64,000 nucleotides of DNA, taken from sequence record MZ561532; one strand, written 5' to 3'. Below, in pieces: positions 1 to 64,000 of this stretch (within the stretch, counting starts at the first letter, position 1; each line of letters starts with the position of its first letter). The notes below the pieces were generated by a model that made no database searches, had not been told where the DNA came from, and saw only the letters and a list, made by a program, of their open reading frames with translations. Source of the DNA: Shigella phage PSD9. Made by a program: the position numbers and the translations under genes.

Positions 1-1
1 T

Positions 2-349
2 GCTGCTTTACACCTTTTAGAATTCAACGGACGATTAAAAGAAAAAGTAACTAAAGATGGATTCACATATAATTTAAATGACCTTTATATTTGCCAACGA
101 CTTGAATTCCAGTTCCAAGGTAAGACATTTAAATTTAAATCACACGAACCATTTCAAACATTTGGTCCTGTTGATAGTGTACTACAATCTCTTTATCTTG
201 GTGATGATGTACCAGATTTTCTGGATATGCCTGCCTTTGTTGCTACATGGGCCGACGATATAACTTCTACTGTAGCTATCCCTGGTCCTAATGGTCCTAT
301 CAAAGGATTGCTTAAAATCATGGATATCTTAAATGAAGAACGAATCTAA
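2..349 (+). CDS. baseplate hub protein, gp28-like, C-terminal part (5' end outside window)
   Basis: Frame open from window edge to TAA at 347-349; overlaps ATG of next gene; sits upstream of 29/48/54 as in T4. Identity by synteny only. Confidence 0.35.
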   Translation, partial: AALHLLEFNGRLKEKVTKDGFTYNLNDLYICQRLEFQFQGKTFKFKSHEPFQTFGPVDSVLQSLYLGDDVPDFLDMPAFVATWADDITSTVAIPGPNGPIKGLLKIMDILNEERI

Positions 350-2069
350 TCAGAATAGTTTTCGTCGCAATAAACTGATTGAAGAAATGGCTCCTCAGCG
401 TCGTGCTGAGGCGCTAGCCCAAACTCAGAACGACGAATTAGGAAATATATCAGATGTTTTATCCGATTCCCAGGCGGCGTCTGAATTGCTCTCTGAAGTT
501 GTTGAGACAAAGACTAACCAGATTATTAATTCTGTAGACCGAGTAGACAAAAGCGTCCAAGATGTTGTCGCTGGAACAGAATTAACGGCCGAAGCCATAT
601 CAGAACAAACCCAACAGTCTAAAGCTCTTTCGGATGCATTAAACGAAAAGATTAATAAGCTTTCTAATATGTTGGAGGCTAAATTTTCTGGTATTTCTAT
701 TCCACCGGAAGGGAGCTCATTAAAGGTTATTGAAGACTCTATTCCAGAAGAACCTAAGGCCGAAACTCCTAAAGTTCCTGCTGTTGTTGAAGATATTCTT
801 CCACCTGAAGATAATAAACCTGACGCCGAATTTATGCCTGAGCCTCCTAAAAATTCAGATGAAGGTAAAGAAGGTGATAAGACTTCTCTTTCCGAGAAAA
901 TCGAAGCCCTTACTAAAATAACTGAAAAGGGATTTAAAGCTTCTATAGGCGTCGCTGATAGAATTTCAGGCATGCTTTTTAAGTATACCATTACCGCTGC
1001 CGCTGAAGCTGCTAAACTCGCAGCAGGTTTAGTCCTTTTAATATTTGGTATAGATGCCATTCGCGTATACTTCCAATATTTCATGGACCAATTTGAGTCA
1101 GGGTGGAAAGAATTTAACGATAAGTTTAAAGAGTGGGGACCATTACTTGAAGGGCTAATGACATGGGCCAAGAATGCTGAAGCCATGTTTAGTGAAGGAA
1201 ACTGGTTAGGTCTGGCTGAAGCTATTATTCGTGGTATGGTTAATCTTACCAAAAATATGGCACAACTTTTAATGCTTGGTATTTCTAAGTTGATTTCTGC
1301 TATTTTAAGTAAAATACCTGGTATGGGTGATTTAGCTGAAAACGTAGAGGCTTCTGCTTTAATGTCATATCAGCAAAATACTGGAGCCACTTTGGACGAT
1401 GAAGACCAAACTAAAGTGGCCAAGTACCATGATAGACGTTCAGCCGAGGCTTTAGAAACAGCCGAGAAAATGAATAAGAAGTATAAGGATAAACCTGAGC
1501 TTATAAACCAGGCAGAGAAATACGGTAATCTTACTAAAGAACAAGCCGACCAATTACGCGCAGGTGGAATTGACACAAGCTTCCGTGACCTCCCTGAAGA
1601 AGAACGTTTAGAGTATTTCAAGAAACGTGATAAAGCTCAGGCTGATATTATTCGTTTGACACAAACCGCTGATAATATAATGAAGCCAGATTCTAAAGAT
1701 ATCGAAAATGCTAAAGCATTTAAAGCTGATATCGAGAAACAATTGGCCGACCCTATTATGGCTAAAGGTGGGGCACCGAAAGACCTTAATATCCAGCAAT
1801 TACTTGATAAGATGAATAAATCTTTAGAGAAATTTAATGAAGCTGAAAAGCCTAAACCTGCTTCTGTAGCGGAATCTCCTGAAAATACCCAGGTTAAAAA
1901 GGTTGATGAGCAAATGAGAGCAAAGGAAAATGCTAAATATAGTCAGCAAGCTCCAACTCAAATAAATCAGCAAACGAATATCAAGAAAACGAGTAAGACA
2001 AGCTATAATATGCCTCCACAGTCCTCTACTCCTGCTCCTGGTATGCGTCAAGCTACTAAAGTTAATTAG
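333..2069 (+). CDS. 29: baseplate hub / tail-length determinator gp29-like
   Basis: 578 aa (T4 gp29 about 590 aa); coiled-coil-rich with central hydrophobic segment; followed by 48- and 54-sized ORFs. Confidence 0.55.
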   Translation: MKNESNQNSFRRNKLIEEMAPQRRAEALAQTQNDELGNISDVLSDSQAASELLSEVVETKTNQIINSVDRVDKSVQDVVAGTELTAEAISEQTQQSKALSDALNEKINKLSNMLEAKFSGISIPPEGSSLKVIEDSIPEEPKAETPKVPAVVEDILPPEDNKPDAEFMPEPPKNSDEGKEGDKTSLSEKIEALTKITEKGFKASIGVADRISGMLFKYTITAAAEAAKLAAGLVLLIFGIDAIRVYFQYFMDQFESGWKEFNDKFKEWGPLLEGLMTWAKNAEAMFSEGNWLGLAEAIIRGMVNLTKNMAQLLMLGISKLISAILSKIPGMGDLAENVEASALMSYQQNTGATLDDEDQTKVAKYHDRRSAEALETAEKMNKKYKDKPELINQAEKYGNLTKEQADQLRAGGIDTSFRDLPEEERLEYFKKRDKAQADIIRLTQTADNIMKPDSKDIENAKAFKADIEKQLADPIMAKGGAPKDLNIQQLLDKMNKSLEKFNEAEKPKPASVAESPENTQVKKVDEQMRAKENAKYSQQAPTQINQQTNIKKTSKTSYNMPPQSSTPAPGMRQATKVN

Positions 2070-2077
2070 GATTAATA

Positions 2078-3166
2078 ATGAAAGTAAAAGAACTTGACTT
2101 TGATGTAGCCTCCTTGTTTAAAGGAGGTTCAAAGACCTCCGCAGGTCAATCTAAAACACCACCAATAAAAACCACGGTAACCGCTCAGTATCCAGCTGAG
2201 CGGGCTTCAGGTAATGATACCTCAACCGATATGGTATTAAACGACCTCTATAAAAATGGATTGCTTTTTACCGCATATAATTTTAGTTCTCGTGTATCTC
2301 CGGATTTGCGTAACGACCGTTCGAGTCAAATGACTAAAAAGTTCTCAAGTGCAGCCAGCAAATTAACAGGCAATAGTGGAACATATAGTGCTGTTAAAAA
2401 CTTATTTGGTGGAAATACTAAGGGCGTTAAATTTGATACCCAAGCCTTAGCTAATATCCTTTTACCTCGTTCTAAATCTGATGTGGATTCCGTATCACAC
2501 AAATTTAATGATGTTGGTGAGTCCTTAATTACTAAAGGCGGTGGTACTGCTACAGGTATTTTAAGTAACGTTGCTAGTACCGCGGTATTTGGTGCATTAG
2601 AATCTGTGACTAACGGCGTAATGGCTGATTCAGGCGAACAGATATACACTACAGCTCGTAGTATGTACGCCGGTCCGGATAACCGTACTAAGGTATTCAC
2701 TTGGGAAATGACTCCACGAAATGCCCAAGACCTTATCCAGATTATTAAAATATACGAAATCTTCAACTATTATTCTTACGGCGAAACGGGTAATTCGGCT
2801 TTCGCAGGTGAATTAAAAGAGAAGATTGATACTTGGTATCGTTCTACATTTAAAAAAGAAGCTATTGACAAGTTTGATGGTAAGCTATTAGGGGAAAGTA
2901 TTACAAGCTTCCTTTCTAATGTTATTGTGGTAAGTAACCCAACCATTTGGTATATCCGAAACTTTGGTGATAGCAGTTCATATGATGGTCGTGAAGATAT
3001 TTTTGGCCCATGCCAAATCCAGAGTATCCGTTTTGATAAAACTCCGGACGGCCATTTTAACGGATTGGCTATTGCTCCTAACTTACCATCTACGTTTAGT
3101 TTAGAAGTTACTTTCCGTGAAATTATTACTCTGAACCGTGGCTCACTTTATACGGAAGGATTCTAA
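2078..3166 (+). CDS. 48: baseplate tail-tube cap gp48-like
   Basis: 362 aa (T4 gp48 about 364 aa); synteny 29-48-54. Confidence 0.55.
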   Translation: MKVKELDFDVASLFKGGSKTSAGQSKTPPIKTTVTAQYPAERASGNDTSTDMVLNDLYKNGLLFTAYNFSSRVSPDLRNDRSSQMTKKFSSAASKLTGNSGTYSAVKNLFGGNTKGVKFDTQALANILLPRSKSDVDSVSHKFNDVGESLITKGGGTATGILSNVASTAVFGALESVTNGVMADSGEQIYTTARSMYAGPDNRTKVFTWEMTPRNAQDLIQIIKIYEIFNYYSYGETGNSAFAGELKEKIDTWYRSTFKKEAIDKFDGKLLGESITSFLSNVIVVSNPTIWYIRNFGDSSSYDGREDIFGPCQIQSIRFDKTPDGHFNGLAIAPNLPSTFSLEVTFREIITLNRGSLYTEGF

Positions 3167-4095
3167 TGTATACTTTACAAGAATTTCAGAATCAGGCAAT
3201 TAATATTGACCTACAAAGGAATAACCTGTTTAGTGTGGTATTTGCCACAGTTCCTTCTTCTAAATCTCAGACGCTCCTCGACCAGTTCGGTGGAGCTTTA
3301 TTTAACAATATCCCATTGAATAGCGATTTGTTTGGTATTACACAAGGAGAGTTGACCCAAGGTGTTACGACATTAGTGACAGCGGGCACTCAGAAGTTGA
3401 TTCGTAAGTCAGGCATAAGTAAATATTTGATTGGAGCTATGTCATCCAGGGTTGTGCAGAGCTTACTAGGAGAGTTTGAAGTAGGTACATATCTGATGGA
3501 TTTTTTCAATATGGCCTATCCTACGGCAGGTCTTTTAGTCCACGCCGTTAAAATCCCGGATAATACTTTGAACTATGAAATGGATTTGAACCACAACTCA
3601 CCTAACATCAAAATTACCGGAAGAGAATATTCTCCATTAGTATTAAGCTTCCGTATGGATTCTGAAGCTGCTAACTACCGTGCTTTTAATGATTGGGTCA
3701 ATAGTGTTCAAGACCCTATTACACAATTAAGAGCATTACCGGAGGATGTTGAAGCTGACATTCAAGTCAACCTTCATTCCCGTAATGGATTACCACATAC
3801 GGTAGTAATGCTTAATGGTTGCGTTCCAATGAGCGTATCTTCCCCGGAATTATCTTACGACGGTGATAACCAAATTGCTTCATTTGATGTTACATTTGCT
3901 TATAGAAGTGTACAGACTGGTGCAGTTGGCAAACAAGCTGCTTATGAATGGTTGGAAGATAAAGTCCTTAAAGGCGTGGCGGGTATAAGTGAGAGCAATT
4001 CCCTGAGTTCTTCAGTAGCTAAATTAAGCCGACTTTCAGGAGCTTCTAGTGGATTAACAGGATTGGTTAATAGTGGAATATCGAGGTTGTTATAA
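3166..4095 (+). CDS. 54: baseplate tail-tube initiator gp54-like
   Basis: 309 aa (T4 gp54 about 320 aa); ATG overlaps stop of previous gene; terminator hairpin follows. Confidence 0.55.
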   Translation: MYTLQEFQNQAINIDLQRNNLFSVVFATVPSSKSQTLLDQFGGALFNNIPLNSDLFGITQGELTQGVTTLVTAGTQKLIRKSGISKYLIGAMSSRVVQSLLGEFEVGTYLMDFFNMAYPTAGLLVHAVKIPDNTLNYEMDLNHNSPNIKITGREYSPLVLSFRMDSEAANYRAFNDWVNSVQDPITQLRALPEDVEADIQVNLHSRNGLPHTVVMLNGCVPMSVSSPELSYDGDNQIASFDVTFAYRSVQTGAVGKQAAYEWLEDKVLKGVAGISESNSLSSSVAKLSRLSGASSGLTGLVNSGISRLL

Positions 4096-4102
4096 CAAAA
4101 AA

Positions 4103-4120
4103 GGAGAGCATATGCTCTCC
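4103..4120. terminator. bidirectional intrinsic terminator (perfect 18-bp palindrome)
   Basis: GGAGAGCATATGCTCTCC flanked by A6 upstream and T-rich downstream; lies between convergent gene 54 (+) and the 4130-4420 ORF (-). Confidence 0.6.
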
Positions 4121-4129
4121 TTTAGGGGT

Positions 4130-4420
4130 TTATTTACGGAACGAAATGAAACCTGCTGTGGTCATTAGTGGTTGCTTTTTAACAAACACCGTAACCGAAA
4201 TAGGAGCTTCGGATTCGAGTTGTCCTGTCACTACACCGTTAAAAATGTTTTCGGTTTGTTCTGGATAAGAAAAATTCTCAACAGGTCGGATATCAAACTG
4301 TTTGTCTTCACCGAAAACTCGACGTAATTCATTACCCACTGCACTGTCAAACTCTTCAGAAGCAGGGATAACGTTTTCAACTACCAGTTCTTGACCATTA
4401 AAACGGAATGTAGATTTCAT
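4130..4420 (-). CDS. hypothetical protein
   Basis: 96-aa ORF, ATG preceded by GAGGAG; early promoter motif upstream. Confidence 0.45.
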   Translation of the reverse strand: MKSTFRFNGQELVVENVIPASEEFDSAVGNELRRVFGEDKQFDIRPVENFSYPEQTENIFNGVVTGQLESEAPISVTVFVKKQPLMTTAGFISFRK

Positions 4421-4448
4421 AATGTTCTCCTCATGTTTGTGTAAGGTA

Positions 4449-4478
4449 ATAGTACCACATCCTTGTGGTAATGTAAAC
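4449..4478 (-). promoter_or_regulatory. T4-type early promoter (GTTTAC-N18-TACTAT)
   Basis: -35 GTTTAC overlaps alt stop codon; -10 TACTAT; drives the 4130-4420 ORF. Confidence 0.45.
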
Positions 4479-6601
4479 TACATTTTGAATTTATTTGATA
4501 AAGAAGAGATATCCAAAGATGCAGCAAGGATTTCCATAGCCTCGTTACTTTCAGAAATGGATTCACTAACCAAGAACTGTTTAAAGCCGTCCATCAGGCG
4601 AACTTCACCAGTTTCCATCAAATGGTCACCATCGTAAACAGATTCACTGAGCTCTGAAGGAGGTGTTACGGTAGCTTCCATAAGGTATTTGTGAGATACT
4701 CTATCATTCATAGCAAAAGCCGCTACTTTATCAACCTTCAACAATAACCCACGCGGAAGGATAATTTCTGCTTCTTCGGCATATTCTGTAAGGTCACCAG
4801 GAGCGATAACTTTAACTGCTTCAGCACCTCGAATAACCATACCAATTTCAGCAATTCTATCTGCAGGACCTTCAGGTGCAATTGGATTACCAAACTCGTC
4901 TTCTTCCCATTCTACCTCTTCGTCATCGACTTCACCTACATCAGATGAACTACCACTAGCCAATTTAAACAACTCATCAGCGGAGGATAAAGAACCTTCA
5001 CCGCCAACAAAAACGGCTTGGTTGTCGAGGGCCATATAATTTTTACCAAATTCACCAAAGATGTTAGGTTTTAGTGAGGCTGACACAAAGTTCTTAAAGT
5101 AAAATGTTTTGTTATCGATATTATGGCGCAGAATTTTGTATGGCAAATCCTGACCACGATACAAAATAGTACCCTTAGGAAGTTTAATACCCTTAGTAAA
5201 TGCCGAGTCTAAATCCTTAATCAATTTAATAGCCGTTGTATTGTTTTCGGATTCAGGTTTACCTAAAAGGAATAAGTTCATAGGAGCATATTCAGCCGCG
5301 CAATATTCAATAATAGCATTGCTTTCGTCTTTGGTTAGGTCCTTAGGTTTAATGAGCTCGCCTGAATAAGCATATGCATCACTAATAGAATCGTTAACCA
5401 GTTTATAAACGGCTTCCATAGCGAAAGCAATTCTAGATGCTTTCTCTGAAGGGGAACCCTTAAAACGGGTACTCAGGTTATTAACAATTTTCTTAATAAT
5501 ATCCAGACTATTGGTTGTATTGATTTGCGAAAGGCCACTTAAAAGTCTATCGACTTCTGTATTAAAAAATGCCATATTATTAGAGTAAATTTCAAACCCT
5601 TGTTTATCTCTATTAGCATAATTTAGTTTAAATTTACTATCAGTCATTAAAGCGTGTGTGAGAGCAATAGTGTATCTAAAGTTGGCAAGGTCCTCGCTCT
5701 TAGATTTAAACTGAGAAGCCTGACGCATTTTAGTAATGGCACCTTTTTTAAAGTTCTGACTAATCTGTTCAATACCTTCGTTCTCAGGGCCTTCAGCCGT
5801 GTGAACCGGTACAGAAGCTTCAAACTCGTTATAAACCTGCAATTCTTTAGGGGACAAAGTTTCAGGCTCAGCAGTAGAATACTGCGCCGCCGCTGCCATA
5901 CGACGCGAAATCTTAGTACGAGTAATGACAGCCTTATCAGTACGTTTCTCTTCAACTTGTGCAATAGATGCCGCTACGGCTTCGACCTTACTTACAGCCT
6001 GGCCGGTTTTCTTAGAAACATACACTTCGCCAACTTTAGACTCAACTTTAGTATAAAGATCGGCATTAATTTCAGGCATACCCTTGATATCTTCAATATT
6101 AGCACCACGACGTACTAAAAGAACGTAGGTATGTTTTCCGCTGAATTGGAACATGTCGTCAACAACTTTAAACTTACCACCGGTACGAGCCATAGCCAAG
6201 CGAGCTAATACGCGCTGAACGGTAGGACCTTTACCTTTCATTTTCTTAGTAGGGAAACGGAACAAAACCGCGTCCATTTTAAGTTTGTTTATTTGTTCAT
6301 ATATGGTATCGAAAATGGTGTTCAGTGTACCGAGTGGATCGGTACCCAAACCACCCTTGAGTTCTGCCGGGGCGCCTTTAGCAGATAAACTCATTAGGAT
6401 GACATGGACGTACTTATCGCCTGGCTTAACCATTTTAATAGCATCGCCTTCAGACGCATAAGATACCATACGAGCAACCAGATTATCATTACCTGGTGCT
6501 TGGATAGAGAAAATCTGTGGAATACCGGAACCCGGTTTAAGATTTGTTACTGGATAGTTTTTAGCGGAATCACTATCAAAAACCTCATTTAAATTTTCCA
6601 T
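4478..6601 (-). CDS. alt: Alt-like ADP-ribosyltransferase, paralog 1 of 3
   Basis: 707 aa; C-terminal R-S-E motifs (ILYRGQ, FVSASL, EAEIILPRG); N-terminal ~230 aa near-identical to the two neighbours; start 3 nt after upstream stop. Confidence 0.7.
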   Translation of the reverse strand: MENLNEVFDSDSAKNYPVTNLKPGSGIPQIFSIQAPGNDNLVARMVSYASEGDAIKMVKPGDKYVHVILMSLSAKGAPAELKGGLGTDPLGTLNTIFDTIYEQINKLKMDAVLFRFPTKKMKGKGPTVQRVLARLAMARTGGKFKVVDDMFQFSGKHTYVLLVRRGANIEDIKGMPEINADLYTKVESKVGEVYVSKKTGQAVSKVEAVAASIAQVEEKRTDKAVITRTKISRRMAAAAQYSTAEPETLSPKELQVYNEFEASVPVHTAEGPENEGIEQISQNFKKGAITKMRQASQFKSKSEDLANFRYTIALTHALMTDSKFKLNYANRDKQGFEIYSNNMAFFNTEVDRLLSGLSQINTTNSLDIIKKIVNNLSTRFKGSPSEKASRIAFAMEAVYKLVNDSISDAYAYSGELIKPKDLTKDESNAIIEYCAAEYAPMNLFLLGKPESENNTTAIKLIKDLDSAFTKGIKLPKGTILYRGQDLPYKILRHNIDNKTFYFKNFVSASLKPNIFGEFGKNYMALDNQAVFVGGEGSLSSADELFKLASGSSSDVGEVDDEEVEWEEDEFGNPIAPEGPADRIAEIGMVIRGAEAVKVIAPGDLTEYAEEAEIILPRGLLLKVDKVAAFAMNDRVSHKYLMEATVTPPSELSESVYDGDHLMETGEVRLMDGFKQFLVSESISESNEAMEILAASLDISSLSNKFKM

Positions 6602-6604
6602 TAT

Positions 6605-8686
6605 TTACCCTTGGATGAATTTTTCTGGGATGTCATAGAGGTCTATGCATGAAGCCAAAAGAGGCAGTACATCAAACCGTGTAGATTTAACAAATGAATC
6701 AAAAGATACAGGGCTTTCGGAAGTATCGAAGTCATCTTGATATACGACCAACTCGCCGGTTTCCATTAGTACATCACCATCATATACCACAGATTCTTGA
6801 AGCTCATCTGTTGTCATAACTTCAGCTTGAATGAGTTTTGTATTACTAGATGTTGTTCCATCATTATTAGAAGCATCTGTTATTTTATTAACTTTGACCA
6901 TTAATCCACGCGGTAGAATAACTTCAGCTTCAGTTGCTATTCCGAGATTTCCTGGATATACGACATTAACTTTATGGGCCCCATCAATAGCCCATCCTAT
7001 TTGAACCTTAACGTAATCGGGATTTTCCTTATACGCTCTTATTTCATTAGGATTAATAGTTATTCCTTCTTCATTTTTATCAACTGTTAATTCGTTGCGA
7101 ACTTCCGGTTCTAAAAGACCAATACCAGCGTGCGTAACACCAAAACGTCCGAAAATTATAGGAGTTAAAGAAGTAGATACAAAATTTCTGAAATAGAACA
7201 CTTTATTTTTAACTAGTGCTTCGTATATAGGAGCAGTCATACTCTGTGCACGATAAACTGTGATGCCTTCTGGTATACGGTCGCCATTTTCAAAAGCGGA
7301 ATCCAAATTATTAACTGCAGATTCGATATCTTTTTCGCTCATAACCTCATAGTTCTGAGGATTATAACGTCCTAAAAGAAGATTATTTATGTCTGTATAT
7401 CCTGAACCACAATATTCTCTGATACCACGCTTTTGTGATGGAGTATATTTAGAACCTTCACGAGCAATAGTAATATCAACCATAATACCACCACCCACAC
7501 CAGCAAAACTATACACGCGTTTTTTAATGAACTTAGTCTTGGCTGCTTTCCACTTGGCCTCTGTCAATTCGTTCCAAAGGTCATCAGGTTGGCCTTTACG
7601 AGTTCTGTTATGGATAGCCAGCCACTCGCCTTTATATTCTTCGAAAATGGTATTAATAGCAGAGGCATATTTTTCTAGAGCTTTAACAGATGTCAAAGGT
7701 TCGTTTTTTATTGCTGTAAGAATTTTCTCTTTAATTTTCTCTTGGATTTCGCCAATACCGTGAAGTGGGAACATTTTATAATCGTAATGCAATTCTTCAG
7801 CAGTGCCTTCAGCCACTATATTAGCAACCTTATTTTTAGCCGCAGGAGAATTGTTATTAGTAACCATTTCCTGAGCCTCAGGGATTAATGGAACTGTTGC
7901 CGGTTTATTAAAATCCGCTGCAGTAGCTTCATATTTCTTAAACAATTCACTTTCATTACGATAAGATTCCAATGATTGGCTTGCTGCAATGGCGCGCCTA
8001 GAAATCTTAGTCTTGGTTATAACCATTTTATCAGTGCGACGTTCTTCAACCTTAGCAATACTACCGGCGATAGCAGTTTCTTTAGTAACCTGCACGCCTT
8101 CTTTTTTAGAAATATAAACTTCACCGACATCAGAATCTACCTTAGTATACAATTCAGCATTAATTCCAGGCATACCTTTGATATCTTCTATATCAGCTTG
8201 TTTACGAACTACCAGGATGTAAGTATGTTTACCGGTAAATTGGTACATAGCCGGAACTACTTTAAAACGTCCGCCTGTTTTCTGTGCTACCAAACGTTGG
8301 ATAATCCGTTGAACGATAGGGCCTTGACCTTTCATTTTCTTAGTAGGGAAACGGAACATCACGGCATCCATACGAAGCTTTTTAACCTGTTCGAATACTA
8401 CGTCGAAAACGGTATTAATAGCATCAATAGGAGTAGGGCCTAAGCCACCTTTAAGTTCTGCTGGAGTACCTTTAGCTGAAAGGCTCATAAGGATAACGTG
8501 GGCATATTTATCACCCATCTTAACCTGTTTAATAGCATCGCCTTCAGAAGCATAGGATACCATACGTGCTACTAACTGAGACTCCGCGTCTCCAATCTTC
8601 CAAATCTGAGGTACTTTAAGTTTTGGGTTCAAGTTCACAACAGGCAGTGTACCTTCGGACTCGAACACTTCATTTAATTGGGTCAT
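6605..8686 (-). CDS. alt: Alt-like ADP-ribosyltransferase, paralog 2 of 3
   Basis: 693 aa; motifs TVYRAQ, FVSTSL, EAEVILPRG; shared N-terminal region beginning MTQLNEVFE. Confidence 0.7.
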   Translation of the reverse strand: MTQLNEVFESEGTLPVVNLNPKLKVPQIWKIGDAESQLVARMVSYASEGDAIKQVKMGDKYAHVILMSLSAKGTPAELKGGLGPTPIDAINTVFDVVFEQVKKLRMDAVMFRFPTKKMKGQGPIVQRIIQRLVAQKTGGRFKVVPAMYQFTGKHTYILVVRKQADIEDIKGMPGINAELYTKVDSDVGEVYISKKEGVQVTKETAIAGSIAKVEERRTDKMVITKTKISRRAIAASQSLESYRNESELFKKYEATAADFNKPATVPLIPEAQEMVTNNNSPAAKNKVANIVAEGTAEELHYDYKMFPLHGIGEIQEKIKEKILTAIKNEPLTSVKALEKYASAINTIFEEYKGEWLAIHNRTRKGQPDDLWNELTEAKWKAAKTKFIKKRVYSFAGVGGGIMVDITIAREGSKYTPSQKRGIREYCGSGYTDINNLLLGRYNPQNYEVMSEKDIESAVNNLDSAFENGDRIPEGITVYRAQSMTAPIYEALVKNKVFYFRNFVSTSLTPIIFGRFGVTHAGIGLLEPEVRNELTVDKNEEGITINPNEIRAYKENPDYVKVQIGWAIDGAHKVNVVYPGNLGIATEAEVILPRGLMVKVNKITDASNNDGTTSSNTKLIQAEVMTTDELQESVVYDGDVLMETGELVVYQDDFDTSESPVSFDSFVKSTRFDVLPLLASCIDLYDIPEKFIQG

Positions 8687-8694
8687 AATCTATC

Positions 8695-10590
8695 CTATTT
8701 AAATAAATTTGCTAATTTTTCCATAGAATCTTCATACATAATTCTATCATAATTTCCAAACGAGAATCCGGTGCTATATGAATTTTCCTCTGTGATTTGC
8801 TCGGTAGCTACAACTTCACATTCCACTAAAACATATTTACCAATTGAACCCATAGGTCCCTTGGAAGCACCGTATACTTTATTAATCTTAAGCATAACCC
8901 CACGAGGAAGAATTACTTCGGTTTCTGTAGACCAATTAGCCAAGTCACCGGGCACAATAACCTTAATTTTATCAGCACCTTTAATAATTAACCCTAGCTT
9001 AATGGTATCTCTAGCACTTCCGGTCGCACTTTTAATGGTGTCTTCAAGATTACTATCTATATCGCTAGAAAGAGCTTCAGGGTCTAAGTTGGATTGAGCA
9101 TGACCCATTTCACCGAAAATATTAGGAGCCAATGAAGTTGATGCAAAAATAGGAAGATACATCACCTTATGTTTTATAGAATTCAAAGCCATTTCGGTAG
9201 GCATTATCTGAGAACGATACACTATGGTTCCTTTAGGAAGTTTTGTACCATTTTCAAATGTAGAATCCAACTCACCAATCATTTTTATCATTTCATCGGT
9301 GGTATCTGTTTTACCTAGCAAAAAGTTGTTTATATGGTTGTAGCCGCCACGAGTATACTTTTTGACTGCCTCTTCTTGAGGTTTGGATAAATTAGGATTA
9401 TCAGATATCTTAAACAATGGTTGGATAGATTTTGTATAAACTGCTACTAAGGATTTTATTACTTCCTTGATTTTAGATTCTCTAGCCCAAGTACCTTTAA
9501 CTGAATCATCTAAAAGGGCCGCAGCGACTAGTCTAAGAATGTCTACATGAGATTTACCTGATTTTAAAGCCTCTATGACACTATTAGATTTATCTAAAGA
9601 ATCTGATGCCTCTAAAGCAAACTTTATATCAGCAATTAGTTTAAGTTTGCGCTCGTCTACTTCAAATGATGGATTAACACCGTTAAAAATATAATCCAAA
9701 TATTCTGCCATTTCTTTAGAGGTGTCTTTTAATATTTTATTACTGGCTAAAGCTATTTGGCTTTCTTTAGAATCTTCAGAAGAATGAACGGAACTAGTAG
9801 CAGAATAATCTGCATAAGCTTTTTTGTGCTCTGCCGAAAATTTACTCAATCCTGTAGGCTCTGCTGTAGGATATAAAGCATTGATAGCAGCACGTTTAGA
9901 AACCTTTGTTTTGGTTATAACAGTTTTATCAGAACGTGATTTTTCTATTTCGTCTATGGACTTAGCTATAGCTTCTAGTTTGGTAACATCTTCGCCTGTT
10001 TTCTTTGAAACATACACGTCACCGACTTCAGATTCGACTTTAGTATACAATTCTAAATTAATATTAGGAATACCATTTATAGATTCTATATTTTTATTTT
10101 TACGATAGATAAAAACATACGAATGCTTACCGGTGAATTGATACAAGGCATCAAGAACTTTAAACTGTCCGCCTGCTCTAGAGGCTATTAATTTAGCCAA
10201 TACCCTCTGTATAGCTTTTTCCTGCCCTTTCATTTTCTTGGTAGGAAAACGGAACATAACAGCGTCCATACGAAGGGCCTTGACCTGTTCATAGACGATA
10301 TCAAATATAGAACGAATAGCGGAAATAGGATTGGTACCTAATCCACCTTTGAGTTCGGCAGGAGAACCTTTAGCCGATAGGCTCATTAAAACGACATGAA
10401 CATACTTGTCACCAGGCTTAACCTGACGAATTACATCGCCTTCGGAAGTATATGAAACCATGCGGGCAACAAGGTTCTCATTACCTTCAGCCTTTATATT
10501 CCAAATCTGTGGTACTTTAAGTTTAGGGTTTAAATTGACAGCTGATAAATCTATAGCGCCGTCAAATACCTCATTCAATTGTTCGGACAT
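8695..10590 (-). CDS. alt: Alt-like ADP-ribosyltransferase, paralog 3 of 3
   Basis: 631 aa; motifs IVYRSQ, FASTSL, ETEVILPRG; shared N-terminal region beginning MSEQLNEVFD; SD AGAGGAA. Confidence 0.7.
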   Translation of the reverse strand: MSEQLNEVFDGAIDLSAVNLNPKLKVPQIWNIKAEGNENLVARMVSYTSEGDVIRQVKPGDKYVHVVLMSLSAKGSPAELKGGLGTNPISAIRSIFDIVYEQVKALRMDAVMFRFPTKKMKGQEKAIQRVLAKLIASRAGGQFKVLDALYQFTGKHSYVFIYRKNKNIESINGIPNINLELYTKVESEVGDVYVSKKTGEDVTKLEAIAKSIDEIEKSRSDKTVITKTKVSKRAAINALYPTAEPTGLSKFSAEHKKAYADYSATSSVHSSEDSKESQIALASNKILKDTSKEMAEYLDYIFNGVNPSFEVDERKLKLIADIKFALEASDSLDKSNSVIEALKSGKSHVDILRLVAAALLDDSVKGTWARESKIKEVIKSLVAVYTKSIQPLFKISDNPNLSKPQEEAVKKYTRGGYNHINNFLLGKTDTTDEMIKMIGELDSTFENGTKLPKGTIVYRSQIMPTEMALNSIKHKVMYLPIFASTSLAPNIFGEMGHAQSNLDPEALSSDIDSNLEDTIKSATGSARDTIKLGLIIKGADKIKVIVPGDLANWSTETEVILPRGVMLKINKVYGASKGPMGSIGKYVLVECEVVATEQITEENSYSTGFSFGNYDRIMYEDSMEKLANLFK

Positions 10591-10612
10591 AATAATTCCT
10601 CTTTAATAACCT

Positions 10613-10620
10613 TATTTATG
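10613..10620 (-). promoter_or_regulatory. candidate late promoter (CATAAATA) upstream of the alt cluster
   Basis: CATAAATA on minus strand about 22 nt upstream of alt ATG, one mismatch to T4 late consensus TATAAATA. Confidence 0.3.
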
Positions 10621-10626
10621 CCAGAA

Positions 10627-10642
10627 AAGGCCCGAAGGCCTT
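10627..10642 (-). terminator. intrinsic terminator (GGCC-UUCG-GGCC + U-tract)
   Basis: Minus-strand RNA forms AAGGCC-UUCG-GGCCUU followed by UUUUCUGG; overlaps stop of the 10641-10823 ORF. Confidence 0.5.
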
Positions 10643-10823
10643 AAAGTGGTAGCAACGTACGGTATACTTCAAATTTAGGACCCTTTTCATAGCGGTCGAA
10701 ATTATCTTTAAAATCAGCGAATGCGATTTCATTTTCAAATTCAAGGACAATTTGGGACACTGCAGTGGAGACATCCCCACCTTCTTTATATCCAATAACC
10801 ACGGTTTCTAAATAAGCTTTCAT
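10641..10823 (-). CDS. hypothetical small protein
   Basis: 60 aa from internal ATG (MKAYLE...) 1 nt after ligase stop; the track's longer start overlaps ligase. Confidence 0.35.
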   Translation of the reverse strand: MKAYLETVVIGYKEGGDVSTAVSQIVLEFENEIAFADFKDNFDRYEKGPKFEVYRTLLPL

Positions 10824-10824
10824 A

Positions 10825-12348
10825 TTATAGTCCAGTTTGAGACCAATCACCAAATACATCTTCAAATGTATCAGCTTCTGTTTTATCGAAACGCCAACCT
10901 TTAATGATTGGAAGGAAAATACCTACAGTATCGGTACGTCCTTTAGAATGAACCCAACCATTACATTCACAGTCAGCAATACGTCCAATCAACTTACCTT
11001 CACGAGCTTGTTTCATAAGAAGTTCACGGTCTAAATCAGGACGGTCTTCCAATGGAATCAATACTTTTTTACCTGATTTATCTTTCTTATGGGTGGTATC
11101 TTTAAAGCCTGAACCACAGTCGCTTGTAATTCGACGACAACGTGATACCAACTCGACACCACCTAGCTTGTTAGGGTCCTTCGAGTGTTCATAATAACCC
11201 ACCACTTCTAAAGCAATATCGATTACTTCTTTGAACTTGATAAGATTCTTAGAACGACGGTTTTCCCAGTAGGAGTCCATGTTCTTAAGGATAATGCCTT
11301 CCAGACCTTGGTCGACATATTTCTTATAAACGACTTTAGCTTCTTCAAGATTATTAACCCACTGGTTTTCGATAGCTTCAACACGCGTTGTACCATGCAA
11401 TACGACATTATGAGCAACCATAAGTTCTAAGGCTGTAAAGCGTACATCGTACTTATCGCCTTTAATTTTACCTTCGGAATATACGACATCCAATGGGACA
11501 TAATCCCATGCCTGTAATACCATACCAGCGGCTTCAGTAGCCGAAATAGTTCCTTGAAGAGCTTTGTTAGCCAAGCCATTTGACGTAGAACGATCGGCGA
11601 CAGTTTGGAATTCCTTAGCCTTACTTAATTCAGGAAGTTCCTCGTCAAACATACTAAACAAATCATTAGATGCTTTAGGTTCTACCTTAGGAGTATGGTA
11701 AACTAATTCGCCATCAATCATAACGCCATTAGGATGGCGTTGTCGAGCTTCTTCGGTCATGGCCATTAATTCAGCCGCCAAAAGATTAAGCCCTTGATAT
11801 TCGTTACCACCACGAGTAAGGAATGTCACACCATCGTTACGAACTTCGGCAAAACAACGAGCACCATCAGCTTTTAATTGAGCAAACGCTGGCCATTTAA
11901 TATTTTTCTTAATCAAAGCTTCATCATAAGAACTCGCCAACATCTGCGGTTGTTCAGGGATTAAACCTTTCCAAACCTTGTTAGCAATAGAAATCGATGC
12001 ACCACATTCAAGGTCGCGCATCATTACACGACGTAATACCTCGGCATCCAGGGCCTTAGCATCAGCAATGATTTGAGCCAGTTCTTCAATAGCCGCATTA
12101 CCCGTAATCTTACGTGTGGCTAATGTGAATTCAGCGAAATCAAGAAGGTCTTCAAGAGTAATCATACCAAAGGATTGAGATGTAAATCCAGGTTCTGGCC
12201 ACTTTTTAATACCGTAGTTCAGACGACGGGTATAAGCCATACGATAAACACGTTTCAGAAGCTCATTGTTCTTTTCACGAGCAATAATGGCTTCTTTAGC
12301 TTTAGTAGAATCAATAGCAGCAATTTCGTTTAAAATATCTAAAATCAT
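10825..12348 (-). CDS. 30: ATP-dependent DNA ligase
   Basis: Adenylation motif KADGARC; strong end-to-end resemblance to T4 gp30; start set at MILDILNEIA (track start is 13 codons upstream). Confidence 0.9.
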   Translation of the reverse strand: MILDILNEIAAIDSTKAKEAIIAREKNNELLKRVYRMAYTRRLNYGIKKWPEPGFTSQSFGMITLEDLLDFAEFTLATRKITGNAAIEELAQIIADAKALDAEVLRRVMMRDLECGASISIANKVWKGLIPEQPQMLASSYDEALIKKNIKWPAFAQLKADGARCFAEVRNDGVTFLTRGGNEYQGLNLLAAELMAMTEEARQRHPNGVMIDGELVYHTPKVEPKASNDLFSMFDEELPELSKAKEFQTVADRSTSNGLANKALQGTISATEAAGMVLQAWDYVPLDVVYSEGKIKGDKYDVRFTALELMVAHNVVLHGTTRVEAIENQWVNNLEEAKVVYKKYVDQGLEGIILKNMDSYWENRRSKNLIKFKEVIDIALEVVGYYEHSKDPNKLGGVELVSRCRRITSDCGSGFKDTTHKKDKSGKKVLIPLEDRPDLDRELLMKQAREGKLIGRIADCECNGWVHSKGRTDTVGIFLPIIKGWRFDKTEADTFEDVFGDWSQTGL

Positions 12349-12358
12349 AATCACCTCA

Positions 12359-12637
12359 TTAGTCATGGATTCTATTATAAGCCACATCAGCCAAAAGCAA
12401 GTCTAATCGCTTATGATAAGAGAACACAAATCTCATTCGCCCATCAGATTTGAACTTGGACATAAAGTGGACATAAATGAATCCCTGTTCGACGCATTCG
12501 CGCCAAACAGGATGGTCTTTAGCCGGATTTACATCAAATGAGTAATCATGATTCACATGACGAATAAACTGGTTTACATGACCATAATCCATTGTAGTGG
12601 TAGGACCATAGTCTGAAATTGTATGAACTACAAACAT
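12359..12637 (-). CDS. hypothetical protein
   Basis: Start taken at internal ATG (MFVVHTI...) with GAGG SD, which avoids overlap with upstream gene. Confidence 0.4.
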   Translation of the reverse strand: MFVVHTISDYGPTTTMDYGHVNQFIRHVNHDYSFDVNPAKDHPVWRECVEQGFIYVHFMSKFKSDGRMRFVFSYHKRLDLLLADVAYNRIHD

Positions 12638-12638
12638 A

Positions 12639-13277
12639 TTAACCTCGAGCAATCCATTCAACTGCGGCATTATTACGAAGGGATTCGATTGCTGCGATAT
12701 CGTCCCATGAATTAACCTTTACGGCTAAATTAGGTTTAAAGTCACGTTCACCACGAGCTAACCAATAAACTTGGATATCCATGAGAACATTAGATGCAGC
12801 ATCACAGTGGTGAGCCAAATCATCAACATAAAACTTAATACGTTTACCGTACGTATTTTTAGCTCTTATGAAGAGGTCTTCTTTTGATTCTGAATGACCA
12901 CACATCAGAATCTCCTTGAATGCGCCAGGGAACAAAGCATTCAAATTGAATTGTCTATTCAGCAGTGCATCAATTGAGTCGCCTAGCGCAGTCACGGCTA
13001 CAAAATCGAAGTCTTTTTTGAGCTTGTTGATATGTTTTAATGCGTCCATGTAAGGAGACAGATAACGAATAAAATCTGACTGATTGTACTTCTCGATTAA
13101 ACGAGCGCCTAATTCATTATCACAATTAAACAGCTCACCAGGAGATAAGAAACGTTCGTCCTGAATCATATTCAAAATATGTTCTAAAGGCAAATTATAT
13201 TTCTGTGCGAAATAAGGCAAGCCGGACTGCCAACTTAAACATACTCCATCGATATCTGTTAAGATAACTGGTTTCAT
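12639..13277 (-). CDS. HAD-superfamily hydrolase-like protein
   Basis: N-terminal motif I LTDIDGV (DxDG) typical of HAD phosphatases; 212 aa. Confidence 0.5.
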   Translation of the reverse strand: MKPVILTDIDGVCLSWQSGLPYFAQKYNLPLEHILNMIQDERFLSPGELFNCDNELGARLIEKYNQSDFIRYLSPYMDALKHINKLKKDFDFVAVTALGDSIDALLNRQFNLNALFPGAFKEILMCGHSESKEDLFIRAKNTYGKRIKFYVDDLAHHCDAASNVLMDIQVYWLARGERDFKPNLAVKVNSWDDIAAIESLRNNAAVEWIARG

Positions 13278-13741
13278 AATAAATCTCTCAATTTGTTTAG
13301 GATGTCGATAAACTCTTTTTCAGTTAGTATTGTATCACATTCTGTAAGGTGGCTCGCCATCGAATGCTTTAAAACTTTGCCCTTTGTAGCTTGTAATGCG
13401 TCGCGGAATCCTTTGTTTTGGAGCGCTGCTTCAAAATAAGCATTTGTATACAACTCTTTCCATGATGCAGAGTATCTTGAAAAGGGAATTCCAAGCCAGA
13501 AAAGCGTCCCACGGTCCGCAGCTCTAGCATAAGCTCTTCCAGTTTGTTGTGCGGCCAGACCGGACATCCCAAATATACGTTTTTGTTGTTCATGATTTCT
13601 CACCTTACATCCTTGGAGGAATCCTTCGAGCCCTCCAAATTGGATACCATCCATAACGAAAGGCCATTTAGCAAAGTTACTTAATGCACACGATGGCCAT
13701 GGAAAATTGCTTCTTATTTCTAACTCAGACATCTTTGACAC
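13274..13741 (-). CDS. NADAR/YbiA-family (DUF1768-like) protein, tentative
   Basis: LSNFAKWPF...DG motif resembles the FSNFAAWP core of E. coli YbiA recalled from memory; 155 aa. Confidence 0.45.
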   Translation of the reverse strand: MSKMSELEIRSNFPWPSCALSNFAKWPFVMDGIQFGGLEGFLQGCKVRNHEQQKRIFGMSGLAAQQTGRAYARAADRGTLFWLGIPFSRYSASWKELYTNAYFEAALQNKGFRDALQATKGKVLKHSMASHLTECDTILTEKEFIDILNKLRDLL

Positions 13742-13937
13742 TTATAATTTCGACATCAGCCCAATGACCATAACCAGGTAGACGGTCTTCAATAGATAAT
13801 CCGCCATCAGATTTCAGCATTTTAATTGTTTTAGTATATGGTTCATCTTGCGGATGCACAGGAGATAAATCAGTTACACGATAAGTCACTTCGACCATTT
13901 CCGTACCTAATAATTTCTGAATCAATTTCTTAAACAT
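13725..13937 (-). CDS. hypothetical protein
   Basis: 70-aa ORF in the early-gene array between ligase and gene 31. Confidence 0.4.
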   Translation of the reverse strand: MFKKLIQKLLGTEMVEVTYRVTDLSPVHPQDEPYTKTIKMLKSDGGLSIEDRLPGYGHWADVEIISVKDV

Positions 13938-13938
13938 A

Positions 13939-14133
13939 TTATCCTCGCTTTAAACATTTGATTACAGACAGTTCACCGCCCATGCGAACGTCTTCAGTTC
14001 CATCGACCCATAGGACGGTGTAGGCTTCTTTAATAGTAACATTACCTAATTTAAAAGCAGGTAGAACCTTTGAAATCATTCCAGGAATACCTACGCCTTT
14101 TAACTGGACTGTTTGCGATAAAAATAGTTGCAT
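13939..14133 (-). CDS. hypothetical protein
   Basis: 64-aa ORF, tightly packed with neighbours. Confidence 0.4.
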   Translation of the reverse strand: MQLFLSQTVQLKGVGIPGMISKVLPAFKLGNVTIKEAYTVLWVDGTEDVRMGGELSVIKCLKRG

Positions 14134-14420
14134 TAGAACCTCATCTGAAAGCCGTGTGATTTAACATTACCACCATAGATGTCAGAGGTATTGACTTCAC
14201 GGGCGGCACTAGGGTCGATATTGATATCACGGTTGAGCTTAGTGATTGCTAAGGTATCACGACCATTAACAGTACGGAATTCTACAGGGCATACAACATC
14301 AGCATAGGCCTTAATAGATTCACGAGTAGGTTGTTTGTTGGCAGGAACGTCTTTACCTGCTTTAGAGAAAACAACTTCACAGAAATTTTTACGAGTATCG
14401 AAATAAGTGGTCATAAACAT
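14133..14420 (-). CDS. hypothetical protein
   Basis: Start set at internal ATG (MFMTTYF...) with GAGGAA SD; the track's first 11 codons are the intergenic hairpin. Confidence 0.4.
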   Translation of the reverse strand: MFMTTYFDTRKNFCEVVFSKAGKDVPANKQPTRESIKAYADVVCPVEFRTVNGRDTLAITKLNRDINIDPSAAREVNTSDIYGGNVKSHGFQMRF

Positions 14421-14435
14421 AATATTTTCCTCAAA

Positions 14436-14451
14436 GGAGGCCGAAGCCTCC
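14436..14451 (-). other. intercistronic RNA hairpin GGAGGC-UUCG-GCCUCC
   Basis: Perfect 6-bp stem with UUCG tetraloop immediately 5' of the SD; identical 16-nt sequence recurs at 51870-51885. Confidence 0.5.
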
Positions 14452-14461
14452 ATTTTTAAGA

Positions 14462-14827
14462 TTAGATATCGAATTCGTTCAGAACTACATCAAAGATTGC
14501 TTCCAGGTGTTCAGGTTTAGCTCGGTTGCTCAGGATGTGACGAATCCAGGTTTTAACCAGAAGCTTACGATTAACGCCGTTCCAGCAAGGATGAGTACCT
14601 AAATCACGTTGACGGAAATCATCATCTAAAGCTATTTTAAAAGAAGAACCTTCTTTAGTGATTGAAAGAGTGATACCATTTTCAAATCGCATATAAACAT
14701 AATCAGGAGAAACCCAATGGTCGATTTCGCAAACTGAACCGTTTTTATGCTCCCATAAACACATGTATTCGTTAGAACCAACCGCACCGATAGAAACATA
14801 TTTACGTTCGAAGTTGATGTAGTTCAT
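14462..14827 (-). CDS. hypothetical protein
   Basis: Start set at internal ATG (MNYINFE...) with AAGGA SD, downstream of promoter at 14877-14905. Confidence 0.4.
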   Translation of the reverse strand: MNYINFERKYVSIGAVGSNEYMCLWEHKNGSVCEIDHWVSPDYVYMRFENGITLSITKEGSSFKIALDDDFRQRDLGTHPCWNGVNRKLLVKTWIRHILSNRAKPEHLEAIFDVVLNEFDI

Positions 14828-14845
14828 TTTATTATCCTTTGGTTT

Positions 14846-14871
14846 AGTTTGTTTTCGTATTATTTGGTACA
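14846..14871 (-). repeat. 26-nt leader repeat, copy 1
   Basis: AGTTTGTTTTCGTATTATTTGGTACA identical to 15289-15314; similarity extends about 37 nt through the -10 region. Confidence 0.6.
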
Positions 14872-14876
14872 GGTCT

Positions 14877-14905
14877 ATAATAACACAACCTGTACCAAAG
14901 TAAAC
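14877..14905 (-). promoter_or_regulatory. T4-type early promoter (GTTTAC-N17-TATTAT)
   Basis: -35 GTTTAC, -10 TATTAT; 8-bp inverted repeat GGTACAGG/CCTGTACC brackets the -10. Confidence 0.45.
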
Positions 14906-14909
14906 TGTT

Positions 14910-15278
14910 TTATGCAACTTTAATCCAATTATCTAAATTTAATTCACCTTTGGCTTTCATTTTTTCAATCAACTCATCAGCAGTAGTGCGACCATTTTGA
15001 TACCATGTAACATCTTCAGAATAACCGGTTTCTTCATCTTCATAGGTCTTACAACGAATCTTACCGGTTATGATAGTTTTCAGTTCGTAGGTATCACCGG
15101 TAAAAAAGTTTGTTACCATAATTTTCCAAGAGAAGTCATCAGAAGGACCTTCCGGAGTCATGCAACCTACAAATTCAAATTGTTCTTTGTACAAGTGCCA
15201 TTGCATTTCTTTAGTTTCGATTGCTTTGTAACCGTCGTGGTCTTTACATTTGATATATGAGTTAAGATTGATTTTCAT
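14910..15278 (-). CDS. hypothetical protein
   Basis: 122-aa ORF with ATG start downstream of promoter and shared leader repeat. Confidence 0.45.
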   Translation of the reverse strand: MKINLNSYIKCKDHDGYKAIETKEMQWHLYKEQFEFVGCMTPEGPSDDFSWKIMVTNFFTGDTYELKTIITGKIRCKTYEDEETGYSEDVTWYQNGRTTADELIEKMKAKGELNLDNWIKVA

Positions 15279-15288
15279 TTTATTCTCC

Positions 15289-15314
15289 AGTTTGTTTTCG
15301 TATTATTTGGTACA
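15289..15314 (-). repeat. 26-nt leader repeat, copy 2
   Basis: Identical to 14846-14871. Confidence 0.6.
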
Positions 15315-15319
15315 TGTCT

Positions 15320-15348
15320 ATAGTATCATGCCTACCGGAGATGTACAC
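15320..15348 (-). promoter_or_regulatory. early promoter variant (GTGTAC-N17-TACTAT)
   Basis: -10 TACTAT with non-consensus -35 GTGTAC; upstream of the 14910-15278 ORF. Confidence 0.35.
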
Positions 15349-15377
15349 CATTTTTTTAAAGATTTAGAAACAAAAAT

Positions 15378-15395
15378 GGGACTCCGAAGAGTCCC
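15378..15395 (-). terminator. intrinsic terminator (GGGACUC-UUCG-GAGUCCC + U-tract)
   Basis: 7-bp stem, UUCG loop, followed by AUUUUUGUUU on minus RNA; 6 nt after stop of the 53-aa ORF. Confidence 0.55.
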
Positions 15396-15400
15396 ATAAC

Positions 15401-15562
15401 TTATGCCTGAGGCTTACCAAAGCAAGCAGCATCTGCACGCAATACTGCACGAGCACGAGCTTGAAGCTTATCAACTACCTGATTGATACGCTTGTTGGAC
15501 GCACGCTTGTAACCAGCGCGTTTAGAGGTACCGTCAACTACTTTAACTTCTTTCTTAGCCAT
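15401..15562 (-). CDS. small basic protein, 53 aa (not in ORF track)
   Basis: Hand translation MAKKEVKVVDGTSKRAGYKRASNKRINQVVDKLQARARAVLRADAACFGKPQA; ATG to TAA; terminator immediately downstream. Confidence 0.35.
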   Translation of the reverse strand: MAKKEVKVVDGTSKRAGYKRASNKRINQVVDKLQARARAVLRADAACFGKPQA

Positions 15563-15717
15563 TTTAAATCTCTTAAATTAGGATGCAGGACTTATTGGCG
15601 TTGCCTGCGCAAGCCCTCAAGGGGAACATAGGTTTCGGATATTTAACGACAGGATAACCATAAACCTCGTCATCATACCAACCACGACTTAGACAGATAA
15701 CCTTTTTCTGACGCGTG

Positions 15718-15746
15718 ATAGTACAAAATACATTCAAGAGGTACAC
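15718..15746 (-). promoter_or_regulatory. early promoter variant (GTGTAC-N17-TACTAT)
   Basis: Same variant -35 as 15320-15348; about 150-nt untranslated leader before the 53-aa ORF. Confidence 0.3.
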
Positions 15747-15824
15747 CGTAAAACTGTTGGGGTCTTAAAACTATAATGATTCGCAAATCATTAATCAAAC
15801 AGTTCGACGGCTCCTCGATTTAAC

Positions 15825-16073
15825 TTACTTCAGGGTAATAATAAAATGACGTACTGCTTTACGAGCTGCTGAAGCCAAAGGCTTAGCAAATTTCAGTTCA
15901 TCTTTAGCTTCCAGTTCAGCAGCCAGAGTAGCCTGAGCAGGATTCAGATGTTTGAAATAACGCAGGATTTCCAGTGCTTCGGCTTCAACATCAATAGATG
16001 CGCCGTAGTTTTCGTGACCGTTGTTCCAAGCGTTGCGTTGCAGTTCAAGAGCGTGATTCAATTGTTTGTTCAT
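15825..16073 (-). CDS. rIII: lysis-inhibition accessory protein rIII-like
   Basis: 82 aa, the size of T4 rIII; located between the gene 30 region and gene 31. Confidence 0.5.
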   Translation of the reverse strand: MNKQLNHALELQRNAWNNGHENYGASIDVEAEALEILRYFKHLNPAQATLAAELEAKDELKFAKPLASAARKAVRHFIITLK

Positions 16074-16211
16074 TTTAGTTTCTCAATTCGAGATAAAGAT
16101 TGGTGGACACGTTCTTCTGAATTTCACTTCCTTTCGGCAAGTCTCTCAGTTGTAGTCCACCGCTTAGGATTCTCCGGTTAACTAACTAGTCCGGCAGCCA
16201 ATCCATATTAT

Positions 16212-16219
16212 TATTTATA
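16212..16219 (-). promoter_or_regulatory. candidate late promoter TATAAATA upstream of rIII
   Basis: Exact TATAAATA on minus strand directly after gene 31 stop, about 135 nt upstream of rIII ATG. Confidence 0.35.
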
Positions 16220-16543
16220 TCACTTATAAAGGCAAGGAATAGCTTTATAGTGACAGGTAACGAATTTTTGTTTAATTTCTTTAGGTTGTTTAATACCCAA
16301 TGCAACCAAAGGATGAGGCACGTTAGCAATCTTACCAACAGGAAGTGGAGTCAAATCACCTACTTCACAAAAATCTTCAGGGACATCAGGTCCTACAGAA
16401 TAAATTTCACAAAGTTCAGGGATTTCACCTTGATGAAGTTTGCCAATAACGATACCAGATGCAGTAGTTTCTTCATCACCGGCTTGTTTTGGTTCGGAAA
16501 CGAGAATAACATATTCTCCGACCGCTTTAATAGGAAGTTCCAT
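16220..16543 (-). CDS. 31: co-chaperonin gp31 (GroES analogue)
   Basis: 107 aa; near-identical to T4 gp31 over its length ([12 protein letters not shown]...[15 protein letters not shown]). Confidence 0.8.
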
Positions 16544-16574
16544 ATTTAATCCATATTGTTTTGTTGATAGATTA

Positions 16575-16599
16575 ATAATAACACGCTATTCTTAAAGCA
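16575..16599 (-). promoter_or_regulatory. MotA-dependent middle promoter candidate (TGCTTTA-N12-TATTAT)
   Basis: MotA-box-like TGCTTTA 12 nt upstream of -10 TATTAT, upstream of gene 31. Confidence 0.4.
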
Positions 16600-16601
16600 T
16601 A

Positions 16602-16901
16602 TTACAGGACAAGCAGAGTTTCGGTCTGAAGACCGTTAATAGAAATCAGCTTATCGAAACGGAATGAGCGCCAATCATTAACCTTAGTATCAAATACTCT
16701 GATATAATTAACAGGTTCTTTATTGGCTTCTGGTCCAGGGGCCTGGACTTCTTTATATGGCAGCAGGTCTAAGTCGCGAGTACAAGTCATACGACGGGCG
16801 CTACCATCGGCTTTTTCAAACAGGACTTCGTGAAAACCAACAGACAAAATAGTCTTGACTTTTTCACGGAGACGAATAGTTTCTTGTTCGGTTAAAATCA
16901 T
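16602..16901 (-). CDS. hypothetical protein
   Basis: 99-aa ORF between 31 and cd. Confidence 0.4.
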   Translation of the reverse strand: MILTEQETIRLREKVKTILSVGFHEVLFEKADGSARRMTCTRDLDLLPYKEVQAPGPEANKEPVNYIRVFDTKVNDWRSFRFDKLISINGLQTETLLVL

Positions 16902-16903
16902 AA

Positions 16904-17137
16904 TTATTCCAGAATAGTTTTGATAGTGGTTGCATTACGCTCTTTTAGAGCTCTTAATAGGCTATGGCAATTATCAAGAATAGGCACCGTTTTATATTTC
17001 ATTTCAGCGCGAACCCACTCGGATTTATAGTACGATTTCCATCGAGAGAAAAAGTACTTTTTGTATTCTACTGAATAGGCTACTAAGCTTTCACCTTTTG
17101 AGTTCAGACCTGAAAACTTAACTAGACGAAATTTCAT
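16904..17137 (-). CDS. hypothetical protein
   Basis: 77-aa ORF; stop/start coupled to cd. Confidence 0.4.
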   Translation of the reverse strand: MKFRLVKFSGLNSKGESLVAYSVEYKKYFFSRWKSYYKSEWVRAEMKYKTVPILDNCHSLLRALKERNATTIKTILE

Positions 17138-17682
17138 TATTCACCACAATAGTTTTGAATTGATTCCCAGTTCAAAGAACGGAGACCTGTACGGTTATAC
17201 TGGATAACTTCGATGCCTGATTCACGGAGGATATCGTCCCACCCTTCAGGATTTCGGTCATAGAGCTCAGCATAAACCAATGTTTTAATTCCAGACTGCG
17301 CAATAGACTTAGCACAATCCGCGCAAGGAGATAACGTCACGTACATCGTAGCGCCATCAATAGAACTTCCGGTACGAGCTGCAAACAAAATAGCATTCAG
17401 TTCAGCATGGATTTCATTTTTGGATGACCATGCAGCGTGAGCCATACGGTGTTCTTTAAGAAGAACAGATTTATGCGACATCCGCGTCGGGTCGTACACG
17501 ACACGAGTCCAGTCCTGTTCCACTGCGTGGTCACAACAGTTCACACCACCGGACGGTGAACCGTTATACCCTGTAGAAATAATGCGGCCATTCTTTTCAA
17601 TAACCGCACCCACTTTCCATGAACAACATTTTGATTCCTGAGAAATCAGATAGGCAATCTGAAGATATGTACTTGCTTTCAT
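17137..17682 (-). CDS. cd: dCMP deaminase
   Basis: Cytidine/deoxycytidylate deaminase zinc motifs HAELNA and PCADC; 181 aa. Confidence 0.85.
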   Translation of the reverse strand: MKASTYLQIAYLISQESKCCSWKVGAVIEKNGRIISTGYNGSPSGGVNCCDHAVEQDWTRVVYDPTRMSHKSVLLKEHRMAHAAWSSKNEIHAELNAILFAARTGSSIDGATMYVTLSPCADCAKSIAQSGIKTLVYAELYDRNPEGWDDILRESGIEVIQYNRTGLRSLNWESIQNYCGE

Positions 17683-17912
17683 TCTATGAACACTCGCTGC
17701 GCTTCGACCAGACCATCAGAACCAAGTTTCAACTGGGTAATCTGGCCGCCATTTTTAGGATTAACGATAACCAATACCGCACGTGGTGATTCCTGAATTA
17801 CTCGCAGAGTTGCGTCAGGAAAACGTACAGAAACCTTATTAATCAGGGCCTGAGCAAATTCTTTAACTTTAACTTGGAACTGCTCTACAGTAATAGGTTG
17901 TTCGCTCAGCAT
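17679..17912 (-). CDS. hypothetical protein
   Basis: 77-aa ORF, ATGA-type overlap with neighbours. Confidence 0.4.
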   Translation of the reverse strand: MLSEQPITVEQFQVKVKEFAQALINKVSVRFPDATLRVIQESPRAVLVIVNPKNGGQITQLKLGSDGLVEAQRVFIE

Positions 17913-18466
17913 TAGATGGTCTCCAACTTAAGTTGTTTGGTAGTGGTAGCTTGGGTAACGTCGCCTTTAACAATATAACACACTTGTTGGAACGAGCTGG
18001 TCAAAAGCTCTTCGGCCTGACGATCGGCTTGTTCCTTTGTGTTATGGCGAGAATGAACTTCAATCTTACCATTTTTAACAATAAGCACTTTCCAATCGGC
18101 TGTAGCTTTTACTGGCTTAGGTTCCGGCTTTACAGCAATACTCGTAGTAGCCAGTGGACGTACTACTTCAATAAAGTATTCGAATTCATGGGCAAAGGCG
18201 CCTACTGAATTAAAAAGAACACTAGTTGCATCATCGGGATTACCTGTGATTTTGCTCAGGTCAACAAACATCAACTCATCGTATACACGAATTCGGCTTA
18301 CACGTGGCTTCCCGTTATGGTAATCAATTTCAACTTCAAACGGGTTCATACCTACATACTTGGCAAAAGCTGTATTGAGGCCATAAGCACCGTTATTAGT
18401 GAATTTGTTTTTAGTGTATTCACCAACGAACTTATAAAACTTACGCTCTTCAAAGAACTGGCTCAT
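17912..18466 (-). CDS. hypothetical protein
   Basis: Start set at internal ATG (MSQFFEE...) with GAGGAA SD, downstream of promoter 18497-18526; track start lies upstream of the promoter. Confidence 0.4.
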   Translation of the reverse strand: MSQFFEERKFYKFVGEYTKNKFTNNGAYGLNTAFAKYVGMNPFEVEIDYHNGKPRVSRIRVYDELMFVDLSKITGNPDDATSVLFNSVGAFAHEFEYFIEVVRPLATTSIAVKPEPKPVKATADWKVLIVKNGKIEVHSRHNTKEQADRQAEELLTSSFQQVCYIVKGDVTQATTTKQLKLETI

Positions 18467-18487
18467 TTCGATTTCCTCATTTGTTTC

Positions 18488-18515
18488 GGTAGGACTACTA
18501 TACCACAGTCCTACC
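18488..18515 (-). other. 9-bp inverted repeat (GGTAGGACT/AGTCCTACC) enclosing the -10 element
   Basis: Perfect 9-bp arms with 10-nt loop between stop of upstream ORF and SD of next gene. Confidence 0.5.
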
Positions 18516-18526
18516 ATAGTGTAAAC
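18497..18526 (-). promoter_or_regulatory. T4-type early promoter (GTTTAC-N18-TATAGT)
   Basis: -35 GTTTAC and -10 TATAGT; embedded in the inverted repeat. Confidence 0.4.
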
Positions 18527-18528
18527 AC

Positions 18529-18807
18529 TTAAATTGCTTCGACAACTACCGTTTGTTTCTGGAAGTCCATTTTGCATGAAATAGCCAAAATGTGGTTATC
18601 AATTTTAAATGGAACAATTGCAATTGCTGCACCAGGCGTGAGTTGAACAGTGATTGCATCAACCGCATCCGGGAACATGATTTCCAGAATAGCAGACAAA
18701 CGACCATGCACCTTTAGTTCAGTCGACGTGTCGACGGGTTCGTATAGGTAATCAGATACAATCTGACTAAAAACGGTTTTAACAATTTCAGAATAAGTAG
18801 GGAACAT
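18529..18807 (-). CDS. hypothetical protein
   Basis: 92-aa ORF. Confidence 0.4.
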   Translation of the reverse strand: MFPTYSEIVKTVFSQIVSDYLYEPVDTSTELKVHGRLSAILEIMFPDAVDAITVQLTPGAAIAIVPFKIDNHILAISCKMDFQKQTVVVEAI

Positions 18808-18814
18808 AATAACC

Positions 18815-19030
18815 TCAGTGTACTGTATGGACCTTCACGTTAACAATAAACCTGTCAACGACTTCAGTCAGAGGAACGAACTCAACATAGTACTCGCCTT
18901 TGTAACGTTCATTGAGGTCATTACGAAGGGCTGCTAGTGAGTTAATGAGGGCAGGAGACATATTCAGACCTACCAATTTCTGAAGCTCTTTATAAGCTTC
19001 TTCTTCAACTTCATGGTGTTTGTTATACAT
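18815..19030 (-). CDS. hypothetical protein
   Basis: Start set at internal ATG (MYNKHHE...), which overlaps stop of upstream ORF by 8 nt. Confidence 0.35.
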   Translation of the reverse strand: MYNKHHEVEEEAYKELQKLVGLNMSPALINSLAALRNDLNERYKGEYYVEFVPLTEVVDRFIVNVKVHTVH

Positions 19031-19219
19031 AATGTTCTTCCAAGAAGGCAAGGAGTTCAGGAGCGGATTTAAAAATACCACCATCGACCTTGTCTTCATC
19101 TTTATAGTCCATTACATCCAGGCCAATACGTCCATCAGTTAAAGGCCATACGCCAAAGAAAAAGCATTTACGTTTTTCAATTTCTTCGATTGTACGAAAA
19201 ATCTTTTCGATATTATTCA

Positions 19220-19220
<1 letters not shown>
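19023..19220 (-). CDS. hypothetical protein
   Basis: 65-aa ORF immediately downstream of pseT. Confidence 0.4.
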
Positions 19221-20420
<1,200 letters not shown>

Positions 20421-20424
<4 letters not shown>

Positions 20425-20903
20425 ACACCAAGTTCCTTATAAAGTTCTTCACGGCAAGTTTTAAGGGTTTTACCTGATTCGTAAGCAACACTTTCAGGAA
20501 CATCACCGAGGGTTACTGCGGATTGCATTTGTCCATGGCGTTTAGCCGCATATTCAAAACTTTTTACTAGCTCGCGAATACGTTCTTTTTCATTGTACTC
20601 TTCAATGAATTCAGGGTATTCCCAAACCGGGCGCATCATACGATACCACTGTTGGACGGTAATATAATTACTTCCATTCAAATTAATAATCTGCGAAGGC
20701 TCAATAGACCCTGGAGCATAAAAAGATACCTGTCTTACTACATCAATACCGTCTACCATAGCCCAAGCAAAATCGAAAGTTGCCTTCTTTTCAATTGGTG
20801 TACTTGCACAGGACCCTAATTTTAAGAGCTTTTGTAATACAGGAGATTTAACGCCTGAAATGTATTCAGGCTTAGCCACAAAACTGTTATCATGTAAAGT
20901 CAT
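20421..20903 (-). CDS. hypothetical protein
   Basis: Start set at internal ATG (MTLHDNSF...) with GAGGAA SD, downstream of promoter 20938-20967. Confidence 0.4.
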
Positions 20904-20937
20904 AATAATTTCCTCGATTTTTATAATCCGTAGGAGC

Positions 20938-20967
20938 ATTATACTCTGCTCCCATGAGTTTGTAAAC
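20938..20967 (-). promoter_or_regulatory. T4-type early promoter (GTTTAC-N18-TATAAT)
   Basis: Consensus -10 TATAAT flanked by inverted repeat GGAGCA/TGCTCC; -35 GTTTAC. Confidence 0.45.
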
Positions 20968-21074
20968 TACTTTCCGAAAAGACCGCCAATACATATACTA
21001 ATCAGAATTCCAAAACAAAAGCAGACAAAACCAAATCTAACAATATCCCATCCATCAGTACACGCTTCAATCAT
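20967..21074 (-). CDS. possible small hydrophobic peptide, 35 aa (not in ORF track)
   Basis: ATG overlaps o-spanin stop (ATGA); hand translation MIEACTDGWDIVRFGFVCFCFGILISICIGGLFGK; no independent support. Confidence 0.25.
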   Translation of the reverse strand: MIEACTDGWDIVRFGFVCFCFGILISICIGGLFGK

Positions 21075-21361
21075 TTGCACTTCTCCTCTTTTAGACCGGA
21101 ACGATAATAACATAACATAGATTTCTGGTCTTGTACATATCTTTTTACATCATTCAACCAAATACGATGTTCTTGGGAATCTTCAAATGGCATTCCAACC
21201 CAAGCTTTACCATCGATTACTTTAACCTGCCATTTAACATTATGTTCGGCGATAGGTTGTGGCCACGAAGGATGTAGTTGTTGCTTAGGCACTACAGGGA
21301 TGTCCTGGGCACATCCAACTAACAAGCCAATAGATAATACTACTACAGATAATTTAATCAT
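21071..21361 (-). CDS. o-spanin (outer-membrane lipoprotein)
   Basis: Signal peptide with lipobox LLVGC; 96 aa; ATGA-coupled to upstream i-spanin-like gene; T4 pseT.2 position. Confidence 0.55.
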   Translation of the reverse strand: MIKLSVVVLSIGLLVGCAQDIPVVPKQQLHPSWPQPIAEHNVKWQVKVIDGKAWVGMPFEDSQEHRIWLNDVKRYVQDQKSMLCYYRSGLKEEKCK

Positions 21362-21711
21362 TCTGTAATGCTCCTGAAGTCTTCTGTAAAGGAATCGAAG
21401 GACTTGTTGATTTGTTTTTCGACCAATCCTGGCTTACTTGCCACCACGTGCGCCTTCTTCGAATCTTTACGGAGCTTTTCATTTTCTACCTTAATTTTAT
21501 CCATTCGGGCATTCATTTCAGTAGTACGGAATTCAATATCAGAGTATTGACCACGAAGGTCCTCTACAGCTTCAGCGTTCTGTTTAGCTGTTTGCTGGGT
21601 TGTTTTCAGTTCTTCGGTAAGGGTATCAATACGGCTTGATTGATACGAAATAAAACCATAAGCACCTACTGCAATGGCTCCAGCTAAAAGGTAAATACTT
21701 AATTTAGACAT
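21358..21711 (-). CDS. i-spanin (N-terminal TM anchor plus coiled coil)
   Basis: N-terminal hydrophobic segment LLAGAIAVGAYGFI then charged helical region; 117 aa; T4 pseT.3 position. Confidence 0.55.
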   Translation of the reverse strand: MSKLSIYLLAGAIAVGAYGFISYQSSRIDTLTEELKTTQQTAKQNAEAVEDLRGQYSDIEFRTTEMNARMDKIKVENEKLRKDSKKAHVVASKPGLVEKQINKSFDSFTEDFRSITE

Positions 21712-22199
21712 TTGGTAATAATCTCGATGATGTCATCACGTGACAGGGAATTAATAAGAACCGTTTTAGGATTTTCACACTGAATTTTATACGTTTCAAA
21801 CATAAAACATAATTCTTCAGCAGTATGGTAAGGACTTGAAATGCCAAGGCGATTAAACTTGTCGCTTAATGGGTCGCAAATCAAATAGAACGTGATGCCT
21901 GAGATTTTAACATTAGGTTGGCTAATATTAATAAACACCTCGGCATCGTATTTGGAAAGGTTGTTTTGGAGAAACTCGACCATAGAGTTAACAGCTTGAG
22001 GCATTGCTTCACGCTTTTCTTCAGCGTAACGGGTAGAGTATTCTTTTTGCTTGATTTTCTTTTTAGCATTTTTAGCTAAAGTAACACGAAGATCGGTCAG
22101 GTAACCTACTGCACGAGAACCTTTAAAAACTTGGATGCCGTCAGTAGAGTCACCAAAAGCCTTAACAACCATTTCGTTAGTAATCATTTGCATATTCAT
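21699..22199 (-). CDS. hypothetical protein, Alc-like by position
   Basis: 166 aa (T4 Alc 167 aa) between spanins and rnlA; sequence not independently recognised. Confidence 0.35.
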   Translation of the reverse strand: MNMQMITNEMVVKAFGDSTDGIQVFKGSRAVGYLTDLRVTLAKNAKKKIKQKEYSTRYAEEKREAMPQAVNSMVEFLQNNLSKYDAEVFINISQPNVKISGITFYLICDPLSDKFNRLGISSPYHTAEELCFMFETYKIQCENPKTVLINSLSRDDIIEIITKCLN

Positions 22200-22229
22200 T
22201 TTGTTTTCTCCTCATTAGTTGGTAAGTCT

Positions 22230-22258
22230 ATACTAACACGTCATGAGGAGATGTAAAC
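22230..22258 (-). promoter_or_regulatory. T4-type early promoter (GTTTAC-N17-TAGTAT)
   Basis: -35 overlaps rnlA stop codon; GAGGAG SD before the downstream gene. Confidence 0.45.
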
Positions 22259-23406
22259 TACTCTACCACAATTTCTTTCAAATATTTTTCAGGGATTTGG
22301 GCCTTATGATTTTTCAAGAACACAGAGTTAATCTGGTCCATGACCGTATCATAATTAATACCGCCTACGTACGCCTGCATAAGAATAGAGAACAACCCTG
22401 GGAAGTCCTTAAGGATTAGCTGTCCAGTAACGGCATAGTCTTTACGGTCGCGACCTTTGAGTTGAGAGTAAGCTGCTTCTAACAAGGCTAATGATTGTTC
22501 TAGGTAATCTAAATGGATGCGTTCAAAGGCATCGATTTTCTCGATAGCAAAGGAATCTGTACTGAACAGACCACGAAGGTCATCAGTTCCACCAGCCACT
22601 ACAACTTCAAACAAACGTTCGTTGTTGTTAATGGAATCTTTGGTATGATGCAGTGCACTGTACCAGGCGGTTTTGAGTTTAAAGAACGTACCATCTTTCA
22701 GTACAAAGATGAAACCTTCAATGCCTTCTTGCTTACGGATGTTTTCTACGAAATCGCCCTCAGCGAGCTCATAGCTTTCAACCAAATGCTTACGCAGTGC
22801 GCCGTCCTTAAACAATTCCGCATACGGAATATATTCACCCGTTTCATTATTACGAACGTTCAACAGGATGAGGTTCGTTTCTTGGTAAGCCAGCACAATA
22901 CGGTTAGTAGGTGCAACATATTCAAGGTTGCAGGTATACCCGGCTTTGGTGATTTCTTCTAGACGTGCGGCAAAAGCCTCGTTCTCAGGTAGACGAAGGA
23001 AACGTAAAGAATCATGCACCATTGATGAATGGATAGAGCCTTTAGATTTAACAGAAAGATATTGTCGGTCCATGAATGTAGAAATCAGAGAACCGTCTTC
23101 CTTAGCCATTACGAGGTCAATATTTTCCGGCGACAAATCCAGACCGATGGTCATAGGGTTTTCGTCGAGGTTAAAGAACTTTTGCATAGGACGAGCAGCA
23201 ATACGTACTGGACCTTTCTCGTCCATTTCAAACATAATGCCTCGGCACTCTAGTGCGCCGTCTTCCAACCAATCACTGTATGATGCGTAGTTATAACTAA
23301 AGATGCGATAGTTGACTCCTAGAGCACTCTGAAAGTCTTTAAAGAAGAACTTAGATTTAGTCGAGTTTTTAACCAGGGCCATCAAGTTATCATATAATTC
23401 AATCAT
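22258..23406 (-). CDS. rnlA: RNA ligase 1
   Basis: Strong resemblance to T4 Rnl1 including the adenylation lysine in KEDGSL and RIFSYNYASYSDW; 382 aa. Confidence 0.85.
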   Translation of the reverse strand: MIELYDNLMALVKNSTKSKFFFKDFQSALGVNYRIFSYNYASYSDWLEDGALECRGIMFEMDEKGPVRIAARPMQKFFNLDENPMTIGLDLSPENIDLVMAKEDGSLISTFMDRQYLSVKSKGSIHSSMVHDSLRFLRLPENEAFAARLEEITKAGYTCNLEYVAPTNRIVLAYQETNLILLNVRNNETGEYIPYAELFKDGALRKHLVESYELAEGDFVENIRKQEGIEGFIFVLKDGTFFKLKTAWYSALHHTKDSINNNERLFEVVVAGGTDDLRGLFSTDSFAIEKIDAFERIHLDYLEQSLALLEAAYSQLKGRDRKDYAVTGQLILKDFPGLFSILMQAYVGGINYDTVMDQINSVFLKNHKAQIPEKYLKEIVVE

Positions 23407-23816
23407 TGCTTTATCCTATGTTGGGTATTCCAAGGTGGATTAAATTTCTTTATGAACATTGGCTCTTCAAGAGACATGGTCTCAACTGACATAGTTCCAA
23501 GTTCGTTAGTCATCGACAGATTAAAGCACTGCCGTGCATAGAACTCTACCTTTTTACCTGCCATTAATGCTTCATGAATCAGAATGGACTTGGTCGAATC
23601 TGACGTTTGGTCCTTACGATTAATAGCGGTTCGGTAGTAGTTGATGCGCTTACGAAGATTTTTAGTCTTCCCGATGTAGACTAGTATATCATCAACCGCT
23701 ATAGCATATATGACATTTTGTTTATTTGGTACTGTGAGTGGAGCAATGCTGGCGTCATCTTGGAGTTCTAGGGTGACGTACTTGATAAAGCTAAATTCGT
23801 CTGCGATTTCTTTCAT
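23403..23816 (-). CDS. denA: endonuclease II (GIY-YIG family)
   Basis: Start set at MKEIADEFSFIKY matching T4 DenA; GIY-YIG-like VYIGKT...RINYY; track N-terminal extension is the intergenic hairpin. Confidence 0.8.
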   Translation of the reverse strand: MKEIADEFSFIKYVTLELQDDASIAPLTVPNKQNVIYAIAVDDILVYIGKTKNLRKRINYYRTAINRKDQTSDSTKSILIHEALMAGKKVEFYARQCFNLSMTNELGTMSVETMSLEEPMFIKKFNPPWNTQHRIKQ

Positions 23817-23824
23817 AGCAATAA

Positions 23825-23838
23825 GGGGCCGAAGCCCC
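23825..23838 (-). terminator. intercistronic hairpin GGGGC-UUCG-GCCCC
   Basis: Between nrdB stop and denA start; short U-rich tail (UUAUU). Confidence 0.4.
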
Positions 23839-23843
23839 ATTCC

Positions 23844-25022
23844 TTAAAAATATTTCTTGTACGATGCCATTACTTTTTCATCGACATCGTTATCAATTTG
23901 TGCTACAAGGTAAGAACTGATTTCCACTTCCTGAGGAGCAGCCTGTACAGCATCAGAGTTCAGGTATTCGCGAATCCAAGGATAAGGATGGCGGGCAGGA
24001 GCATCGGTAATAGGACACGGTAAGCCACATTGCTTCATACGAGAAACTGTCAGGTAATCGACAAAAGCACCCATGTTCTGAGTATTTAATCCAGGGCAAG
24101 TACCATCTTTGAACAGGTGAGCTGCCCATTCTTTTTCTTGACGGTTAACTTCCATGAAAATATCAACTGCTTCTTGTTCACACTCTTGAGCAATTTTAAC
24201 CCATTCATCACCATCAGTACCAAGTTGAAGTTGACGAATAATGTACTGGGTACCCTTAAGGTGAAGCTGTTCATCACGTGCAATGAACTTCATAATCTTA
24301 GCATTACCTTCCATGATTTCCATGTTTTTATGGAAGTTAAAGGTGCATGCGAAAGATACATAAAAACGAATAGCTTCCAATGCGTTGATTACATGAAGGC
24401 AAAGGTAAAGGGATTTCATTAGCTCACGCTTCCAATACATCTCATGCTCAATAGCATCTTCAATATCGTCTTCGTCTGCATTAATTTCTTTTTGGTATTC
24501 GATATCAGCTTTAGCATTCTGCCAATAGCGAGTTTTCTCAATAACGTCGTCGTAATAACGACCAATAGATTCAGCACGTTTCATAATAGCGTCATCTAAC
24601 AGAATTTCATCAAATACCTTTGACGGGTCTGTATAGAGGTTACGCATGATATGGGTATATGAACGAGAGTGAATAGTCTCACTAAAGGTCCATGTAGCCA
24701 CCCATGTATCAAGGCTAGGGTCTGAAATCAAGGCTTGAAGTGCAGCAGAAGGAGCACGTCCTTGGATACTATCCAGAAGTGATTGATACTTCAGATTATT
24801 GGTAAAAATATTTTGCTGGAATTGTGGAAGCTTATTAAACTGGGCAGCATCCATCATCAAGTTAACTTCCTCTGGACGCCAGAAAAAACTCAACTGCTTC
24901 TCACAAAGCTCTTCGAATACTTTATGGCGTTGGATATCATAACGAGCAATACCCAATCCTGAACCAAAGAACATCGGTTCGACTAAAACATCAACTGGGG
25001 TGGTATTAAAAACTGTAGACAT
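23844..25022 (-). CDS. nrdB: ribonucleotide reductase small subunit
   Basis: Near-identical to T4 NrdB; start set at MSTVFNT; uninterrupted reading frame, so no intron. Confidence 0.9.
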   Translation of the reverse strand: MSTVFNTTPVDVLVEPMFFGSGLGIARYDIQRHKVFEELCEKQLSFFWRPEEVNLMMDAAQFNKLPQFQQNIFTNNLKYQSLLDSIQGRAPSAALQALISDPSLDTWVATWTFSETIHSRSYTHIMRNLYTDPSKVFDEILLDDAIMKRAESIGRYYDDVIEKTRYWQNAKADIEYQKEINADEDDIEDAIEHEMYWKRELMKSLYLCLHVINALEAIRFYVSFACTFNFHKNMEIMEGNAKIMKFIARDEQLHLKGTQYIIRQLQLGTDGDEWVKIAQECEQEAVDIFMEVNRQEKEWAAHLFKDGTCPGLNTQNMGAFVDYLTVSRMKQCGLPCPITDAPARHPYPWIREYLNSDAVQAAPQEVEISSYLVAQIDNDVDEKVMASYKKYF

Positions 25023-25075
25023 GTTATTCTCATTTGTTAGTGACTCATCCATGAGTCAATTATAATCAGATTTTA

Positions 25076-27331
25076 TTAAAGCTTACAAGCTGCACAATCG
25101 TCGGCTTTAGGAGTTTCGATTTCATAGTCATCAGTACCAGAGCCATCACGGGTATTATGATAGTAAAGGTTCTTACCACCGTAGTACCAGAAATACAGCA
25201 GGTCATCAAGCATTACCGACATCGGAACTTTTCCTTTTGGAAAAATCTGTGGGTCATAATATGTATTAGCTGATGCCGATTGACACACCCATTTCAACGC
25301 TATTGCCACTTGGGTAAGATAAGGTTTATTACCTTTCTTAGCGAGGCTCCAAGCGTAATCGTAGAGTCCTTGGTTATGTTCTACATTAGGAACTACCTGA
25401 CGGAAGTTACCTTCTTTAGATTCTTTAATACTTACCGGACCACGTGGAGGTTCGATACCGTTTGTAGAGTTGGAAACCTGGCTGCTTGATTCACACGGCA
25501 TAAGTGCTGATAATGTGCTATTACGGATGCCATGTTTAGCCAAGTCTTCCCGCAACGACGTCCAGTCACAAACATAGTTAGGGGCTGCGATTTGGTCAAT
25601 CTTTTTATTGTACCAGTCGATAGGTAATTCGCCTCGAGACCATTTAGTGTCTGAATAATACTCGCAATGTCCTTTTTCTTCGGCCAGCTTGATTGATGCT
25701 CGGATAAGTCCATATTGTAATCTCTCAAACAATTCATGAGTTAAATCGTTAGCGTCTTCATAAGAAGCAAAGTTGCTTGCTAACCAAGCGGCGTAGTTCG
25801 TAACACCAATACCCAGATTACGACGTTTCTTAGCCTTCAGAGCTTCAGGAACAGGATAATCTTGGTAGTCCAACAGGTTATCAAGTGCACGTACCTGGAC
25901 TTCAGCAAGTTCGTTGATTTTGTCTTGGTCCTGCCAATCGAAGTTATCCAGCACAAATGCGGACAACGTACACAATCCGATTTCAGCGTCTGGACTATTC
26001 ACATCAGTAGTCGGGATAGCAATTTCACAACACAAGTTACTCTGACGAATAGGAGCTTTCTCACGAATAAATGGTGTGAAGTTATTAGTGTTATCGACGA
26101 ACTGAGGATAAATTCGTGCAGTGCCTGAACGTTCAGTCATGAACAATTCAAAGAGGTCGCGTGCTTTAATACGTTTCTTACGAATACTAGGGTCTTTTTC
26201 AGCCGCTTCATACAATTCACGGAAACGGTCTTGGTCTTTGAAATAAGAATAATAAAGCTCACCACTCATTTCATGAGGACTAAACAGAGTAATGTAATCA
26301 TTCTTACCGAAACGTTCCATCATCAGGTCGTTCAACTGGATTCCATAGTCCATATGACGAATACGGTTCTCATCGACACCTTTGTTGTTTTTCAGAACGA
26401 GCAGATTTTCAACTTCCAAATGCCAAATAGGATAATAAGCAGTAGCAGCGCCGCCACGGATTCCACCTTGTGAACATGATTTAACAGCAGTCTGGAAATG
26501 TTTCCAGAATGGAATAACACCGGTATGTTTGACTTCACCCATGCCAATACGAGAACCTTCAGCACGAATCATACCAACGTTGATACCAATACCTGCACGT
26601 TTAGAAATGTATTCAATTATTGAGTTAGCAGTTTTGTTAATAGATTTCAGCGAGTCGCCTGCTTCAATAACCACACAAGAACTAAATTGACGGGTTGGTG
26701 TACGTGCTCCAGCCATAATAGGAGTCGGTAATGAAACCTGACGGGTACTTACAGCATCATAAAAACGAATAATATGTGCTAAACGATTACCCGGCTCGTC
26801 TTGGTGTAAGGCCATACCAATACACATGATAGCGAACTGAGGGGTTTCGTAGATTTTACCCGTAGTCTTATCTTTAACCAGATATTTCTCTTTAAGCTGC
26901 ATCGCACCAGCATAAGTCAATTCGAAATCGCGTTCATGCTTGATATGAGATTCTAAGAAAGTAATTTCTTCTGCAGAATATCGAGACAGCAATTCAGGGT
27001 CATATTTACCTTCGTTAACACAATAGGAAATATGGTCGATAAAACTACGTGGTTCGAACTGCCCATAAACTTCTTTACGCAGTGCAAACATCAATTCTTT
27101 TGCAGCAACATATTGGTAATCAGGCTCTTCAACCGAGATAAGGTTGGCTGCTACCTTAACAGTCAGATTTTGGATATCTTTGGTAGTCATACCGTCACGA
27201 AGATGGGATTTGATTTCTTCGTATAATTCATAGGGGTCGATTTGGGTTCCTTCACAGCCCCAAGTCAGAACTTTAATAATTTTTTGTGCGTCAAAATCTT
27301 GGGATACACCACTACTTTTTTGTACTTGCAT
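25076..27331 (-). CDS. nrdA: ribonucleotide reductase large subunit
   Basis: 751 aa class Ia RNR alpha with active-site NLCCE context and C-terminal CAACKL tail. Confidence 0.9.
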   Translation of the reverse strand: MQVQKSSGVSQDFDAQKIIKVLTWGCEGTQIDPYELYEEIKSHLRDGMTTKDIQNLTVKVAANLISVEEPDYQYVAAKELMFALRKEVYGQFEPRSFIDHISYCVNEGKYDPELLSRYSAEEITFLESHIKHERDFELTYAGAMQLKEKYLVKDKTTGKIYETPQFAIMCIGMALHQDEPGNRLAHIIRFYDAVSTRQVSLPTPIMAGARTPTRQFSSCVVIEAGDSLKSINKTANSIIEYISKRAGIGINVGMIRAEGSRIGMGEVKHTGVIPFWKHFQTAVKSCSQGGIRGGAATAYYPIWHLEVENLLVLKNNKGVDENRIRHMDYGIQLNDLMMERFGKNDYITLFSPHEMSGELYYSYFKDQDRFRELYEAAEKDPSIRKKRIKARDLFELFMTERSGTARIYPQFVDNTNNFTPFIREKAPIRQSNLCCEIAIPTTDVNSPDAEIGLCTLSAFVLDNFDWQDQDKINELAEVQVRALDNLLDYQDYPVPEALKAKKRRNLGIGVTNYAAWLASNFASYEDANDLTHELFERLQYGLIRASIKLAEEKGHCEYYSDTKWSRGELPIDWYNKKIDQIAAPNYVCDWTSLREDLAKHGIRNSTLSALMPCESSSQVSNSTNGIEPPRGPVSIKESKEGNFRQVVPNVEHNQGLYDYAWSLAKKGNKPYLTQVAIALKWVCQSASANTYYDPQIFPKGKVPMSVMLDDLLYFWYYGGKNLYYHNTRDGSGTDDYEIETPKADDCAACKL

Positions 27332-27349
27332 AATTTCCTCAATATGTTA

Positions 27350-27377
27350 GGTTCTATAATTATTCTATCATAGAACC
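27350..27377 (-). other. hairpin (8-bp stem GGUUCUAU/AUAGAACC) just 5' of the nrdA SD
   Basis: Inverted repeat with 12-nt loop, a few nt upstream of the nrdA ribosome-binding site. Confidence 0.4.
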
Positions 27378-27397
27378 TGTTAAGCATGGACTGATAT

Positions 27398-27691
27398 TTA
27401 TAGGTCTTCTAATGAGAACGTGTCTTTGAAAAGTTTGTTAACAACCAGGGCTATCACATCCCCATGACAGTCCTTAGGTTTACAGGTACACGCTATACGC
27501 ATACCTCTAAGGGTTTCAAGATGTTCTCTTTTAATTTCACCTGATTTTATTTTAGCAATAAAGTATTCTTTAAAGTTCTTGATGTTTTCCTCACGGGTTC
27601 CATCTTTAAATGGATTACCCCACATAGTTCCACGTTGGATATTGACATCAAAATCTTCTTTATACTTGTTAACAACTCTACAGACTCTCAT
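27398..27691 (-). CDS. hypothetical small protein with cysteine/histidine cluster
   Basis: 97 aa with WGNPF and CTCKPKDCHGD motifs suggesting a zinc site; no family assigned. Confidence 0.4.
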   Translation of the reverse strand: MRVCRVVNKYKEDFDVNIQRGTMWGNPFKDGTREENIKNFKEYFIAKIKSGEIKREHLETLRGMRIACTCKPKDCHGDVIALVVNKLFKDTFSLEDL

Positions 27692-27752
27692 TATAGCACC
27701 AAATTCAGCCCGACCATAATAACCAAAAACAGAGTACAGATTATTTGAATTT

Positions 27753-29441
<1,689 letters not shown>

Positions 29442-29466
29442 TTTATTCTCCTTAGTTGATAAGGCT

Positions 29467-29496
29467 ATAGTATCACTACCATAGCCTGGTGTAAAC
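29467..29496 (-). promoter_or_regulatory. T4-type early promoter (GTTTAC-N18-TACTAT)
   Basis: Conserved cassette; inverted repeat GGCTAT/ATAGCC brackets the -10. Confidence 0.45.
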
Positions 29497-29724
29497 TTAT
29501 TTTTGAATTAAGCCCATATAAAATTTAGCGTCTTCCGGGTGCATACCGTCACAATACTCGTCAGCCATAAAGCGGGTAAGGTCTTCAAGAGGACCTTGGA
29601 CTTCAATTTGCATACTACAGAATTGGGTATCTTTAATATGGGTCATAACTAAAGAAGGATAACGATTACGGATAACTTCGTAAGTGTATTCAAAATCAAC
29701 GATATCAATATTAACCTTAGCCAT
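29497..29724 (-). CDS. hypothetical protein
   Basis: Start set at internal ATG (MAKVNIDIV...) with GAGG SD. Confidence 0.4.
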
Positions 29725-29756
29725 TTTATTTTCCTCACTCATTAGTTGATAGGTCT

Positions 29757-29785
29757 ATAGTATCATGTTTAAAGGCATTGTAAAC
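29757..29785 (-). promoter_or_regulatory. T4-type early promoter (GTTTAC-N17-TACTAT)
   Basis: Conserved cassette GTTTAC...TACTATAGACCTATCAACTAATGAG. Confidence 0.5.
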
Positions 29786-29787
29786 AC

Positions 29788-30048
29788 TTATTTTTGAATT
29801 TTATCAAGCCATTTACCAAGCTTAATCATTTCTTTGGTAGCTTTTTCCATACTTCTAAATTTAACCAGTAAAGGTTGGGCATCAACACCCATAACTAAGG
29901 TGGTTACAAGACTATGTTCACCTACAAGCCATAATGAATAAGTTTGGATATCGAGCCCGTAATTTCGGTCTTTATGAACTCGTACACCCATCACTTCAAA
30001 TTTCTCACTGGCTTTTTCTACTGCATCCAGGAAATCATCTTTAGTCAT
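29788..30048 (-). CDS. hypothetical protein
   Basis: Start set at internal ATG (MTKDDFL...) 1 nt after upstream stop. Confidence 0.4.
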   Translation of the reverse strand: MTKDDFLDAVEKASEKFEVMGVRVHKDRNYGLDIQTYSLWLVGEHSLVTTLVMGVDAQPLLVKFRSMEKATKEMIKLGKWLDKIQK

Positions 30049-30049
30049 A

Positions 30050-30439
30050 TTAGGCCTTAAAAGTTTTTTGCAAAAGTTCAATGATTTGGTCAACGTTCTG
30101 TTCGGTGACAATGCAATGGATTTGAGTCACACCGGCCTTAGCAATAGGCTCATCGATTTCTTTATCTTCCACAACATATTCACGGAAGCAATAGAACTCG
30201 TCTTCATGCAACTCAAAATAATTTGGCACCAACCCAACTTCATTATAAATCTCGCCGTTAGCGCATTCGATTTCAGTCACAAATTTGTCGCCATCCATAG
30301 TCACCATATCCTTTACTTCAAACCAACCGCCGTTGTCTTGGATAAGGCCGACCATGCTTTTATTATTTTCATATTCGTCCATTTCAATAAAGTCTTTAAT
30401 GCATTCAGGACGAAGTTCATAAGTTTTACCGATTTCCAT
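30050..30439 (-). CDS. hypothetical protein
   Basis: 129-aa acidic ORF with GAGGAAA SD; first gene after promoter 30470-30498. Confidence 0.45.
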   Translation of the reverse strand: MEIGKTYELRPECIKDFIEMDEYENNKSMVGLIQDNGGWFEVKDMVTMDGDKFVTEIECANGEIYNEVGLVPNYFELHEDEFYCFREYVVEDKEIDEPIAKAGVTQIHCIVTEQNVDQIIELLQKTFKA

Positions 30440-30469
30440 TTTTATTTCCTCATGTAGTTGATAGGGTCT

Positions 30470-30498
30470 ATAGTATCATGTTTAAAGGCGTTGTAAAC
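30470..30498 (-). promoter_or_regulatory. T4-type early promoter (GTTTAC-N17-TACTAT)
   Basis: Conserved cassette immediately downstream of the gene 32 terminator. Confidence 0.5.
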
Positions 30499-30514
30499 CA
30501 TTAAATGCCAAAAA

Positions 30515-30534
30515 GGGAAGACCGAAGTCTTCCC
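30515..30534 (-). terminator. intrinsic terminator downstream of gene 32
   Basis: GGGAAGAC-UUCG-GUCUUCCC followed by UUUUUGG on minus RNA. Confidence 0.6.
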
Positions 30535-30550
30535 ATTATAAATCAATAAC

Positions 30551-31456
30551 TTATAGACCAGCTAACAGGTCGTCCAGACCATCGTCATCAGAAGGACTTA
30601 CTGACGGCTCAGGAGTAGTGGAACGAGTCGGTGTAGATGGTTTAGAATCATATGCATCAAGGTCTGCACTGAATGCGTCCAGGTCATCACCAATCTTATC
30701 AGCGGCTGCAGAAGCTTTAGCGGCAGCACCACCAAGAGCAGCTGTACCAACAACTTTCTTAAACTTGGCTTCGTTAGTTTCGAATGATTTGAAATCGAGC
30801 AGTTTAGAAAGGTCGTGCATTTCTTCCATCAATTTAGCTTGGTAAGCTTCATCATTGATGTTAGGAATTTCAGACTGACCCATGAATTTGGAATCGTCAT
30901 AGTTCTTGAAGTCGCCAACTTTCTTAGATTTCAGTACGAAGTTCGCACCATCAAACGGACATGTTACGTCAACCGGCACTTCACCAATATCGGTATCAAC
31001 TTCAACCATCTGGTTGATTTTATCCATAATTTTCTGACCGAAACGGAATTTAAACACTTTACCTTCGTTAGCAGGCACTGCACTATCCTTAATAACAAGG
31101 ATGTTAGCCCAGAAGGAAGTTTTACGTTTCATCAGTTTGTATTCGGCATTATTAGTATTAAAGGTATCATTCTGGTTCATGTATTTACATACAGGACATG
31201 AATCGAAATCACCGTGTGTAGACGTACAGTTTTCAATGTACCATTGACCATTTTTCTTAAAGCCGTGGTTAACGAGCTTAATGAATGGAGATGGATTTTC
31301 TTCGTTTTTCGAAGGTAGGAAACGAATTACCGCAGTACCGACGCCGTTGTCATCTTTCAATTTCCATTCAGCTTTATCATCGGAAGAGAAAGAAGAACCA
31401 CCTTTCATTGCAGACAGTTGAGCAGCCAGTTGGGAAGGGTCTTTACGTTTAAACAT
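30551..31456 (-). CDS. 32: single-stranded DNA-binding protein
   Basis: 301 aa as in T4 gp32; FKRK N-terminus, core zinc-site region, acidic C-terminal tail. Confidence 0.9.
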
Positions 31457-31515
31457 TTTATTTACCTTAGCAGATTTTAGCAGTTGTATTTTATTAACAG
31501 TTTTTAACAGATTGA
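31457..31515 (-). promoter_or_regulatory. gene 32 mRNA leader with repeated UAA-rich elements (candidate translational operator)
   Basis: AU-rich leader with repeats CUGUUAA/CUGCUAA/UAAAAU upstream of SD AAGGUAAAUAAA-AUG; analogous to the T4 gp32 autoregulatory site. Confidence 0.35.
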
Positions 31516-31521
31516 GTTAGT

Positions 31522-31546
31522 ATATTAACACAGTTGGTTTGAAGCA
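31522..31546 (-). promoter_or_regulatory. MotA-dependent middle promoter candidate (TGCTTCA-N12-TAATAT)
   Basis: MotA-box-like TGCTTCA abutting gene 59 stop, 12 nt from -10 TAATAT. Confidence 0.45.
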
Positions 31547-32200
31547 TTAAAACTTACAAGATTTGATAGTTTCAATGAACAATTTACGAGCTTCTAAATT
31601 ATCGATTATAAGAATTTTCTTATAAGCATTTAATTTAGTCGAATACTTAGACCACACTAAATCGTTGGTCTGTTCATCATGTTTATCAATTATATCCATA
31701 AATGAATCAAGCAAAATAAACGTTTCGAATGAAATAACATTCGATTGAAGGAGCTTAAAAATATAGCTCGAGTTAACTTTTTTATTATAATCAAAAATTT
31801 CAGAAAGCGCTTTAACTTCCACTTTCTTACTAAAATAATAAATGTTTTTGATATCATCCTCAAAAACTTGTTTTATTCTTTTAAGTCTACCGATATATTC
31901 TCGGTAAAAGACTAAGGCGTCAGCATCACTGATGTCGCCAATCCATGCGTCTTGGTTAGCCACCAAGTTACTCATGAATATAAGAGCAAGCTCTTTCAAA
32001 GTGTATTTATCACTCAATTTCTCAAAGAAATATTTGTCACGACGTTTTTGGTAAGCCGTATCAGAGATTCGCATGACCCAGTTGTATTTGATAACGTCGT
32101 ATTTGGCATTGAAGTGATGTTTGAGCATTAAGTATAGTGAATATACGCTCTTACCATTCACCATACGGTTATTGTTTGGTGGCATGCGAATCTTAATCAT
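31547..32200 (-). CDS. 59: helicase-loading protein gp59
   Basis: 217 aa; highly similar to T4 gp59 (GKSVY.LYLM...KYDVIKYNW...). Confidence 0.85.
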   Translation of the reverse strand: MIKIRMPPNNNRMVNGKSVYSLYLMLKHHFNAKYDVIKYNWVMRISDTAYQKRRDKYFFEKLSDKYTLKELALIFMSNLVANQDAWIGDISDADALVFYREYIGRLKRIKQVFEDDIKNIYYFSKKVEVKALSEIFDYNKKVNSSYIFKLLQSNVISFETFILLDSFMDIIDKHDEQTNDLVWSKYSTKLNAYKKILIIDNLEARKLFIETIKSCKF

Positions 32201-32499
32201 AACAAGAAATCCAGAGTATTAGTTTTTTGCGTTCGGGCCATTGAAGGTCGAAGCAAGTTATCATCAATGGCTTCGTTCATAATTTTATCAATAATTCCTG
32301 CAGGCAAATAACGAGCAAAGTTACCTTCAGGGATGCTATTCTCTTCCAACCATGCGGTAGCCGCTTCGAGGTAACTACAACCTTCAGCTTCAACAAAGGC
32401 CTCAATATCAAGGCCATTCTGTTGTTTGTTTACGAGCACATGGACAGGTTCGGAAGCGGTATTAACCGCTCCATCAAAATCATTCAAAGATTGTGTCAT
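32197..32499 (-). CDS. 33: late-transcription co-activator gp33-like
   Basis: 100-aa acidic protein between 59 and dsbA as in T4; ATGA coupling. Confidence 0.5.
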   Translation of the reverse strand: MTQSLNDFDGAVNTASEPVHVLVNKQQNGLDIEAFVEAEGCSYLEAATAWLEENSIPEGNFARYLPAGIIDKIMNEAIDDNLLRPSMARTQKTNTLDFLL

Positions 32500-32749
32500 A
32501 CAGTTCTACCACTTCAGTTTTTTCGTCTTCGAAACGTTCACGAGTGCCTTTATGGTACAGTGAGAACAGCTGGTTAAACATTTTACCGTCTACACCAAGT
32601 TCAGTCTTAGCACGGTCTTTGATATCTTTAATTTCGTCGCCATAAGCTTCCATTTTTAATTTAGTATCGGAAGCAGACTTAATCAGTTGTGCCAATGTGT
32701 TACCATGTTCTTCTTGATTGAATTCAACTTTCACTTTTTCTTTAGCCAT
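32480..32749 (-). CDS. dsbA: double-stranded DNA-binding protein DsbA-like
   Basis: Start set at ATG (MAKEKVKV...) with AGGTGA SD, giving 89 aa as in T4 DsbA. Confidence 0.55.
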   Translation of the reverse strand: MAKEKVKVEFNQEEHGNTLAQLIKSASDTKLKMEAYGDEIKDIKDRAKTELGVDGKMFNQLFSLYHKGTRERFEDEKTEVVELYDTIFE

Positions 32750-32759
32750 TATATTCACC

Positions 32760-33707
32760 TTAATAAAAATCAGCTACTGTAGCGGTTAGTTTAGACAAAC
32801 CAGATTTAACGAAATAAGGATAGACTTTAGATTTCGAAGGTTTGTTATACGTATTATATCTTTCAGTAATTAAAGCAACAATATCATCTGGAATAAAGTC
32901 CATATCAATTAAGATTTGGTTTTCACAGAAACGTTCATATTGTTCTTCAGTAAGAAGTGTTTTAATTATATCATGGTCGTAATAATTCAGAGCAATCGCT
33001 TCAAGTTCCTTGGCACGAGTGCTAGGAGTACGTTCGCCTTCAACCATCGTCAACCAGTAATCACCACGAACTTTAATACTCGCGACGTTATCCTTGCGGT
33101 CGCCTTTAACAACCTTAGTTACACAATCTAATAATGAATCGCCAGATTTTGTTTTGACGAATTTTTTCTGCATTGGAGACCATTGTTTTACCCCAGGGAA
33201 TTTATGGAGTTGAGTAAAGTCGCCATCCGAAGAACCAATCATAACTGGATGGCCTAAAGCCGTGAGGATTCGGGTTAAAACAGCAATATGGTCATCGGCC
33301 TCGACAGTATCGATATTCATAACAATATAAGGCATGTTTTGTTCCAGTTCATCAACAATAATATGCATTGCTGTGAATAAACCTTCCCAATCAAATAATG
33401 ATTCTTCACGAGCCTTAGCACGGTTTTTCTTATAATAAGGTGAATAGCGACGACGCCAATAACCTGATTTAGAGTTGTCAACACAAATAACCAGTTGGCT
33501 GTAACCTTGTTTTTTAAAGTCTTTAATATTTTTCTTAATTGAATTCAGCACGAGGTGCCGAAGCATTGCTGTAGTTACTTTAGGAAATCCAGCATTCTCA
33601 CCAAACTCTTGGAAAGCTGCAGCCATAATGATTTGGCTGAAATCTAGGAGTAAAAATCCATCTTTTTGTTGGTCTTCTTCGGGAAGTAAAAAATCTAAAT
33701 CGTTCAT
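32760..33707 (-). CDS. rnh: RNase H / 5'-3' flap exonuclease
   Basis: Strong similarity to T4 RNase H (DFSQI..., ICVDNSKSGYWRR, SSDGDFTQLHK); start set at MNDLDFLL downstream of promoter. Confidence 0.85.
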   Translation of the reverse strand: MNDLDFLLPEEDQQKDGFLLLDFSQIIMAAAFQEFGENAGFPKVTTAMLRHLVLNSIKKNIKDFKKQGYSQLVICVDNSKSGYWRRRYSPYYKKNRAKAREESLFDWEGLFTAMHIIVDELEQNMPYIVMNIDTVEADDHIAVLTRILTALGHPVMIGSSDGDFTQLHKFPGVKQWSPMQKKFVKTKSGDSLLDCVTKVVKGDRKDNVASIKVRGDYWLTMVEGERTPSTRAKELEAIALNYYDHDIIKTLLTEEQYERFCENQILIDMDFIPDDIVALITERYNTYNKPSKSKVYPYFVKSGLSKLTATVADFY

Positions 33708-33738
33708 ATGAACCTCTGTCCAATTAGTGTAGAGGTTC

Positions 33739-33767
33739 ATTATATCACGACCCTAGAAGAAGTAAAC
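33739..33767 (-). promoter_or_regulatory. T4-type early promoter (GTTTAC-N17-TATAAT) for rnh
   Basis: Consensus hexamers; -10 overlaps the track's upstream ATG, supporting the downstream start. Confidence 0.5.
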
Positions 33768-33774
33768 ACTTTGC

Positions 33775-33782
33775 TATAAATA
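33775..33782 (+). promoter_or_regulatory. late promoter TATAAATA for gene 34
   Basis: Exact TATAAATA 32 nt upstream of gene 34 ATG; divergent from the rnh promoter. Confidence 0.65.
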
Positions 33783-33814
33783 GTTCTATACCCTGAAAAC
33801 GAAAAGGAAATAAA

Positions 33815-36800
33815 ATGGCCGATATTTTAAAACCTGCCTTCCGTGCTACATCCGGACTCGATGCTGCAGGCGAGAAAGTTATCAATGTTGCCAAAGCCGA
33901 TTACAATGTATTAGACGACGGCGTCAACGTTGAATTCTTTATAGATGAGAACACCATCCAGGCGTACGACGAGACGCGCGGATATAAGAAAGGGTTTGCC
34001 GTAATCCATGACCAACGTATCTGGGTTGCTCAACGTGATATCGATGCTCCAGCAGGAACCTTTGTACCGGGTTATTGGACTGCAACTCGTACTGACCCTA
34101 AATGGATTACCGTAGCATCTCCTACACGCCAGCTGGCTTCCGGTGAATATATTGCTGTGGATTCTGCTGCTAGCTTTACTACATTTACCCTGCCTCCGAA
34201 CCCTACTGATGGTGATACCATCGTAATCAAGGATATTGGTGGCCGTGTAGGTTATAATGAAATTAAGCTCCAGTCTAGTTCTGCTCCAGGTGGTGGTAAT
34301 CAGAAAATTGTCCGTTTCGGTAACCAGTTCACTGAGACCTTAATTACGAAGCCTTTTTCCTATAATATGATTATCTTTGCCAACCGTTTATGGCATTTCT
34401 GGGAAGCAGCTAATGAAGAACGTGGTATTCGTGTAGAACCGAACACTGCCCAGTTCCAATCACAAGCGGGTGATAACGTTTTACGTCGTTATACTTCAGG
34501 TGCAGTAATTAAGTTTACTCTTCCTAAGTATGCGAACCAAGGTGATATTATTAAAACCGTTGATATCGATGGTTTAGGAAGTAAATTCCACTTAATCGTT
34601 GAAACATTTGATGCGTCATCTTCATTAGGTAAGCCTGGCCAGCATAGCATGGAATTCCGTACTTCAGGTGATGGATTCTTTGTTTATAACTCTACCGAAA
34701 AATTATGGTATGTTTGGGACGGCGACCGACAAACTCGTTTACGTGTAATTCGTGACGATGTTGAACTCTTGGCTAACGAAAGTGTTATTGTTTTTGGTCC
34801 TAATAACACGACACCCCAGACAATTAATATCACATTACCTACCGGTGTGGCCCAGGGTGATGTCGTTAAGATTGCTCTGAACTATCTCCGTAAAGCTCAG
34901 ACGGTAAATATTAAGGCTGCCGTAGGAGATAAGATTGCTTCATCCGTCCAGTTGCTTCAATTCCCTAAACGTTCAGAATATCCACCAGAAACCGAATGGG
35001 TATTGAATGACGTACTGACCTTTAATGGCAATATAAGTTATACTCCGGTTATTGAACTGAGTTATATCGAAGACACCACTACAGGTGGCAAATATTGGGT
35101 TGTTGCTCAGAACGTTCCTACTATAGAACGTGTGGATTCTAAAGATGATTTAACTCGTGCTCGTCTCGGTGTTATTGCCCTTGCGTCGCAGACTCAGGCA
35201 AACGTTGACCATGAAAATAACCCTGAGAAAGAACTTGCAATTACTCCACAGACTTTAGCTAATCGTGTAGCGACTGAATCTCGTCGTGGTATTGCTCGTA
35301 TTGCTACTACTGCTCAGGTGAACCAGGACACAACCTTCGCATTCCAGGACGATTTGATTATTTCTCCTAAGAAATTAAACGAACGTACTGCAACCGAAAC
35401 TCGCCGTGGTGTTGCTGAAATTGCTACGCAAGTTGAAACTAACACGGGTACAGATGATACTACAATCATCACTCCTAAGAAGCTACAAGCGCGCCAGGGT
35501 TCGGAAAGTCTTTCAGGTATTGTAACATATACCTCTACTGTAGGAACCGCTCCTGCGACTGCTAGGGACACCGTAGGTACTAACGTTTATAATAAGAACG
35601 TAGGCAATTTGGTTATTTCTCCTAAAGCTCTTGACCAGTATAAAGCTACCCAAGTTCAACAGGGTACGGTATATCTTTCTAACCAATCTGAAGTTAACGC
35701 AGGCCAATCGGCAAGTGGATTTGCCAACAGTGCTGTTTCTCCGGAAACATTACATGCTCGTGTGGCTCTTGATACTCGTACAGGGTTAATTGAAATTGCT
35801 ACGCAACAGGAAACTGATACTGGAACAGATTATACTCGTGCGGTAACACCTAAGACGTTAAATGATAGGAAAGCTACGGAAGGATTGACTGGTATTGCTA
35901 GAATTGCAACACAGGTAGAATTTGATGCAGGTACGTTAGATAATGTTATTTCAACTCCGTTGAAAATTAAAACAAGATTTAATGATACTGCTAGAACTTC
36001 TGTCTCAGCAGCCAGTGGTTTGGTTGAATCAGGAACCTTATGGAACCATTATACACTAGATATTAGAGAAGCAAATGAGACACAACGTGGTACTGCTCGC
36101 CTGGCAACCCAGACCGAAGTCAACGTTGGTACTGATGACAAAACCATCATCACTCCTTTGAAATTACACTCTAAAAAATCTACTGAAAGTTCTGAAGGTA
36201 TTATTCGTGTTGCAACCAATACCGAAACAACCGCAGGAACTTCTAAAGTTTTGGCTGTAAGCCCTTCTGGTTTAAAATATGTAGTACAGACCGAAACTAC
36301 TTGGGAAGCTACTGCACTTCGTCGTGGATTTGTTAAACTAACCGAAGGTGCTTTAACCCATTCAGGAAATAAAGTTACTGGTTCTGGTGTTAAATTTAAC
36401 TCAGGTACAGGCCTTTACGAGAACGATGATACTGTTCTGAATGCAGCGAACTATCCTAAAACAGGTTATGCTGTTTCATCTTACGAGATGAATAAAACTT
36501 TACAGAACTTTTTACCTATAAATGCTACGGCTGTGAACTCCGAGAAATTGGATGGCCTAGATTCACTTCAGTTCATTCGTAGAGACGTTGACCAAACGGT
36601 TAATGGTTCTTTAACGTTGACAAAACAATTGAACCTGGCAGCTCCTCTAGTGTCTTCTAGTACTGCTAATATTACCGGCAATACTATTTTAGGTTCTCTG
36701 GAAGTAACCGGAAATTCTACTTTTAAAAATGATGTATCTGTTAGCTCAGGTAAATCTATTAAATTTGTAGGCCCTCAGTCAGGCGCTGGTACTTGGAACT

Positions 36801-37864
36801 CTCAAGGTGATACTTTAGCTCCGATTTTTGCCGAGATAAATTCGACCCCAGATGCCAAGTTCCATCCTATTGTTAAACAACGTTTAGGGCAAGGTACGTT
36901 CTCTTTAGGCACTGTAAATGATGGAACTCGTGATTTTAAAATACATTATCTTCCATCGCCGGGTTCTTTAGAATCTTTCTACTGGACCTTTAATACGACT
37001 GGTGACTTTGCTGTTAATAGTGGTTCCATTAGTATTTCTAAGAATGCTAATATCACAGGTATAACCACTTCTAACGGTGTTTCTACAACTACATTAAATG
37101 CTTCTGCTCTGTCTTCATTACAAAACGTAACTACTTCAGGTACTATCGTTTCCACCGGACAGGTATCGGCAAATAATGGTTTGGTTGCTCAAAAATACGT
37201 CCGCTCTGTTGGTGTTAAACCTACATTAGCATCGCAGGCCCCTACTGCAGAAACAGTTGGCTTCTGGTCTGTCGATATCAATGATTCGGCTACATTTAAC
37301 CTATTCCCAGGTTATTGGACGATGAAAACTAAACGTCAGGTTAATATTGATACGGTCCAAACTAAACCTGCCGGTGTTTCTGATGAGATATGGAATGCTT
37401 CTGGTTGGTTGACGGAAACGGGTGCATTTAGTTCTCCGGCTATTCGTTATCGTAACGAAGACGGTAGTTTTGGTGACGAAGTTCTCAGTACGACGGGTCA
37501 GAAATTACGTGGTACTTGGTTTGATTATTCTGTTCGTGATAAGGAAGTTAAATATCCTGGTACGTTAACTCAGTTTGGTAATACATTGGATTCATGTTAT
37601 CAGGATTGGGTGTGCTATCCTACAGGACTGAATGGTGGTACTATTCGTTATACACGTACCTGGCAGAAAAATAAAAACGCATGGACTACGTTCTCTATGG
37701 TCTATACGGCAGATAACCCTCCTTCTGCGGAAGAGGTTGGTGCATTGCCTGCTGATAACGCCACAATGGGTAACATTACAATCCTTGATTGGTTACGTAT
37801 TGGTAACGTTCGTATTATTCCTGACCCGGTCACTAAATCCGTTAAGTTTGAGTGGATTGAATAA
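33815..37864 (+). CDS. 34: long tail fibre proximal subunit
   Basis: 1349 aa; extensive similarity to T4 gp34 including TETRRGVAEIATQ repeats and C-terminal ...NVRIIPDPVTKSVKFEWIE. Confidence 0.85.
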   Translation: MADILKPAFRATSGLDAAGEKVINVAKADYNVLDDGVNVEFFIDENTIQAYDETRGYKKGFAVIHDQRIWVAQRDIDAPAGTFVPGYWTATRTDPKWITVASPTRQLASGEYIAVDSAASFTTFTLPPNPTDGDTIVIKDIGGRVGYNEIKLQSSSAPGGGNQKIVRFGNQFTETLITKPFSYNMIIFANRLWHFWEAANEERGIRVEPNTAQFQSQAGDNVLRRYTSGAVIKFTLPKYANQGDIIKTVDIDGLGSKFHLIVETFDASSSLGKPGQHSMEFRTSGDGFFVYNSTEKLWYVWDGDRQTRLRVIRDDVELLANESVIVFGPNNTTPQTINITLPTGVAQGDVVKIALNYLRKAQTVNIKAAVGDKIASSVQLLQFPKRSEYPPETEWVLNDVLTFNGNISYTPVIELSYIEDTTTGGKYWVVAQNVPTIERVDSKDDLTRARLGVIALASQTQANVDHENNPEKELAITPQTLANRVATESRRGIARIATTAQVNQDTTFAFQDDLIISPKKLNERTATETRRGVAEIATQVETNTGTDDTTIITPKKLQARQGSESLSGIVTYTSTVGTAPATARDTVGTNVYNKNVGNLVISPKALDQYKATQVQQGTVYLSNQSEVNAGQSASGFANSAVSPETLHARVALDTRTGLIEIATQQETDTGTDYTRAVTPKTLNDRKATEGLTGIARIATQVEFDAGTLDNVISTPLKIKTRFNDTARTSVSAASGLVESGTLWNHYTLDIREANETQRGTARLATQTEVNVGTDDKTIITPLKLHSKKSTESSEGIIRVATNTETTAGTSKVLAVSPSGLKYVVQTETTWEATALRRGFVKLTEGALTHSGNKVTGSGVKFNSGTGLYENDDTVLNAANYPKTGYAVSSYEMNKTLQNFLPINATAVNSEKLDGLDSLQFIRRDVDQTVNGSLTLTKQLNLAAPLVSSSTANITGNTILGSLEVTGNSTFKNDVSVSSGKSIKFVGPQSGAGTWNSQGDTLAPIFAEINSTPDAKFHPIVKQRLGQGTFSLGTVNDGTRDFKIHYLPSPGSLESFYWTFNTTGDFAVNSGSISISKNANITGITTSNGVSTTTLNASALSSLQNVTTSGTIVSTGQVSANNGLVAQKYVRSVGVKPTLASQAPTAETVGFWSVDINDSATFNLFPGYWTMKTKRQVNIDTVQTKPAGVSDEIWNASGWLTETGAFSSPAIRYRNEDGSFGDEVLSTTGQKLRGTWFDYSVRDKEVKYPGTLTQFGNTLDSCYQDWVCYPTGLNGGTIRYTRTWQKNKNAWTTFSMVYTADNPPSAEEVGALPADNATMGNITILDWLRIGNVRIIPDPVTKSVKFEWIE

Positions 37865-37872
37865 GAGGTATT

Positions 37873-38994
37873 ATGGAAAGATTTATGGCAGAATTTGGAC
37901 AAGGATATGTCCAGGTTCCTACATTATCTGAAAACAATGCTGTAAGGTATAAACTTAGTATAGCGGGTAGTTGTACTAAGTCTACCACAAAAGCATATGT
38001 TAAATTTCAAGATGGGAACTTCGGTTCCCAGAATTTTCAAAATGGATTAAACCTTATAGAAATTGATGTTAGTGCTGAACCTAAAATAGTGGCTAACAAA
38101 ACTTATAGTTTTACAAAAGATTTTGATGTTATTTCTGAAGCTTTTATAACGTATATAAATTCTATACCGGCCAATAGAATAGTTTGTTTAGTATCTTCTG
38201 GTAGATTAAATGCTTCACAAAAACTTATTGATTGGTTCCGTGCAGCAGGAAGTACCGCATTCCCGACTAAATGGTTAATAGACCGGTTTGAGCCATCTTA
38301 TTCTGCATTTTATGTTTCAGGAAGGAATGCCATAGTAATGGAACATGTGCTTTATAATGATGGGGTATTGGTCGAAGATGTTTCTACCCCATTAGAAGTG
38401 GTATTTGATGATATCAGCGACGTTGGTGGTACAGGATATCCTGTCAGAATTGTTGAAGACGAAAGCACTTATCTAAGCAATGATGGAGATGAAATTAAGC
38501 GATTTCCTACCGAATCTCCTACCACCCCATTAACAGATTATAATATGAAACCAGGTGAATTCTTTTACCTTAAGTTTCAATTAATGCGCGACCAAGCTTT
38601 AAAAGACGTAGGGACTTCTCAGATGTCTGTTAGATTTTTTAATGCCTCAGGTGCTTTAACTGGGACAGTTAATATGGACGTTCCTTCCAACGTTCCTGCT
38701 GGCGCATGGATGACATTTGAACGGGTAGTAATGGTTCCTGAAGGTACTACAGACTTTACTCTTTATGCCAGAAAAACAGCTTCGGCTGGCCAAGGCGGAG
38801 TTCGAAATGTTATGTTCGGTGAGATATCTGAATCAGAACCTCAGCCAAAACCTGCTGAATTTGGTGTTAACGGTATTCGTATGAACTTTGGTACGGAAAC
38901 TAAAAATATGGGTACTACCATAGCCCAGCTATATGATAAAACAGGCACTAAACCTGGTCAGGTTTGGGTCGCTGAATTTAGAGAAAAATATTAA
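37873..38994 (+). CDS. 35: long tail fibre hinge protein
   Basis: 373 aa (T4 gp35 372 aa), between 34 and 36. Confidence 0.75.
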   Translation: MERFMAEFGQGYVQVPTLSENNAVRYKLSIAGSCTKSTTKAYVKFQDGNFGSQNFQNGLNLIEIDVSAEPKIVANKTYSFTKDFDVISEAFITYINSIPANRIVCLVSSGRLNASQKLIDWFRAAGSTAFPTKWLIDRFEPSYSAFYVSGRNAIVMEHVLYNDGVLVEDVSTPLEVVFDDISDVGGTGYPVRIVEDESTYLSNDGDEIKRFPTESPTTPLTDYNMKPGEFFYLKFQLMRDQALKDVGTSQMSVRFFNASGALTGTVNMDVPSNVPAGAWMTFERVVMVPEGTTDFTLYARKTASAGQGGVRNVMFGEISESEPQPKPAEFGVNGIRMNFGTETKNMGTTIAQLYDKTGTKPGQVWVAEFREKY

Positions 38995-39010
38995 GGAACC
39001 TTCGGGTTCC
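38995..39010 (+). terminator. intrinsic terminator after gene 35
   Basis: GGAACC-UUCG-GGUUCC followed by UUUUUCGUUUUC. Confidence 0.6.
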
Positions 39011-39028
39011 TTTTTCGTTTTCTACGGC

Positions 39029-39036
39029 CATAAATA
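39029..39036 (+). promoter_or_regulatory. candidate late promoter (CATAAATA) for genes 36-38
   Basis: CATAAATATATAAAA 34 nt upstream of gene 36 ATG; one mismatch to TATAAATA. Confidence 0.35.
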
Positions 39037-39069
39037 TATAAAAGGCTATAACTCCCAAAGGAAACTCAA

Positions 39070-39717
39070 ATGGCAGATTTAAAATTAGGTTCTACAGCAG
39101 GAGGTTCAGTATTATGGCACCAAGGTAATTTTCCCTTAACGCCTGTATCAAATGACCTTCTTTACAAAACATATAAAGTTTATACCGAATATAATAAACC
39201 GCAAGCCACTGATAACGACTTTGTTTCAAAAGCAAATGGTGGTAATTATAAGAATAACGTGTATTTTGAAAAAGGGCTGACCTTTAATGATACTAATGGA
39301 TACGGTATTAAATTAGGAACAAGAACTGGTGGAGCACCGTTCACGGCTTCTTTCCGTATTAAAGGCGCTTTTGGATATGAAACGGAAGATGGTACTCCGT
39401 TCATGATATTCAACCCAAGTACAGTAGTAGGTGCTAAACGCCTCACAGTAATGGGTGATTCATTATTCAGACAAGTATATGACGAATCAGGTCGTGTATT
39501 CAGTCCAGGCAACACCCCTACTAAAGCTCAAGTAGGATTATCGTTAGTAGATAACGCAAAACAGGTCCAAATAAATAATACTAACATGCAAACAATGACC
39601 GGAGTACTTGCTGCTCCTAACTTTATTTCGCTGAATCCGGCCTCTGACGCAGGACACGTTCCTCGTTTTGACCAGATTGTTATTAAAGATTCTATTCAAG
39701 ATTTTGGTTATTATTAA
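39070..39717 (+). CDS. 36: long tail fibre distal connector
   Basis: 215 aa (T4 gp36 about 221 aa), directly upstream of 37. Confidence 0.75.
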   Translation: MADLKLGSTAGGSVLWHQGNFPLTPVSNDLLYKTYKVYTEYNKPQATDNDFVSKANGGNYKNNVYFEKGLTFNDTNGYGIKLGTRTGGAPFTASFRIKGAFGYETEDGTPFMIFNPSTVVGAKRLTVMGDSLFRQVYDESGRVFSPGNTPTKAQVGLSLVDNAKQVQINNTNMQTMTGVLAAPNFISLNPASDAGHVPRFDQIVIKDSIQDFGYY

Positions 39718-39725
39718 GAGGCATT

Positions 39726-42700
39726 ATGGCTACTTTAAAGCAAATCCAATTTAAAAGAAGTAAAGTAGCCGGTGTACGTCCGACACCGGCCCAGTTGGCT
39801 GAAGGTGAACTGGCTATTAACTTAAAGGACCGATTACTTTTTACTAAAGACGATACTGGAGCGATTATCGACCTTGGCTTTGCTAAAGGTGGTAATATTG
39901 ACGGTAATGTTATTCATAACGGTAACTACAACCAGACTGGCGATTACACCCTAAATGGTACCTTTACCCAAACAGGTGATTTTAATTTAACCGGTATTGC
40001 TCGTGTAACTCGTGACATTATTGCCGCTGGCCAGATAATGACCGAAGGTGGCGAGCTTATTTCTAAGAGTGCATCGACGTCCCATTTGAGATTTTTTGAC
40101 GGCGCATCCCGCGAACGTGGCATTATCTTTTCGCCAAATAATGCTGGAGCGACCACTCAGGTAGTTAATATTCGCGTACAAGATTATGCGACAAGTGGCG
40201 AAAGCACTTATGCATTTTCAGGCAATGGACAATTTACTTCACCTGAAGTATCAGCATTGAAATCTATTTCGTCTCCACAAATTCTGACCGATAAAGTTAT
40301 TACAAACGGGAAGAAGACAGGCGATTATGATATCTATTCATTGGCAAATAATAATTCTAACACAGATAAAAATAATTTACGCGTTGTGCGTACTGATCCA
40401 GCGGCCGCAATGCTCCATGAAATTTGTGAAAATAACGGTATCAGTTGGTATTCCGGTTCAACCCCTACTGATTATATGATATCTTTTGCTTATTCCGGTG
40501 GTTTTCAAGCTGGACATTCGATTGCAGTAGGTATGGAATCAGGGCCTATGACCTATTCAACCTTAGGTAAAGGTTCTATTGTTTTAGGTGATAATGACAC
40601 TGGGCTAAAATGGCATCAGGATGGATATTATTTCAGCGTTAATAACGGCACAAGAACTTTCCTGTACGGCCCTGCAGAAACCACCAGTCTTAGAAAAATG
40701 GTTATGGGTTATTCTGTAAACGGTACCGATTTAACTACTCCTCCAACTGAAAACTATGCTTTGGCTACTGTTGTTACTTACCATGATAATAACGCATTTG
40801 GTGATGGTCAAACTCTTTTAGGTTATTACCAAGGTGGCAATTATCACCACTATTTCCGCGGTAAAGGTACTACAAACGTTAACACCGCTGGTGGTTTGTT
40901 AGTTACTCCTGGTAATATTGATGTTGTTGGTGGTTCTGTTAATATCGATGGTCGTAATAATGCTTCTACGCTGATGTTTAGAGGTAACACGACCGGAAGT
41001 AGTTCAGTTGATAATATGACTATCGCCGTTTGGGGTAATACCTTTACTAATGTTGATGGCGACCGTAAAAACGTAATGGAAATATCTGATGCCACTAGCT
41101 GGATTCAATATTATCAACGACTGTCTTCAGGTGCTATTCAAAGCCATTTAAATGGAACTTTGGGTGTAAACGAAAGTATAAATGTCGGCCAGGAAGTTAA
41201 CGTCTCCGGCACTATTGCTGGTAATGCGGTCAATGCTCTTAGAATTTGGAACGACGATTACGCCGCTATTTTCCGCCGTTCAGAAAACAGTCTTCATATT
41301 ATTCCTACCGCCTTTGGCGAAGGTAAAACTGGTGATATTGGTCCACTTCGCCCGTTTCGTATGGACCTTGATACAGGTAAAGTAAGTATTCCTAATATGG
41401 ATACTACTAATTTGACTATGAACCCAAATGGCTATATTAAATTTGCTGGTCATGGCTCAGGCGCTGGTGGTTATGATATTCAGTATGCACAAGCAGCTCC
41501 TGTTTTCCAGGAAATCGATGATGATGCTGTAAGTAAATATTATCCTATTGTTAAACAGAAGTTTTTAAACAGTAAAGCTGTTTGGTCTTTAGGTACTGAA
41601 ATTAATTCCGGGGATTTTGTTTTACACCATATGAAAGAAGATGGAACACAATCTCATCTCTCAAGATTTAATGCTGACGGTACAGTTAACTTCCCGGATA
41701 GCGTTAAAGTCGGTGGCGATAAAGCTACTATCGGCAAAGATGGTAACATCTGGTCTGATATCTGGAAAACGTTTACTTCTGCCGGTGACGTAACCAATCT
41801 TCTTGGTGCTGTCTATAGCCGGGTTTCTAAAGAAGGCGATACGTTGACAGGCCGCTTAACTCTTAAAACCAACTCAGACGCCGTTGTTATTGATTATCCA
41901 GCAGATGAAGCAGGTTATGTTAAGGGTAAAAAAGGTGGTGTTAATAACTGGTATGTTGGTAATGGCGGTGCTGATAATAACTTATCGTTTTATAGTTTCC
42001 AAACTAATTCAGGCGTTAATATTCATAATAGTGGAGAAATTGGTTTAGCTCCTCAAGGGTCGGATACTTTTTATTTTAATAGGGACCGACTTTATATAAA
42101 GGGTGCACAATGGACAGCTCATCAATCTGGTGCATGGGGTGACCAATGGGGTTTAGAAGCGCCTGTATTTGTGGATTTTGGCAATGTCAGTAATGACTGT
42201 TATTATCCAATTATCAAAGGAAGATCTGGTATTACTAACGAAGGATACATATCGGGTGTAGATTTTGGTATGCGACGCATTACTAATACCTGGGCACAAG
42301 GTATTATTCGTGTAGGTAACCAGGAAAATGGTCAAGACCCACAAGCTATATATGAATTCCACCATAATGGGGTTTTTTATGCTCCAAGCTTACTTAAGAG
42401 CGGCAGAGTATCGGCCGGTGGTGGTGACCCGGCATGGACTGGGCCATGTATTGTTATTGGTGATAATGATACTGGTTTAGTCCATGGCGGTGATGGTCGT
42501 ATTAACATGGTTGCCAATGGTGTGCATATTGCATCTTGGTCTGACTCTTACCATATCCATGAAGGTCTTTGGGATACCAATGGTGCTTTGTGGACTGAAC
42601 ACGGAAGAGCTATTATTTCTTTTGGCCATTTAGTCCAACAAAACGATAGCTATTCAACATTTGTTCGTGACGTTTATGTTCGTTCTGATATTCGTGTTAA

Positions 42701-43019
42701 AAAAGACCTTGTTAAATTTGAAAATGCTTCACAGACACTTTCAAAAATTAACGGTTACACTTATATGCAGAAACGTGGCCTGGATGAAGAAGGTAATCAG
42801 AAATGGGAACCTAATGCCGGTTTAATTGCTCAAGAAGTTCAAGCTATTTTACCGGAATTAGTTGAAGGTGACCCTGATGGTGAAGCTTTACTTCGTTTGA
42901 ACTATAACGGTGTAATTGGTTTAAATACGGCTGCAATCAATGAGCACACTGCAGAAATAGCAGAATTGAAATCAGAGATTGAAGAACTTAAAGCACTAAT
43001 TAAATCATTGTTAAAATAA
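39726..43019 (+). CDS. 37: long tail fibre distal subunit
   Basis: 1097 aa; N-terminus [13 protein letters not shown]..., repeated GDNDTGL motifs, coiled-coil C-terminal tail. Confidence 0.85.
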
Positions 43020-43024
43020 TAAGA

Positions 43025-43038
43025 GGGGCTTCGGCCCC
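43025..43038 (+). other. intercistronic hairpin GGGGC-UUCG-GCCCC between genes 37 and 38
   Basis: No U-tract; followed directly by GGAGG SD of gene 38. Confidence 0.45.
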
Positions 43039-43050
43039 TTGGAGGTTTAT

Positions 43051-43845
43051 ATGGCAGTAGTAGGACCATGGGTTGGAGGGTCTGCAGTAGCTAATACAGG
43101 ACAAAACTGGATGGGTGGCGCTGCCCAGCGATTGAGAATGGGTATTCCGTTTTGGATGAGTAATATGAACGGTCGGTCTGTTGAAGTAATTCATACTTTA
43201 GGTGGGGACCATAACTTTAATGGGCAATGGTTCCGCGACCGTTGCTTTGAAGCCGGTAGTGCGCCTATTGTGTTTAATCTTACAGGTACATTAGTATCTT
43301 ATACCCGTGATGTTCCATTGTTCTTTATGTATGGGGATACTCCAAACGAATATGTTCAATTGAATATTGGTGGTGGGGTTCATATATGGGGCCGAGGTGG
43401 TCAAGGTGGATGGACCCACTCGGGTGGCGATGGCAACGGCCAATGGGGTGGAACTTGTATTGTAAATGATATTGGCGGTCGTTTAAGAATTAATAATGGT
43501 GGGGTTATCTGTGGCGGTGGCGGTGGCGGTGGCGGCATTGCGTGGCGTCCTTACTCAGGTGCTAACTGGCAAGATATCGGTGGTGGTGGTGGACGTCCAT
43601 TTGGTCCTGATGGCGGTGGTAGATTCTCCGGTGGTGGTGCTTCTTATGAAAGCCCTGGCGGTGGATACGATTTGGATAGAGCCCACTCAGGACATGGCGG
43701 TGATGCTGGTGCCTCAGGCCAGAACGCATGGTCTTATGGTGGTAAAGTTCTTAAAGTTGGGGCTGGGGGCGGCGCAGGAGCTGCTGTTGCTGGAAGTTCT
43801 CCTACTTGGCATAATACAGGTGTTATCTACGGTTCCTGGCTATAG
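43051..43845 (+). CDS. 38: tail fibre adhesin gp38, T2-type with glycine-rich motifs
   Basis: 264 aa from ATG (track starts at upstream TTG); [16 protein letters not shown] and [12 protein letters not shown] tracts typical of T2/T6-type adhesins. Confidence 0.75.
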
Positions 43846-43856
43846 TGCATAAGCTC

Positions 43857-43864
43857 TATAAATA
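43857..43864 (+). promoter_or_regulatory. late promoter TATAAATA for holin t
   Basis: Exact TATAAATA 19 nt upstream of AAAGGAG SD and t ATG. Confidence 0.65.
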
Positions 43865-43882
43865 TCTTTAAAGGAGAAAAGT

Positions 43883-44536
43883 ATGGAACCAAAAGTAGGA
43901 TTTTCATTATCAGACCTACTTTTTGGACTTCTTGATAGAATTTTTAAAGATACTTCTTCCGGGAAAGTAGTTTTTTCCCGGGTCCTAGTCGTGATATTAT
44001 TGTTCTTTATGGCATTGGTTTGGTATAAAGGCGAGTATATTCTAAACTTTTATAAAGAGACTACTTATGCCTCTTATACTGAAATGATTAGACAAGACCA
44101 GGACAATAGATTTAAAATTGCGGCTATCGAGCAGCTCCGAATAGTGCATTCTTCTTCAGGCGCAGACTTCACAGCAATATATTCTTTTAGACCAACCAAC
44201 ATGAATTATTTTGTGGATATGGTGGCTTACGAGGGTAAATTACCGGAAACGGTAGACGCAAAAAACACGGGAGGGTTTCCAATTGACAAAACGTCAGTAG
44301 AATATATGGCGGGAGTTAACGGGAACTATTTTGAATCAAGTACCGAAACTGTATTCCTTCCTACAAAGAAGAAAACACAATTCACGTATATGTTTTCATG
44401 CCCGTTTTTTAATTTGGATAACGTCTACGCCGGCTCGATATCGTTGTACTGGTATGATATCAAACCGGATTTAGGATTTCCTAGACTTTCGTCTATGTGC
44501 GGTCAGGCTGGGAGGACATTAGGTCGAACACGTTAG
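43883..44536 (+). CDS. t: holin
   Basis: 217 aa; close match to T4 holin T (SDLLFGLLDR..., single TM, large periplasmic domain). Confidence 0.85.
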   Translation: MEPKVGFSLSDLLFGLLDRIFKDTSSGKVVFSRVLVVILLFFMALVWYKGEYILNFYKETTYASYTEMIRQDQDNRFKIAAIEQLRIVHSSSGADFTAIYSFRPTNMNYFVDMVAYEGKLPETVDAKNTGGFPIDKTSVEYMAGVNGNYFESSTETVFLPTKKKTQFTYMFSCPFFNLDNVYAGSISLYWYDIKPDLGFPRLSSMCGQAGRTLGRTR

Positions 44537-44808
44537 AAATTGGAGGTATACATCATTAAGTAACGGTGTATATCTTCATACCCTTCATTAAATTGCTCAA
44601 TAAGAGTGTCACGTTCATCTTCAGTTAATGACTTAAATAATTTGTTATAAGACAAACCGTTAAGTTCCTTTCCGTGTTCATTACGAATACCTAACTCATT
44701 CAAAAAGGCAATAAACTCATCACGACGTTGCATGATGTCTTCACAATCCGTTTTAATCAAAATGGAAACAATAGTAGCAATTTCGGAAACAATTTCAATT
44801 TTAGTCAT
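44533..44808 (-). CDS. asiA: anti-sigma70 factor AsiA
   Basis: 91 aa; strong similarity to T4 AsiA (...IAFLNELG...EQFNEGYEDIHRYLMMYT...). Confidence 0.8.
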   Translation of the reverse strand: MTKIEIVSEIATIVSILIKTDCEDIMQRRDEFIAFLNELGIRNEHGKELNGLSYNKLFKSLTEDERDTLIEQFNEGYEDIHRYLMMYTSNF

Positions 44809-44849
44809 AATATTCTCTTCAATTCAGTACGTCATTATCTGATAGGGCT

Positions 44850-44878
44850 ATACTAACATATCCTTAGGGATTGTAAAC
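44850..44878 (-). promoter_or_regulatory. T4-type early promoter (GTTTAC-N17-TAGTAT) for asiA
   Basis: Conserved hexamers upstream of asiA. Confidence 0.45.
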
Positions 44879-45022
44879 ATGTTTTTCGTTCTTTTTAACA
44901 TATTCCTGATACATCTCTTCTATTGGTTCCTGGAACTTAAAATCAGCTCCCAGGAATTCCTCAAAGCACTCCTGCTCACGTGTACGCATGCCTGTTACGG
45001 TATTCTCTAAGTTATGACTCAT
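44864..45022 (-). CDS. possible small acidic protein, 52 aa (not in ORF track)
   Basis: ATG preceded by AAGGGTAAAGG; hand translation MSHNLENTVTGMRTREQECFEEFLGADFKFQEPIEEMYQEYVKKNEKHVYNP. Confidence 0.3.
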   Translation of the reverse strand: MSHNLENTVTGMRTREQECFEEFLGADFKFQEPIEEMYQEYVKKNEKHVYNP

Positions 45023-45111
45023 AGCCTTTACCCTTATGTTTCTGTTTACGTTTAGACTCTTTAAGGTTTTTCTTTTTGTCCTTGTGGACCGAAGCCTTAT
45101 TGAAATCGTGC

Positions 45112-45393
45112 TTAGCTACCAGATTGTTCACGTAATTTCCTTAATTGATATTCAAGAGAGCTGATAATTTCTTTATTAGTTGCAATATACATATCACGTA
45201 GGAACGGCTTCAACCCTTCCATATTACCATGGATTGTCTTAGAACTAATATTCTTTATATATTCGTGGTCTAAGGCATCCCAAGCCGGTTGGTTGACATA
45301 AGTTCCCCAGTTGTCTTCCACCATGACATTAAGACGTTTAACATGATTAATATGGGCTTCGATTGCATCAATCTGGAGTTGTTTAAGATTCAT
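45112..45393 (-). CDS. arn: anti-restriction nuclease Arn-like
   Basis: 93 aa (T4 Arn 92 aa), between asiA and motA as in T4; sequence not independently verified. Confidence 0.45.
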   Translation of the reverse strand: MNLKQLQIDAIEAHINHVKRLNVMVEDNWGTYVNQPAWDALDHEYIKNISSKTIHGNMEGLKPFLRDMYIATNKEIISSLEYQLRKLREQSGS

Positions 45394-45881
45394 TAGTAAA
45401 GGTCCTCAGAGTAAAGTTCTTTTTCACTGCCACCACGTTCAATACGAACTTGATTAGCATAAGTCGCAATAATCATTGCTTCTTCGCGAGTCCAATAGTT
45501 TGAATATTGGTCAATAAATCCTTGGTCATCACCACAAACATGGTCTGATACAAGTTTATCACTTACCTGGTCGAGAACTTCAGCCATATCTTTAGAATAA
45601 TGACGAGCACCAGGAATAACCAGAGTCCCACCGTCTTTTAACTTAAAGCGGTTGGCAGCACACACAATCCTGCGCTGATATTTTTCATTGTTGTTCCAAT
45701 AGGCAATCTGCCAACATATTTCAGGAACCTCTTCTAAAACATCCTCTTCTGTATATTCGGTGTAATCACCATATGCCCGTAATTTAGCTGCTAGACTTTC
45801 AGGCGTCTCACGAGAAAGAGCTTTATCTAATAAAGCCATACGGTCTTTAAAGGATAATGCTTTACCTTTTAATAGATTCAT
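45393..45881 (-). CDS. hypothetical protein
   Basis: 162-aa ORF, stop/start coupled to arn. Confidence 0.45.
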
Positions 45882-46216
45882 TTGAAAATCACCTTATGGC
45901 CGTTATCTTTAGCAAATTCTTGAATTTTGGTGGCAGTTTCAATTAAATCACCTTTATAATAGGATGATAATTTAATATTAACTGTTTGGCCCTCGCCATA
46001 CGAAGTTATATTTACCTTTTCAATAAAAATAATCTCAAGAAATCGTAATAACTGCATACCAAATTCAAGATAAACGTTATCAATCTGGAGATCGAGTTGG
46101 TAAATTTTCTTAATACCGCTTACCAAAGCTACACGCTCGTCCCAATCATTACGTTGTTCTTCAATCAATTTAAGGGAATGACCTTCACCGTCCCAGTTAA
46201 GTTCCATCGGAATCAT
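45878..46216 (-). CDS. hypothetical protein
   Basis: Start set at ATG (MIPMELN...) with AAGGA SD and ATGA overlap. Confidence 0.4.
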
Positions 46217-46542
46217 TTGAACCATCCTTTAATACGCTGCCATAAAGATTTCTGTTGAGCTTTATTAACACCAATTGAACGGATAACCGGTTGTGATTCT
46301 TGGTATTCTTTGTAGTCCGCTTTATAGACTTCATAAGCCGCTGGGACAAAGGTGCTGATTGCCGCCATAAAGTTTTTGCGAATTCCCATAGAAGCTTCAG
46401 AACCACCACGGATGATTAAGTATTTACCTGCTTTAATCTTAACAATAGTGCCGAGATAAGCACCGTGGTACCAAATGTCCCAACCTTCTTGAGTAGGTTC
46501 TGCACAACGACGAAGTTCATTAACAATATTAAGCTTGTTCAT
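46213..46542 (-). CDS. hypothetical protein
   Basis: 109-aa basic ORF directly downstream of motA. Confidence 0.45.
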   Translation of the reverse strand: MNKLNIVNELRRCAEPTQEGWDIWYHGAYLGTIVKIKAGKYLIIRGGSEASMGIRKNFMAAISTFVPAAYEVYKADYKEYQESQPVIRSIGVNKAQQKSLWQRIKGWFK

Positions 46543-46560
46543 AATAATTTCCTCAGTCAG

Positions 46561-47193
46561 TTAAATTGCGTTGGTTACGGTTTTGATAACTTCAGATGAT
46601 ACGTTTTGGAAGTCGATATAAGTATTCTTACCACCAGTCTTAATCTTAACATCAAGATTCAAGGAAGTAAACACTTGTTTTTCTTTATCAGTCATATTAT
46701 AACCGAAGATGCGCATCATTCCGTCACGACGGACTTCAATTTGACGAATACCATTGGTACGTTTAGCGAATCGAACTTCAAGGTTGCTACGGTTTTCAGC
46801 AATTTCACGAATCTCGATACGGTCTTCTAATAAAGCTTTAACTTCATCAGCCAGTGTTACCATTTCAGGAGTAACACCACGTGAACTACGCGTTTTACGT
46901 TTTTCCAACATCTCTGGAGCATTTTCAGAAGCGAACAAGTCAGCAGCTTTTTGAACTAGGTCCATTGCTTCACCCGTAGCCACTAAACCATCACCGGATT
47001 TTTCGATGAATCCTTTCTTAATCAATACACCGATGTTAGAGTTAACTACCGCAGCACTAAATTGCTCACTCAGGGCTTCACGGACTTCGCCTGAAGTGAT
47101 GAAGTTATGCTTGATGATATGTACTAAGATCGAAGCAGTTTTTTCATTCAGGACGTCTTCAGAAGCTTTGATGATATAAGTAATTTTAGACAT
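46561..47193 (-). CDS. motA: middle-transcription activator MotA
   Basis: Start set at MSKITYIIKAS matching T4 MotA; 210 aa; track start is an upstream GTG. Confidence 0.85.
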   Translation of the reverse strand: MSKITYIIKASEDVLNEKTASILVHIIKHNFITSGEVREALSEQFSAAVVNSNIGVLIKKGFIEKSGDGLVATGEAMDLVQKAADLFASENAPEMLEKRKTRSSRGVTPEMVTLADEVKALLEDRIEIREIAENRSNLEVRFAKRTNGIRQIEVRRDGMMRIFGYNMTDKEKQVFTSLNLDVKIKTGGKNTYIDFQNVSSEVIKTVTNAI

Positions 47194-47231
47194 TTTGTAT
47201 CTCCATTTCACTCTGTTGTTTTGATAGGTCT

Positions 47232-47260
47232 ATAGTATCATGTTTAAAGCAGATGTAAAC
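47232..47260 (-). promoter_or_regulatory. T4-type early promoter (GTTTAC-N17-TACTAT) for motA
   Basis: Conserved cassette upstream of motA. Confidence 0.5.
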
Positions 47261-47284
47261 TCTTTTTGCACTAAACCCAAAAAA

Positions 47285-47300
47285 GGAACCCGAAGGTTCC
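47285..47300 (-). terminator. intrinsic terminator (GGAACC-UUCG-GGUUCC + U6)
   Basis: Follows stop of the 34-aa ORF; UUUUUUGGG on minus RNA. Confidence 0.55.
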
Positions 47301-47405
47301 TTACTTTTTAAAGTTGGCTGCTATTAAACCTATAGCTAAGCCTGTTGCCAGGCCTAGGATAACAGCAAAGATACAGAGTAACAAGAACTCGACTCCAAGG
47401 CTCAT
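47301..47405 (-). CDS. small membrane peptide, 34 aa (not in ORF track)
   Basis: ATG overlaps gene 52 stop (ATGA); hand translation MSLGVEFLLLCIFAVILGLATGLAIGLIAANFKK; terminator follows. Confidence 0.35.
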   Translation of the reverse strand: MSLGVEFLLLCIFAVILGLATGLAIGLIAANFKK

Positions 47406-48781
47406 AGAGCCTCCAAATCTTTAACATACTCAGTTACAACATCAGTGGTTTTCCAATATTGATGCTCTTCTTTCTTAGCCTTGGCTTCCAAAGCCAGTTT
47501 CTTGGCTTCATCAGAAGTGATATGGAAAATGTTCATGGCCACTAGTTTATCAGCGTATTCGCCATAGACTTTATTACTAGCCAATTCTTCGGTTAAAACC
47601 TTGCGAGTCTTACCTTGGATAACCACTACACCATCAATAACATCTTTGATGAATGTGGCTTTAGCTAATGCCAGTTTGAAAGCTTCTTCGGTTTCGATGA
47701 TTTTACCATCAATACGTTTCTGTACAAAGGTCTTACGGACCTCAACGAAATCACGAATCAGTTCAACTGCATCTTCGTAAACCTTAAGTTTACCTTTCTC
47801 ATTAATGACGGTCAGGTTTTGTGAACGACGTTCGATTAACCCGAAGTCCTTCATGATTTTTTCATGCTTCTTGTTTTCATCAGTAGGCAATTCGTATTCT
47901 TTACGAATCTTAACCTTGAAGCCAAAACCGTTCTCGTCACAGTCATCATCATATGTGATGTACCCTTTGTCTTCCAGAGGGTCTAATACCTTAGCCACAT
48001 ATGTTTCACGGTCATATTTGTATGGGATTTCCGTGATATGCATTTGGGTTCGAGATGTGAACTTATACGTTCCACGAATCTCATAACTACCAGGTTCAAT
48101 CTCAACAACTTCACCACGGAATTCAGGATAAGCCACTTTGGGTTTGGTTACTCGTTTTTCCTGAAGAACTTGCAGTACAGCTTTCTTAACAGAATCAAAA
48201 CTATGAGGAAGAATATTAGTTGCATAACCAGTTGCAATACCGGAAACGCCATTAAGAAGAACAGTAGGAATAATAGGCAGATAAAAAGCCGGTGGCTTAT
48301 GTTCAACATCCGCATGAACCGGAGCATATTCTGTGTCCTTATAAACTTTTGCAAAGTTACTTCCAATACGAGCAAAAATATAACGAGAGGCTGCAGCCTT
48401 TTGAACCAATCGAGAACCGAAGTTACCTTGACCGTCTAACAATGGATAGTTGTTGTTCCATGTGTTAGCCATCAAAGCCCCTGCTTCCTGAGCAGAACCT
48501 TCACCGTGGTGATATCCGAGGTCGGCTACACCACCAGCGATAGAAGCCAGTTTGTGGAATTTTTCTTTATTACCACGAGCCATATCAAGACAACGAGCCA
48601 CTACAAAACGTTGTACAGGTTTAAAGCCATCAATCATATTTGGAATGGCTCGGTTTTCGACAGTATACATTGCATAAGCCAATGCTTCGTTGTCGATAAT
48701 ACTTTTTAAGTCACGACGAGTAAAAGTATCATCGTAAACATCTAAAGCCTGTTTAAAAAGGGTATCAATTACATCAGCCAT
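47402..48781 (-). CDS. 52: DNA topoisomerase II medium subunit
   Basis: 459 aa GyrA-like breakage-reunion domain (...GYATNILPH...); T4 gp52 about 442 aa. Confidence 0.85.
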   Translation of the reverse strand: MADVIDTLFKQALDVYDDTFTRRDLKSIIDNEALAYAMYTVENRAIPNMIDGFKPVQRFVVARCLDMARGNKEKFHKLASIAGGVADLGYHHGEGSAQEAGALMANTWNNNYPLLDGQGNFGSRLVQKAAASRYIFARIGSNFAKVYKDTEYAPVHADVEHKPPAFYLPIIPTVLLNGVSGIATGYATNILPHSFDSVKKAVLQVLQEKRVTKPKVAYPEFRGEVVEIEPGSYEIRGTYKFTSRTQMHITEIPYKYDRETYVAKVLDPLEDKGYITYDDDCDENGFGFKVKIRKEYELPTDENKKHEKIMKDFGLIERRSQNLTVINEKGKLKVYEDAVELIRDFVEVRKTFVQKRIDGKIIETEEAFKLALAKATFIKDVIDGVVVIQGKTRKVLTEELASNKVYGEYADKLVAMNIFHITSDEAKKLALEAKAKKEEHQYWKTTDVVTEYVKDLEAL

Positions 48782-48785
48782 AATT

Positions 48786-48926
48786 TTACCATACTAGTGA
48801 ATGAATAGCCATAATAACATCGGAAATAAAAAGCACAACTTGGATAAGTCCGAACATTACTCCGTAATACAGCGCTACTAATAATGCAGCAAGGGCTAAA
48901 GAGTAGCCCAAGATTTTATTAATCAT
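48786..48926 (-). CDS. possible small membrane peptide, 46 aa
   Basis: Internal ATG (MINKILGYSLALAALLVALYYGVMF...) overlapping stop of upstream ORF; track start is TTG. Confidence 0.3.
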   Translation of the reverse strand: MINKILGYSLALAALLVALYYGVMFGLIQVVLFISDVIMAIHSLVW

Positions 48927-49080
48927 TTTTAATCGTCTTAAGTAAACCGACAAAAGTAGAAAGAACCCAACCAATAAGCAGAAAACTTAAGAATATCGGA
49001 CCAGGGGCCCACACACCTAAAAAGAAGCAAACTGAACAGACTATAGCCATAATAAGTTCAATAAAAACTAGGATAACCAT
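48919..49080 (-). CDS. small two-TM membrane protein, 53 aa (T4 ac position; not in ORF track)
   Basis: GAGGAAAAT SD then ATG; hand translation MVILVFIELIMAIVCSVCFFLGVWAPGPIFLSFLLIGWVLSTFVGLLKTIKND. Confidence 0.4.
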   Translation of the reverse strand: MVILVFIELIMAIVCSVCFFLGVWAPGPIFLSFLLIGWVLSTFVGLLKTIKND

Positions 49081-49090
49081 ATTTTCCTCA

Positions 49091-49168
49091 TTAGCGTCCG
49101 AAGACGCCTTTAGTTTTAAGATTGTTACTATAGAACTGCATCACATGCTCGTTATGGAAATTACTCAT
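49091..49168 (-). CDS. stp: Stp peptide (activator of the host Prr anticodon-nuclease system), 25 aa
   Basis: Hand translation [25 protein letters not shown], near-identical to T4 Stp as recalled; ATG overlaps ndd stop (TAATG). Confidence 0.75.
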
Positions 49169-49617
49169 TAGTAAGCCTGCAGGATGAATTTAAAGTTATC
49201 AGCCAACATACGGTTCATTTCTTCCAGTGTCTGGAGGTCGGAACTATGATTACGAGTGAAAGCCATTGCAATTTGACCCTTACCAAAACCTGTAGTCAGG
49301 GGTTTCATCTTAGAAGCCGGTACATAAAGAACTTCATACACAACACCGTTCACTGCCATAGTGCGAGCTGATTGAGAACGTTTCTTACGAATGTTAGCCA
49401 CGATACCGTCGAGCCCTTGGGCCGAACGTTGATTACCGACATAAAAACGAGCCGCTACGACACGAGAATCAGCGCCGCCTTTAACAAAGAAGTAGAAGCC
49501 TGGCTGAGCAGAGATTTCTTTAGAAGGTTTACCATTTTGGTATTCACCGTTCTTAACATAAGCAACAGTAGTAGCACCAGCAGACAGAACGTTACGGCGA
49601 GTCATATAAGTATTCAT
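49168..49617 (-). CDS. ndd: nucleoid disruption protein Ndd
   Basis: 149 aa; close match to T4 Ndd (...RFYVGNQRS...[13 protein letters not shown]...[12 protein letters not shown]). Confidence 0.8.
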
Positions 49618-49666
49618 ATCAATTTCCTCAGTAGATTAATGTTTTGTTATCCGGTCAACGAGAACC

Positions 49667-49695
49667 ATTATAACATGATTCTCGAGGTTGTAAAC
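49667..49695 (-). promoter_or_regulatory. T4-type early promoter (GTTTAC-N17-TATAAT) for ndd
   Basis: Consensus hexamers; GAGGAAATTG SD precedes ndd. Confidence 0.5.
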
Positions 49696-50039
49696 TATTT
49701 TTGTAGCTGTTCTAAAATAAATCCGCTGGTGTAAAGGCTTGCATTATACAGGCGGTCAAGAGACAACGAATCCAATCCATAAGCTTCGCGAATTGCATTG
49801 ATAACACTTTCATAACTTGTATAATAAACGTCACGATAATCGCGGTCCATAGTCATGCGGAACTTAATAAATTTGTAGAAACCAGTTTCAGGGTCCTGAT
49901 AGAATGCAAATTCTGCAGACGCTAAATTTTTAAGGTTAACAGCTTTTGAGTCACCCGAATAACTTAAATCAAATGTTTCTGACATGCTAATCTGTTTAAA
50001 GAACATAATGTTGCGATTACCAAAAAATAATTTAGACAT
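49695..50039 (-). CDS. hypothetical protein
   Basis: Start set at internal ATG (MSKLFFG...) with AAGGAA SD. Confidence 0.4.
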   Translation of the reverse strand: MSKLFFGNRNIMFFKQISMSETFDLSYSGDSKAVNLKNLASAEFAFYQDPETGFYKFIKFRMTMDRDYRDVYYTSYESVINAIREAYGLDSLSLDRLYNASLYTSGFILEQLQK

Positions 50040-50049
50040 AATATTTTCC

Positions 50050-50262
50050 TTATTCAGCGTCAACAGAAATAGCCATCAGTTCATCAACAGTAAGGCATTG
50101 CACACTAGGGCCTACACAAAAACGCTTAGTTGAATCATAAAGGTCTGTAGCATTAACAGGTTGTAATTCAGTCCCAACTTGCAAAGGAGAAATACGAATT
50201 AATTGTTGACCGTTATGTAATACAAAGCTCTCACCAACTGCAACATCTTTAAAAAGTTTCAT
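50050..50262 (-). CDS. hypothetical protein
   Basis: Start set at internal ATG (MKLFKDV...) with GAGGAA SD. Confidence 0.4.
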   Translation of the reverse strand: MKLFKDVAVGESFVLHNGQQLIRISPLQVGTELQPVNATDLYDSTKRFCVGPSVQCLTVDELMAISVDAE

Positions 50263-50272
50263 AATATTTTCC

Positions 50273-50383
50273 TCAGAAGTTAAAGAATACACGTACATGG
50301 TCAATCATAAAAACGATTGGGAAAATGCTCAATACCAAAAATAACACAAACATGTTCCAAATTGCTTTAAGTAAGTTTTTCAT
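50273..50383 (-). CDS. possible small membrane peptide, 36 aa (not in ORF track)
   Basis: GGAG SD then ATG; hand translation MKNLLKAIWNMFVLFLVLSIFPIVFMIDHVRVFFNF. Confidence 0.25.
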   Translation of the reverse strand: MKNLLKAIWNMFVLFLVLSIFPIVFMIDHVRVFFNF

Positions 50384-50409
50384 AATCATCTCCATTAGTT
50401 GATAGGTCT

Positions 50410-50438
50410 ATAATATCATGATTAATGGAGATGTATAC
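50410..50438 (-). promoter_or_regulatory. early promoter variant (GTATAC-N17-TATTAT)
   Basis: Conserved -10/leader cassette with -35 GTATAC. Confidence 0.35.
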
Positions 50439-50528
50439 TGATTTATGCCAATTTCCACAACAATAAACTAAAACATACGCAAATCACTGGGATACAGGCC
50501 ATCCAAATAAGGCACCACATTTTGCTAC

Positions 50529-50795
50529 TCAAAACACCACCTCTTTTATCTCAATTAATCCCCTGTGCAATGCAGTACGAAGGTCATAAAGAATATCTAT
50601 GCCGTCAACATTATCCAGTTTTCCATCAATAAGCTTTTCTAAATCTTCCTTGGATGCGATTAAGGGGCGGAGAAATTTACATTCAGAAAGAGATAACTCT
50701 GTAGTAACATCATCACCTTCACCTGATGCATCATACATAGCGGCAACAACCATACCTGTAACTTTGTGTTTAGCGTAATATAATTTGATATCCAT
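50529..50795 (-). CDS. hypothetical protein
   Basis: Start set at internal ATG (MDIKLYY...) with GAGGAG SD; track start is GTG inside the promoter. Confidence 0.4.
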   Translation of the reverse strand: MDIKLYYAKHKVTGMVVAAMYDASGEGDDVTTELSLSECKFLRPLIASKEDLEKLIDGKLDNVDGIDILYDLRTALHRGLIEIKEVVF

Positions 50796-50823
50796 TTTGT
50801 TCTCCTCATTAGTTGATAGGAAG

Positions 50824-50853
50824 ATAGTAACACCATCCATGGCGTATGTAAAC
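50824..50853 (-). promoter_or_regulatory. T4-type early promoter (GTTTAC-N18-TACTAT)
   Basis: Conserved hexamers upstream of the 50529-50795 ORF. Confidence 0.4.
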
Positions 50854-50868
50854 ACCTATTTTAAAAAA

Positions 50869-51426
50869 TTATAAGGCGAGATACCAGCCGTTGTAATTGC
50901 TCTTACGGACTAGCTTTGTGATGGCTTCTCTGTCACCAGAGAACTTAGGAGTGAACAGGACATCGCCTGCCTCATTTACCGAAGTGTCGAATATAATTAT
51001 ACAATCTGCAACTTTATGATTCAAGAGCGGGCCCAGGTTAATCCCTGTTCCATAAGGGAAGTCACCGGAGTATCCTGTAGTGCAGGAAATCCACTTAGAA
51101 TCCGACTGATGGGTCTTGACCTCTACGCGTAGTCCACAGTACATAGGATGAGCTAAAACATCCCATGCATAGGTATAAGGGTCGTCATGGTCTTCCAGAC
51201 CACTGTTAACATATCCTTTCAACCAATCAGCAACCATGTACTCGGCATACGTTGCAATGACACACCGAGTCAATACTTCTTTCTTATCTTGGGACGGGTC
51301 TTGGCTTAAGGAATACAATACGGTATCCTTAATCTTGACCTTCATTTCGCCTGTTAAATCAGATGTCTTCAGGGTAAATGTCGGCATCGCTGCCAATCGG
51401 AGTAGTCCCGGGTTCGTCTTCACCAT
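50869..51426 (-). CDS. hypothetical protein; positional candidate for endonuclease IV (denB)
   Basis: 185 aa from ATG with GAGG SD (T4 DenB 185 aa); adjacent to rIIB side as in T4; sequence not recognised; overlaps next ORF by 68 nt. Confidence 0.3.
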   Translation of the reverse strand: MVKTNPGLLRLAAMPTFTLKTSDLTGEMKVKIKDTVLYSLSQDPSQDKKEVLTRCVIATYAEYMVADWLKGYVNSGLEDHDDPYTYAWDVLAHPMYCGLRVEVKTHQSDSKWISCTTGYSGDFPYGTGINLGPLLNHKVADCIIIFDTSVNEAGDVLFTPKFSGDREAITKLVRKSNYNGWYLAL

Positions 51427-51658
51427 AAATGCCTCGAATATGAAGTTCACCGTAATAAATTCGGTCGTCGGGTTCTAAAGTATCAGAATCTGCTAAAGGA
51501 AATTCGCCTTCGACCACCTCATCGCATTCTAGAAAAGCGTAATGAACATCACCCGGGTGTTTAACGAGCTTAGCACAATAAACAGTACCTGCTTTATGGA
51601 ATCCACGCAAATTAGAAATCTTGATACCACGTTCACCGACATTCAGGTAATTAATCAT
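51359..51658 (-). CDS. hypothetical acidic protein
   Basis: Start set at ATG (MINYLNV...) 1 nt after upstream stop; track start is GTG. Confidence 0.35.
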   Translation of the reverse strand: MINYLNVGERGIKISNLRGFHKAGTVYCAKLVKHPGDVHYAFLECDEVVEGEFPLADSDTLEPDDRIYYGELHIRGIYGEDEPGTTPIGSDADIYPEDI

Positions 51659-51659
51659 T

Positions 51660-51857
51660 TTACTCACCGAAATAAGAAATACGAACCTCTAAACAATGAG
51701 CATAAGCGCCCATCGCATCCAGTTGTGCAATCAGTAACCCTTGTTGACGGATATCAAGAGTTTCAAAAACACCACCTTCAATAAAGGTTTCTAGTGCGTT
51801 AATTTTAAGAACCAACTGGTCGTATTCTTCAACTACACGTGCTTGGTAACCTAACAT
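51660..51857 (-). CDS. hypothetical protein
   Basis: 65-aa ORF with GAGGAA SD just after hairpin 51870-51885. Confidence 0.4.
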   Translation of the reverse strand: MLGYQARVVEEYDQLVLKINALETFIEGGVFETLDIRQQGLLIAQLDAMGAYAHCLEVRISYFGE

Positions 51858-51869
51858 AATTCCTCATTA

Positions 51870-51885
51870 GGAGGCCGAAGCCTCC
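51870..51885 (-). other. intercistronic RNA hairpin GGAGGC-UUCG-GCCUCC (second copy)
   Basis: Identical 16-nt sequence to 14436-14451; between rIIB stop and the SD of the next gene. Confidence 0.5.
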
Positions 51886-51894
51886 ATTATTGAT

Positions 51895-52863
51895 TTAGTA
51901 TTTGTATTCGTTTGCGAACTGTTCGGTGACGTCTTCTAGAACTTCATAATAACATACACGCATTTTAGCATCACCGTAATCGACCGGAATACTAACAACA
52001 TCACGTGGGTTAACTTTACATGAAACCACTTTACAGCTTGAGTTACCAAAATGACCGATATAACTACGAGAGCAAACGTGCAGACCACTTGAACAGGTTA
52101 CTTCATCATCGTCATTTACACGAGAACGAGGCATTTTAACCGGTTTGCCTGGTGAGTTATCAAACGTACCGGTACGGCAGTCGGTGTAATCGGAGTTAAC
52201 CACCTTCCACGTAATAAAGTGACCATCTTCAGTAATTTTGATGTCGTTTGCCACCAAGAAGTCGAACAAACGTTGTACAGCTTTTTCGCTTGGGTTTTCT
52301 AACAGGTTCTCAAGGAACGGCAGGTAGAATTCAAAGTCTTCACCATTTTCCATTGAAGTAATAATACGGTCAATCAATCCTGAACGCAATTCAATGCCTT
52401 GGTAAACCAGACGTCCACCTTCAATACGAACGTTACCTTTGACGAAGGCCTTAACGGCTTCTTTAATGGAAATCAGTTTAATCGCGTCATCGAAACGAGA
52501 TTCTTTAAGAGCCTGTACGATGGCATCAAAATGTTTGTTCTTATTAGTGGTGTTCCATACTGTACGACCTTCAGTGATGGATACGAATTTAGAACTCGCG
52601 TTCCAGATAATTTCAGGGCGAGAGCCGCCAATAGTAACTTCAACGGGAACTTCACGAGGCTCGTTAGGAACTGTTACTTTGATATTTCCGGTAATAACTA
52701 CCTGGGCCCGTCCAGCTCCTTTAGCATTTTTCAGGACTTTACGGATTGTATCAACTGATACACTGTACCAGTCAGCCAACTCATTCTGAGTATAATTACC
52801 AGAAATATATAACTTAACGATTTCAACTTGCTCAGCGGAGGTCAAACACTTAATATTGTACAT
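51895..52863 (-). CDS. rIIB: rapid-lysis protein rIIB
   Basis: 322 aa (T4 rIIB 312 aa) immediately downstream of the rIIA-like gene. Confidence 0.7.
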   Translation of the reverse strand: MYNIKCLTSAEQVEIVKLYISGNYTQNELADWYSVSVDTIRKVLKNAKGAGRAQVVITGNIKVTVPNEPREVPVEVTIGGSRPEIIWNASSKFVSITEGRTVWNTTNKNKHFDAIVQALKESRFDDAIKLISIKEAVKAFVKGNVRIEGGRLVYQGIELRSGLIDRIITSMENGEDFEFYLPFLENLLENPSEKAVQRLFDFLVANDIKITEDGHFITWKVVNSDYTDCRTGTFDNSPGKPVKMPRSRVNDDDEVTCSSGLHVCSRSYIGHFGNSSCKVVSCKVNPRDVVSIPVDYGDAKMRVCYYEVLEDVTEQFANEYKY

Positions 52864-52877
52864 AATATTTCCTTAGA

Positions 52878-55088
52878 TTAAGCCGCTTCCACGGCTTTCA
52901 TGAATTTAACAATTTGAGCTACAGAAGCCTCGGTAATGGATGTTCCACGACGATACATGTAGTCCGAAACTAAATGGTAATCAGATTCAAACTGTACAGT
53001 CATTTTATCATTGTTGCTTGAAGCATTATCAGTCAACTTAAAAAAAGTATTGTTACAAATTTTCTTGATAACGGAAAGCTTATCATCAGTGATATAACCA
53101 TGGAAATTCATATAACGGAATATATCATAGAAATTACTCAGACGAGTATATGCTTCAGTTACCGGCTTATCACTGAAATACTTGGTCATGAAATTAAGCT
53201 GAGGGAACTTAGCAATGATTTCAAGGTAATACCGAGCTCGAGTATTGCTACCAAGGTAGTCATCAACATCTACCGCGTCTAAGGCTTCAGCATAGGCTTC
53301 TAATGTAGCTTCCATCAAGCATTCGCACTGGCCTAACTTTTTAATCTTTTTGGCAATCTGAGGGCGAATGATATGGAATTCGGTAGCACCAATCAAATTA
53401 GCCATACGACACATGGTAGTGGTATTGATGTCAAAGATACCATAAGCTTCATCCATTCCCATGATATCAGAACGACTGCCAAACAGAACATAACCTGTAA
53501 TTTCTTCTGCTTCGGCAGCAGTCAAATACATGGTCTCTTGTTGCCAGCGCCCGTCTTTAATGAACCAACGATAAGCACTCGGTGTTTTAGGACGCGGTTC
53601 TGATGAACGGACAGTAACCGGAATCCATGGCTTAACAATTTTATTCAGTTCAGAGACTTTATAAAAATGAATTGTGTCACCTTTAAAAAGTTCTTTAACC
53701 TTTTCAAGTTGTTGCATTTGCAACATTGAATTTGGGTCGACAAAAATAAGGTCAGTTCCGTATTTAGGAATATTGTTCTCTTTAACAATTTTCTTAGCCG
53801 AAGCACTGTTGTCCATTGCCAGAGCCCAAAGACCTCGAACTAATGGCACACGACCTTTTTCATCATCATAAACAACATGGATTTCTTTCTTATTAATGCC
53901 TAATAAATTACTAAGTCCTGCTACCGAAGAAGTATTACCACTTGACTTAATTCGTTTCAAACGTGGGTCTGAAACGACTTCGTAAACCACACCTAAATTA
54001 ATAAGGTCGTTTTGAAGGGTATAACGCTGGTATAATTTCTCATATGTCAATTTTTCTGTAGTAAACAGGCTAGTTCCACCTTTTTTGGTAAGATAGTCAC
54101 GAGCACTGTAACCAAGGTTAGAAAGGTCACGATAAACATGGCGTGGATTATCAGATTCAACCCATTCCTGTGTATCGTTTTTAAAGACCACTGCATCCAG
54201 TGCTTCGATACGGGTTGCAATATTTTCCATCGTACGTTTATCAAGAGACAACACTTCACGAGAAGGAGCAATATCCAGTGAACCCATAGGGAACTTAATA
54301 TAAACTACATCATGGCGAGTACGCATCCACGTGCCTTTATTATAGGCGGAATCCAATGGATAAACAATACCACCATAAACTGCATAAAGTCCTGAACGTT
54401 CGAAGCTGCCATAATTTGTAGTGGTTACAGGATGGTAATCGTCAAATTCAGGGAAATAATCAACTTCAACACCGTCTACATCACCAAGACCAATGAAAGG
54501 CCGCATGATATAACGAACTTCAGTTTCAAACTTACGGAAATCTTCTTCATCAACAGGAACCGTGATTTCGATACCTGTTTTATCACCTGGCTGCATAGGT
54601 TCTACGAAAGTAGGTTTAATCTGCGGGCCATCACCATCCATATATGCTACATAACCGCGAACTTCGCCATTGTGCCATGAGGTAATATTAAACGTTTCGG
54701 TATAACTGAACGGAGATTTTGAACCAAGGCCAAAGCCGCCGATGAAATCGTTAGAAGCGGTTTTGGACGACGCGAAATAAGAGTTATACAAACCTGTTTC
54801 GTTTTCATCACCACGAATTTGGAAATCACTCATACCCGGCCCGAAGTCACGGCATACAAAGCGAGGGTCCAGTTTACCAGGAACCTGTACTTTCCAACGT
54901 TCTTTATTACCATTTAGAATATGGGCATCAATCATGTTAGTAATCAGTTCACGAACTACGGCACGTACTTTATTACTATAAAGGTCTGATGACAAAATTT
55001 TAAAGACCTTAGGCGATGCCTGAATAGTAAAGCCTGTGGACTTAGCACCATTACCAATGATTTGTTCTTTTTCGGTTTCAATAATCAT
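52878..55088 (-). CDS. rIIA: rapid-lysis protein rIIA (GHKL ATPase-like N-terminal domain)
   Basis: 736 aa (T4 rIIA 725 aa); N-terminal ATPase-like motifs ELITNMIDA, RDFGPGMS, GGFGLGSKSPF. Confidence 0.8.
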   Translation of the reverse strand: MIIETEKEQIIGNGAKSTGFTIQASPKVFKILSSDLYSNKVRAVVRELITNMIDAHILNGNKERWKVQVPGKLDPRFVCRDFGPGMSDFQIRGDENETGLYNSYFASSKTASNDFIGGFGLGSKSPFSYTETFNITSWHNGEVRGYVAYMDGDGPQIKPTFVEPMQPGDKTGIEITVPVDEEDFRKFETEVRYIMRPFIGLGDVDGVEVDYFPEFDDYHPVTTTNYGSFERSGLYAVYGGIVYPLDSAYNKGTWMRTRHDVVYIKFPMGSLDIAPSREVLSLDKRTMENIATRIEALDAVVFKNDTQEWVESDNPRHVYRDLSNLGYSARDYLTKKGGTSLFTTEKLTYEKLYQRYTLQNDLINLGVVYEVVSDPRLKRIKSSGNTSSVAGLSNLLGINKKEIHVVYDDEKGRVPLVRGLWALAMDNSASAKKIVKENNIPKYGTDLIFVDPNSMLQMQQLEKVKELFKGDTIHFYKVSELNKIVKPWIPVTVRSSEPRPKTPSAYRWFIKDGRWQQETMYLTAAEAEEITGYVLFGSRSDIMGMDEAYGIFDINTTTMCRMANLIGATEFHIIRPQIAKKIKKLGQCECLMEATLEAYAEALDAVDVDDYLGSNTRARYYLEIIAKFPQLNFMTKYFSDKPVTEAYTRLSNFYDIFRYMNFHGYITDDKLSVIKKICNNTFFKLTDNASSNNDKMTVQFESDYHLVSDYMYRRGTSITEASVAQIVKFMKAVEAA

Positions 55089-55095
55089 ATTTTTC

Positions 55096-55299
55096 TCAAT
55101 TCAGGTTACGTTTAAAAATGTCTGCCACTTCAAGGAGCTCGTCCTTAGTAGCGATGTCGTTGAGTATTTTATATCTGATTTCTTTAAAGCGTTCTTTAAA
55201 ATCCTCAGCCGCATTGATATCAAAAAATCGTTGGATTAACCGGAATTCTTTATGGACAGCTTTATCGAACAAATCAATATTCACTTTAAAGTTTGTCAT
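55096..55299 (-). CDS. hypothetical protein
   Basis: 67-aa ORF between rIIA and 39. Confidence 0.4.
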   Translation of the reverse strand: MTNFKVNIDLFDKAVHKEFRLIQRFFDINAAEDFKERFKEIRYKILNDIATKDELLEVADIFKRNLN

Positions 55300-55609
55300 T
55301 TTTAACTACCTCATGTTGAACATATTCTCTGGTAGAACCTAGTTCAGCCAGAATTCTTCTCATAGAACCCATTGTACTTTTGTGCTCTCTGTGGCGATAC
55401 ATTATCTCTAAAACCTTTTCCTGGACCACAGGAGAGAGCGCCTGGTTATCTTTAATCTTTAAGGCAATAGATTTTACAGCCTTAAGGTATTCAAGTCCCT
55501 TACCGCTTGTAGTCACTACTCCTTCATCTTTACAGTTACGAATGGCCGTTTCCATAAAGGATAAAGCTAGATTGTCAGTGTTCACTATACTGTTATCTTG
55601 CATAATCAT
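55286..55609 (-). CDS. hypothetical protein
   Basis: Start set at internal ATG (MIMQDNS...) with GAGGTGA SD. Confidence 0.4.
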   Translation of the reverse strand: MIMQDNSIVNTDNLALSFMETAIRNCKDEGVVTTSGKGLEYLKAVKSIALKIKDNQALSPVVQEKVLEIMYRHREHKSTMGSMRRILAELGSTREYVQHEVVKNDKL

Positions 55610-55664
55610 ATTCTCACCTCTAGATAATCCTATCATAACCACAGGTCTTTGTAAACCCCGAAAA

Positions 55665-55678
55665 GGGCCCGAAGGCCC
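55665..55678 (-). terminator. intrinsic terminator (GGGCC-UUCG-GGCCC + UUUU)
   Basis: Follows stop of the 53-aa ORF at 55687. Confidence 0.5.
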
Positions 55679-55686
55679 TTATTAGT

Positions 55687-55848
55687 TTAGTTACTTGAAT
55701 CGACCTTATAGACTTGTCCGCGGGTTTGGTAAACTTCGCCGTCCCATGTCTCGACTGTAATAGTCACGTATTCTGCAAACTGAGGTCTAGTATCAGTCCA
55801 GATATAACCGTATTCACCGGTGACGAGCGTAACCCAGTACTTTCTCAT
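55687..55848 (-). CDS. small protein, 53 aa (not in ORF track)
   Basis: AAGGAG SD then ATG; hand translation MRKYWVTLVTGEYGYIWTDTRPQFAEYVTITVETWDGEVYQTRGQVYKVDSSN; terminator follows. Confidence 0.35.
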   Translation of the reverse strand: MRKYWVTLVTGEYGYIWTDTRPQFAEYVTITVETWDGEVYQTRGQVYKVDSSN

Positions 55849-55892
55849 AAAGTCTCCTTTTGTATGGCACCAATTAGTACCATACGTATTTA

Positions 55893-57710
55893 TTACGACA
55901 TCCAGGCCTTACGGAGTTGTGGGTCATTACCAAGGAGCATTTCGAACTGTTCTTTCCAATCTTCAGGTAATTGAACCACATCAAATTTAGGGTCTTGAAT
56001 CATTCGACGGTATTCAGCTTTCTCAAGAGAACCTAGTCCTTTGATATACCGAATAGAATGTTTTGGTAGAGAGTCCTTAGCTTTGGTATAACTAGGAACA
56101 TCATAGAACCATTCTTGTTCTTTACCAACCTGGGCAATAATTACAGGTGTTTTACAGAAACGTACTCGGCCTTGTTCGAACAATTCAGGCCATTGGCTAA
56201 AGAAGGCTAGCAATGATGGATAAATCGAGCCAGTACCATCCACATCGGCATCAGTCATAATAGCAATATTACGATAGTTAGTTTTCTCTGCAGGTTCACC
56301 AATAACCAATCCAGTGATTGCACAGATATCAAATAGTTCTTTGTTCTTCATGATATCTGTTGCTGTCATTCCCCAGGTATTCATAACCTTACCACGTAAT
56401 GGGTAACCGCCTTGAAGGTCTTTATTACGGACTTCAATGAAAGGACCCATAGCGGAATCACCTTCGGTTAGGAACAGGGTTGTATCAGCATCTTTGCCGT
56501 ATAGGTTAGCTTTAATATGCTTATGGACCTTGGCTTTAGAAGCTTTCTTAGCGGCTTTAGTTTCGGCAGCCTTTTCAGCTGCCAATTTACGTGCTAAAGC
56601 AGCTTCAACGATAGGCATAATCAACCCATCAACTTTAAGAATGGCTTGAGCAATTTTCTTAGCATCAATTTGGATATGATTGCGAATCTCACCAAAAGGA
56701 GAGGTCAAACGTTCTTTAGTCTGTGAATCAAAACGCATGTTGCTCATATCACGAATGAACATCACCATCGTAAGGCATTCTTTAACACGAGCTTTAGTTA
56801 CTTCAATTCCACGGTATTTCTTTTTAATGCCTGGCAGAAGGTGTTCACAAATATCATCGAATACACATTCAACGTGGTGGCCACCATTCTTGGTGTGGAT
56901 ATTGTTTACATAAGTCAGTTGACGGAATCCATCCGGAGAAGGAGTAAATGCCATCGAAACATTATCGGTTTCTTGGATTACAAAGTCTTCACCAAATTGC
57001 TTAGCATACTTTTTAAAGTTGCCATCTACTTTTTTACCATTAAAAGTAAATTGAATATCAGGATAAACTACGGCCAGAGTTTGCAATCGGTCTAATGTAA
57101 TATCCAGATAAATTTGTGACAGGCTATTTTCTTCGAAATGATTAAAGTCTGGGGTGAATATAACCGAAGTACCCTTACCTTTAGATTTCTTAGTAGACCA
57201 ACCTTTGTTTTCCATTCCGTTTGAACAGTTAACAGTAATCTCATTCTCACCATCAGAGGTGATGCCTGTGAACAAAACAGAGAAGATATTAGTTAAACTA
57301 CTACCGACACCATTCATGCCGCCTGTCTTACGCTCAGCGTCATCTCCAAAGTTACCACCTGCCTTTGGAATAGTCCATGCAGCTACAGGACCTGGAATCT
57401 GTTCACCATTTTGGTCGGTGACCATTGCTTGTGGAATACCACGACCATTATCAGAAACTGAAACCTGGTTATTCTTAATTTGAACATCAATTTTATTTGC
57501 GAATTTAAAATTGGTACGAATAGCTTCATCGACAGAGTTATCAATGATTTCGTCAATTAATTTAACCAGTCCAGGAACATAGTTTACCTGTGTAAAATTG
57601 CCAAACAGGAATCGACCGTGAGCTTCATTAGCACTGGAGCCAATATACATCCCACTACGTTTTTTGATATGTTCAATGTCGGACAGTACTTTAATTTCAT
57701 TCTTAATCAT
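55893..57710 (-). CDS. 39: DNA topoisomerase II large subunit (GyrB-like ATPase plus Toprim), unsplit
   Basis: 605 aa with ATPase motifs (VDEAIRT, DNGRGIP, GGNFGDDAER) and Toprim IMTDADVDG in one frame; T4 splits this into genes 39 and 60. Confidence 0.85.
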   Translation of the reverse strand: MIKNEIKVLSDIEHIKKRSGMYIGSSANEAHGRFLFGNFTQVNYVPGLVKLIDEIIDNSVDEAIRTNFKFANKIDVQIKNNQVSVSDNGRGIPQAMVTDQNGEQIPGPVAAWTIPKAGGNFGDDAERKTGGMNGVGSSLTNIFSVLFTGITSDGENEITVNCSNGMENKGWSTKKSKGKGTSVIFTPDFNHFEENSLSQIYLDITLDRLQTLAVVYPDIQFTFNGKKVDGNFKKYAKQFGEDFVIQETDNVSMAFTPSPDGFRQLTYVNNIHTKNGGHHVECVFDDICEHLLPGIKKKYRGIEVTKARVKECLTMVMFIRDMSNMRFDSQTKERLTSPFGEIRNHIQIDAKKIAQAILKVDGLIMPIVEAALARKLAAEKAAETKAAKKASKAKVHKHIKANLYGKDADTTLFLTEGDSAMGPFIEVRNKDLQGGYPLRGKVMNTWGMTATDIMKNKELFDICAITGLVIGEPAEKTNYRNIAIMTDADVDGTGSIYPSLLAFFSQWPELFEQGRVRFCKTPVIIAQVGKEQEWFYDVPSYTKAKDSLPKHSIRYIKGLGSLEKAEYRRMIQDPKFDVVQLPEDWKEQFEMLLGNDPQLRKAWMS

Positions 57711-57734
57711 GTTATTTCCTCATGTAGTAGGAGA

Positions 57735-57759
57735 ATATTATCCCATTTCACTTAAAGCA
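57735..57759 (-). promoter_or_regulatory. MotA-dependent middle promoter candidate (TGCTTTA-N12-TAATAT) for gene 39
   Basis: MotA-box-like TGCTTTA 12 nt upstream of -10 TAATAT; same spacing as the gene 31 and 32 candidates. Confidence 0.4.
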
Positions 57760-57762
57760 TAA

Positions 57763-57778
57763 AAGGGCCGAAGCCCTT
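57763..57778 (-). terminator. intrinsic terminator (AAGGGC-UUCG-GCCCUU + U-rich)
   Basis: Overlaps stop of the lipoprotein gene; followed by UUUUAUGCUUU. Confidence 0.5.
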
Positions 57779-58037
57779 AATCAAATCGAATGGTCGACTT
57801 TTTAAAGAATAACCCAGAACAAACGGTTCCTTCAACCCTTTTACCCGTCGGACCGACAGCAATAAAGCCTGTACGTTGGAAATCATCTTCAGAGCAGCCA
57901 AATAGGTTGTATCCTGTGATTTGAATTTGTTCGTAGCCATTTGCATCCAATACACGGGTAGCATTATCGGCATCAGTACAACCAACCAACGAAACGGCTA
58001 GTACAAGAGCTGCAATAGAACGATTAATATATTTCAT
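57777..58037 (-). CDS. small predicted lipoprotein
   Basis: 86 aa; signal peptide with lipobox LVGC at residues 17-20; own terminator. Confidence 0.5.
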   Translation of the reverse strand: MKYINRSIAALVLAVSLVGCTDADNATRVLDANGYEQIQITGYNLFGCSEDDFQRTGFIAVGPTGKRVEGTVCSGLFFKKSTIRFD

Positions 58038-58043
58038 AATTTC

Positions 58044-58220
58044 TCACTTAGTCAGCAGGTCGTAAAAACCGCCATTAACATGTTTAGGAGCCGAGACTAA
58101 CCGAACAGCCAGCCGATGGCAATCAGGGCAAACATCATTATCTCTTTCAGAGATTTTCTTGATTTTTTCGTATTCTTTTGCACAGTCTTCAGATTGGCAT
58201 TTGTAATCATAAAGTGGCAT
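58044..58220 (-). CDS. zinc-ribbon protein, FmdB-like, 58 aa (not in ORF track)
   Basis: AAGGAA SD then ATG; hand translation MPLYDYKCQSEDCAKEYEKIKKISERDNDVCPDCHRLAVRLVSAPKHVNGGFYDLLTK with CxxxxC...CxxC. Confidence 0.45.
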   Translation of the reverse strand: MPLYDYKCQSEDCAKEYEKIKKISERDNDVCPDCHRLAVRLVSAPKHVNGGFYDLLTK

Positions 58221-58221
58221 A

Positions 58222-58617
58222 TTATTCCTTAAAGTGGGCTTTCAACATCTGGTAAACGGTCCAGGCTTCAGAATTATTAGAGATAGTGATTTTAGTCAAA
58301 GGGAAATCACTTGGTTCGGACGGTTCATCACTATCATCGTAGTCATAATCACGGTCTTCGTCGCACTCAACTTCAACCATTTCGGTAAAAAATTTCCTCT
58401 CACTAGCGTATATAACCATATCTTTATTATCGCCGTAAACCAGGTCGAAGTTGATTACACATCCATTTGAAATTTTAACCGGGGAAAAACCTTCACCTTC
58501 AATAATAACATCGGCTACAATATTATTGATATCTCTACGACGGAATTCAGCTTCTGCCGCATCATCTTTAAAATAATACCATTTACCTTTTTCAAATTCA
58601 AGTTCTTGATTAAGCAT
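58222..58617 (-). CDS. hypothetical acidic protein
   Basis: Start set at internal ATG (MLNQELE...) overlapping upstream stop. Confidence 0.35.
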   Translation of the reverse strand: MLNQELEFEKGKWYYFKDDAAEAEFRRRDINNIVADVIIEGEGFSPVKISNGCVINFDLVYGDNKDMVIYASERKFFTEMVEVECDEDRDYDYDDSDEPSEPSDFPLTKITISNNSEAWTVYQMLKAHFKE

Positions 58618-58828
58618 TATAAGTTTCCTTCCAGAAGTCGGTGCCTTCAGCAGTGATTTCACGGAACACCGCATAGATAGGGTTTTCATCACCTTGGTTT
58701 TCGTATACATAAACCGACGATAAATGAGAAAACGTATCAGAATGTTCCTTTTGAACCACGATTAAATCAGGGTTGAACAGAACATCTTCAAATTCTTCAC
58801 GAGTCGAGTTCACAGTAACTTTAGCCAT
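58610..58828 (-). CDS. hypothetical protein
   Basis: 72-aa ORF with GAGAGGAAAAT SD downstream of promoter 58859-58888. Confidence 0.4.
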   Translation of the reverse strand: MAKVTVNSTREEFEDVLFNPDLIVVQKEHSDTFSHLSSVYVYENQGDENPIYAVFREITAEGTDFWKETYNA

Positions 58829-58858
58829 TTTATTTTCCTCTCATTTGTTGATAGGGTA

Positions 58859-58888
58859 ATAGTATCACACTACTACCCTGTTGTATAC
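58859..58888 (-). promoter_or_regulatory. early promoter variant (GTATAC-N18-TACTAT)
   Basis: Conserved cassette; inverted repeat AGGGTA/TACCCT brackets the -10. Confidence 0.35.
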
Positions 58889-58900
58889 TGTTTTTAAACT

Positions 58901-59452
58901 TTATGCAAAATGAATATCAGCGTACTCAACAATAAAACTTTCAGGAACTACTTTAAAGGTGCCAAGGAACACGATGTTATACAGCTTACCACCTTCTTCA
59001 ACCCATTGGTCTGTGATGTAACCGGACATACTAGTGGTTTCATAAGTCGGACCGTACTTGCACTTGTATTCAAACGGTTTAGGTGAAACGAAAAAGACAC
59101 CTTTACCTAATTTCCATTTGAAATCAACACCAACATGAGATTGGTCAATAGTTTCAACGTCTTGAGCTACTACGCCACGGATATCATTGCTTTCACACAC
59201 ATACCCATCATGGGATTCAACTTCTTCAACTACAGGAGCGATGTATCCGGTAAATTCAGTCGATTCCAAGAATTTAGGATGCACATAGGCAAATTCGGTT
59301 TCGGTATGGCCATTTTTAGGAATGATACGCACTTTAACTTCTTTAATTCCACCTACTAAATTAGTACGAATACCTGCAACTTCAACAAAACGACCCGCGG
59401 CTTTTGAGCGAGATTCTTTGGATACACGAACAATTTCACCGATAGTAATCAT
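58901..59452 (-). CDS. hypothetical protein, paralog A
   Basis: 183 aa; C-terminal GYITDQWVEEGGKLYNIVFLGTFKVVPESFIV matches the neighbour's C-terminus. Confidence 0.45.
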   Translation of the reverse strand: MITIGEIVRVSKESRSKAAGRFVEVAGIRTNLVGGIKEVKVRIIPKNGHTETEFAYVHPKFLESTEFTGYIAPVVEEVESHDGYVCESNDIRGVVAQDVETIDQSHVGVDFKWKLGKGVFFVSPKPFEYKCKYGPTYETTSMSGYITDQWVEEGGKLYNIVFLGTFKVVPESFIVEYADIHFA

Positions 59453-59494
59453 AATTTTTCTCTCTTGGTTAAAGGTTTATTCTCCATGAGAGCC

Positions 59495-59523
59495 ATTATA
59501 ACATGGCCCTCGATAAAGTAAAC
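59495..59523 (-). promoter_or_regulatory. T4-type early promoter (GTTTAC-N17-TATAAT)
   Basis: Perfect consensus hexamers between the two paralogs. Confidence 0.5.
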
Positions 59524-59525
59524 TA

Positions 59526-60074
59526 TTAATTCAATACATTAACCACTGCACTACGAGGTACTACACTAAAATCACCAGCATGTACAACGTTCAACAGCTC
59601 AACCCCATCTTCAACCCATTGGTCTGTTACCCATCCACAGATAGGATTATCAAAAGGACGACGGATAGACACAGCACGAGTTAGAAGGTCGGTAGGGCCT
59701 TGTTCTTCAACTTCTTGGAACAGGATGAACTCTGCTTCATAAACCAGGGTTTGCTCAATTTTGTTATTGTCTAAACGACGGCCGTGGAGAATATAGGCTT
59801 TAGAGAACCACTCACTTTTGGCAAATTCTTCAACAATAAATTCGCCTTCGCCAAAAACATCAGTCAGGGTTTTATGGCCGGAAATCAAGGCCTTAGTTTT
59901 AATTTCAGGTTCAACCAGTTTGTAGGTTTTGCCGATTTCGATAGTCTGAGTAGTCATAGTAGGTTCCTTAATTTCCAGTGGTTTAACAGGGCATACATAA
60001 GTGCTTAAAACATCAAAATCAATCAGTTTAGCTGCAGGATTTGGTGTATATTCAGGGTTATAATTAAATTTCAT
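59526..60074 (-). CDS. hypothetical protein, paralog B
   Basis: 182 aa by ATGA-coupled start; paralog homology begins at internal MTTQTIEIG (codon 40, AAGGAA SD), so the start is uncertain. Confidence 0.4.
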   Translation of the reverse strand: MKFNYNPEYTPNPAAKLIDFDVLSTYVCPVKPLEIKEPTMTTQTIEIGKTYKLVEPEIKTKALISGHKTLTDVFGEGEFIVEEFAKSEWFSKAYILHGRRLDNNKIEQTLVYEAEFILFQEVEEQGPTDLLTRAVSIRRPFDNPICGWVTDQWVEDGVELLNVVHAGDFSVVPRSAVVNVLN

Positions 60075-60580
60075 AATTTTCTCATTTCAATAAAATCTAC
60101 GAGTTCGGCATAGGATTTGCGGAACATTAATTGTCGGCCACCGATGACAACCTCATCTTCTGGTATTTCGTAAACAGCAAGATAGAATCCTTTAGAAGAT
60201 AATTCTTCACGCTCTTCACGAGTGAACCAGCGCATCATATCATACTCGCTGGCAAAAGCAAAATGGTAAAGATTAACAAACCAACCTGGAATATAATCAT
60301 CACAGCCTTCATAATCAGGCTGGTCCCACTTAGTTCGAATGGTTTTATTAGAATTTTCCACCAACAACTTGTCTTGACCTGGTAGCGGAATATTTTTATT
60401 ATTGGTATGGTGGTGTCTAAAATTAGGTTTGTCGAAACCTACTTCTAATAACCAACCTTCGCTCCATTCATCAAACGAGCCTCTATACGGTGTTAATTGG
60501 CGGCACTGTTGGTGAGTGATTGCTATAACATCGCTGTTATCTAAGATACTGAACGATGACTCCACTCGATAAATTTTCAT
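60071..60580 (-). CDS. hypothetical protein
   Basis: Start set at internal ATG (MKIYRVE...) with GAGGAG SD, downstream of promoter 60608-60636. Confidence 0.4.
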   Translation of the reverse strand: MKIYRVESSFSILDNSDVIAITHQQCRQLTPYRGSFDEWSEGWLLEVGFDKPNFRHHHTNNKNIPLPGQDKLLVENSNKTIRTKWDQPDYEGCDDYIPGWFVNLYHFAFASEYDMMRWFTREEREELSSKGFYLAVYEIPEDEVVIGGRQLMFRKSYAELVDFIEMRKL

Positions 60581-60607
60581 TTTGTTCTCCTCATGTTGAT
60601 AGGGTAG

Positions 60608-60636
60608 ATAATAACATGTCATGAGGAGAAGTAAAC
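60608..60636 (-). promoter_or_regulatory. T4-type early promoter (GTTTAC-N17-TATTAT)
   Basis: Immediately downstream of dexA stop. Confidence 0.45.
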
Positions 60637-60640
60637 ACTT

Positions 60641-61315
60641 TTATCTATTTTTTATACTTAATGGGTCCGGATTCTCAGGGACATCTTCCAGGCCTAAGGC
60701 ATAACGTTGGGCATATTTCAGCATCAAGATATCCTTAGCACAGTCATGGATGGAGTCATGAGCAACAAAGCCATTCAATGTTCCGTTAGGCAGAGGACAC
60801 ATGCTCAATCCACGAGTTAGTGAATATGCTTCAATAGCTGTACGGATGTCACGTTGGTTCCAGAATTTAACCGGTTCTAATTTACTGGTATCGATTTCAT
60901 TCTCAGGAACCCCTTCAGAACGATAAGCATCACGAATAAGGTCGACTAAGATAGGAAAGTCAAAGGACATTCCACGACACCACATCTGGGATTTCCATTG
61001 GTCTACTTCGTTTTTACGGCAGTATTCCAGGAAATTACCGAGACCAATAGAAGTGGACACATCAATTTCAGATGGAGCCAGGTTTTTACGCGCTTCAGGC
61101 CCTTGCTCTTTCCACCACTGCAACGTGCTTTTAGAAAACAGTCGTTTATCACGTTGAGAAGCGAGGTCAAATTTAATACGAAGGCCTCGTTGAGTAAGCT
61201 CTTCAAACGTTTCTACAACCTCTGGATTAGGGTCGTAAGCAATTACGGCTAGGTCGATAACCGCTGCATTTTGAGTAGTGGCAAAGGTTTCAAAGTCAAT
61301 AATTATATCTTTCAT
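60641..61315 (-). CDS. dexA: exonuclease A (DnaQ-like 3'-5' exonuclease)
   Basis: 224 aa (T4 DexA 227 aa); N-terminal exo motif DFETFAT; upstream of dda as in T4. Confidence 0.75.
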   Translation of the reverse strand: MKDIIIDFETFATTQNAAVIDLAVIAYDPNPEVVETFEELTQRGLRIKFDLASQRDKRLFSKSTLQWWKEQGPEARKNLAPSEIDVSTSIGLGNFLEYCRKNEVDQWKSQMWCRGMSFDFPILVDLIRDAYRSEGVPENEIDTSKLEPVKFWNQRDIRTAIEAYSLTRGLSMCPLPNGTLNGFVAHDSIHDCAKDILMLKYAQRYALGLEDVPENPDPLSIKNR

Positions 61316-61551
61316 TTAACGTACCTCATAAGGTCTCGGATTTGACCGACGGTGTAGTCTTCAATATAAACTGAAGAGATATTGTCGTCCAATAGACGCT
61401 GTACAGCAATAAAATCACTCTCAATCTCTTTAAGAGAGTTCAGGACAGTATGGGCCTTTTGCCTAATGCTGATATTATTTTGGTTGACTTTAATAATATG
61501 TTCGGTTTCAAATTTCAACTTATAAAATTGGTCTTTAGTTACTTTAATCAT
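61312..61551 (-). CDS. hypothetical protein
   Basis: Start set at internal ATG (MIKVTKD...) with GAGGA SD, which avoids overlap with the dda 3' end. Confidence 0.4.
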   Translation of the reverse strand: MIKVTKDQFYKLKFETEHIIKVNQNNISIRQKAHTVLNSLKEIESDFIAVQRLLDDNISSVYIEDYTVGQIRDLMRYVK

Positions 61552-61558
61552 ATTTTCC

Positions 61559-62890
61559 TCAAACGTAGTAGGCGTCAGTACGAGCACGAGTAATACTAAC
61601 ATAAGCCAGCTGTGAAGCTAAATTCGCATCAGCCATATGCATGCATGGAGTATAGATGAAACTGTTTTGGACTGTAAGTCCTTGGGATTTATGAACAGTG
61701 CTCACAGGAAGAGCTCGAACCTTACTGAACATTCGCTTGGCTTTCCAGAAATCAGCCCACTTAGGTTTCTTACCACTACCACGCATGGCTTTGTATTCAG
61801 TAGCAACCTTAGCCAAGAAATAATGGAACTTCTCGACTGAAGCCTCGTCAATAACCTTTAAATGCTCTACGTAATACTCATCGTCTTCATCGATAGATTC
61901 TACTTGCAGGTCCCAGTAATTAATCATTTGTCGAGTGCCTACATCCTTGGCAGACAAGAACAATGAGGTGTGGTTCACATCCAGAATACGAACCATTTGT
62001 CCATTATTAAAAATGGTTTCAGAGAATTTCTTACCATCGTATTCAAGTTCCTTCATAAAAGGCTCTTGCATCACTAGGATTTCGCCCTTGATATAAGGTG
62101 CATCGGTTTCATAAAGCTTTTTACGAATAATGCTATTCAGCTTTTCAACCGATTTATTGGTATAAGCAAACATCCTATTCTCAAACAGGGCATCAGCATC
62201 TTTTACAATGGAAAAATAATTCATCATAAAATCTTTTAATGCTGTTTGGGATTTAAAACCATGGACACCATGTCCTTCGAATACACAATCTCTAAACCAC
62301 CCACCATTACGGATTTCAGTAGCCACCTCAATGATAGGAGCATTACTACGCATCACTTCAGTCAAATGTAATTGTTTGATTTTTGGATGTGTAAAGAATG
62401 GAGACAACTGAGGGCTACCATCACTTCCAGGTTCCACTGGCTGTAGCTGAGCTCTGTCGCCAATCCCTAATACAGTACACCATGGTGGCACGGAGGATTC
62501 AATAATCTTAAACAGCTTACCGTCAATCATCGAGCCTTCATCAACAACTAGCACATTACATTTACTCAAATCAGGAGCTTCGCGTTGTTCAAAGATGTCC
62601 TGGTCTTCGTATGTAGTAGGGTTAATTTTTAGAATTCTGTGGATTGTTGATGCTTCTTGACCTGCGAGTTTCGACAACACCTTTTTGGCCGCATGGGTGG
62701 GTGCAGTCAAAATAACTCCGAGTTCACCATTCTTGACTAGATGGTCAAGAATAAATTTGGTAAGGGTTGTTTTACCTGTACCGGCAGGACCGTTCAATGT
62801 AATCCATTCGCCCTTACGTCGTTTAATAGCTTCAATGATTTCTTTAAAAGCCGTCCTCTGGCCGATGTTCAAGTCTTCAAATGTAATCAT
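61559..62890 (-). CDS. dda: Dda DNA helicase (SF1B)
   Basis: 443 aa; Walker A GPAGTGKTT and close similarity to T4 Dda throughout. Confidence 0.85.
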   Translation of the reverse strand: MITFEDLNIGQRTAFKEIIEAIKRRKGEWITLNGPAGTGKTTLTKFILDHLVKNGELGVILTAPTHAAKKVLSKLAGQEASTIHRILKINPTTYEDQDIFEQREAPDLSKCNVLVVDEGSMIDGKLFKIIESSVPPWCTVLGIGDRAQLQPVEPGSDGSPQLSPFFTHPKIKQLHLTEVMRSNAPIIEVATEIRNGGWFRDCVFEGHGVHGFKSQTALKDFMMNYFSIVKDADALFENRMFAYTNKSVEKLNSIIRKKLYETDAPYIKGEILVMQEPFMKELEYDGKKFSETIFNNGQMVRILDVNHTSLFLSAKDVGTRQMINYWDLQVESIDEDDEYYVEHLKVIDEASVEKFHYFLAKVATEYKAMRGSGKKPKWADFWKAKRMFSKVRALPVSTVHKSQGLTVQNSFIYTPCMHMADANLASQLAYVSITRARTDAYYV

Positions 62891-63186
62891 GCCAATTTTA
62901 CTCGCTTAACATATAAAGTGTCTAAAACCAATTTAAGTTCTCGAGCCCGTTCTTCAGTAGGATATACGGTTTTTGTTTCCCTCTTATCAAACCACCATTT
63001 TCTAGGCGTGTACACTGTTTCAATGCGTCCCTTACTTAAATATTGTTTTGTAGTGTATGAATACCCAGCACATTCGAAATCAGCAGCGGCTTTTGTGGAA
63101 TATAAGGTCACCTTTCCTTCATATTCCAATGGAATTTCATACCCATCTTTGTCCTTGTGAACTAATACGTATGCATAGTACATCAC
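62887..63186 (-). CDS. hypothetical protein
   Basis: 99-aa ORF, ATGA-coupled to dda. Confidence 0.4.
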   Translation of the reverse strand: MMYYAYVLVHKDKDGYEIPLEYEGKVTLYSTKAAADFECAGYSYTTKQYLSKGRIETVYTPRKWWFDKRETKTVYPTEERARELKLVLDTLYVKRVKLA

Positions 63187-63187
63187 G

Positions 63188-63922
63188 TTAACCTCTAATC
63201 AGTGAAAAAATTGAAGCATTCAGTGGAAGACCTTTTTTCAACTTCATTTTGTCAATAAAAGAAAGGTGTTCTAAACGCTCCAGACCTTGAATAATTTTAT
63301 CATACATATCGTAACGCGTTTCTGCTTCAGACAATTTAAACTTGACACGCCAATCAGGCCCACCAATTAAAGATTTAAGACCCTTTTCCATAGTACCGAT
63401 TGAAGCGTTAGAACCATGGATACGGGCCTTAACCGCGATGACAGAAGGGGTGTTATCAGTGGCTCCTGATTTAATAAGGTCCTTAAGACGTTTTTCACGC
63501 TTTTTAAGACCTCTTTGGGTATCTTTAATATTTTTAACTATTTTACGAATTTTATAATAATTATCGGGAGTAACTTTAAAACTATTAGGCATTTTAGAAC
63601 CACCTGAAATACGGGTCGCCAAACGGGTCTGGGCCCGCTTCAATTCATCTAGAGACAAATCGGCACGTAAGCTATTGTACTTGACTTTAACTGGGATTAC
63701 ATTACCTTCGATATAACCAATATCATTGTTAAAACGTTCAAATGAAATCTTATCACTAACTGAATTCTCATCAAAGCGCTCGCCTGAATAAGCACACACT
63801 TTTTGTTCGAGAAGTCTACGAACATAATTACTAGACAGATTGAAGTCCTTACCACGTTTATAAGCAGAAGCTTTGGTATGTTTGCGGCGGTTGTAAACCT
63901 TTAATTCAAATTCAGGGGTCAT
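63188..63922 (-). CDS. hypothetical basic protein (T4 srd position)
   Basis: 244-aa lysine/arginine-rich ORF downstream of an early promoter; function not recognised. Confidence 0.4.
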   Translation of the reverse strand: MTPEFELKVYNRRKHTKASAYKRGKDFNLSSNYVRRLLEQKVCAYSGERFDENSVSDKISFERFNNDIGYIEGNVIPVKVKYNSLRADLSLDELKRAQTRLATRISGGSKMPNSFKVTPDNYYKIRKIVKNIKDTQRGLKKREKRLKDLIKSGATDNTPSVIAVKARIHGSNASIGTMEKGLKSLIGGPDWRVKFKLSEAETRYDMYDKIIQGLERLEHLSFIDKMKLKKGLPLNASIFSLIRG

Positions 63923-63962
63923 GATATTTTTCTCATCTTACGGACGATTAGCTGATAGGTCT

Positions 63963-63991
63963 ATAGTATCATGTTGCTCGGTAAAGTAAAC
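63963..63991 (-). promoter_or_regulatory. T4-type early promoter (GTTTAC-N17-TACTAT)
   Basis: Conserved cassette GTTTAC...TACTATAGACCTATCAGC at window end. Confidence 0.45.
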
Positions 63992-64000
63992 ACTTTTTTG

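Follow-up and report, generated by a model that had tools for sequence, protein, structure and literature searches.

A CmdA-like module in Arn.3 marks a candidate counter-defence gene in the arn.4-arn.3 cluster of a Dhakavirus-like phage

In a JS98/Bp7-like Dhakavirus, of which we analysed a 64-kb window (the whole stretch of DNA presented here), the T-even protein Arn.3 is built of two parts: a module (termed here A) that resembles CmdA, the antitoxin of CmdTAC (PD-T4-9), a toxin-antitoxin-chaperone system of defence against T-even phages, joined to a strongly conserved, phage-only core. The genes arn.3 and arn.4 have been catalogued before and have long been among the "known unknowns" of the most intensively studied family of phages, and their treatment in the first-pass annotation as genes of unassigned function still stands, with a June 2026 preprint giving the functions of arn.1 to arn.4 as "remain unknown"; the CmdA likeness of the A module is new here. 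It gives rise to a first specific idea of what Arn.3 may do, one that can be tested at little cost, namely to serve as an orphan-antitoxin decoy against CmdT-type toxins, and makes arn.3 an as yet unproven counter-defence candidate. Taken as a whole, the explanation centred on such a decoy is the best available, with a probability of roughly one in three.

Results

Three coupled genes downstream of motA

Three open reading frames of 162, 112 and 109 aa, all on the minus strand, lie between motA and asiA (positions 45393-45881, 45878-46216 and 46213-46542, respectively), and their earlier description as coupled frames of these lengths agrees with both coordinates and overlaps. In the direction of transcription, the gene order after motA is arn.4 (in its full-length form of 109 aa), a 112-aa gene specific to the lineage, and arn.3, with ATGA overlaps at the arn.4/middle ORF and middle ORF/arn.3 boundaries and a TAATG overlap between arn.3 and the next gene. 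The middle ORF begins at its second ATG, which has a proper AAGGA Shine-Dalgarno sequence (the first, at 46225, would give 115 aa). Relative to JS98 and NC-G, dN/dS is 0.02 for arn.4, 0.11-0.13 for the middle ORF and 0.02-0.03 for arn.3, and all three are real, translationally coupled genes under purifying selection (overall range 0.02-0.13). That all three ORFs, or else the middle one alone, are chance open frames is highly improbable and effectively already refuted: although the middle ORF is unannotated in the JS98 record, lacks a Pfam family and has only five cluster representatives, its low dN/dS is seen at a dS of ~0.3, 47 phage records have it intact, with identities of 63-100%, it combines its Shine-Dalgarno sequence with ATGA coupling at either end, and it is predicted to have a foldable alpha/beta body.

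The upstream flank is motA (46561-47193, minus strand; Pfam MotA_activ, E 4e-39, and MotCF, E 1e-13; 50% identity to T4 MotA), which lies 18 nt ahead of arn.4 and has a sigma70-like promoter beside it (47259->47232 in the promoter scan). On the other side, the three ORFs had been placed in one operon with asiA (44533-44808; Pfam AsiA, E 1e-21), and they are indeed co-directional with it, with no terminator-like site between; however, asiA has a sigma70-like promoter of its own, with an extended -10 (44877->44850, same scan), which leaves the claim only partly sustained. No site on the coding strand between 44.5 and 47.3 kb matches a strict pattern for a MotA-box middle promoter. The neighbour previously taken for arn, a 93-aa gene at 45112-45393 (minus strand), is instead an ortholog of arn.2 (phrog_1844; 38% identity to T4 Arn.2, E 3e-20), is so named in JS98 and Bp7, and is unrelated to T4 Arn: BLASTP with T4 Arn gave no match to the three ORFs or to this neighbour, and tblastn found no homolog of Arn or Arn.1 anywhere in the 64-kb window (best E 0.15). 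The "anti-restriction nuclease" labels attached to homologs of Arn.2, Arn.3 and Arn.4 in GenBank and UniRef are a matter of name propagation, not evidence.

Arn.3 joins a CmdA-like module to a conserved core

None of the three ORFs had seemed to resemble a recognisable protein in the first-pass annotation, but two of them have orthologs in T4, the 162-aa ORF in Arn.3 and the 109-aa ORF in Arn.4; both genes carry these names in the JS98 and Bp7 records, and both have Pfam families named after them (PF26092 and PF26821). The 162-aa product (PF26092, T4_Y16D) matches T4 Arn.3 at 76% identity over 152 aa (BLASTP, E 3e-83) and phrog_839 at E 2e-72, shares the family's RH, QGFxDQ and C-terminal SEDLY motifs, and belongs by this full-length homology to the T4 Arn.3 family, whose 384 homologs found here all carry the PF26092 tag. 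Its gene also keeps the family's position, with motA-arn.4 ahead of it and arn.2 after it, the sole difference being the 112-aa ORF inserted behind arn.4. In its AF2 model (mean pLDDT 86.8), an A module and a linker precede the core (aa 53-162; 45396-45725, minus strand), a confidently folded globular domain (pLDDT 94-97) with invariant R93-H94, Q120-G121-F122-x-D124, R132, Q144 and C-terminal S-E-D-L-Y (alignment A1), for which no solved structural relative was found in the PDB. Since many phages have retained this domain in the absence of the A module, the core probably acts in its own right, as an enzyme or a ligand binder; the module is absent from 29 of 44 sampled Arn.3 homologs, which places the primary function of the family in the core.

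The A module (aa 9-40; 45762-45857, minus strand) is a predicted two-helix hairpin, with helices at residues 11-23 and 27-36, whose sequence shows homology to CmdA's N-terminal domain. The PADLOC profile PD-T4-9_B matches Arn.3 at E 2.3e-9 over profile positions 2-33 of 77, and 15 of the 44 Arn.3 homologs match it as well (best E 2e-12). Directly compared with a genuine CmdA (P0178), the module is 56% identical over 32 aa (BLASTP, E 3e-10), and a profile built from phage sequences only (A2) recovers P0178 at E 8e-10, along with P0179 at E ~1e-9, from among 1.84 billion proteins. P0178 is itself a full-length PD-T4-9_B match (E 4e-35), and its gene has that for CmdT (E 6e-92) on one side and that for CmdC (E 4e-59) on the other, within a P2-like prophage's hypervariable region (locus L005), which is the setting in which CmdTAC was published from ECOR22.

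As a whole protein, Arn.3 falls outside the CmdA family, though it may act like a CmdA that is proof against degradation. The unstructured chaperone-addiction (ChAD) tail is missing from Arn.3, the profile match ending at position 33 of 77, and so is an LAA-type ClpXP degron, the SEDLY end being invariant across the family; CmdA ends in an LAA-type degron, and the short A-module matches end in degrons of the LAA, MAA, QAA or EAA type. The neighbours of arn.3 are the middle ORF and arn.2, in contrast to CmdT and CmdC at L005. A phage copy of the whole TAC system was considered and ruled out, there being no similarity to CmdT or CmdC in the Arn.3 core or in any ORF of the cluster.

In a comparison of the window with T4, identity falls from 85% in the core to 47% in the A module, and the module in the window is nearer to CmdA (56%) than to that of T4; we propose this uneven divergence as a putative arms-race signature. 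The module is also portable, as shown by its fusion to DUF551 in lambdoid phages (P0183) and to other C-terminal domains elsewhere (P0177/P0201, P0181, P0194, P0195, P0198 and P0210), and one Arn.3 carries two A modules in tandem (P0001). A search of 50,697 phage records with the A module (tblastn) returned T-even arn.3 and a few weak matches, and no P2-type CmdA. Stand-alone A-module proteins were seen as well (P0196, P0192 and P0208), on short or anonymous contigs that do not separate a phage from a bacterial origin.

A decoy model and its bearing on phage sensitivity

During infection of CmdTAC-carrying cells, a T-even capsid protein titrates the SecB-like chaperone CmdC, whereupon CmdA is degraded by ClpXP by way of the unstructured tail and the LAA degron that it carries; the loss of CmdA releases CmdT, an mRNA ADP-ribosyltransferase. 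Without cmdC, joint expression of cmdT and cmdA kills the cell (PMC11618068). On the proposed model, Arn.3 would be an orphan-antitoxin decoy that presents the structured N-domain of CmdA, with tail and degron replaced by a stable globular domain; lacking both, it would need no chaperone, would resist the protease, and could therefore re-neutralise CmdT-family toxins in the course of infection, with specificity set by the fast-evolving A module. Binding and neutralisation of CmdT is in this sense the predicted activity of Arn.3, by analogy with CmdA, whose hairpin we infer from TAC architecture to be the toxin-binding surface. The residues common to the A module and CmdA may, for their part, be largely fold-determining.

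Published phenotypes of the BASEL phages and T4 bear on this model. Bas35 and Bas38, the two BASEL T-evens that naturally escape CmdTAC, carry the CmdA-like type of module and not the T4 type. However, Bas36, Bas46 and Bas47 have CmdA-like modules that score at least as high as the modules of the two escaping phages, but the three are reported to be sensitive, and the module is therefore insufficient against ECOR22 CmdTAC. Among the 13 BASEL T-evens, module type did not cleanly separate the resistant phages from the sensitive ones, with a CmdA-like module in two of the two escaping and three of the 11 sensitive phages (Fisher p = 0.13). T4, whose A module is diverged (PADLOC E 0.0026), is strongly restricted by CmdTAC despite having one, and its escapers map to alt.-3 alone, never to arn.3. 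The only published route of escape is the Alt.-3 extension, a laboratory mutation; because Alt.-3 alleles proved identical in resistant and sensitive phages when we compared the BASEL genomes, Alt.-3 neither explains Bas35 and Bas38 nor implicates Arn.3.

That phages with an A module are still restricted by CmdTAC would also be expected if the module were a generic helical-hairpin adaptor, or a folding helper acting in cis to chaperone, autoinhibit or regulate the effector domain to which it is fused, a module that CmdTAC recruited in turn, CmdT not being the target in phages. CmdA does help CmdT to fold besides neutralising it, the A module stands ahead of many unrelated C-terminal domains, and it is the core that is conserved in the Arn.3 family. 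Yet this core is stable and is conserved without the module in most phages, and a helper in cis is thus not needed; moreover, a module that evolves much faster than its core, and that in Dhakavirus is nearer to CmdA than to its T4 ortholog, is more easily explained by selection to match an external partner. On balance, we regard the adaptor as an unlikely account of the module.

A cassette at the arn.4/arn.3 junction

The 112-aa ORF (45878-46216, minus strand), inserted at the arn.4/arn.3 junction, belongs by homology and position to phrog_14178, which it matches along its entire length (E 4e-68, residues 1-112 of 112). It occurs in 52 of 50,697 phage records and is restricted to phages of the Dhakavirus/Gaprivervirus type; 47 records cover it to at least 80%, every one of them at the arn.4/arn.3 junction, and the loci L019 and L020 agree. 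Residues ~39-111 are predicted (AF2) to form a beta-alpha-beta-beta-alpha-beta body, a fold that appears to be generically ferredoxin-like and yields no functional lead.

Its first 20 codons (46157-46216, minus strand; termed here the M module) encode a leader, disordered in the AF2 model (pLDDT <50), that heads arn.3 itself in other phages, either directly before the core (P0081, P0031 and P0093) or before A and core (P0021, P0022, P0028 and P0209). At one locus (L018), the order is motA-arn.4-arn.3 with an M+A+core product and no middle ORF, and two middle ORFs in the same position are without the M module (P0124 and P0125). The middle gene is, then, a cassette placed exactly at the arn.4/arn.3 junction and bearing the 20-aa M leader of arn.3, and since it carries the leader of other phages' arn.3, it appears that an ancestral arn.3 of the M+A+core type was broken at the boundary of the two modules, M and A. 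Both ends of the cassette read ...TTC AAA TGA with an overlapping ATG, within a 12-nt repeat whose two copies are identical at 11 of 12 positions (repeat scan, family D6): the left copy, at the arn.4 stop and middle-ORF start (46210-46221), reads TTCAAATGATTC on the coding strand, and the right copy, at the middle-ORF stop and arn.3 start (45875-45886), reads TTCAAATGAATC. The corresponding arn.4/arn.3 junction of T4 is GGTTTAAATGAAC.

The view of this region as variable among T-even phages was borne out in several respects: T4 has arn and arn.1, both of which are missing here; the 112-aa ORF is confined to the few records given above; Bas35 has an independent insert of 51 aa at the same junction; and the N-termini of Arn.3 are modular.

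arn.4 and the search for known functions

The 109-aa ORF (46213-46542, minus strand) lies directly after motA and is by homology a member of the T4 Arn.4 family (PF26821, Phage_T4_Y16F), matching phrog_1594 at E 2e-53 over residues 1-109 and T4 Arn.4 at 78% identity over the latter's 68 aa (BLASTP, E 2e-38). Its relatives comprise 48 cluster representatives, all with the PF26821 tag, and its ATG is preceded at 8 nt by the Shine-Dalgarno sequence GAGGA. No PDB sequence is related to it.

For the three ORFs together, searches of Pfam-A, NCBIfam and PDB sequences with single sequences and profiles returned nothing significant, and PDB folds likewise matched no characterised housekeeping or takeover protein; Rfam gave sub-threshold noise only, on both strands. 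Weak matches to DNA_gyraseB, Ribosomal_S10 and TNFSF14 fell under the cut-offs and were dismissed. The suggestion that all three are candidates for new inhibitors gains ground for arn.3, with its module like the CmdA antitoxin, but not for arn.4 and the middle ORF, which have no PADLOC or other anti-defence similarity; our best guess is that these two encode further accessory proteins for host interaction or counter-defence.

The same lack of anti-defence similarity in arn.4 and the middle ORF would suit a reading in which the three genes are ordinary T-even accessories of early or middle host takeover, for instance modulators of transcription, RNA metabolism or nucleotide pools in view of where they lie, between motA and asiA, and the CmdA similarity is a relic of exchange between phage and prophage. 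The cluster directly follows motA in the same orientation and runs on to asiA without a terminator, both Arn.3 and Arn.4 show very low dN/dS and are conserved among T-even phages, the invariant polar residues of the Arn.3 core are typical of an enzyme or ligand binder, and CmdTAC is itself phage-borne, since it is carried on P2-like prophages. However, the absence of any takeover or housekeeping match in the protein and fold searches argues against this reading, as do the presence/absence and cassette turnover at the locus, which are typical of conflict genes, and the transcript of the same cluster in T4 and T2, whose last gene is arn, a bona fide anti-restriction gene (arn.4-arn RNA is abundant in T2 infection). 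A cluster devoted to takeover with no part in defence seems doubtful.

Discussion

The decoy reading of Arn.3 can be extended to the locus. Arn.3 would then be a chaperone-free, degron-less mimic of a type II antitoxin that neutralises the CmdT family; the A module would be a portable anti-TAC "warhead" mounted on stable scaffolds (the Arn.3 core, DUF551 and others) and diversified to track CmdT/CmdA variants; and the arn.4/arn.3 junction would be a hot spot where counter-defence genes, such as the 112-aa ORF and the 51-aa ORF of Bas35, land by capturing the translation start of arn.3. We offer this extension tentatively and hold it, in full, to be improbable.

If the decoy proposal is true, Arn.3 would be the first proposed phage counter-measure against a toxin-antitoxin-chaperone system. 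It would also mean that the "orphan antitoxin" strategy is not confined to enzymes (DarG/NADAR-type) but takes in antitoxins of the binding type, which are difficult to recognise by bioinformatics, and would show phages stripping the instability elements from a degradable antitoxin. If it is false, the shared module remains a record that lytic T-even phages and a defence system carried on prophages have exchanged a domain. In either case, the corrected annotation stops the spread of misleading names, there being no arn here and the middle ORF being mislabelled or missing in reference records.

Among known systems, T4 Arn, an anti-restriction nuclease that inhibits McrBC, has in common with the ORFs described here a gene-name prefix and a T4 neighbourhood only; no ORF here resembles it in sequence, and the gene is missing from the window. 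T4 Arn.4 (Y16F_BPT4) is an ortholog, placed immediately after motA as here, whose annotated product is short of the first 41 residues because the T4 start codon reads ATA, although the codons upstream are intact; the form in the window, at 109 aa, is the one usual in this family. T4 Arn.3 (Y16D_BPT4) has the same place between arn.4 and arn.2, the same A+core architecture and the same motifs, whereas the protein in the window has eight additional N-terminal residues and an A module that is only 47% identical to that of T4 and far nearer to CmdA (PADLOC E 2e-9 versus 0.0026). CmdA shares its N-terminal two-helix domain with residues 9-40 of Arn.3, which differs in having neither ChAD tail nor degron, in its 110-aa globular phage-specific core, and in being encoded by a lytic phage. 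Phage orphan antitoxins or antitoxin mimics include T4 Dmd, which acts against RnlA and LsoA. Further precedents for a stand-alone antitoxin counterpart in a lytic phage come from DarTG, in the AdfN NADAR protein acting against DarTG1 in T4-like phages and in an antitoxin mimic from ICP1; but whereas AdfN and DarG-like proteins are enzymes that reverse a modification, by the logic of type IV systems, the Arn.3 module would be a binding decoy in the style of type II, the structured half of an antitoxin grafted onto another domain.

Gene content between motA and asiA

The phage is a T-even of the JS98/Bp7 group (genus Dhakavirus), and the 2.8 kb around the three ORFs shares 98.4% identity with phage vB_EcoM_FB and 97.8% with Bp7. 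Consistent with a JS98-like phage, the product of the gene after gp37 (43039-43845) is a gp38 adhesin of the glycine-rich T2/T6 type rather than a T4-type gp38 chaperone. From motA (46561-47193) onward, the genes of interest lie on the minus strand in the order: a 109-aa ORF (46213-46542), a 112-aa middle ORF (45878-46216; 115 aa if an upstream ATG, which overlaps its own Shine-Dalgarno site, is used), a 162-aa ORF (45393-45881), a 93-aa ORF (45112-45393), a 39-aa ORF that overlaps the latter (45012-45131; Pfam DUF7230, E 5e-13), a 52-aa ORF (within 44864-45393) whose N-terminus resembles T4 asiA.1, and asiA (44533-44808). The first-pass annotation had the coordinates, lengths and coupling of the first three ORFs after motA right: their stop/start overlaps read ATGA, ATGA and TAATG, and each carries a Shine-Dalgarno site. 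Against JS98 and NC-G (dS 0.27-0.55), dN/dS is 0.02 for the 109-aa ORF, 0.11-0.13 for the middle ORF and 0.02-0.03 for the 162-aa ORF; all three are genuine protein-coding genes, and chance open frames are excluded.

When the ORFs were compared by BLASTP with the proteins of the T4 arn-motA interval, the 162-aa ORF matched Arn.3 (76% identity, E 3e-83), the 109-aa ORF Arn.4 (78% over T4's 68 aa) and the 93-aa ORF Arn.2 (38%, E 3e-20), names that are already used in the JS98 and Bp7 records; the middle ORF had no T4 counterpart in this interval. Of the ORFs that had been called unassigned, two are thus conserved T-even genes of unassigned function, and only the middle one stands without a T4 equivalent. 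The gene taken as the arn landmark is arn.2, with no BLASTP match to T4 Arn, and because tblastn with Arn and Arn.1 queries from T4 and BASEL phages found no homolog in the whole 64 kb, this phage segment lacks arn and arn.1. In T2, arn.4-arn.3-arn.2-arn.1-arn form a single abundant middle transcript, with a regulatory module in which an ArcZ site marks the 3' end of arn.2 and an RNase E site lies in a 70-nt intergenic region, followed by arn.1 and arn; the functions of arn.1-arn.4 "remain unknown" (June 2026 preprint, bioRxiv 10.64898/2026.06.19.733364). Since the 39-aa and 52-aa ORFs follow arn.2 here in place of arn.1 and arn, that module has no obvious counterpart. The precomputed Pfam tags of Arn.3 (PF26092, "T4_Y16D"), Arn.4 (PF26821, "Phage_T4_Y16F") and Arn.2 (PF26819, "Phage_T4_Y16C") take their names from T4 ORFs and imply no function, and the product name "anti-restriction nuclease" on many Arn.2/3/4 homologs rests solely on the gene-name prefix.

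Sigma70-like promoters with TG lie upstream of motA (47259->47232) and asiA (44877->44850), and on the coding strand between them we found no terminator-like site except a weak one within asiA. The three ORFs are therefore probably co-transcribed with motA, in a transcript that may read through to asiA; the proposed shared operon with asiA is possible in this sense, although asiA has a promoter of its own. The coding strand yielded no canonical MotA box, and an Rfam search returned nothing above noise.

Arn.4 is normally of the 109-aa form (47/48 cluster representatives have 107-114 aa), with invariant Cys13, Trp21, Trp24 and Gly27 and a basic, amphipathic C-terminus; it had no relatives in Pfam-A, NCBIfam, PADLOC or PDB sequences. 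T4 Arn.4, with 68 aa as annotated, is an N-terminal truncation of this form: the 41 codons upstream (NC_000866, ~3335-3460, minus) are intact and in frame and preceded by a Shine-Dalgarno site, but the start position reads ATA rather than the ATG of the window, so that T4 either initiates at ATA or at an internal Met, or carries a recent lesion.

A CmdA-type module on Arn.3

An alignment of 44 diverse Arn.3 homologs resolved a C-terminal core of ~110 aa, with invariant R93-H94, Q120-G121-F122-x-D124, R132, Q144 and a C-terminal S-E-D-L-Y, behind N-termini that vary. In the AF2 model the core has pLDDT 94-97, and helices occupy residues 11-23 and 27-36. The model also showed weak structural similarity in BFVD (E 5e-3 to 0.1, low TM-score) to segments of "large polyvalent protein-associated domain" proteins from uncultured phages; polyvalent proteins are regarded as assemblies of counter-defence domains.

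A PADLOC scan gave an unexpected result: the two-helix hairpin of Arn.3 (residues 9-40, here the A module) matched PD-T4-9_B (E 2.3e-9, profile positions 2-33 of 77). PD-T4-9 is CmdTAC, which consists of the mRNA ADP-ribosyltransferase toxin CmdT, the antitoxin CmdA (the second gene) and the SecB-like chaperone CmdC. The match recurred in 15/44 Arn.3 homologs, exactly those with an A module (best E 2e-12). In the reciprocal direction, a profile built from phage A modules only, searched against 1.84 billion representative proteins (E up to 0.001), yielded 38 matches, some of them 75-94-aa proteins with an N-terminal module and LAA, MAA, QAA or EAA C-termini. One of the 38 (P0178, E 8e-10) aligns with PD-T4-9_B over its full length (E 4e-35), is flanked by CmdT (PD-T4-9_A, E 6e-92) and CmdC (PD-T4-9_C, E 4e-59), and lies between the replication and portal genes of a P2-like prophage, as published for CmdTAC; over 32 residues it is 56% identical to the window Arn.3 (E 3e-10). 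A 140-aa protein in the representative library (P0197) appears to join the CmdT C-terminal region in frame to the N-domain of CmdA, most likely through a frameshift or gene-calling fusion, and incidentally confirms that the two genes are adjacent. These sequence comparisons give good support for the A module being homologous to the structured N-domain of CmdA. We found no earlier report of it in the literature, and the word "arn" is absent from the CmdTAC mechanism paper; the CmdA-type antitoxin module on Arn.3 is a new element.

The module evolves fast and is portable. Between window and T4 it is 47% identical, against 85% for the core, and the Dhakavirus module is nearer to CmdA than to that of T4. 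It is also fused to DUF551 and several other C-terminal domains (P0177/P0201, P0181, P0194, P0195, P0198, P0210); one such DUF551 fusion, a 192-aa protein (L011, 4001-4579; PADLOC E 6e-14), sits in the early accessory region of a metagenomic lambdoid/P22-like phage (L011/L012). A module found on so many partners might also be a cis-acting adaptor, a reading we rate somewhat below the decoy model set out below. One 203-aa Arn.3 homolog (P0001, on a 170-kb NCBI phage contig) carries tandem A modules, of Dhakavirus and then T4 type, ahead of one core.

A lineage-restricted insert at the arn.4/arn.3 junction

The middle ORF belongs to phrog_14178. A set of 5.8 billion proteins contains no more than five cluster representatives of it, and it occurs in 52/50,697 phage records, each of them Dhakavirus or Gaprivervirus-like and each with the ORF between arn.4 and arn.3; in reference records it is mislabelled "arn.3" in Bp7 (HQ829472, where motA is also split into two CDSs) and intact but unannotated in JS98 (EF469154). 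Its first 20 residues (the M module) also occur elsewhere, since other phages have them at the head of Arn.3, fused either straight onto the core (P0081, P0031, P0093) or ahead of A module and core (P0021, P0022, P0028, P0209). One metagenomic locus (L018) reads motA-arn.4-arn.3 with M, A and core and no middle ORF, and two others (L019, L020) have at this position a 100-aa middle ORF that lacks M, and after it an arn.3 with A and core. Both junctions of the middle ORF read TTCAAATGA(A/T)TC, a direct repeat identical at 11/12 positions, and the T4 arn.4/arn.3 junction has a single copy of the same motif. On the simplest reading, an ancestral arn.3 with all three parts received a cassette between M and A, and the new gene inherited the arn.3 start. 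Bas35 provides an independent second case of an insert capturing that start: a 51-aa ORF at the same junction (MZ501113, 3341-3496, minus) begins MKTFK, as does Bas35 Arn.3. The middle ORF is a lineage-restricted junction insert. A perfect 12-nt direct repeat, ATCAATCTGGAG, at 45367-45378 (5' part of arn.2) and 46079-46090 (within the middle ORF), is possibly due to chance.

Arn.3 as a candidate antitoxin mimic

For all 13 BASEL T-evens we collected the arn.3 gene and scored its module against an HMM of genuine CmdA N-domains. T4 and eight BASEL phages, all CmdTAC-sensitive, have a diverged T4-type module (17-21 bits); CmdA-like modules occur in the CmdTAC-resistant Bas35 and Bas38 (23-27 bits), in Bas36, Bas46 and Bas47, which are not among these two reported exceptions (31-32 bits), and in the window phage (35.8 bits). 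At 2/2 resistant versus 3/11 other BASEL phages (Fisher one-sided p = 0.13), a CmdA-like module is not sufficient to escape the CmdTAC tested, and a decoy role gains no statistical support from the 13 phages. The sole published escape route, a C-terminal extension of Alt.-3, does not explain why Bas35 and Bas38 are naturally resistant: as a control, Alt.-3 had 96 aa in 5/5 phages examined and was identical between Bas35 and sensitive T4, and between Bas38 and Bas36, which is counted sensitive. CmdTAC systems that are homologous in other respects have "widely variable" antitoxin sequences, and pair-specific toxin/antitoxin matching might reconcile these data, but is special pleading until tested. 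That the three genes serve a takeover function unrelated to defence is, in our estimate, about as probable as the adaptor reading.

We rank first, with modest confidence (a probability of roughly 0.35), the possibility that Arn.3 acts as an orphan-antitoxin decoy; the support is circumstantial, namely the fast-evolving A module, its nearness to CmdA, its portability and the DarTG precedent. In CmdTAC, a T-even capsid protein competes CmdC off CmdA, which is then removed by ClpP-dependent proteolysis, and the freed CmdT ADP-ribosylates mRNA. Because the C-terminal extension of TAC antitoxins is the chaperone-binding element, the hairpin would be the toxin-contacting part of CmdA, in which case Arn.3 could bind CmdT-type toxins in a chaperone-independent and protease-resistant manner. 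Arn.3 shares with CmdA its structured hairpin, but has a stable globular domain where CmdA has a chaperone-addiction tail and degron. That phages counter DarTG with orphan antitoxins is well established, and it is with these and other antitoxin mimics that Arn.3, as a candidate, is best classed pending direct tests.

Follow-up and report, generated by a model that had tools for sequence, protein, structure and literature searches.

A T4 stp orthologue with an arginine-to-serine change at residue 14 in the Dhakavirus-like Shigella phage PSD9

The Stp peptide, the PrrC nuclease and the repair enzymes PseT and RnlA make up a classic example in which a host defence detects the phage's own anti-defence factor. 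Work on T4 has established that the release of PrrC involves GTP hydrolysis, with dTTP as a co-activator, and that the nuclease cleaves tRNA-Lys 5' of the wobble base (PMC3014915, PMC12707154). T4 genetics and work with a synthetic peptide identified the peptide itself as the active agent (PMC3014915). According to this review, which summarises Penner et al. 1995, loss-of-function suppressors cluster at Stp residues 4-14, abolishing nuclease activation, and across T4 relatives there is next to no variation in the N-terminal 18 residues (PMC3014915). The same residues are, by this account, generally needed for both EcoprrI inhibition and nuclease activation, and deletion of the last 8 stp codons lowers activity only moderately (PMC3014915). 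Literature searches found neither a structure of a Stp complex nor a residue-level mutant table.

This trigger-and-repair gene set is textbook T4 biology, and stp is also already known in Dhakavirus (Straboviridae, Tevenvirinae), where it is annotated in phage JS10. The T4 gene (T4p267, NP_049878) resembles that of Shigella phage PSD9 in its position after ndd, its TAATG start, its UUCG hairpin and the downstream gene's GAGG ribosome-binding site. The two products differ in length, with 26 residues in T4 and 25 in PSD9, since a stop codon replaces the terminal Gln in all Dhakavirus copies examined. They also differ at residue 14, which is Arg in T4 and Ser in PSD9. The 78-nt JS10 gene (EpJS10_0256, YP_002922605.1), annotated as stp with the product 'activator of host PrrC lysyl-tRNA endonuclease', matches PSD9 in length (25 aa), genus and gene order, and differs from it by R14S. 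Escherichia phages WG01 (Dhakavirus wg01) and PSD2002 encode the JS10-type peptide in a gene that is present but unannotated. Another T4-like phage with this gene set adds nothing new, as stp is already annotated in the genus, and R14S is the only non-routine element of the PSD9 set.

The DNA analysed here, referred to as the window, is a stretch of 64,000 nucleotides from PSD9 (MZ561532). The genes at and around stp are as follows.

49168..49617, minus strand: ndd, nucleoid disruption protein, 149 aa; Pfam PF06591 (Phage_T4_Ndd), E = 1.1e-68; 62.9% amino acid identity to T4 Ndd.
49091..49168, minus strand: stp, 25 codons plus TAA, from the ORF list and its translation.
48919..49080, minus strand: 53-aa predicted membrane ORF at the T4 ac position, from the ORF list; PHROG 9347 (unknown function), E = 1.5e-26.
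48786..48926, minus strand: gene 52.1, 46-aa membrane protein (DUF7396); PF24129, E = 1.2e-21; 95.7% identical to T4 gp52.1.
47402..48781, minus strand: gene 52, topoisomerase II medium subunit, from the ORF list; 78% identical to T4 gp52.

A first-pass annotation of this window had described a 25-codon ORF, missing from the ORF track, whose ATG overlaps the ndd stop and whose product matches T4 Stp almost perfectly. Each of these statements agrees with the present analysis. The ORF occupies 49091..49168 on the minus strand, which the first-pass annotation had left unspecified, and its ATG (49168-49166) begins on base 49168, the last base of the ndd TAA, forming the sequence TAATG. Only with the minimum length reduced to 20 aa does it enter the list, and the length threshold of the ORF list therefore accounts for its absence from the track. 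Alignment with T4 was run, and the peptide is identical at 24 of 25 positions to the Stp of T4, as it is in pairwise comparison to those of JS10, WG01 and PSD2002. In a Pfam profile search, the peptide scores 68.3 bits (E = 3.3e-19) against PF08133, the 'Anticodon nuclease activator family', for which the gathering score is 25; the match spans residues 1-25 of the 26-position profile. It also matches PHROG 6763, 'activator of host PrrC lysyl-tRNA endonuclease', with 67.7 bits, and NCBIfam contains no model matching it. An ORF of 25 codons would be trivial by itself, and it is the Pfam, PHROG and T4 matches that mark this one as something other than a chance ORF.

Relative to T4 Stp (NC_000866, T4p267), the sole differences are R14S and the missing terminal Gln. 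The remaining in-frame differences are synonymous third-base changes (GAG/GAA, CAT/CAC), as would be expected if the peptide were under selection. That the ORF corresponds to T4 stp by orthology, and that its genome is a WG01/JS10-like Dhakavirus, is in our view close to certain; no observation speaks against the identity of the gene.

The gene order ndd-stp-(ac position)-52.1-52 is common to PSD9, T4 and JS10, and gene 52 is annotated as such in both JS10 and T4. Nucleotide identity to T4 is 91% for stp, 89% for 52.1, 74% for gene 52, 67% for ndd and 53% for the ORF at the ac position. In comparison with T4, the region 48786-49617 is patchy, with stp and 52.1 standing out as islands of conservation. 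The 53-aa ORF was considered as a candidate for ac and rejected: a forced global alignment with T4 Ac gives only 30% identity, and Pfam has no match for it. The 1 kb around stp is 99% identical to PSD2002 and WG01 and 94% identical to JS10. Over positions 40000-60000, identity to the best deposited relatives is only about 95%; such a level across 20 kb indicates that the Dhakavirus lineage to which PSD9 belongs is itself absent from the phage collection searched.

Annotation of this region in deposited genomes is uneven. As stp has fewer than 30 codons, it is missed in many of them, including WG01 and PSD2002, and comparative counts of anti-restriction genes consequently under-report it. In phages vB_Eco_F25 (OP870144.1) and vB_Eco_F26 (OP870145.1), ndd is labelled 'naphthalene 1,2-dioxygenase', an evident annotation error. 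The stp gene of F25 has an altered C-terminus (GVRRRQ).

By analogy with T4, stp would be transcribed and translated in PSD9, its peptide would be active and the repair pathway would operate. Stp would bind a host type IC restriction-modification complex (EcoprrI, EcoR124I) and inhibit DNA restriction. In prr+ hosts, this binding would unmask the associated PrrC nuclease, which would cut tRNA-Lys in the anticodon loop. PseT would then heal the tRNA ends, and RnlA would reseal them. The two repair genes are found elsewhere in the window.

19220..20128, minus strand: pseT, polynucleotide 5'-kinase/3'-phosphatase, 302 aa; uninterrupted ORF; Pfam HAD_PNKP and AAA_33.
22258..23406, minus strand: rnlA (gene 63), RNA ligase 1, 382 aa; uninterrupted ORF; Pfam RNA_lig_T4_1 and T4_Rnl1_C.

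The hallmarks of T4-type PseT are the kinase P-loop GxxGxGKS and the phosphatase motif DxDxT. The PSD9 enzyme has both, in the two-domain architecture of kinase and phosphatase, with AAA_33 at residues 6-149 and HAD_PNKP at residues 160-302. Its residues 2-302 align with T4 Pnk (PDB 1LTQ; E = 1e-189), and 270 of 301 positions are identical. The kinase residues K15, S16, D35, R38 and R126 are conserved, as are the phosphatase residues D165, D167, R176, R213, D254, D277 and D278; we take those checked to be the essential ones in T4 Pnk mutagenesis.

RnlA is more distant from its T4 counterpart, at 50% identity compared with 90% for PseT. Its residues 1-375 align with T4 Rnl1 (PDB 2C5U; E = 3.7e-114), with 187 of 374 positions identical, and it scores 459.6 bits against the NCBIfam equivalog TIGR02308, where the cut-off is 242.25. 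With 382 residues to the 374 of the T4 enzyme, it has 8 extra, and the C-terminal 7 lie past the end of the alignment. The adenylylation lysine K99 is conserved, mapping to K102, and the Rnl1-specific C-terminal domain is present. Also conserved are the other nucleotidyltransferase motif residues checked, R54, K75, F77, G102, K119, E159, E227, G228, K240 and K242, a set based on Rnl1 mutagenesis.

The first-pass annotation had also described the polynucleotide kinase and RNA ligase 1 as intact, and the whole trigger-and-repair module as conserved. The enzymes are indeed full length and keep all the catalytic residues checked. The claim about the module is upheld for the three intact reading frames and the enzyme residues. 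It calls for qualification in two respects, as it overlooked R14S and as the genes are not physically grouped. As in T4, rnlA and pseT are 26-30 kb away from stp, and the word 'module' therefore denotes a functional grouping, not a physical one. A search of the 64,000-nt window for tRNA-Lys, or another tRNA able to bypass PrrC, returned no tRNA genes and no Rfam matches.

The change at residue 14 was defined by base-by-base comparison with PSD2002 and WG01.

49127..49129, minus strand: stp codon 14, AGT (Ser).

It results from a single-base change at plus-strand position 49129, which is T in PSD9 and G in its relatives. Codon 14 is CGT or CGC, both encoding Arg, in every relative examined, and is CGT in T4, JS10, WG01 and PSD2002. 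Within the N-terminal 18 residues, PSD9 Stp is identical to T4 Stp at 17, with R14S as the exception. The change sits at the edge of the suppressor cluster at residues 4-14 and inside the 18-residue N-terminal active region.

The Ser14 peptide appears to be rare. Among 50,697 phage records searched with tblastn, it had no exact match, its best being 24/25, in 438 records. The Arg14 25-mer had 439 exact matches in the same records, and the lower identity bands drop by one step when the Ser14 query is compared with the Arg14 query. In IMG/VR, the exact 26-mer with AGT was found in no contig and the 26-mer with CGT in 6. The exact Ser14 peptide is likewise absent from a collection of 15 billion proteins, in which both the 25-aa and the 26-aa Arg14 forms occur.

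A degenerate DNA pattern scan for MQFY-X-NNLK, where X is residue 14, recovered 38 Stp-like genes from IMG/VR and metagenomes. Residue 14 is Arg in 37 of these and Leu in one. The exception, encoded by CTT on metagenome contig Ga0079226_10302727 (L039, positions ~875-901), is the only other non-Arg14 Stp to come from the scan. Its context is Dhakavirus-like, with ndd upstream, and its close relative L070 has Arg14. Arg14 is also kept in the more distant homologues of siphoviruses Sf12, Stevie, Sf11, seszw and Henu7, and the one exception is a weak homologue of Webervirus type, in which Trp aligns with this residue. By sequence comparison, R14S replaces a residue of the predicted active N-terminal core that hardly varies, and the replacement is not conservative. 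The change does not touch the homology with Stp. It follows that 'intact' holds for the stp reading frame and is unproven for its function, and the strength of PSD9 Stp, both as inhibitor and as trigger, is uncertain.

This rarity bears on the possibility that the allele is attenuated or inactive. Replacing Arg with Ser at residue 14 removes a charge, and R14S might weaken binding to the type IC complex, making both the PrrC trigger and anti-restriction inefficient. We hold this tentatively, as a prospect a little short of even. Other natural variants of the critical region can be cited in its favour, namely R14L on contig L039, the codon-11 stop of Shigella phage sb4 and H5Y of phage Bas41, as can the absence of any exact Ser14 match from the three collections and the retention of Arg14 in environmental sequences and distant siphoviruses.

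The laboratory suppressors of T4, obtained by reversion of pseT or rnlA mutants on prr+ E. coli CTr5X, offer a parallel. As the review describes them, they are single missense changes in residues 4-14, as is R14S. Unlike them, R14S comes from a natural isolate that has both repair genes. Possibly, though we would not quite favour it, the PSD9 allele is the natural counterpart of these suppressors, in which case the trigger half of the system would not be conserved in function. Several points weigh against attenuation. The likeness to the suppressors is one of residue range, and the Trp of the Webervirus-type homologue means that homologues can do without Arg here. As pseT and rnlA are intact, no selective reason to discard the trigger is apparent, and R14S may instead have no effect, represent slightly deleterious drift or stem from a sequencing error.

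It seems unlikely, if still worth stating, that R14S alters the function of Stp at a contact residue that hardly varies, whether as a wild escape allele, which would not trigger PrrC and would have lost anti-restriction, or as a variant suited to a different type IC complex. If this were true, R14S, the R14L contig, the sb4 codon-11 stop and Bas41 H5Y would together suggest that prr-like systems select against Stp. Stp activity would then be under counter-selection in nature even where the repair enzymes are present. Regardless of how R14S acts, it and other natural variants of the active region provide test cases for the Stp residues that contact the type IC complex. Such variants could also show whether the trigger is counter-selected in the wild.

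In principle, the T at 49129 could have arisen in assembly or sequencing, or come from a minority variant, and the phage could really have Arg14. It is a single-base difference from all relatives, in a gene otherwise identical to that of WG01 and PSD2002. However, the closest relatives differ from PSD9 by 8 or 9 further substitutions dispersed through the surrounding kilobase. Given these substitutions and the identity of about 95% over 20 kb, real divergence is to be expected at 49129, and we consider an error very improbable.

Returning to stp as a presumably expressed orthologue of the T4 gene, the candidate signals around it comprise two promoter-like sites and one hairpin.

49667..49694, minus strand: sigma-70-type promoter-like site, TTTACA-16 nt-TATAAT, with an extended -10 TG; 11/12 matches in a consensus scan.
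49798-49825, plus strand: second promoter-like site, TTGATA-16 nt-TATAAT; 11/12 matches.
49094..49107, minus strand: C(UUCG)G tetraloop hairpin, GCGUC-UUCG-GACGC, within stp codons 21-25 (G-V-F-G-R); read from the sequence.

The minus-strand site lies about 50 nt upstream of ndd and, judging by this position, is likely to be the early promoter of ndd-stp. The two genes are probably co-transcribed from it. The two promoter-like sites diverge, are about 100 bp apart and lie in or beside the gap upstream of ndd; the plus-strand site has no obvious gene to serve. No strong ribosome-binding site is present upstream of stp, and the TAATG overlap is conserved together with its flanks in T4, JS10 and PSD9. 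This combination makes it likely that stp is translated by coupling, in which ribosomes terminating on ndd at TAATG would probably start on stp.

The tetraloop hairpin at the end of stp precedes, by 4 nt, the GAGG ribosome-binding site that serves the following gene. It is kept in both the minimum-energy and the centroid folds and is also found by a stem-loop scan. The same UUCG hairpin occurs in T4 and JS10, the T4 version having 6 bp. As an intrinsic terminator it was rejected, as the stem is followed on the minus strand by TAATGAGGAAAATATG, with no T run. The terminator-like call made by the scan at 49094-49107 refers to the plus strand, where the tail is T-rich, opposite to stp. The hairpin may explain why the GVFGR C-terminus, although functionally dispensable, is conserved in the T4-like phages examined. 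It might stabilise the mRNA or modulate translation of the downstream gene.

That the conservation of stp as a whole reflects an RNA or DNA element (such as the CUUCGG hairpin or signals of the downstream gene) instead of the peptide is scarcely credible: nucleotide conservation is far above that of the neighbouring genes and a stable hairpin does sit beside the downstream ribosome-binding site, but the hairpin extends over codons 21-25 only, a dispensable part that varies between homologues, and not over the invariant N-terminal 18 codons; the stp region as a whole folds no more stably than shuffled sequence (z = 0.28); siphovirus homologues keep HNEHVMQ[FW]YR despite a different C-terminus and nucleotide sequence; and in T4 the peptide was active by genetics and in synthetic form (PMC3014915).

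Other natural alleles of stp were encountered in the course of these comparisons. The stp of Shigella phage sb4 (PQ666542.1, record positions 1989-2063) is interrupted in frame at codon 11, which makes it a null allele occurring in nature unless the stop is an error of sequencing. In Bas41 (FriedrichZschokke), R25S accompanies H5Y. IME281-like Dhakaviruses have two copies of stp, about 290 nt apart (IMGVR_UViG_2974734865_000001, 6163-6560; IMGVR_UViG_641509422_000001). One member of the pair is an intact, divergent stp, and the other is a JS10-type remnant without a start codon, an arrangement which suggests that one type of stp was replaced by another via insertion.

Stp homologues are also widespread in T1-like and other enterobacterial siphoviruses (Drexlerviridae, Cedarrivervirus, Skatevirus), where most are unannotated. 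They keep the core HNEHVMQ[FW]YR, and their C-termini are unrelated. From these sequences, stp has evidently moved between unrelated phage groups. The siphovirus loci are L031 (Sf12), L032 (Stevie), L074 (Sf11), L075 (seszw) and L076 (Henu7), and further homologues are carried by siphovirus-sized IMG/VR contigs (L018/L020-L022).
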